Assembly: GCA_054600435.1 (NCBI GenBank)
Contig: BAAIJX010000054.1
Coordinates: forward strand, 124,001-160,799
Origin: Neophaeotheca triangularis
Lineage: Eukaryota
Length of the DNA: 36,799 bases
Reading direction: 5' to 3'
Made by a program: the position numbers and the translations under genes. Below the pieces are notes generated by a model, which saw only the letters and a program-made list of their open reading frames with translations, had not been told where the DNA came from and searched no databases. Numbering within the stretch: position 1 is the stretch's first letter; every line of letters begins with the position of its first letter. Below are positions 1 through 36,799 of this stretch, piece by piece.

Positions 1-233
1 CCACAACGCTGAGCGACGGCACTCTCTATGGATACTAATTTACGACACTCCTTACGAAGCACGCCGAAGCTGTGCACCACGGGCGAGGAATGGAAAGAGG
101 CGGCCTGCGCGAATATCGCTGCTGTACAGCTAGAGTAGAAGTAATACAAAAGCCCTTGTAATCTATACCGAGCCCTATTAGTGTCCTAGGTATCCCCTCG
201 TAAACGCCAATGCGCCACGCTTCGCCCATGCAG

Positions 234-2279
234 TCAAATCATCAAGATCAAGCCTAGTACCGCAGCCGCTCCAAACACCATGGCGTTGCTTACGCTCTGC
301 GAGCTGCCCGAGTTGCGGTAGTAGACCGCACCCAGATAGCTGCAAGTGACTGTACCGTTGTCACTCCGCTTCCCATAGTCCACTTCCAGCCCGACACCAG
401 AATCAGGACAACCAAACCCCAACTTCGCCGGGCAGCTTTGAACCAGACTATAGCACAAATCCTCACAAGGCAAGACTTCCTTGTATGGCCCAGGTAAGAC
501 TTGGGCGTTGATGATGCCGGCATTGCGCGTACTGTTCGACGCCCGCACCGACCCTCTAGTCTGTCTGAAAGCAGGCGAGCCATCGAGGGACGGCGCGCCT
601 GGCATTGGCGTATAGGGCTCATTCAAATACGTCTCGTCTACCATGGATGTGTTGCTAAGATAGGCCATACCGACATTGCGAGGTTGAAGAAAGTCCATGT
701 TTGCAGAAAAGTCTTCGCAGCGAGGGATCGTCACAGCGCACAGCCATTCCTTGTAGGCCGTGGCGCAGTCTGTGCAGTCCTTGGCCAGGCTGTACTTGGA
801 GTCGTTGGAAGCGTTGCAGGCCACTTGCTGCAAGCTGTAGTTGAAGTTTTGGTACAAGCTCGCTGCGTAGTTGTCGTAGACGGCACCCAAAGCAGCGGTG
901 GAGGCGAAAGTGTTGGGATTGCTGGGAACAGCGTAGGCGACTTCATTGCAAAAAGAGAGGTTGAAGAGGAGACCGCAGTTGCCGTCTCTCTTGGTCATAA
1001 AAGGAATACTCTGCCACACTGTGCCCCCTCCGCCGACGACGCCCGCACCAGAAGCCGTCGAGTTGCCAGTCTTGGCCAAGATTCCGTTGTACGTGCTAGA
1101 ACGATTCAGCCGAGTAATATAGAATTGCTCTTTTGGCTTGTTGCCCAGCCCACGAGAGGTCATGCCCAGCTCTACGTCCGACATGAGACCGAGGTCATCT
1201 TTTTCACCAGCGATGATTTGCGAGTTCATACGCATACCGCAATATGAATGTTCCAGTCCTCGAGTCTTGGTGTAGTTGTTGTTGTTACCAAAGAAGGTAT
1301 AAGGGGGAGCCAGATCCATCCATTCTTTGTATACATCATCCGAGGGATCGGCTTCAGTGAGATTGTTCGTAACCAGCAAAGCAGAGGTTGTGTCGACGTC
1401 TACGAGATGCAGGAACTCACTAGAGTCGAAACCATGGTAGTAGTCAGTTAGCGAGACCGCCAGTTCATAATTCCAGTCTCCTTCGAACTCGTCGGGCAGT
1501 TCTGGCGCGTGGACCGATATGTAAAATTCCTCACTCCTTTCAATGGTGACGTTGGCGAAGCCCCCTTCCAGGGATCTTTCGATTTGATTTCGACTTCGAA
1601 AGTCGCTGCCAGGTCCGGGTCTTCTGTTATCGGAAGAATTGGAAACGTAAAGTGTCAACTGGGGCGGCGGGTCCCTCAGCTCATCATTTGCGCCATTGTA
1701 CCTCGGCTGCAGGCAAGTGTTGATCGAGATGTATACAGTCTGGTCGTTCTGTCTTGCGTGTAGCCTACCGTCGCCCTCTGCACCTTTGTCCCGCTTGCGG
1801 AGCTCCAGGTGATCTGGCGCTTCTATGGAGCGCTTATCCTCGCTTTCGCCGGGTAGACCTTTGGGCTTATCTGCACGTGTGGCAAGGAGCAGGTCCTTCG
1901 AATAGACCCAATAGGTGGTTTCGCCCGCTACAGCGTTCATGTTGTTGGGGGAGTCGTTGTCGTCGATTGCCATAGGTTCATCCCCATCGTCCTGTCTCTT
2001 CGCCTTGTTGTGTCTCTCAGTCCCATTCTCATCTGTCAAAGCAAACGCATCTTCGTCTAGTTCTAATTCTAGTTCGGGCGCAGCCTGCTGCAGCCTATGC
2101 CAGTTGTGGTCTGTACCATCTCTTATGCGCCCACTACCATCGATGGCGGATTCTTGAGCGTACGCAAAAGTTGGGCTCGACAGTGTCCATAGAAAGACGG
2201 CGACAAGCGAGAGAGCTAATAGCGATGCCGCAAGGCGCGATTGAAGGGGCGTCAGCTTGGGAGGGCACTGGCAAAGCAT
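234..2279 (-). CDS. mid1: Stretch-activated Ca2+ channel subunit Mid1 (Cch1 partner), 681 aa, apparently intronless
   Basis: Hydrophobic N-terminus (KLTPLQSRLAASLL...), VYISINTCLQP motif, Cys-rich C-terminal region (NCGLLFNLSFCNEVAYAVP, CTDCATAYKEWLCAVTIPRC, YKEVLPCEDLCYSLVQSCP) typical of fungal Mid1, and a hydrophobic C-terminal tail. Confidence 0.92.
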   Translation of the reverse strand: MLCQCPPKLTPLQSRLAASLLALSLVAVFLWTLSSPTFAYAQESAIDGSGRIRDGTDHNWHRLQQAAPELELELDEDAFALTDENGTERHNKAKRQDDGDEPMAIDDNDSPNNMNAVAGETTYWVYSKDLLLATRADKPKGLPGESEDKRSIEAPDHLELRKRDKGAEGDGRLHARQNDQTVYISINTCLQPRYNGANDELRDPPPQLTLYVSNSSDNRRPGPGSDFRSRNQIERSLEGGFANVTIERSEEFYISVHAPELPDEFEGDWNYELAVSLTDYYHGFDSSEFLHLVDVDTTSALLVTNNLTEADPSDDVYKEWMDLAPPYTFFGNNNNYTKTRGLEHSYCGMRMNSQIIAGEKDDLGLMSDVELGMTSRGLGNKPKEQFYITRLNRSSTYNGILAKTGNSTASGAGVVGGGGTVWQSIPFMTKRDGNCGLLFNLSFCNEVAYAVPSNPNTFASTAALGAVYDNYAASLYQNFNYSLQQVACNASNDSKYSLAKDCTDCATAYKEWLCAVTIPRCEDFSANMDFLQPRNVGMAYLSNTSMVDETYLNEPYTPMPGAPSLDGSPAFRQTRGSVRASNSTRNAGIINAQVLPGPYKEVLPCEDLCYSLVQSCPAKLGFGCPDSGVGLEVDYGKRSDNGTVTCSYLGAVYYRNSGSSQSVSNAMVFGAAAVLGLILMI

Positions 2280-3768
2280 GCTGTCGTGTCAGCGCTCATA
2301 GCGCAGAGGGGGTGCTTGAGGGTTCGTCAAGCGGTTTGACGGCCGGTTAGGGAAAGCAAAGGTGTTGTAGGGGCCCGCGGATGTGTTCTTCTGTTTGGTT
2401 CGTACACGGCGCTATGTTGCAATATATGTGCCCCAAGTATAGAAAGATCACCGAACCTCAAGGTACTGTATGCACATAAGCACGGATAAGGCTGACGACC
2501 GACGGCTGCTCCCGCCGGCTTGTCCCTGCCCCTGAGCCCCCCTTTCCTTTTAGAAACCATACCCAAATAACAACCCATCACAGACTCGATCGTATCATCT
2601 TCAGTAGTAGTGCGAAATTTGCCGATCCGCCATGGCAACGACAAGATTTTCAGCATGTTCACGACTAGGTCTTGGATGGCTGAGAGGTGATTCAGATGGT
2701 TCGAGCGAAGTGGATAACTCTCATTTCTTACATCATCCCTCTCCTTTCATTTTTAGATATTTGTACGGAGGAGGAGGTATCGCTACTTGACTTTAATGCC
2801 GACGGGCCCAAATCGCGCTCTCCTTGAGGAACCAGGATCTCAACGGCCTTTCCGAATATTCTCCCCCGACAGGTCACAGGCCAAATATATTTTACCGGTC
2901 CCTGAACGGACGGCCCGGGCGGCATGTCAAAATTCAATTTGCCGCAGCCGACACCACGCCAACGCCCACAGACCGCGCGTTTGTTAGTACTCAGCTGCAG
3001 TATGAGCGCATGCATATCTGCTGCGATTCTCCCATCCCTCTCGGCACGTAATTAACACCCGTGGGCGGACACACAAGACGAATGAAAGCTCGTCAATTTG
3101 CCGCTGCGATGGCACCCTGCCCACTGATCCTTGTACCATGCTTGGGCCGATCATCCTTTGGCAAGAGTTCCAACTCCACTAATCAGGCCGTGACTGGCTC
3201 CAGCCTCCAGTCAGTGTCCTTATCGAAGAAATCCGCATCGGTTCGTATGTTGAAGCCGAACAGCCGGTTCATTGCCGCGGGCGTAGTCGTACCACTGACA
3301 AAAAGCTTGTCTGATCTTCGCTGCTGCTTCTCTTGTCTTGACGGCGGTGAAGCGAAGGTTTTTCCCCACAAAAGTAATGTTCTTAACATCCTAGCACCTG
3401 TTTCTTTTTCTGTCGGCCTCCCGTGCCTCCCTTTCTTCCTCTGGTACTCTATCCCAGACTATTCGCCTCGAGCTCGCGAAGCCTTTCAAGGTTCCCTTGA
3501 GCTAACGCTTAACGATAATAACCGGGGCTCGACAACCTTGAGCCACAGTAGTACAGACCCGCAATCTCGTGCCCGACGCTATACATTGAAGTCAAGGGTT
3601 GCTGGGGCAGCTTTTGTGGTGTGGCAGGTGACAACATATAACCTGGGTTCTCCCAGCCCCTTAGGCAATTCTGATTACCATTTACTATCATCTCCTTCCC
3701 TCCTTCCACGATTCTCATCTCATTATACCACATGCTGCTTTCTTTGATTTCATAATATCTCTATTAAT

Positions 3769-5936
3769 ATGCACTTAATCTTTAGGCTTGCCGCTTTGGC
3801 AGCTACTGCAACTGCTACAGCGATTCCCGATCGCAAGTTGGAGACCCGCGCAACCTGCAATGTTCGCTTCCAGGAGACTGTGACTACGAGTTGGGGTGAG
3901 GGCGTTTCTGTCATTGGATCTATCCCCGAATTGGGTAACTGGAACACAAACGCTGCGATACCTCTCTCTGCCGATCAGTACACTGAAGACAACCCCCTCT
4001 GGACTGGCTCCGTCGGCGTTGAAGGCGGCACCGACTTTCAATACAAATACATCAAGTTCGGAGCAGATGGAGGTGTGACTTGGGAAGCGGATCCCAACCG
4101 CAGCTATACCGTACCAGCCGGTTGCAGCGACCAAGTCACCAGGAACGATAACTGGCAAAGCACTGGAACTTCCGGCCAAACTGAAACCGAAACCACAACC
4201 TCGACCGGGTCGGCCTCGTCTTGCACCCATGGCCCCAATTCCAGGGGGTGTTGGGATGGGCAACGAAGCATCGATACCGACTTCGACAGCAACTGGCCAA
4301 CTACCGGGAGAACCGTCTACTACAACCTCGACATTACCAACATTACCATGGCACCCGATGGCTTTAGCCGTCAGGTTCTGGCTATCAACGGCCAGTTCCC
4401 TGGCCCAAGAATCGAGGCGAACTGGGGTGACTACATCAGTATCACGGTGACCAACAACATGCCTAACAACGGAACGGACATTCATTTCCACGGCATCCGT
4501 CAATGGCACTCGAACACAGAGGACGGAGTTCCGGGCGTCACATCTTGCCCGATTCCTCCAGGCGGTAGCAGAGTATATTATTGGCAAGCAACGCAATATG
4601 GCACAAGCTGGTACCACAGCCACTTCTCATCCCAATACGGAGACGGCGTAACAGGTCCTATTCTCATCCACGGCCCAGCGACTGCAGACTACGACATCGA
4701 TCTTGGTCCTCTCCCCATGAACGACTGGTACTACCCAACTGTCGCGACAATGGCGTACCGCGCTGAGCACCAGAACTCCGTGCTGCCCCCATCCGCTGAC
4801 AACGTACTCTTGAACGGCAGCATGACGAGCAACTCCGGTGGCTCATACAGCAGGACAACCCTGACGCAAGACAGGAAGCACCGTCTACGCATCATCAACA
4901 TGAGCGTCGACAATCACTTGATTGTCAGCTTGGACGGCCACAACATGCAAGTCATAACTGCAGACTTTGTGCCCATCGAGCCATACACGACAAACAGCAT
5001 CTTCGTCGCCATTGGCCAACGTTACGACGTTATCATCGAAGCCAACCAGACGCCAGGCGCATACTGGTTCCGCGCCGAGGTCCCTGCCTCCAACCAGTGC
5101 GGCCAAAACTGGAACAACGGCAACATCCGTTCCATCTTCTCCTACGAAGGCTTCGAAGGCGACACCCCAAGCAGTACCCAACAAAACTATGCCCAACGCT
5201 GCACCGACGAGCAAGGCCTCGTCCCGCACTGGAACTCCTTTGTGCCCCAGGGCCAGATCGTCCAACCCGAAGAGCTCACCACAGCCATCAACCTGACCAC
5301 CGCCGACGACGGTTCGGTCCGAGTGTACTGGAACATCAACGGCAACTCGCTCGACGTCATGTGGGACCGGCCAACACTCGCCTACGTCAAGGACGGGCAA
5401 AACAGCTTCCCAGACCGCTCCAACCTCATCCACCTCGACGACGCCAACACCTGGACCTACTGGGTGATTCAAGAAACCACGGGCATTGTTGCCGGCCAAG
5501 CGGTGGACGTGAACGTGCCGCACCCGATCCACCTTCACGGCCATGACTTCTACGTCCTCGGCAAGGGCAACGGGCAATTCACGCCCGACTCGGCCAACCA
5601 GCTCAACTATGACAACCCCACTCGCAGGGATTCGGCCATGTTGGACGGTGGCGGCTGGCTGGCGATTGCTTTCCAGACGGACAACCCGGGCGCGTGGGTG
5701 ATGCACTGTCATATCGCGGTAAGTTTTTCAATTGTACTCGTTGAGCATCGTCCATGATTACTAATAGAACTTTACAGTGGCACGCGGACGAAGGGCTCTC
5801 GTTGCAGTTCCTCGAGACGCCGGAGATGATGTCCGAAGTCAACCCTATTCCGCAGGAGTTTGATCAGCTGTGCGATGCGTGGGAGCAATATTTCCCTCAG
5901 CGGTCGGTTTATGACAAGACGGATAGTGGTATCTAG
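3769..5936 (+). CDS. Secreted ascomycete-type laccase/multicopper oxidase (AA1) with N-terminal CBM20 starch-binding domain; exons 3769-5718 and 5778-5936
   Basis: Signal peptide, CBM20 (about aa 30-130), S/T linker, then all four copper motifs: HFHG, WYHSH, HPIHLHGH and HCHIAWH. The last motif is restored by removing intron 5719-5777 (GTAAGT...CTAAT...CAG). The C-terminus DSGI matches the DSG(L/I) plug of ascomycete laccases. Confidence 0.93.
3856..4158 (+). other. CBM20 starch-binding domain within the laccase CDS
   Basis: VRFQETVTTSWGEGVSVIGSIPELGNW...LSADQYT...PLW...FQYKYIK...VTWEADPNRSYTVP...NDNW closely follows the fungal glucoamylase CBM20 pattern (LGxW, YKY, WExDPNR), with flanking cysteines. 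Confidence 0.9.
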
Positions 5937-6885
5937 AGTCGAGCTCGGGGGTTCGGGGGTATATATTCATCATATTAGTTCTACTTGAGCAAAGGAAAGG
6001 TCCGCAGACCATGGCATGGCTCTCCGTTCTCATGTGTGCTTTGTAAGCAGTCTCAAGGTATGCCTCTTGTCGGCTGCTGTTTTGCGCGAGGAGGTCAGGA
6101 CCAAGCCTTGTAGGGAGAAGTCGTCTTGGCGAGGCGTCGAACCAAGCTTTGCCATGTGTAACGGGCGGGCTATCTTGTCACGTGGAGATAACGTCGCGGT
6201 GCATGTCCGTGGACGTCTCTACGAAAGTGAGAGGGGATGGGCGTTGTCGTTGTCGTTGATTACAAGTTATGTTCGTGAGTCAGTAGACCCTCGTCGCCTA
6301 CACCCGAGAGCATCACGTCAGCTAGCGAGACTACTGTCGTTAAGGGGCGATCAATCGCGATGTTGCTTCCGGCATGCGAGTTTATTAGTAAGTTTGTAAA
6401 GTCTGTTTTATTAGACAACGGCCAGTGGACGGCCGGTGGCCCTGAGCGGGTCGCGAAGATCAGTATACCTGTATATACTATGCGTGGTCAAGCAAGCGGT
6501 GGCGGCGGAGCTGTTGCTATGGAATTGTGTTGTTTGCCTAGGAAGCCACGACTAGCGCTCTATAGTAATAATTGTAGGAACCATGCACTTGTTTCAGTGG
6601 ATTATTACCTACTAGTACCTAGGTACAGTACCTAGTTGGCTTGGAAGCGAAATCACCTAAGCTTGGCTGATCAAGTTGTTTGTCACGTGCTGCCAAGTTC
6701 CAACTACCTCAGGTTATTTGATCTCCAGCGCTAGTAAGCTCGCTCGCCAGTCTCCAACCACTCACTACTACTGGCCCACTGCCGCTCAGGCCGACCGGGC
6801 AACTTTCAAGGAAAGTCAAGTCAAGTCTGGATTCTCGACCAACTTGCCGCCGTCCACTTATTCTCTTCCTCTCCCAGGCACAAGA

Positions 6886-6921
6886 CTACTACCACTACTA
6901 CTACTACTACTACTGCTACTA
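6886..6921 (+). repeat. Imperfect (CTA)12 microsatellite upstream of the DUF2985-like gene
   Basis: cta cta cca cta cta cta cta cta cta ctg cta cta, read directly from the sequence. Confidence 0.9.
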
Positions 6922-7301
6922 TCACCGCCTCCATCACGACGTCGACGACTACATAGCACTGGATACCTAATAAACCCCCACTCCAGGATAGTCCAGACAG
7001 ACAGCTCCACCCCAAGCTTTCGGCTCTTCCGGAGCTTCCGCAGCTTTTTCAGGACCCCTTTATTCGCATCTGCTTTCTGATCTCATCTTCTCCGCGACCG
7101 ACCCCACGCAACATCTGTACTGCTTCCGAGGTTTCATCATCGTTCCAAGGACCCGGCAAAGGTGTAAACACTTCCAGACCACTCTAACCCTTTCCACGCT
7201 GCTACTCACTGGCGCCACCTTGAATGCCTGCGTCGCTTACCGGTGACCAACCGGCCTCGTAGGCGAGCTCGGGCCTTATTAGGCTCGCCTGAACTTCCGC
7301 C

Positions 7302-9541
7302 ATGGATTACTTCGACCATGCAAGAGGGACCGGCAACCAAACATCAGAGGACCGTCTTAATGCTCCTCTACCCAACACCCCAGGCCCTAGCACTCCTGGC
7401 GGTAGGAGCGAAAATTGGCCTCTCCCACGCCAGCCCAGCTCTCGCGGGAATTTGCGGCCGTACTCGGGTATGCGAACGCCGTCGAGTATAGGAATTCGAC
7501 GACTCGGTTCCAATACCCCCAGCACTGCGCTACCACCTGCCCAAGCGCAGCAGAATGCCGATGAGGCTGCTGCCGCACGGCGGCGAAGTTCGTCTGCGCC
7601 GCAGAAATACCGCCCATCTTCTGGAACAGATACTGAGCTGGCCCGGATAAGTACGGCAGATCCGCCTATGGGTACTTTGTCTGAGGAACCTGCATATGGA
7701 CAGCAGGGTAGAGGCAGAGGTTACCGAGGCCCCGAAGAGGAATCTGATCCGCCGCAGGAATCTTCTATCAATGTTGACGGACTGCAAGGGGGAGATCGAT
7801 TTTCGGGCGGCGCGGGCGCTATGCACAGTGCAGGCAATGCTGCGCGCTCTAACAGAGGACTTAGGCGCTTCCGGAGCACTATAAACCCGCAGCAGCAGGA
7901 CAGACAAGAGCAGTCCAGGCCTGATACTGGCGAATATGAGGATGATGTCGTAGACCTTTTGGATATTGTTGGTAAGTACTCGCTAAGTTGTAGAGCAGGA
8001 CTGGGCTGAATTACTAACAACGAAAAGACCCCGAGGTGTCGACTCTAGGCACGCTAAACAATGTCCAAAACTCTCTTTTCGTGCCAGATTTGGGTAGCTG
8101 GATCAATCGCAGGCCCACTTACAAACTGACTCAAAGGCCATCCGATATGGATGCCACTCTTAGACAAGGCCAGCGTTCACGCCGAGGTACTGTTGGATCT
8201 ATGCGGCCACGTTCTGGAGCAGATACCTTGTCTAAGCTGGAGGAAGGCGTGGCGACAGATGGAGATGGCACAGGTCTGGATAACCAAGGTCGACGAATCT
8301 CCCTCACTTCCGAGTTACAGAAGGACCATTATGCTGTGCTGCCCCACGGCTGGGATCTGAGCGACTGGACGGCGGAAGAGAGGGCAGAGCTCGACGATCA
8401 CGTACGCCACCAACTCCACTCTCGCCGTGAAGGCTTCAAACGCAGTATGAAGGGTTTCGGCAAGTACTGTTCGAAACCTCTCGGTCTGTTCGTAGTCATC
8501 TACGCCACCCTGGTCACACTGTTCGGTGCCGCATGGGTGTTTGCACTAATCGGTTGGATCTACGTTGGCGACGAACAAGACTACATCATCAACGTGATCG
8601 ACCTGGTGTTGGTGGCGCTCTTCGCCTTGATAGGCGACGGCTTGGCGCCTTTCCGCGCGGTCGATACCTACCACATGTGCTTCATCGCGCACTACCACTA
8701 CCTCACCTGGCGGCTACGGCGGGAGAAAGAGCTCCCGGACCTTCCGGACCAGAATGACTTGCCCTTCCGACGAAGAGCTCGCGAGCAAGACATCCTCAAC
8801 GCCATCGACAAGGGCGAGATCGACGCCGACAGCGTGCTGACGCCGCACCAACAAGAACGCCTCCAGCACCACCAGCTCAAATTCGCCAAAAGCCACACCT
8901 TCTACAAACCCCACGAAACGAGCACGCATTACGCCTACCCCATCAAACTCATGATCGCCGCAGTCGTCCTGCTCGACTGCCACAGTCTGCTGCAGATCGC
9001 TCTCGGAACCGTAACGTGGAGTATCGATTACCGAGTACGCCCGGAAGCACTGACAGCGACGATCCTTTCAGTCTCCATCACGACCAACATTTGCGCGGGT
9101 ATCGTCATCAGTATCGGCGACAAGAAGACCCGCAAGAAGGACGTGTTTGAGCGCATGTTTCGGCAGGCTCTGACCGAGGAGGCGATGAGCCGCATGGAGA
9201 AGGACAAGGAGCGGCAGCAGAGGAAGAGCTCTGATGAGGGTGACGGTGAGGGCGAGGGTCAAGGGGGTGAGAGCGAAGATAGCGCTGGGGGGAGTGGTGG
9301 TGACGGCAACGAGCGGAAGCCAGAGCTGGAGCAACAGCCGAGGAAAAGCATGACAGCTCCGCGCAAGAGCGAGAGTGAGGGGAGGAAGAGCGAGGGCGAG
9401 CGCAAGCGGAGCAAGAGTCTTCCTCGCAAGAGTTTGGACTACACTAGGAGGCGGAGCAAGAGTCTTCCCCGCAAGAGTAGGGAGATGAGGAGGTATCAGC
9501 AGCAGGCTGGTGAGAGCGGAGGGGCGTACGAAGGCACTTGA
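7302..9541 (+). CDS. Fungal integral membrane protein, DUF2985-like; exons 7302-7971 and 8028-9541
   Basis: Intron 7972-8027 (GTAAGT...CTAAC...AAG) joins LLDIV/DPEVSTL in frame. Disordered N-terminus, then hydrophobic segments (PLGLFVVIYATLVTLFGAAWVF; LVALFALIGDGLAPFRAVDTY; KFAKSHTFYKPHET; LLDCHSLLQIALG) recognised as this fungal family. Confidence 0.75.
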
Positions 9542-10487
9542 GAAGGGGAAGGGTGTGTGTTAGATTTACAGCGAGGCGCACGTGGAGTCGATTGATTGCT
9601 TTTTTCGAGTGTATAGAGGGTATAATAATGTAGCGGACATGGAGCGAAGAGCGGGCGCTCCCAGTAGTAATGTTTTTGATCTGAAACTGAAAGATTGCTG
9701 TTCGATCCGCTTGCCGTAAGCGGTAATGCTACTGATACTGACTGATGTGAAATCGTAATCGCAAGCAGTGCTGCGGCTGCTAACAACTACCCTCATGGGG
9801 GGGCCGGTTGCCAGGACTCCAGGAGTAAAGCAGCAAGGATAAGCAAGGCCTTTGGACTCGGCCTCAACGAATTTCTCAGACGGACCGATTGCTGACGGGA
9901 GATGGCCGTGATCGGTGGTGTAGACAGTAGGGCTAGTCACAACAGTCCACTAATAAGTACGAGAGGAGCCGAAACATTGGCGATTGATTTGAGCGCAGAA
10001 AAGGTAGCGTGATATAGGTAAGAAAGAGCAGAGAGAGGGTTGTTGTAGGTTGTAGTAGTAATAATAAGTACTATAAGTAGCTTCACTCGTCGCTCCAAGA
10101 TGGGCATACGGAACGGATCGGACAGTCGGAAGGGTCAGGGACGGGGGAGAAAGGGAATAGCTAGGGACCCCGGAATGATTAATCATTACCCCTCATGATT
10201 GTGTGTGGTTTGTCTGGAGAGCATATCATGACTACCGAGTATCTGTAGTACCTAGGTAAGTCAAGGTAATAAGACACACCCGCGATTGGCCGATGTCGTG
10301 GGCGCGTAGTAGAAGACTGAAAGAAGAGGCATCAGAGTAGGACGGGAGGTACAGTACCCAACTTATACTAGTACTACCTTACCTCACTACTTAGGTACTT
10401 TAGTACCTACCTAGGTAGGTAGAGGATTGAAAATTATAGTGAACGTCACAGAGCTGCCCCACCTCAACCAGCTTACCGAAGCTTCAC

Positions 10488-10562
10488 GCCTTTTCTTCTC
10501 CTCCACCAAGACAAACGCCCTCCTCTGACTACATCTCCCTCTCTCACTCTCTCTCTCTCCTC
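10488..10562 (+). promoter_or_regulatory. CT-rich core promoter (ct-box) of the GAPDH gene
   Basis: Pyrimidine tract (cttttcttctcctcc...ctccctctctcactctctctctctcctc) 135-210 nt upstream of the ATG, as in strongly expressed filamentous-fungal gpd promoters. Confidence 0.6.
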
Positions 10563-10594
10563 ATCATACCACACAACTCACTCATATCCAGACC

Positions 10595-10649
10595 GTACGT
10601 TCTCCAGCTCTACTGCACCTCGTCCGCGACTCGACAACTTACACCACAG
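10595..10649 (+). other. Probable 5'-UTR intron of GAPDH (acceptor at 10649 or 10653)
   Basis: GTACGT donor, CTTAC branch-like site and CAG acceptor; fungal gpd genes commonly carry a leader intron. Confidence 0.5.
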
Positions 10650-10696
10650 ACAGTACATAACCCAACCCCTCCCAACAAACAAAAGCAAAGTACAAC

Positions 10697-12027
<1,331 letters not shown>

Positions 12028-12689
12028 ATCATCCCTTCAAAAGCTAGGTTGTGATGTGAAAGGGCATTTTCACGAGTAGTTGATGATGATGGGACGTGAT
12101 GGATTTGAAGAAGAATACGTACGATGTGAAAGAAAGGCATGCTTAGCTACTTGAGGTAGTTTCTATGAAATGGAGCGTGTTGCCTTTTTCCCCATCGCTT
12201 TTTTATGAATTATTATGGCTTTTGCTTTTGGCCGATGTGAGGTTGGGAAAAGGACTGTGGCTGGGTCTGACAAAGCTTGGAGGCAGAGTAAGAGGACTCT
12301 CCTTTGCTAATAGAAGATCTGCTGAACTCTCCCCGCTAACGTCGACATCAACTCATAAAGAAAAAAGACAAACGCCATCTCGTCCGAACCAGCTCAACAG
12401 ACCTACCTAGGAGATAGTCACCGTTAACGCAACATGCTTCGCACGACCAACACCCGTGATCCACGAAAACACACCTGCATTCCCTCCCTGTCCGCCGCCC
12501 CAACTCCTACGACAAACAGCGGAAATAGACGATTTTACCCAGGAACCCGTGTCCTTTGCAGTGGCACTTCTGCTTCTACGCATTGATCCTCGGTCCAGTC
12601 GAGCGCTCAGTCAACCCTCCACTGACGCCCGCTGTCCTGCCCACTCACATCCCCACCCTTCCCATCGACCATCCCTCCCTCCCCCTCTC

Positions 12690-14694
12690 TCAACCCACAT
12701 CCTCGGCCCCATTGACCCTCGCATCATACCTAGCATCGGCGGGCAAGACCTCCCACTCCACCGTCCCGTTGCCTTGTCGATACAGACTCTCCTTTGGCCC
12801 GCGAGTGCGATAATCAGCCGCGAGCGGCTCCGTGCCCGTCGCGACATCGAGATTCCGCAGCACGCGCGTGAAGAGGTCGAGGGAGGTTGCCGGACGGCTT
12901 TTTTTTTCGCGAGGAAGGGTTAGCGGGGATTGCTCTTGTGCTCTCTTTCTTGTTTGGGTCTCTTCCCTTCCGGCGTGGTTTCTGCCTCTCTTTTTGCCTG
13001 TTGTGTTTGTGGCACGGAGATGGAATGGCTGGCTCGAGATGACTTTTTTTTTGGTGGGGGGTGTGGGAGAAGGTTGGGGCTTGACTTGACTTACTAAAAG
13101 GGCACGGCATGCCCGGCTTCGAAGATGCGGGCGAAGGCGAAGTTGCCGGATTGCTTGACTTGGCCATGCACGATGTTGTCCGGGGTGGAGATGTTGGCGT
13201 AGCCGGAGGCATGGTAGCCAGGGGCGCGGGTGTTGGCTGCGACGGCGGCGTTGCCGAGCCAGTTGCAGATGTAGTCTGGCAGGAAAGGGGGGTTGAGCGG
13301 GTTAGCAAGGGCAGGTTGATTGATGAGGGTGGGGCGTTTTGGGGAAGGATGGGCAAGCTCTCACCTGCGTCCCCGGCGTATTCGTAGACGTAGACGCCGG
13401 CTTCGAGCAAACTGGCCACGGCCGCGTAGGTTCCGGCTTCGCGGGCGTCGTCGCCTGTGTTGCGGAAAGCGGCGCTCACGGTGCTGGAGCTGCGCGAGTA
13501 ATTCGTGAAAGCTCCCACGGCGTGCTGCACTTTGGGGGAGTTGAGGTAATCGGTGAAGAAGCTGTAAGGAAAGGGGTCAGGGGTCAGCTGGCGCATGTCG
13601 TACTGACTTCGCTCGGTGATTGGGTTCCAGATGTTTTGGACTTGGGCTATGCAGAAAGCGTCGGCGGCGGCGCAGACGGTGTTGTCGCCGCGCATGTTGC
13701 AATCGATGGCTTGGTCGAGGCAGTTGCCGGGGCCGTACATGTTGTTGTGGAGCATGGCTGTTGTTGACACGTTGTAAGGCGAGTAGTTGTAGGGATTGCC
13801 GGGAGAGACGGTGTAGTCGTAGTAAGAACCGAATTGGACGACTGGATCATACCAGCCATTGCCGATTTGGACGCTGCGCAGGTCGATGTGATGGGCGTCT
13901 AGCTCGCCGCAATCAATTAGCTCGTTCTGCTGTATGATGTATTCGTTGAATATGGGGCCGTAGTGGCCGCCATAGCTTTGGGATGCGAAGTGAAAGCCGT
14001 TGGAGGAGTACTCTGGGAAAGCTCCCATGAATCCCTGGAGTGTCTTCCACATCCCTGGAGCAGCGGCATGGGTCGAGTTGGCCGTGTTGGTTTGGTTTGG
14101 ATAGGAGTAAGTTCCGCAATCCCAGTCTGCGGCAAAATCCGGACATGTAGCGTTGGGTAGTGTGATGATGTTGCTTCCTGTGGGTGGCACATAAGCAGAT
14201 ACGGCCGTGCTGTAGGAGAAGCCGACCTGTGCTGGCTGATCAACGAAAAGCATGTTGCTGCTGTTCGTCCACGAGTAAGGGTTATTGGTAAGGTTGCCAT
14301 CGTAGTCCATTCCACAGGGACCTTGCGCTTCGAAGAGGCCAATCATGCTGCTACTGCCGGGTCCACCATTGATCCAGACGGTGAGAGGGGCGTTTTGGGG
14401 GTCACCATTTCGGGCTTCAAAGAACCACCTGAGCTATCGTCAGCACTTGCTGAGCCAAGCACCACTTGTGGGCGATTAGGCTTACCAGAAGATGTGCTGG
14501 TCTTCGTCGATATCCGAGTAGCCAGAGTAGGACTTGACATTGGGATCGAGCTCGCAGATGCCTTCAGGAACTTGCTTGTACCGTACACCAATACCGGCGT
14601 GACCCTGAGTTTCAATCAAATCCGTGGGAGCTGGAACGAATTGTGCCAAGGCAGTGGCTGCGAGACCCAGGACCCAGATCAAGTGAGTTGCCAT
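12690..14694 (-). CDS. Secreted serine carboxypeptidase, family S10; exons 14694-14486, 14428-13365, 13275-13095, 12897-12690
   Basis: Signal peptide [62 protein letters not shown]; nucleophile [17 protein letters not shown] (Asp); AGHAVPF/Y (His). Three introns with GT donors and branch sites give a continuous frame to TGA at 12690. Confidence 0.88.
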
Positions 14695-15336
14695 TCCCTT
14701 TGTCAATGCCTTGAGATGTGGATGAAAGAATGTTATAAGAGAGATTCTGACAAACGAGAGGAGACGAGCTGGATCAATGGAAGAGGAGGCGTTCCACTCG
14801 ATACTACTTTAGCCAAGTGCCTGTGTACGTACCATACCTACTAGTAGATACTTACTGTATGCTGCTTCTGACACGGGTGTAGCACGCACAGCATGATGCA
14901 ATGGTCGGTAGGGTAAGGTAGTACATTGTGACGAATTCCATGTCGTCCCAAGGTGAAAGTGCGTCACGTCGCTTTAGAACCTTCCTCATTAGCTTGAATA
15001 ACGAAGCAGCGAAGAGAAAAACAAGCTGCCACCGCTGCGATTGCGAAGGTGCATGAAGAAAGTGACTTGGCAGTGATAAGAAGACACTGGGCGAGCGACG
15101 AGGTAAGGTAACTTAGGACGAAAGAGGAAGGACTTTTGGCGATAGGGGAAAGCCGGGTCCAGCCAACTCACATCTTCTGCCTCACGGCCAAGGGCCTCTC
15201 TGTTCTGCTTCTATAGCTCCGCGAGAAGGGCGACACACTGATTCGAAGATGGCCGGTTGGAAGCATCCCGAGAAAACAATCCGGTGCAGTTTTCACAACA
15301 TGTCTCAGACTCATCAATCATTACATACATCTACCA

Positions 15337-16656
15337 CTACAACTTAGCAGCAGTAACCTCCTTCTTCGGCCCAGTAAACCCGAACAAATACCCGGCAACC
15401 TTGCGCATCTGAATCTCCTCACTCCCCTCAGTGATCCTATACCTCCGATGATGGCGCCAGATGTGCTCAAACTGCTTATGCCTCGAATACCCCACTCCAC
15501 CATGGACCTGGATAGCGCGATCCGCGGCCTCGGTACACAGACGGTTAGCCCAGTAATTGCACATGGAGACTTTATCGCCGAGCTTGGCCTCGACTTCGAC
15601 ATGGTCCATGCGGTCCATGTCCGAGGCGGTTTTGCGGATGAGCAGACGCAGCATCTCGGCTTGCGTGGCGAGTTCGACCAGCGGGAATTGAATGGCTTGG
15701 TTGGACGCGAGGGGTTTGCCAAAGGGCCGGCGTTGTTTGGCGTAGTTGACGGATTCGTTGATGCAGTAGCAGGCCGCGCCGAGCGAGGAGGCTGGTTGTC
15801 GGATTCGGTTCTCATGGACGAAAGCTTGTGCGACGGCCAGACCTTCGCCTTCGGCGCCCATGATGGTGGAGTTGGGGACTTTGACGTCCTTGAGCGAGAC
15901 GGTGGCGTGGTCGGTCGGCATGTTGAGGGTCCACTCGTAGCTTTCCACGACAATGCCGGGAGTTGACCGCGGGACGACGAAGCAGGTGATGCCCTTGGCT
16001 GAACCGGCGCGGCCAGAGGTACGCGCGAAGATGAAGCAGTGGGTAGCAGCGTGCATGCCCGTCTGCCACATCTTGCCGCCGTTGATGACCCAGCTGCCAT
16101 CCGCCTGCCTGACCCCCGTAGTATCCATAAACGTGGCATCGCTCCCGTGCCCCGGCTCCGTCAAGCCAAAGGTAATTCTCACCTTGCCCTGCAGCCTACC
16201 CCAAATCAACTCCTTCTTCTGTTCCGGCGTGCCAAAATGCTGCACCATGACCACATCCGGCGCATTGGAGACGATGCTATGCTCGTTTTGCAAATCATTA
16301 AAGAGACCCAGACCCTTGCTAGCGAGATGCTCCCTAATAACAGCCATCCACAAATTACTGCCTCTGCCACTCGCCTCATTCTGGCCACCATACTCTTTCG
16401 GCAAGCTGAAGCGCCAGAAACCTGCCTTGTCCGCTAGCCGGTTACACTCGCCCAGCAAGGCCTCCCATTCGGGGCGCGGCAGGCCGCCATTGTCCCAGTC
16501 GGTTCGCGCGTGCTCGCGGCGGTGGTCGAAGAAGCGTTCGTTGTCGTCTTTACGTTGTAAAGGCAGAATCTCCGCTTCGATGAACTTGTCCAGCTGGGCG
16601 AGGTAGTCCACAAGAGCTGGGGGGACGTCGAAGTTCATGCTGGCTTGGTCGGACAT
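15337..16656 (-). CDS. Acyl-CoA dehydrogenase, intronless, with C-terminal peroxisomal targeting signal (AKL)
   Basis: FGLTEPGHGSDA, WVINGGKMW, RPFGKPLASNQAIQF, AIQVHGGVGYS and RITEGSEEIQ are ACAD motifs. The first ATG is at 16656 (the ORF-track start at 16713 is non-ATG). The protein ends ...VTAAKL*. Confidence 0.93.
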   Translation of the reverse strand: MSDQASMNFDVPPALVDYLAQLDKFIEAEILPLQRKDDNERFFDHRREHARTDWDNGGLPRPEWEALLGECNRLADKAGFWRFSLPKEYGGQNEASGRGSNLWMAVIREHLASKGLGLFNDLQNEHSIVSNAPDVVMVQHFGTPEQKKELIWGRLQGKVRITFGLTEPGHGSDATFMDTTGVRQADGSWVINGGKMWQTGMHAATHCFIFARTSGRAGSAKGITCFVVPRSTPGIVVESYEWTLNMPTDHATVSLKDVKVPNSTIMGAEGEGLAVAQAFVHENRIRQPASSLGAACYCINESVNYAKQRRPFGKPLASNQAIQFPLVELATQAEMLRLLIRKTASDMDRMDHVEVEAKLGDKVSMCNYWANRLCTEAADRAIQVHGGVGYSRHKQFEHIWRHHRRYRITEGSEEIQMRKVAGYLFGFTGPKKEVTAAKL

Positions 16657-17526
16657 GGTTTGATATATCTTTCTTGAGGGGTAGAAGGGGAATGAAGGAG
16701 AGCTGTTTAGCAAGTATACAGTATATCGAAGCGGACCTACCGTGTTCGACAGCGCAGCCTCGTTTGTGAGGGCGCTTCTACTATGATATGTATGTGTGCC
16801 ATTGGTGTACTGTGGTCAAGGGGTGAAGCTCGCCCAGAGACGCAACCTCGGGTTTCTGTGAGGAGCACGCGGGGAAGTCGGCTACAGATTGTCACTTGTC
16901 AGATCTCGAAACTTGCCTGTACGTTCTGTTGGAGGTATTCATCGCTTCTTGGATAAAATATGTCTTTGATGTAACGACTCCTCGCGAGGACACTCCATTA
17001 ACTTGGATCGTACCAAGTCGATTTCATACTTGATCCTGCTCTCGAGACTTCACTGCTAAGTGGCCATTGCTGAGGCCTCCGTAGTTGATTCGTCAATCAA
17101 TTTCGACGCTAGCTGAGGAACGCGCCAACAACGCGCTAGCAACATATTATTCCTCCGCCCATTCAAGCAGCACCAATATCTCGACGATTTCTTGTTCAAA
17201 TCACACGAGGTTTTCATTGCAGGTGTCTAGAAGACTTGTAGATGGCTCCTGATGGTCAAGAGGTGGCGATCTCATCTTTGCGGACTGATAATGCTGCTTG
17301 TCGTGCTTCGGATATCTCGTCAGAGTTCGTAAGGTTCATGGGGTATCTAACTGCGCCCACCGTATTGGCCGTCGGTCTCCACCCTTGACGTGGTTTTCGC
17401 AAACATAACCCTTGTTTGGCTCGGCCAGCACCAGCCGCTACACAGTGGGTTCTCCGCTGGGGAGTGTCCATTGGTCAGCACTCGACCTGCTCCCAAGAAC
17501 CCAACCTCGTGTATCAAACCAGCCCT

Positions 17527-19506
17527 CTACGGCTGCCAACCATCAGCATTAAAATCGTCCAAGAATGACAACCCATCATGGTTAATCGGATTATTCGGAT
17601 CCAAGTAAGTGCCAAAAATATCATCCATACCGGTGAACCAATCCCAATTGATATCGAACTCCCCACTGGCCTGCGCACTGCCGCTATTCATGGCGCTGTC
17701 GACCTGCGGAGTCGCACCTTCCACGGTTTGAGGACCTTCGACGGGCACTTCGTGCGGCTCCCCAGTCTCAACGCAATTGAGAGTGAAAGCGAACTGCCGA
17801 TCCGTTTGCGGGGGCTGCGAGAGGAGTCTGGGGTTCTTCTCCAGTTCTGCGAGCACTTTGCGTGCGAGGGTGGCCGTGAGATCGGCGTTCGCCCACGTGC
17901 GGCGGAGAGTTTGGAGGTATCGGGCGCAGGTTTCGAAGTCCCGGCGGGCGCCGGCTTTGCGGTGGGGGAGTTTGTCTTGACGTACGTGCTGGTAGGAGAC
18001 GGAAAGGGCGAGGGAGATGCCGTAGCAGATCACAGGGATTGGGAGGAGGTTTTCGAGACCGGGGCCGTATTCGATTAGGCGGATTAGTTCCATGGTTGAG
18101 AGATTTTGGCGTTCGTAGGAGGGGCTGTTTATGGGGGTGTTGTTGACGTTTCGTCTTCGGGAGGAAATCATTGCTACGCTGAGGTAGTAGATGTGGAGGG
18201 TCGATAGTGTTGGCGCGGATAAGTGCCACGCGTTTGCTTGGTCGACCAGTTCTTCGAAACCTGGGAAGTCGGTCTCCCAGCCTGTGGCAGAGGCTGGACA
18301 GCCTGGTCGGTAGTAGTCGATGGTCTTGTCTAGCATTTCTGCAATGCGTAACCAGACGTCAAAAGCCGGGAAGCCGGATTCTCCGGGTGCGAGGGTAGAA
18401 ATGGCCACATCTCGCTCGTACATCACCACTGGTCTTCCACTGGTAGCGGCATGCAGTCTATCAAGTGTCCAGAGCACCCAGAACAAACGTTTCATTGGTA
18501 CGCCGTCAGCATGTGTACGCGTCCCGTAGTGACCCAAATGCAGCCCCATGGTCTGGCTATAGTGCATGGCCTGAGCCAAATGCAGAGAAGCGTCTTCGCA
18601 GCCATCGGTACCTTCAAGATGAAGCGACAGCAAAGCCAGAGTCCGTATTCGAGTCATCTTGTCCGGCACAGAGGCTGGATTGAGAGCCTGCAAGGCAGAT
18701 AGATAGAGAGTCCTGGCGAACTCCCGAGGCGCAACAGTGGTAGTCGAGCCGCTAAATCGAAGCAGCGATTCCGCACTGCTATCTTTCCCGGCCACAAGAC
18801 AAACAGCATGGACAAGAGCGACCGGCACCGTACGCTCTGCACAGCTCCGGCGAAACTCGTCCTCCTGCAGCAACGGCAGTACGGGATGCACTCGTCGGAA
18901 AAATACATCAATCAGAGCCGCTTCGTCGACGCTATTGAGCAGTCGCGGATACTGGCTTCCCGTAGCCTTGGGATCCTCAAGCGCTCCCACCACACCATCC
19001 CTGGGGACGCCTACGTTGCGCTCTCGCATCAGCGCATCCCACTCACTCCTATCGATCCAGATGCCCTTGGGCATACCGGTTGAGCGATTAGCCGGCGCGT
19101 CCGAACGTTCCAGGAAACGCGCCTCGGGATTTAGGTCGCCAATGAAGCGCTGCGTTTTTGCGTGAGGTTCCCCGGCGGATCGCGACAACGCTTTGAGTTG
19201 GCCTGAGGGAGCTGGCGGTGTGATCCGCTCGTGGCTGTCATCACGTGCGACCTCGTGAGGTTGCGAAGTCGGCTCATTGCCTGTCGTGGTTCTCCTCTTG
19301 GGTCTCGCGGCATCTTCGTCGCCGTCGTCTTCTTCCATGTGCCGGCAGCGTTTCTGACATCCAAGTCAGTGTTGACTACAAGAGCATTGTAAAAGTGGCG
19401 TCTAATCAAGCCCTACCTTGCGTGACCTGCATTTTTCGCAGGCTTTCGCGAGTCTTTTGCGCTTCAGGGCATCTCCAGAGTATTGCGGGACGAAGGTGAG
19501 CTCCAT
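17527..19506 (-). CDS. Fungal-specific transcription factor (Fungal_trans/MHR domain) with a truncated zinc-cluster N-terminus; exons 19506-19417 and 19353-17527
   Basis: Exon 1 MELTFVPQYSGDALKRKRLAKACEKCRSRK, intron GTAGGG...CTGAC...CAG, then KRCRH joined to the 603-aa ORF, which has LIDVFFRRVHPVLPLL, QTMGLH and RLFWVLWTLDRLHAATSGRP. Confidence 0.82.
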
Positions 19507-20395
19507 CAGAGATGAGTGTACTTGTCTAGATGGGTCGTCAGTCGGCATACCCTACCTAGTACACATGGCTTTCCTGGCACATTCCCACCCAGCCATGAGA
19601 ACGACAATATTCTTACAATAATTGGTAGGTCGAAGGAAATTTGAATCTGGCGATGATGCTGAAGGTTTTCATGTGACTCGCAGGCAAACAAAATGCAGAT
19701 GTGTAATATATAGCGCTGGTACAAGTATGCACACCATGCCGAGCTAGGGTCAGAGTTGGAGCACACCTCGGATCAGTCATAGAAGGCCTGCCTGTAATAC
19801 TCGGGCTGTAGGAGGTATCGCTTGTTTACTTGGCCCGGCCAAGATACGATCATCTGAGGTTATTCGTGCAGCCTTTGAGCGGCAGGACCAGAGGTGTTGA
19901 ACACCTAAGGCACGTAATGGCCTTTGTTTCAAGTCTGGACTCGGAAAGCCACCTCAACACATACCTACCCAAAGCACGCCGAGCTGTACAAAATGTCACA
20001 AAAGCGACGGAGTTGGATATCGCACCGAGCCCGCAGAACCCCTCGAGAAGGGCTTGACGAACAAAATACCACGTAAGTATACGCAACAAAGGGCCGGATA
20101 CACAGCACGCTCCTCGTTTCAACACCGCTGAGCAGATAATGTCATCATCTGTACATCAAAGCTACCTTAGGCAAGCTGTCTGGATTCATGATAAGAATAA
20201 AACGCAGCAAATGGTTCAGCTCATGCAAGCACCAGCCACCCGACGCTGCTCTCACACACTAGCCCCATTCCTCAGCAAGTCGCTGAACGTACCGGACCCT
20301 TCCAGCACCATTGTCCGTCTCTGACCCCCCATACTCCCAATTATCCGAAAGACTGCCCATAAGCAATCCTTCTCACCATCTTGAGTAGCTCAATC

Positions 20396-23300
20396 CTACG
20401 GATACCGCCAAGTCTCCCCGCCCATCTGGGGCAACATAGGACCGTAGGGGTTCGCCTGGCCACTGGCATTCATAGAAGCTGCGGGGTTCATAGTCGGCGC
20501 GTTGCCCATGCTTGGCAGCGTCTGCCAAGCGCTACTGTGATGCAGCGGACTGCCCTGCTTGATCATGTTGTTGGGCGTGACGTGGGGATCGGAGAGCGGC
20601 GAGGGCGTAGGTGCCTTAGGGGAGTTGTTCCACATTGGCGCGCTTTCGTAAGGCTGCGAGGGTGGCTGCTGGGAGAAGTTGTTGTGTTGAAAGGAGTTGT
20701 GGAAGGAGTTTGGGCGATAGTTTTGCTGGCCGAGTTCGTGGAGGAGGCGCTGTTGGTTGCTGTTTTGGGCCGACATGCTGGGTTGGCGGGCGAGCTGTTG
20801 TTGGAATTCCGAGGGGGTTTGGTATTGTGCTGTTGGGTACTGAGGGCGAGGTGGTTGGTAGTTAGAAAGAGGCTGGTCAATACTTGGACGTCGGTTTGGT
20901 GCAACATGGCGTTGATATAGTTGAGAAGGTGGCGTCCACTGCTCGCTCGGGCGGCGCTGAGTCCCACTTGCAGAACTTACGGAAGCAGTTGGCGTGTGCG
21001 TCGGTCGCCATTCCTGGCTGTTCCTATCGATTTGTCAGCGAATGCGAACCTCAAATATTGGGTCCAAGGACTTCACATACCTTCGATCCTGATCGGTGGG
21101 CTTGGATCCGACCGAAGAGGTCGTGGCGGGAGTTGGAGGCGCACCCACAGGAGAGTGATGGCTTTGCGATGACGAGGACGGCCTTATACCATTACCTGCC
21201 TGCGAACCAGATTGTGGCAGAGCAGGCGCCATCATCGAGCCGTTACCGCCGCCCACATGTCCCATCATGCCGGGTACTTGAGGGGCGCCATATTGCTGAA
21301 TGACCTGGCTGTTGCGGCGAATGGCTTCCATCTGCTGCTCGGGGGTCTGTTGATTGTGGGGGATCGAGGAACGCCGCTGCTGCATCGACTGCTGACCCTG
21401 TGACTGCCGGCGGACAACTTCGCGGTACTGCGAGTACTCGCCTGGCCAAGCTGCTGGAAGAGTCTTAGTTGAATAGTACTGGTCAAGGGGGAATGCCCGG
21501 AGTTGCGTGCTCTTGCGTGGCTGTTGAGAGCTTTCACGCGTACCTTGCGAGCTGCTAGTAGAGCTCTGCTGCGGCGTCTGTTGCGTACCAGACGGTCGTC
21601 GCCCTGCCTGTGCACCTTGGGTGGTAAAGCTGCGCTGATTTGCAAGTGCTTGCTGGTCAACCGACCAAACAGAGGGTTGTGGTGGGACCGGGGCCTTGGG
21701 CTTGTAGGCGTAGGGCTTCCCAAAGTTATGACTGATTGCAGGGACATTAGTGGCTGCGCTGACCAAGGGTTTAGGTGGGCGACTGGTCTGAGCTGGATGG
21801 ACTGCAGCCAAAGCTTGCCTCTGAGGTGGGTGCTGGAAGGCAGGACGAGGCGCGACACGCTCCATGAAATTGCTCCGAGGAACGTGGACCGTGCCATTCG
21901 GAGTATCTGTGAAGAAGCATTTTGCGTCCGTGGATATCTTGCCAAGATAATAGTAGAGCTGGTCCGGGTCATTGATTCTGACAGAAAACTTCTGTGGGTA
22001 GTACGGGTTAAGACGGTAATCCTTTGGAGGTGTCTCAACGTTGGCGAATTCGGCCCACTTGAAGTCGGGATTGTCGTGGAAGTCTTGCTCCATTGTCGGA
22101 ACACCATCCTGGCGGTTGTCCATGGACAGTAGGTTCTTGTTAAGCCCCTCTGGCATTGCGACAGCTTTGGAGGAGGGCTTGGGGCGCTGGGAGTCATCTG
22201 GGTCCAGGACACATAACCACTTCCAGTCGACTTCCACCCGGTTGCCCTCGGGTATCACGTCGACAAGGACAGTAAGCTCGCTTGGACGATTCTCAACCAC
22301 CACACCAGCATACACCTCGCCACCGAACTGTTGCGCCTGTACAACATCGCCAGGCTGGACCTGCTTGGCGAAATTGCTGATGCGCTTGCTGTTTTCCACA
22401 GATTCGATGCTGAAGTTCTTCGCCATCTTGGGCCTGTGGTACCGACAGCGGAAGTCGTAACCATCCTCGAAGTACTCCGTTCCATCTTCGCCGAATGTTG
22501 GCACTGGACCGCAGTCGATGAGCACACCCGCAGCCAATGCGCAGCTAGCATGATAGGAACGGGTGCACTTTTTGGCAGCGCATTGAAGCTTGCTGCCCCC
22601 GCGTTTCGAGCGGCAAAAGTTGCACCTCAGCTCAAGGCGAGCACGGTCAACGTTAGTGACACCGTGGACCTTGGGCTTGTTTTGGTCGTTCGAGATCCAA
22701 GTCTCCGGAGTGTAAAGAGCGCAAGAGCGATGGGCTTTGCGTCCGTTGTCTGCCGGAAGCAGAGGATCCCAGGAATTGTCATTCGGACACATGATGCAAG
22801 GCTCGCGTGTAGGACCTTTGATGCGGATACGGCGGATCTTTTTCTTCTTCTTTGGTGCTTCCTGCTTTGGCTCTCGCTTGCGCTTCTTGCTCTGTGCCTT
22901 TGAACCTTTGACACTGGCCGGTGGCGAAGGCAGGTTGCCGTCATCTTCCTGGTCCTCTTCATCTTCGTCGTCGGTCTCCTCGTAGTACTCCGGTGTGGGC
23001 TCGCCTCGTAGTCGACGCTCAATATCCGCCACATCCACCCATACATTATCGGCTTCGCAGTTGCATTTCTTCGCAATCCTGCCATACTCCAGCCAAGAAT
23101 CAGTGGCAAAGTTGACAGATTCAGCGCAGTTGTAGCCAAGGTTGTAACCGGAATGGTAGCCATAGGGGAATGTGATCACAAACTCGCCTTCGTAGTGGAC
23201 GAGTTTGTTAACTTTGACGTTGTACTGCTTTTGCAACACGTCTGGGGAGATGAGGTAGGTCTTGTGGCGCAGAAACTGATCGCAATTCTTCGCATCTTGG

Positions 23301-24789
23301 GGCCAAACGCTCTTCATGGCGGCTTCAAACTTCCTGGCGTCTTCCTGAGAAATGCTGTACCATTGCTTCGGAGCACCAAAGTGGATGTAGTTGATGCTGT
23401 AAAGATCGACGTCCTCAAGATGCCACGCAAAGGTCGCTTTCCACATACCCATGTAGAGGTAGGCGGTGTTCACACCGGGAACTTTGGTGCCTAGCACATC
23501 CAACAGATTCTCGAGCTTGGCGACGTTCCAGCTAGTAACAGTATCGTCGAACAAGGAACCAGGCATATCGGCGGCGTACATTGGCTGATTGAAGGCCAAG
23601 CTCCTCCAGTAGTGTGATTCGAGCTCGGCACATCGCTCGGCAGTGAATTCATCCAAACCGTCCATGTGGTAGTCAAAGTCTTCAAAGGCAGCCTCGTCCA
23701 CGTAATCCGCGGCCTCCGACGTATTGTTCAAACGTCTCGATGTGACCGTTTTGGCCTGGCCACCCTTGGGCTGCCTTCCCTTTGGCTTCGGTGCAGCTTT
23801 CGCGGGCTTGGGTGCCGGAGAGGCTGGTGTCGGTGGTGCCTGCTGGGCACGACCGCTGCGCCTCGCCTTCGGTGGATCAGCCTCCTCGGCTAGCTTCTCC
23901 TCGTCTTGCTCAGTAGCTGTGGTTGGCGCACCGCGCTTTGGCCGACCAGGCTTCCTTTTTGGCTTTGACGCCTCTTCACCGTCCTGCGATGCAGCGGAAC
24001 CAGCAGCAGCGCGACCACGGAGCTTCCCTCCTCCTCGAACGACTTTCTCCTGATTGCGCCTGCGCTCGCCACGCTTTGCAGGCGGTTGATGGTCCGTCTT
24101 CTCCGTCAAGTCTTTCCATTCCGGCAGATTGTACGATCTCTGCTTTTCCACGTTCTGTTGTGTGTATGTGCCGTATGCGCCGTTGAACTCCTGTGTGATG
24201 GGGTTCTTGATTTTGATCTTTTTGACGTATTCATCGAGGGCAGGTAGATTCTCGCGCCTGTGAATTCATGTCAGTCGTTGCACGATTGTAACAGAACATT
24301 TGGACTAAGCATACCATTCTTGAGGCGGTACAACCTTGACGATGCCAGCCTTCATGCCATACTTGTCGATCTTGTTGACGAACTTCTTGAAGCTTCGGAA
24401 TTGATCCATAGTCTGCGCAGCCAGGAACGTTAGCATGTACACCCTTGGAAACGTCATGTTCCGTGTATCCCAATGCATCAACATACCGGCTTGAACACAG
24501 GTATCCTGCCACCCTCGTAATAGTGATCCGGCTCAATCTCCTCGCCATCGCTCTCATCGTCCAGATCCAGATCGCTCAAATCGCTTTCCGCACTTTCGTT
24601 CTTCATTCTTTGCTCGTTGTTCATCTCTTCCGAGGTCGGTGGCGTCAGGGCAGAAGCGCCCGGTTTAGTCGCGGTTTCGCTGGAGGGTTCGACGTCGTCG
24701 CGAGGCGGCGACAACATGACCGTGTCTGTTGTATTATTTGTTGAGTCCATGTTGGAAGTCGTGGAGGCGGTGCCGCCGGCGTCTCCCAT
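20396..24789 (-). CDS. kdmA: JmjC histone H3K36/H3K9 demethylase of the KDM4 family (KdmA/Rph1); exons about 24789-24487, 24412-24315, 24257-21081, 21023-20396
   Basis: JmjN (IPVFKP/TMDQFRSFKKFVNKIDKYGMKAGIVKVVPPQEW), JmjC with Fe-binding FAWHLEDVDLYSINY and GYHSGYN, extended PHD-type zinc finger (CIMC...HRSCALY...CNFC...C...C...YHASC), and a long Q/P/S-rich tail. Intron 21080-21024 (GTATGT...CTGAC...TAG) joins the tail ORF ending at 20396. The start could alternatively be the ATG at 24750. Confidence 0.9.
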
Positions 24790-26303
24790 AATCAGGAATG
24801 AGAGCGCTGGCGGAAGGGATGTTGTTCGCGATCGGGGGTCTCCGGTGCGGCTCTGCGTGTGGTGTGATTGCTCGGGCGTGAGGTTGGACTTGACTCGGAA
24901 ACGGGGCTTCGAGGGCCGTGTCACTTCAGCACCTGTGGCTTGGCTTAGCCTAGCGAGAGCGTCCTGTAGCACCGACTACTCCCACTGCTGCTGTGCACAG
25001 AGTAGTAGTGAAGCCACGTGCCGATATTCACTGCAACACATGTGTGTGTAGGTGAGCTCTCAGTAGACGGCAAAAAGGCCTGTCTTGTGAGTTTTTGGGG
25101 TTGAGAACATGCGCCTTTTGGTGAGGTGCTGGATGGACGGGAGTCGTGGGAGTAGGTATGTAAGTGGACGGGATGGGAGGCGTCAAGTTGCGACGCCAGA
25201 AGGTACGACTGTCTGGAGGGGTAAGCCAAGCCGCTAGTGAGAATCTGCTAACTCGAAGAGGTAACTATCGTTGCCGCATACATGCACGTGCAAAGAGATA
25301 TGATGTACCTACTTACATACATAATCATGGCATGGTCTGGAAGAAGAATCGACTAATCAGAAACCTGGAAACTCATGTGGGACATGCAAGTGTTCCTATC
25401 CAAGGAATGGTCCCGGGTGTCCACAAAGTATTGTGTACAACATCAATGCATCCAGGCGTCACAAGACTGATCCAGGGCAGCTTTGTGATCGGAGAGGCTG
25501 GATAAGGTAGGTAGATTCCCCCAATCCAAACAGCCACTACTAAGTACCTCATTCGTGCTCAGTCGCGAATCGATGGTATAGCACAGAGGGTTACCAATGG
25601 AAGTTCCTCACATCGTGTACAACTACCCCCGATAGAAGCGACGAATCCCACGTCAACAACCCTCCTTCGACAAGTCCATTGACCCACGTGATCTTCTCCT
25701 TGGACGATGAGGTGTTCCCTGCGACTCAAAATTAAAATTACCGCGAATGGATTGAGTACTGTCGTGGCCGTCAGAAAAACAATGACAGCGCCCCCGGTAC
25801 CTGCGCTAGCGCAACGTCAAGTTTCCCACAACTTATTTCAAGCCTCCAGAGCATCGTGAAACCCAACAGCTGACACCCGCTGCGGCGCTGACAGACAGAA
25901 GCCCCCGCCCTAATCAGATCCGGCGCCGCTCCATGGCACGATCTCGGGAGGCGCTAGGGACTCCTCCAGCTTACAGTGCCTTGGGCTCGACGGGACATGT
26001 GAATTGACCTCATTCGCGGTGTCCATCGCGGACAGATTTCGCCAGAACGCTCGATCGATACAAGCTAGCTAGAGGAACGAGCTACGGGCTACGACGCTAA
26101 TAGTACTCTCGATAACGACGCCGGCAAATGATGGCAGCAGCAGTGGCAGCAGCGGAGTGATGTGGTATGGTACATCCCGAGCTTCTTTCCCACCGCGACA
26201 CCCGGTAGACAGGAAACCCGGGTAAAGCAGCAGAACCCCGTTCGAGCGGAAGGACAAACAGCGACCATCCACGCGAAGAGGCGCGAAACGCAACTCACTC
26301 ATT

Positions 26304-27995
26304 CTACGAACGAGCAGGCGCGTCCCCACCGCGCGGAGCACCGCGGCCCCTTCCACCGCGACCGCGGAATTCGCCTCCCTCGCCGCCACGGCCTCGTCCC
26401 CTGAAGCCACCGCGGCCGCGGCCGCGACCTCTGCCGTCTCCTCCATCGCCACGTCCGCCACGAGGTCCGCCCCTAGCGCCCCTGTGACGTCCGGAAACTT
26501 CGTGGAAACCGCCATCAGCAGCCCCGCGAGCACCAGCACCGGTATCCGCGGCACCGTCAGCCCAGCCATTGTTGTCGGCACTGTTGGGGATCGTAGTGGT
26601 TTCCTGGCCCCAACCGCCCGCTTCGCCTATGACTTTGGTGTCCCAGCTCTCGCCAGCCGTGTTGCCGGCCGCTCCAGTCTCGTAGCCAGTCGGCGCGACA
26701 ACGTCGTCAGCCCAGCTTGGGTTCCCTGTAGTTGTAGTGGACGGAGGAGCGGCATCGCTGGGGTTGTCGACTTCTTCGTTGGGACGCGGAACCATCTCGA
26801 ACCCTTCTTCGGTTGTGGCGGTCTCGGCGCCTGCGGCGGTGCCGGCGGCAGTGGTGTCCCAGCGGTCTCCGGCGGCGTTGCCTTGGCTGTCGTCGGCGGC
26901 TGCTTGGGAAGGATAGGCATCTTCAGTAGAGGCGACGCCGTTTGTTTGGGCAGATCGGTCCATTTCGGTCATGCCGGCGTTGACCAGAGTAGGGTCTGAG
27001 CCTGCGGGTACAGCGCCAGTTTCCTGGGTTTGCTGTTGGTTGGAGGACGCCGTGGCTTGGGCAACTGAGTCCACCCAGTCTTCCTCAGCTTGGAAGGGGG
27101 CATGATCCATGGATGCCTTCTTGATCTGAGCGTCTGGGCTCTGTTAGTTCAACTCTTCGTTCTTTGACCACCAGGTAGTTTGACGTACATGAAACCGCCA
27201 GAGCAGTGCCGTCGATGCTTGGTGCGTGCTCCTCACTGCCTTTGACGAGCTTGATAGCCGTGTCAACAGCCTTCTGATCACCACCGTACACCAGCAGCAG
27301 AATGCCCTCAAACACCTTGTTCTCGTCCTGCTCAGAGTCTTCCTCGACCGTACGCTTAGCTGCCGCAGCCCTCAAGAATTGGGAGAAAAGTAGAAGATGC
27401 CTCCTGACTTCCTTTGCATTGTTAGTCGCAGCCTGCTCCTTGACCTCAGCCGTCACTCTCTCCACCTCCTGTTGGTGCTGTGCTGTGAGTTCCTCACGCT
27501 GCTTGGCAAGCTGCGATTGGTATTCGGTGTCAACTTTGCGGTATTGCGTGACCTGATCCTCAAGCTGTGTGAGCTGAGCCTGAAGCTGAGGCTTCTTGAG
27601 AGCAGAAGCTCTTTGGTCGTTGTTGAGCTTGCGCGAGGCTACGAGGTCGTCTATGGAGGTGTTTGGGTTTTCGGCAATGATGGCGTCGATCTTTTGCATA
27701 GAGTTCTGTGGGTGTCGTTCTTAGCATGAGTAAATGGTGAGTTCTCTCGTCACGACAGACATACCAGCTTTTTGTTGATATTCCTCATGCTCTTCTGTAG
27801 CTCCTTGATATAGGGGCTCTCGAAGCTGCCATCCCCGTCCACCTTGTCACCCGAACTACTGTTCTCCTTGCTTGGCTCTTGTGGCAGAGCTGTTGCATCG
27901 CCTGCCGTAATCTTGCCAGCATCGGCCTTGCCCTTCTTCTTGCGCGCCGACTTGGACTCGCCCGTCACTTGGGGGTTCTCAATTGCGGCAGACAT
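26304..27995 (-). CDS. Conserved fungal coiled-coil protein with C-terminal RGG box (YAG7/Caprin-like putative RNA-binding protein); exons 27995-27765, 27705-27189, 27133-26304
   Basis: ESKSARKKK N-terminus; YIKELQKSMRNINKKL/NSMQK; LVASRKLNNDQ; LLLFSQFLRAAAAKR; FEGILLLVYGGD; acidic disordered region; RGG/RGRG repeats. Two canonical introns restore the frame. The family name is from recall. Confidence 0.78.
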
Positions 27996-28386
27996 TGCGC
28001 TGTGATTCTGAAGGGAACCTGGGCTTTTCTAGGTGGTAGCAATTTGATGGATGAGAAGAGGGGAAGAGTGTGAATACGACCGTTGAAGGTGGGGTTGTAG
28101 GTGAGTGTTGTAGGAAGAGGGAGAGTCGGTAGATGAAAGGTATGGGCGTTTGTGAGCAGCGTGAGGCTTAAGCAACCCTTCAGAAGCATTGGATTGAGCT
28201 TACGGGAGCTCCAGACTTCGGTCCGAGCCCGACACCGAATTCCATCTGATAAGATCTCTGGACCAAGCTCCCAATCTCCACGTACCGTACCGTCATTCTC
28301 AACACTCTCACTTGCTGTTGCTTCCACTTCGAATCTCATGAACAGTACCACCATAATCACCAAACGTGACGTACTCAGCTAGCAAT

Positions 28387-29817
28387 ATGGGGGATTCACA
28401 GAACACGGCGCTGGCTAAGCGCTCGCGCGACGAGTCGATGTTGATGCCGCCACCGCCACCCACGAAACGCATCAAGCGCCCAGCACAAGTCCTGGATGAA
28501 GACATGTACTCCCAAGCCGTATCCGATATCACCCAAAGAGACTATTTCCCCGAGTTGCCGGAGTTGAAATTGCAGAACGAGTTATTGGCGGCACTACACA
28601 GTGGCAACAGAGAACGCAGAAGACAGGCGACCCGGGACCTTATCAACGCAATGACTCCCAGAGCTGGAAGACCGTCTGTTAGTGGCACCGCTTTCACCAC
28701 TCCAAAAGGGAGCAGGTTTGGATCGACTCCTGCAGGCTACCCCCGCTCCGATGCCGACTTTGCGCCAGAAGGGCTGTCAACGAGGCCAAATATCGATGAC
28801 TTATCGCTGGAACGCTTCGTGCAGTTGTTCACCTCGGAGGACAATGAAAGCGTCTATCGTGTGTTCGACAAGCAGAACGCAGAACATTTTCAGAACAATG
28901 CGTTCTACCACACCGGGAATCAGATCCCCTCAAAGCAGCTAGTAGCGTCAAGGGCAGCCGAGCAAAAGATGATCGGAAACGGAGATGGATCGTCCGGCAC
29001 TTTGATCAAGCACTCTAGTTCGCATCCAAACATGGCGCCCCCTCCAAGACCGTCGCAGGATCTCTCCACCAGACCAGCATCCCTTGACAACTTCCCAAAT
29101 ACCCAAGGAGCCAAGAACCATTTCTTCTTCGGGCCTGAAGGTCTCGAAGATCGCATAGTCACAGTTGCACAACAGGCGGAGGAGCGCTCGAAGGCTCCGC
29201 CCAAAGCCATCGATCGGGCCTCTACTCGCTTTCATCCCACGATCGACGCTGCACCAGCTGCACCTTCCAGCCCCACCATGAGCGCAGTCGACGCCGCAAT
29301 CGCAGGCCGACCCAAGCCCACATCATCTGAAGCAGGAAATGGAGGCGAGACACCGCGCGTCAATGGCTACGCATTCGTGGATTCTGAACCCACCCCGCAA
29401 GAGCTAGGGATAGGTATACCCGTAACGGACGAAGAGGCCGACGCTGCAGAAGAGGAAGCAGCCATGAAATTTTTGCCCCCACTCGACGACTCCGGTCCGA
29501 ACCCTTTCAAGATCAACAACCGCGGCAAACGTGATGAGACTCTCGGTAGGGTTGTGGAGAAGATCGATGCGGGCAAGAGGGAGAGCGGGAAGGGAGGGAG
29601 ATTGGCGCAATTGCAGAGTCTGGGGATCACGCCCGGTGGGAAGACGCCCACGCCGAGTTTTGCGAGCGCGAGAGGAATGGTGAAAGGGAAGGGTTTGACG
29701 CCTGCAGCAAGAAGTTTGGCGGAGAGGATAGGAACGCCGAGGAAGGGGAGCAATATGGCTGTGTTCGGCGACAAGAAGAAGCAGGGAGGATGGACTCCTA
29801 CTCCGCGCAGGAAGTAG
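28387..29817 (+). CDS. Nuclear splicing factor ESS2/DGCR14 (Es2 family), intronless
   Basis: LMPPPPPTKRIKRPAQVLDEDMY...I.QRDYFP.L, LSLERF...FTSEDNES, ETPRVNGYAFVD, NPFKI and LTPAARSL are Es2-family hallmarks. The first ATG is at 28387. Confidence 0.85.
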   Translation: MGDSQNTALAKRSRDESMLMPPPPPTKRIKRPAQVLDEDMYSQAVSDITQRDYFPELPELKLQNELLAALHSGNRERRRQATRDLINAMTPRAGRPSVSGTAFTTPKGSRFGSTPAGYPRSDADFAPEGLSTRPNIDDLSLERFVQLFTSEDNESVYRVFDKQNAEHFQNNAFYHTGNQIPSKQLVASRAAEQKMIGNGDGSSGTLIKHSSSHPNMAPPPRPSQDLSTRPASLDNFPNTQGAKNHFFFGPEGLEDRIVTVAQQAEERSKAPPKAIDRASTRFHPTIDAAPAAPSSPTMSAVDAAIAGRPKPTSSEAGNGGETPRVNGYAFVDSEPTPQELGIGIPVTDEEADAAEEEAAMKFLPPLDDSGPNPFKINNRGKRDETLGRVVEKIDAGKRESGKGGRLAQLQSLGITPGGKTPTPSFASARGMVKGKGLTPAARSLAERIGTPRKGSNMAVFGDKKKQGGWTPTPRRK

Positions 29818-30281
29818 GGTGAGGACGCAACCGTGGCAGGGGGAATCGTATGAACCGCCGCTTTTCGACCGGCCCCCGGAGGAAACGGCAAAGGCAGTTA
29901 TTTCGTGGGGGATTTGAAATCACTTTAGTCGGGTAACCACACCTCTGCAAGGAATAGGATGGGAGTCACACGATAGAAACGAAAGGTTCGGCGTATATTT
30001 CTGCCGACATGGAGGGCAAAGAGCAGGCACGTTAGCAGGGGCCAACACTGCTGCATGACGAGAAACGAAAGCACAGCGAAAGATTCGCTAGCCGGCAAAA
30101 GATACCCCAAGCAAACCGCTTCCCGGAAGCTTTCCCTTGCAGCTTTATGAAAATTTCAAAGGAGACGCCCCGCCCCACCCACATCACATTCCGCACCTCC
30201 AGCGGTGGTACAGCGGGCCTTTTTACTCTAGTATTGTCGCCAGTCTATATAGTTCAAGATTCCTTGCCGCCCTCCAGCAAT

Positions 30282-30368
30282 GGCCGCGTGGCCCAATGGC
30301 AAGGCGCTTGACTACGATTCCATCAAATTGGCATCAAGAGATTCCAGGTTCGACCCCTGGCGTGGTCA
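30282..30368 (+). tRNA. tRNA-Arg(ACG), with 15-nt intron at 30318-30332
   Basis: Acceptor stem GGCCGCG/CGTGGTC, A-box TGGCCCAATGG, anticodon stem CTTGA/TCAAG with loop CT-ACG-A|intron|A, T-arm CCAGG-TTCGACC-CCTGG. Confidence 0.93.
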
Positions 30369-30397
30369 TTTCTTCACATCATCTTCTTTTCATCACT

Positions 30398-30483
30398 GGC
30401 CGCGTGGCCCAATGGTAAGGCGCTTGACTACGATTTCATTAATTGGAATCAAGAGATTCCAGGTTCGACCCCTGGCGTGGTCA
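30398..30483 (+). tRNA. tRNA-Arg(ACG), second copy, with 14-nt intron
   Basis: Same cloverleaf as the first copy with one D-loop difference (C/T); intron tttcattaattgga; followed by TTTCTTTTT and further T-runs (Pol III terminator). Confidence 0.93.
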
Positions 30484-30904
30484 TTTCTTTTTGAATTTTT
30501 TTGTCTGTGTTGCATGCAGTACTGGCTAAAGATGTAGACCGAATACCTTAGCTTTCATGTTTACCTGTAGACAATAATCGCTAGTGACGCTACATAATCT
30601 TGCGTGAATTCTTTTGGTTGTCCGCCGCTTGCCAGCACCAACAGAACATCATTACCTTAGTATACATGTGCTCTGAACTAGTTATCATTTCCGCTACCTG
30701 CAAAGTCAAGCTCGCGAAGCTACAGTACAGTACTCTTTTTCTAAACACCTGAACATACGGACCCTGTCACATCGCCTTCCGAGTCCACCAATACTAAACA
30801 CACGATCAACACCAAACCCTCCAGCAAATCCTTTTCAAACTAGCACCAAGGACAAAGTCCACCGAGCGCAGCCCCAAAACCCACCAAAAGCACCAACCTC
30901 AAGC

Positions 30905-31483
30905 ATGACCACCGACATCTCCCTCCCCAACGCCACAACAAACACAACCCAAACCCCAACACCCGCGACCAACCAAGAACCCACCCCAAACCCGTCCAAC
31001 TCTCAAACCAACAAACGACAAAACCCGAACCCGGCCATCAACAAACCCCAACGCCAACGCCAACACGCAAGTCAAAACCAAAACCAAAACCAAAACCAAA
31101 ACCAACCCCAACCCCAAAAAACCCTCCGCAACCCCCCCTTCACCTACCTAAACCTCCAATACCTGCGCCCCACCACCACTACCACAACCACCACGACCCA
31201 ACCCCCAAACCCCCACCTCGACGCCCTAACCACCCACCTCACCCTCCAAACCGCTCTAACCCGTTTCCTAGGCCTCCACGGCTCGGCAATAGCCGTGGAC
31301 ATTTTGGCGCTCGAAGCGACGCGGGGCGAGGTCTGGGTCAGAGTGGGAGCGATGGACCGGGGGGCTTTTGTAGCGGCGGTGGGGGGCTGGGTTGGGAAGA
31401 GCGGGGAGGGGTGGCGGGTTAAGGGGTGGGAATCTTGGGGGGTTGGGGGGGCTGGGGAGGGCGGGCGGGGGTTGTTTGATTGA
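30905..31483 (+). CDS. pop8: RNase P/MRP subunit Pop8-like protein with a low-complexity N-terminus
   Basis: TLRNPPFTYLNLQ...LDALTTHLTLQTALTRFLGLHGSAIAVDIL...VWVRV...DRGAFVAAVGGW...WRVKG matches the Pezizomycotina Pop8 pattern (recalled, not searched). Confidence 0.75.
   Translation: MTTDISLPNATTNTTQTPTPATNQEPTPNPSNSQTNKRQNPNPAINKPQRQRQHASQNQNQNQNQNQPQPQKTLRNPPFTYLNLQYLRPTTTTTTTTTQPPNPHLDALTTHLTLQTALTRFLGLHGSAIAVDILALEATRGEVWVRVGAMDRGAFVAAVGGWVGKSGEGWRVKGWESWGVGGAGEGGRGLFD
31073..31102 (+). repeat. (CAAAAC)5 coding hexamer repeat encoding (QN)5 in pop8
   Basis: Five perfect CAAAAC units read directly from the sequence. Confidence 0.9.
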
Positions 31484-31940
31484 GGGAGGGGGGGTGAAAG
31501 CACGGGAGCGGGGGGAGGGGAAGGGGAATGGCACGGAATGGGAGCATCTGGTTCCAGTGGATTGACGGTCGGTAGGGCTGTTGTTGGCTAGCTAGGTAGC
31601 TTTTTAATTGTCGGTACTGATACAGAGGGTAGCTTTGCTAGCATGGGCAGGCTACTATGCGGATTACGCTATGCTAAGCAGGACGCTCGCCAGCTTTCAA
31701 AGAGTAGATGCCGCAGCGACGTCTTTGGGTTGGGGTTTTTTTAGACATCTCCAAAAAGGAGCGAGATGCCTGCTCTGGAAAGCCATGACCAGAGGGGAAA
31801 AGAAAAGCATCAATCCTGCAGCGCAAGCCCACCAGATCCGATCAACCGCCCCTCGAAATCGCTAGAACGCCAAGGGTATACTGTCCGCACTCTCTCCGCT
31901 CACTCACTGAATCACCACGCCCGGGGTGCGTTTACGAAGA

Positions 31941-34900
31941 TCACTCGCCGGCACCATCCATAGAGATACCCAACTGACGCATGCGGTCCGGGTTCATGCC
32001 GCCATAATTCTCCTTCTTACCCTGACGCTCGCCTTCCTCGCGGTCCCGATCGGGCGTGTTGGTGAAAGGTGGCGTGGCCGTTTGCATGGGCTGCTCGAGA
32101 CCGTTGCTCAGATCCGAGCTGTGGAGGGTGTTAGTGGCGTTGCTCAGAGGACGACGACGACGGCGCGGCGGACATCTGTCCTTACGGTTGGGGTTTACTT
32201 GCCTTTTGGCAGCGGCGACTTGGCTTTTGCTCACGTCGCCGGCGGAGTTGTTTATGAAATCGAGGACTTGGTCTGGTTGTTGGGCTGAGGGATCGACGTC
32301 CATAGCGCCGAGGTTGGGATCGTCGTTTGGAGGGGGTGGAGGCGGGGGCGGTGCTGGCGGCGCTTCGACGGAGGATGTGCGTTGCTTCTTTGACAAGGCT
32401 TCCGCGTCTTCTCCATCGCTTTCGCGGGTGCGCTTGGAAATGGCAGGGCTGTCTTTGGCGTTGTCTTCGTCTTCGATTTCGTTCTCGGAGAGAATCACAT
32501 CGTCCTCCTCCTTGCCAGCCGAAGGAGAGCCGGCCGGCGTGGTACTGCGGTCGTTAGAAGGCTTGTGAGATGTGCCCTTCTTCTTATCACGCTCCTGCTG
32601 CTTCTCGACAGCCTTATCAAAGTACTCCTGCACTGCCTTCTTCACGCCCTTCGCCTGCTTGTCGCTAATCCTCGAAGGGTCTTCAACGCGACCTCGCTTG
32701 AAATCGGAATTGACCAGCTTCTTGCTCATATCCTTGGCGAAGCGCTTGAGGTCATCTCTGGCTAGCTTGTGCTTGTACTTGTTGACCACGTGCTGAATAT
32801 GAGGCTGCAAGGTATTTTCGTAGAGCTTGCGCTTCTTGTCCTCTGACATGCTCTTCCACTTTGGTTCCTTCTCTTGCTTCACCGGCGTTTCCACCGGCGT
32901 AGCGCTTGCCGAAGGCTGTTTGGCGGGTTCGGACTTGGTGGAGACGATGTTCTTGATGAGATCCTGAAGAGCTTGCTGATCGGAAATGGCCTTCGGAGGG
33001 GGAGGCGGGGGTGCTCTAGCAGCTGGAATTGTAGGTCTGACCCATGTGGTAGTACCACCTGCGTTGTAATAGTAAGTTGAACCATTCGCGGCAGTGGCTT
33101 CAAACCAACCCGGGGGTAAAGCACCACCTGGTGGAGGTGGAGGTCGGAAGCGCGGCGGCCCTCGAGAACCGGCAAAGAAGGCAGATCCACGCGGCCTGTC
33201 ACTGCTGCGAGGACCCGTAGGTGCATGGGCGCGGTCGGGGGATTTTGACTTGGATCTTGACCTCCTCGGCGATTTTGAGCGACGCCTTTCTCCTTCACGC
33301 CTGTCGAGTTTCCGGTCGGGGACGGCATTAGGGTCGCGTTTCATGCGTGGTATACGATACGCCACTTCGAGCTTGCTCCAGTCTTCAAGCAAACGCTTCG
33401 ACTGAGCAGCAACCCTATCATCCTCGTTTGTGGTAAGCTTCTCCACGGTGCCTTCAATCTTCGAATCCTGAATCTTGTTGCGGGTAAGGCGCGGCAGCTT
33501 GTAGAGGATGTCCAAGACCTGCAGAACGACGTTGACGTCTTCCGTCCAAGTGGTGAGGGCGGTGTTCAAAATTTGGTAACCGTGCATCTTGACGACCCTG
33601 TTCCTGACCTTTTCGTCTTCGGCGCGTTGAAGACGACTCAGCAGCTTCACAGCAATCCATTTCTCCTTGCACTGCATAAGGGTGGCCATGACTTTGGTGA
33701 CGCCAGACTCCTCGAGACCCTTAGGCTCGACGTTATTGACGTACTCTTCGTCATCCTCGCCCATCTTCTTCTTGCGCGGCTTCTTCGCGACTGCGGTATC
33801 CCAGGCATCGGCATCATCGATACCAAGCGCCTCGATGGTCGCATGAGATAGCTTGGTCGCACGTTCGGTCTGCGTTTTGCCACCGATGTAGCCAGTGCAA
33901 TTAGGTTCGTCGCAATAGCAAGGCTGAGGATCCGCGCCGTATCTGTCGACGTTGTAATTGAAAACCAGCTCCTCTCCAGCTTGAATCTTGCGCTCGGCGA
34001 ATATGCCCATCCGCAGCTTGTCACCGACCACCCATTTATCGACATAGCAGTTCGGGTTGCAAGAGTGATTGCAGAAACGACCAAGGTTTCCTCGTTTGGT
34101 GGCGTCGACGAATTCCCCTTTGGAAAGCGACATGAAGTAAAAGTGCTTGATCCCCTCCTGATCATAGTGCTGCATGCGCCTGCGGAAGGATTGTTCGCCG
34201 ATAACTTCGCCAATGTACTCGAAGATGAAGTCGTTTGCTTTGAGATCAACGTTGGCTCGTAAACCATGACCTTTCTTTTCTGTTTTGATGATCGTGACGT
34301 TGGCGTAGGCTTTGCGCTGGAAGCGTTGATTCTGGCAAGCGGTTCCACAGCCGCAATCGCCGACACATTCCATTTTCGTGGCGCGATTGATACAGTCTGA
34401 GTCTTCATCACAGGCGATATTTGTTCGCGTCGAGGCATCTGCATCTCGTAGTTAGCATATCACTTCCTAGACTTGCGAGAGAGTTGGGGTTATGGGACGT
34501 GGCAACTTACCCCACTCCTCAGCGCAATCGCACTCGAGCGCGGTCTCGGTGGTGCCCAAGTACTTGTTCGCATAGGTGCATTGTGAAATGACCTCAAAGG
34601 TAGAAACGGCTTCCTCGGTGCGGTCATCGTAGTCAAGGAATAGTGGCGGAGGCCTTTTTTCAACCTTGTGTGATGTGCTGCGGGTGAGCTTGGGTGCCTT
34701 GCCCGGCTCCTGCTTCAGTATGATATCGCCGCCAACAGTCTCTTCATCTTCGTCGACGGACAGAGCAGGAGACTCTTCGATGTTTTCAGGCTTCACCGAT
34801 GACCTCGACGAGCCGCCGGTGGCTTTGGGTGTACTCGTGCCATTGCGCGACAGCCCCTGGGAGCGCGAGCGCTCCTTCTTCACGGCGTCTGCACCCTCGG

Positions 34901-35000
34901 GAGTATCCATGTCCATGTCACTGGCCTCCTCTTTGATGTGCATGTCCCGTACGTCCGACTCGATTTCCCCCTGTTTGTTGTCGGTGGGCTCGTCGGCCAT
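31941..35000 (-). CDS. set2: Histone H3K36 methyltransferase Set2; exons 35000-34511 and 34438-31941
   Basis: AWS domain (CDC...[17 protein letters not shown]...CQNQRFQ), SET domain ([16 protein letters not shown]), post-[15 protein letters not shown] domain (LPPGW...YYYN...TTWVRP) and SRI-like C-terminal domain. Intron 34510-34439 is GTAAGT...CTAAC...CAG. Confidence 0.95.
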
Positions 35001-36669
35001 GTCGCGGAAGTGAAGCTCGGTGTTATGTTGGGAGTGGAGGTAGGAAGCTGAGAGGTCGCTTCGCGCCAAAATTTGAGGTCTAAGACAGCAGCGGCACTTC
35101 TCATAACAACTTGGGCACACGCGCTAGCGCACAAACAGAGCCAGTGACCTTTGGTCACAGAATAATGCCTTCAGGAAAGACCGTATGCGGGTTTGAACGT
35201 CTGATAGCCGGTGCTTGCTTAAAAAACTACATGGAGCTGCCGAAGGTCCATCTAGCAGGTGCGACGACGCGCCCGAAGATAACGAGCGAGAGACGCGTTC
35301 AGGGAGCGATTCGGTAGTAGTGTAGAAGTCGGACACTACAGGTTATGGGATGACTACTAGAAGGACAATGAGTGTCTGGACAGAGGCTACATGAAGGCTC
35401 CGGATAACCCACTTGACGCGACTCTTGAAGTCTTCCCGTCCCTACAATCGTTGCTAGCACAAGCGCCAGGAGGGGAGTGATTGTATGGAATCGAAGAGCA
35501 AAATTGGACAGCTCGAGAGGAGAGTCGTTGTTGGGATGGTGCAAGGAGGCGCAACGCAACGCAACGCCAAATACTGTACCGCTACGAGTGTGAAGCCAGA
35601 CCTCACTCAACTTACTACTACCGCGGCCCAACTTCGGGACTCGAGATGGCGCTTTCGCTCCATGTCCGCCCGCCATCTCGTACATAATCTGTAAGGAGGC
35701 ACCGGAGGCGTGGACCAAGTTACAATCGCAAGAAATGGTGATAATATTGCTCGGCCTGAGCATAATGAACACGACTGCTTTGGATCACGTGAACTGTCAG
35801 CGAGCCTGTTCCATCCAAAAAGCCAGTGGTAGACCTCCCGATCATCGTGCATACAGTCTTCCCGTGTTCTCTGGTTCACGCTGGATCGCCAGCCGTTGTT
35901 GCGTATCTGTCCGTACATCTCAACGCAAACGCTACCCATCAGTGGATCCTTGTACCACAGACTTGGTCGTATTCCGAGTTCGCTCGCCCGTGGTCGTCTC
36001 CCTGATCGATGCAACCCGTGGGCGACAGGTCGGCCTAGGCTGATGAAGAAGGGACATCACCGTGGAAGTGATTAACGTCAAGGACGAGAAACTTTGTAAC
36101 TCTGGCGCAAGGGAGAGCTATTACGCCGGCAAGCCTCGCAAGCTTTGAGGTACGGTAGGTACGGTATCGACATGCGCTTTCCCCGCCGGCGACGACAGAT
36201 ACTTTTTGACCTGTAACTTGCTAACAGGCCGCGAAGCACTAGGGGCTGAGTCTAATCGTGTTTTGAAGACTGAGGACTCAAGGAGCTGCAGTTGCCTGCG
36301 AGCTATCGAAATCCACTCAGAGGTTGACTTTTGTGATGAGGCACGCGGCTCATGATGCAAGGCGGCGCGCTCAGAGTGTAGTAGAAGAATGAGAGCGGCA
36401 GGGCAGCTTCCAAGCGCCGTTGATTGACGACGGGAGCGTGCTACTTCTGGCTTATTCTGTGCGCGCGAAGCGAGGCAATCGGTAGGTAGAGAGACTGGTT
36501 GACATGGATGATAAAACATGTCGCTATGTGCTAGTGTGTATGTAGTAGATGCCGAGTGGGTCTGCTGTACTCATGAATACTAGTATGTGCTCCTGGATAT
36601 AAGTAAAATGCTAGTGGCTGGGCTGGCGATGCAATCGGTCGGGTAATCACTCCCAAACGTGTTTGATTT

Positions 36670-36693
36670 GGGGGGGGGGGGGGGGGGGGGGGG

Positions 36694-36779
<86 letters not shown>

Positions 36780-36799
36780 AAAAAAACCAAAAAAAAAAA
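36670..36799. repeat. Terminal homopolymer tract (G24, T15, then about 90 nt of nearly pure A); probable read or contig-end artefact
   Basis: Abrupt G/T/A runs at the end of the window; no TTAGGG telomere units. Confidence 0.7.

Follow-up and report, generated by a model that had tools for sequence, protein, structure and literature searches.

A further CBM20-laccase of the ZtrLac1A type in the saprobic black yeast Neophaeotheca triangularis

Results

Organization of the gene

The window analyzed here is a 36,799-nt stretch of the genome of Neophaeotheca triangularis, a saprobic, halotolerant black yeast of the order Neophaeothecales in the Dothideomycetes (PMC7426231). An open frame on the plus strand starts with the ATG at 3769 and runs to 5757, and the splice signals define a two-exon gene. 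The encoded protein consists of a signal-like N-terminus, a CBM20 module, a disordered Ser/Thr linker, and a three-domain ascomycete laccase, in that order. The features of the gene are as follows.

3769..5936, plus strand: whole gene, CBM20-laccase of 702 aa in two exons (3769-5718 and 5778-5936), from the frame and splice signals
3769..3822, plus strand: signal-peptide-like N-terminus, aa 1-18, MHLIFRLAALAATATATA, read from the letters of the sequence, with a putative cleavage point; pLDDT <50 for aa 1-25
3823..3849, plus strand: short Arg-ended segment IPDRKLETR, aa 19-27, a possible pro-segment by comparison with orthologue N-termini; the site is monobasic, not Kex2-type
3853..4134, plus strand: CBM20 starch-binding module, Pfam aa 29-122 (PF00686, E 2.4e-32); alignment to solved structures gives aa 26-131, to nt 4161
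4162..4221, plus strand: Ser/Thr/Gly-rich linker, aa 132-151, from the sequence; pLDDT <50 at aa 133-149
4228..5718, plus strand: laccase catalytic module, exon 1 part, aa 154-650 (Pfam; Cu-oxidase_3 at nt 4333-4677, Cu-oxidase at 4711-5151, Cu-oxidase_2 from 5380)
4483..4491, plus strand: copper motif 1, H239-F-H241, by alignment; both His invariant in orthologues
4615..4623, plus strand: copper motif 2, H283-S-H285, by alignment and orthologue conservation
5521..5538, plus strand: copper motif 3, H585-P-I-H588-L-H590, by alignment and orthologue conservation
5704..5718, plus strand: first part of copper motif 4, H646-C647-H648-I-A, at the end of exon 1, by alignment and orthologue conservation
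5719..5777, plus strand: intron of 59 nt, GTAAGT...ACTAAT...CAG, with GTAAGT at 5719 and CAG ending at 5777; its removal gives the deposited protein exactly
5778..5936, plus strand: exon 2, with W651-H652 (T1 ligand), axial L657 (nt 5796-5798), DSGI (nt 5922-5933), and the stop TAG at 5934-5936, from translation at 5778 (WHADEGL...DSGI)

The intron is the only one in the gene and interrupts the last copper motif (HCHIA/WHADEGL, the slash marking its position). The spliced 702-aa product is 100% identical to P0002, the 'hypothetical protein MBLNU230_g6445t1' of N. triangularis. Pfam places the CBM20 and the first oxidase domain within the single unbroken exon 1. The original prediction of one gene encoding CBM20, linker, and laccase was right in coordinates and description, as judged by the single exon for both modules, the Pfam matches, the copper motifs, the DSGI terminus, and the identity to P0002. 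It had also held that no intron lies between the CBM20 and the oxidase and that these are not merged genes; the unbroken exon bears this out, as do 54 of the best 120 homologues with the same module order. One marine metatranscriptome run, which contained 7% of the sampled words, gave the RNA match, a 261-nt contig that aligns at 5273-5533 with one mismatch, inside the oxidase part. The alignment of this run also placed 34 nt of another, unrelated contig.

In 24 of 27 orthologues, by visual count, the signal peptide is followed by an Arg-ended segment that precedes the first module. Fifteen of these segments end in 'RQ', another 8 end in L-[EA]-x-R, and eight are dibasic (KR or RR); the window protein has LETR. 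The pattern suggests that pro-segment processing is conserved and that Gln would be the new N-terminus in many orthologues. The window protein is probably secreted, and its pro-segment may be cleaved.

The CBM20 module

The module scores 111 bits against the CBM_20 profile PF00686, for which the cutoff is 23.3, and covers profile positions 1-94 of 97. It aligns with the corresponding modules of the glucoamylases from H. jecorina (2VN4, E 1.6e-29) and A. niger (starch-binding domain 1AC0, E 4e-27). The A. niger module comprises residues 509-616 and has two binding sites, site 1 formed by Trp543 and Trp590 and site 2 by Tyr527 and Tyr556 (PMC4965820). In the alignment, Trp543/Trp590 correspond to W58/W105 of the window protein and Tyr527/Tyr556 correspond to W42/Y71. 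The starch-site aromatics of both sites are thus present, with one swap at W42 for Tyr527. W58, Y71, W78, K93, and W105 are invariant among 27 full-length orthologues. Starch-binding site residues were also sought in PMC10343422, which gave no match.

The laccase module

Residues 154-702 match residues 5-559 of the M. albomyces laccase 1GW0 end to end (E 1.8e-145). The exon 1 part contains the three cupredoxin domains in the expected order: Cu-oxidase_3 at aa 189-303 (E 3.4e-40), Cu-oxidase at 315-461 (E 7.4e-36), and Cu-oxidase_2 at 538-649 (E 6.3e-33). All ten His ligands and the one Cys ligand (H239, H241, H283, H285, H585, H588, H590, H646, C647, H648, and H652) are present, and all 11 are invariant in the 27 full-length orthologues. 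The copper motifs, the axial Leu, and the DSGI tail of the original prediction are borne out, with the adjustment that copper motif 1 is HFH, which is rarer than HWH. A rough count that takes the first H-x-H-G of each protein finds HFHG in 4/36 rows of the CBM20 clade described below and in 4/62 others.

The axial residue of the window protein is L657. The 28 CBM20-laccase clade rows that reach this position have Leu in 15 cases and Phe in 13, and the other 8 models stop at the last intron. The C-termini of 28 complete orthologues read DSGI in 23, DSGV in 4, and DGGI in 1, so that DSG[IV] is found in 27/28. In the alignment, the DSGI at the very end of the window protein faces DSGL, the mature C-terminus of 1GW0.

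An AlphaFold2 model built from 27 orthologues has a mean pLDDT of 72.9 and a pTM of 0.70 and is informative for each module, not for contacts between modules. The blocks of the CBM20 have pLDDT values of 76-90, aa 133-149 fall below 50, and the oxidase is folded. The window protein is predicted by this model to be a tethered two-module enzyme.

Distribution and descent of the fusion

A homologue search found 2316 proteins at E up to 0.001 among 7998 scored candidates, and the best 120 were listed. PF00686 occurs in 54 of these best 120 of the 2316 homologues, and phmmer with the window CBM20 finds the same 54. The CBM20 of these 54 starts at residue 3-150 and always precedes the oxidase. Among the matches listed, the named carriers all belong to Capnodiales s. 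lat. and include Dothistroma, Cercospora, Fulvia, Septoria, Ramularia, Zymoseptoria, Pseudocercospora, Zasmidium, Teratosphaeria, Baudoinia, Hortaea, Salinomyces, Friedmanniomyces, Elasticomyces, Recurvomyces, Meristemomyces, Piedraia, Cryoendolithus, Polychaeton, and Peltaster. Friedmanniomyces, Cryoendolithus, Elasticomyces, Recurvomyces, Meristemomyces, Hortaea, Salinomyces, and Baudoinia are rock-inhabiting or halophilic black fungi that are not known to have a starch-bearing host.

The catalytic-domain tree was built from 98 rows after 22 with <480 aligned residues were omitted (18 CBM20-bearing fragments and 4 others). FastTree places all 36 CBM20 rows in one clade of 38 with a support of 100. 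A quick IQ-TREE analysis of 58 rows chosen by hand (the 38 clade rows, 12 sister rows, and 8 outgroup rows) gives the same clade with an SH-aLRT of 100. The window protein and P0003, which is 78% identical to it, are sister to the other 36 clade rows with supports of 95 (FastTree) and 96 (IQ-TREE quick); within the CBM20-laccase clade, the window protein occupies the earliest branch. Two clade rows have no CBM20. One of them, P0066, is a fragment beginning within the oxidase; the other, P0045, has its own signal peptide directly before the catalytic module and is a true secondary loss of the CBM20.

Neophaeotheca belongs with the earliest-diverging lineages of Capnodiales s. lat., which are saprobic (PMC7426231), and the gene tree therefore fits a single early fusion that was then inherited vertically. 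The invariance of the site residues and copper ligands in the 27 orthologues argues for retained function of both modules.

Variants of the architecture occur within the family. An extra Cys-rich module of ~100 aa lies between the pro-segment and the CBM20 in the Teratosphaeriaceae-type orthologues P0008, P0012, P0013, P0018, P0019, P0023, P0025, P0027, and P0028, in which the CBM20 begins at residue 100-150. Pfam gives a sub-threshold PAN_1/PAN_4 match to this module in P0012 (20.7 bits against a cutoff of 21.4) and none in P0013 or P0019. These orthologues may be three-module PAN-like-CBM20-laccases. P0004 and P0005 have two tandem CBM20 modules before the laccase.

Origin of the CBM20

The search for a donor of the CBM20 returned 10 proteins when word-based and 1607 proteins at E up to 0.001 when exhaustive, and 40 of the 150 CBM20 matches listed were scanned with Pfam. 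Among the matches listed, the nearest non-laccase CBM20s are C-terminal modules of fungal GH13 and GH15 enzymes with 49-59% identity. The best match of the exhaustive search is P0128, a 2740-aa protein with 12 CBM20 repeats and an N-terminal PAN-like region, which ranks first because the scores of its repeats sum. A CBM20 tree of 84 modules and 106 columns lacks resolution, with the laccase modules intermingled with GH13 and GH15 modules, and the donor can therefore be named only as a 'fungal amylolytic-type CBM20'. The original prediction had looked to separate phylogenies of the two domains for the donor; the catalytic tree gives a single clade, and the CBM20 tree fails to name one.

Genomic neighborhood

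The window contains 71 open frames of at least 130 aa, and 20 of these, taken from along its whole length, were scanned with Pfam. Ten matched a family and ten matched none. The ten matches are listed here.

234-2288, minus strand: Mid1 calcium-channel component (Pfam)
8018-9541, plus strand: DUF2985 (Pfam)
11065-11772, plus strand: GAPDH (Pfam)
12814-14433, minus strand: serine carboxypeptidase S10 (Pfam)
15337-16815, minus strand: acyl-CoA dehydrogenase (Pfam)
17527-19365, minus strand: fungal transcription-factor domain (Pfam)
21035-24265, minus strand: JmjC/PHD demethylase (Pfam)
28357-29817, plus strand: Es2 (Pfam)
30677-31483, plus strand: Pop8 (Pfam)
31941-34451, minus strand: Set2 (Pfam)

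GH13, GH15, AA13, and other amylolytic or pigment-pathway genes were absent by Pfam among the 20 frames scanned in the 36.8 kb. By these family assignments, the neighbors are housekeeping genes and not a starch or pigment cluster. The motif CGGN8MGG, which we take to be the AmyR-type consensus, has 48 copies in the window, where 47.2 are expected; three of them lie upstream of the gene, and there is no excess.

Discussion

Proposed function

We consider it very probable that the window protein is a secreted two-module starch-binding laccase, the N. triangularis orthologue of ZtrLac1A, and that it acts alike. ZtrLac1A of Zymoseptoria tritici (XP_003852363), a laccase of the AA1_3 type, was presented as 'the first modular laccase' to carry a CBM20 (Haddad Momeni et al., BMC Biotechnol 2019; PMC6700816). 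It was expressed as one active protein and purified via β-cyclodextrin-Sepharose, binds β-cyclodextrin (β-CD) with a Kd of 32.6 μM, and oxidizes ABTS with a kcat of 14 s-1; it has almost no activity on 2,6-DMP and none on syringaldazine (PMC6700816). By analogy, the window protein would bind β-CD and oxidize ABTS as ZtrLac1A does. An oxidase aimed at starch-type α-glucan, as originally predicted, is what the binding and oxidation data for this orthologue point to (PMC6700816).

In the proposed mechanism, the N-terminal CBM20 would hold the enzyme on α-1,4-glucan, such as starch granules, amylose-like helices, or cyclodextrins, through its two aromatic platforms, and a flexible, probably O-glycosylated Ser/Thr linker would tether the AA1_3-type three-domain laccase. 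The T1 copper, with H585, C647, and H652 as ligands and L657 as the non-ligating axial residue, would take single electrons from small aromatics or mediators. The Cys-His path would carry these electrons on to the trinuclear cluster for the reduction of O2 to water, and the C-terminal DSGI would plug the oxygen/water channel. Our best guess is that the natural substrates are small redox-active molecules, such as phenolics, at the surface of the starch-bearing plant or algal debris on which the saprobe feeds.

The CBM20 could instead anchor the laccase to the fungus's own α-glucan (wall or capsule glucan, or a glycogen-like or pullulan-like matrix), so that melanin or another pigment is polymerized in place. 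The fusion is kept with intact site residues in genera of rock- and salt-dwelling black fungi, which would suit such a role. The earliest branch with the fusion likewise belongs to a lineage of saprobes, not pathogens (PMC7426231). The CBM20, however, is of the glucoamylase/α-amylase type with both classical starch sites, no pigment-pathway gene was found nearby among the 20 window frames scanned, and such fungi often accompany algae or plant debris, which are sources of starch. ZtrLac1A, moreover, hardly oxidizes the phenolics 2,6-DMP and syringaldazine (PMC6700816), and anchoring to the fungus's own glucan is improbable on this evidence. A role in oxidative starch breakdown is very improbable. 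Here the granule-held enzyme would cycle phenolic/quinone mediators that pass electrons to starch-active AA13 LPMOs, or would loosen the granule for amylases in another way. α-Amylases and oxidoreductases are both up-regulated late in Dothistroma infection (PMC6700816), and a 2026 review that restates the CBM20-laccase findings proposes synergy with amylolytic enzymes (PMC13153316), but a laccase uses up reductant and does not supply it, and AA13, GH13, and GH15 are absent among the window frames scanned.

The chance that the fusion is an artefact, through the merging of two adjacent genes into one model, or that the gene is dead, is negligible. The RNA match is confined to 5273-5533 and touches neither the module junction nor the intron, which leaves room for such a doubt. 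Against it stand the single unbroken exon that holds both modules, the same order in 54 of the best 120 homologues, and functional residues that are invariant in 27 orthologues, together with the expression of the orthologue ZtrLac1A as one active protein (PMC6700816).

Significance

The window gene adds one more, unexceptional member to an enzyme type that is already published and characterized. The original prediction knew of no biochemical characterization, and ZtrLac1A, which has the same architecture, was characterized in 2019 (PMC6700816). The original prediction had named a common, already characterized architecture among the outcomes that would refute it; 54 of the best 120 homologues carry an N-terminal CBM20, and Table S1 of that study lists ZtrLac1A and bimodular homologues in Zymoseptoria, Sphaerulina, Pseudocercospora, Mycosphaerella, Dothistroma, and Baudoinia (PMC6700816). 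The claim of novelty fails because ZtrLac1A was described in 2019 and the architecture is common. As a discovery the gene carries little weight: its product was already deposited, and the architecture, the binding of a starch mimic, and the laccase activity were reported in 2019 and covered again by a review in 2026. The near-even split between Leu and Phe at the axial position (15 versus 13) offers natural variants for redox-tuning studies.

The fusion predates plant pathogenicity, because the earliest branch is saprobic and many homologues come from non-pathogenic genera. The framing as a pathogen effector on chloroplast starch is therefore too narrow, and it fits poorly with the N. triangularis saprobe and with the clade's fungi of rock and salt. 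That framing is the one given in the literature, where CBM20-laccases are presented as acting on host chloroplast starch in infected leaves. A full-text search of the available literature found CBM20-laccases discussed only in PMC6700816 and PMC13153316, and it found no paper stating that the fusion predates pathogenicity or persists in non-pathogenic black fungi; the point that it predates pathogenicity may be new. It is possible, although we regard it as rather unlikely, that the fusion arose once in a saprobic ancestor of Capnodiales s. lat. and has been selected not only in pathogens but also in rock-inhabiting, halophilic, and indoor black fungi for a core role that is common to all these lifestyles and is not the attack on chloroplast starch. 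If so, the shared role could be, for example, laccase-driven cross-linking of pigment or wall material on an α-glucan matrix made by the fungus itself, or the scavenging of algal or plant starch debris.

Comparison with known systems

The CBM20 of the window protein belongs to the same Pfam family as those of fungal GH15 and GH13 enzymes and keeps both starch sites, at 49-59% identity. It is N-terminal, whereas the CBM20 is C-terminal in 7/7 GH15 and 11/11 GH13 representatives scanned. Its partner is an oxidase, in contrast to the hydrolase of glucoamylases and α-amylases, and Trp replaces the site 2 Tyr527.

The laccase of Melanocarpus albomyces (1GW0), the most thoroughly studied structure of an ascomycete laccase, shares the copper motifs, the axial Leu, and the DSGx plug with the window protein but has no CBM. 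The M. albomyces gene encodes a C-terminal extension that is removed after DSGL, whereas the window frame stops directly after DSGI and encodes no such extension. Asp381 of the window protein faces a carboxylate of the M. albomyces enzyme that we take to be Glu235.

The closest comparison is with ZtrLac1A. The window protein is 54% identical (396/728) over its full length to P0031, a protein from another Z. tritici strain that, like ZtrLac1A, is 723 aa long. The window protein and ZtrLac1A have in common the signal, the pro-segment, the CBM20, the Ser/Thr linker, and a laccase ending in DSG[IV], and they belong to the same clade; the order CBM20-linker-catalytic module of ZtrLac1A is drawn in supplement Fig. 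S3a (PMC6700816). W58, Y71, W78, K93, W105, and the copper ligands are the same in both proteins. The axial residue is Leu in the window protein and Phe in ZtrLac1A (PMC6700816), copper motif 1 is HFH in place of HWH, and site 2 has Trp in place of Tyr527, unlike ZtrLac1A. Because these three positions differ, the redox potential and substrate range of the window protein may differ from those of ZtrLac1A. The pro-segment has 9 aa compared with about 25 in ZtrLac1A, and the linker has about 20 aa compared with 12. The hosts also differ, the window protein coming from a saprobe of the Neophaeothecales and ZtrLac1A from a plant pathogen of the Mycosphaerellales.
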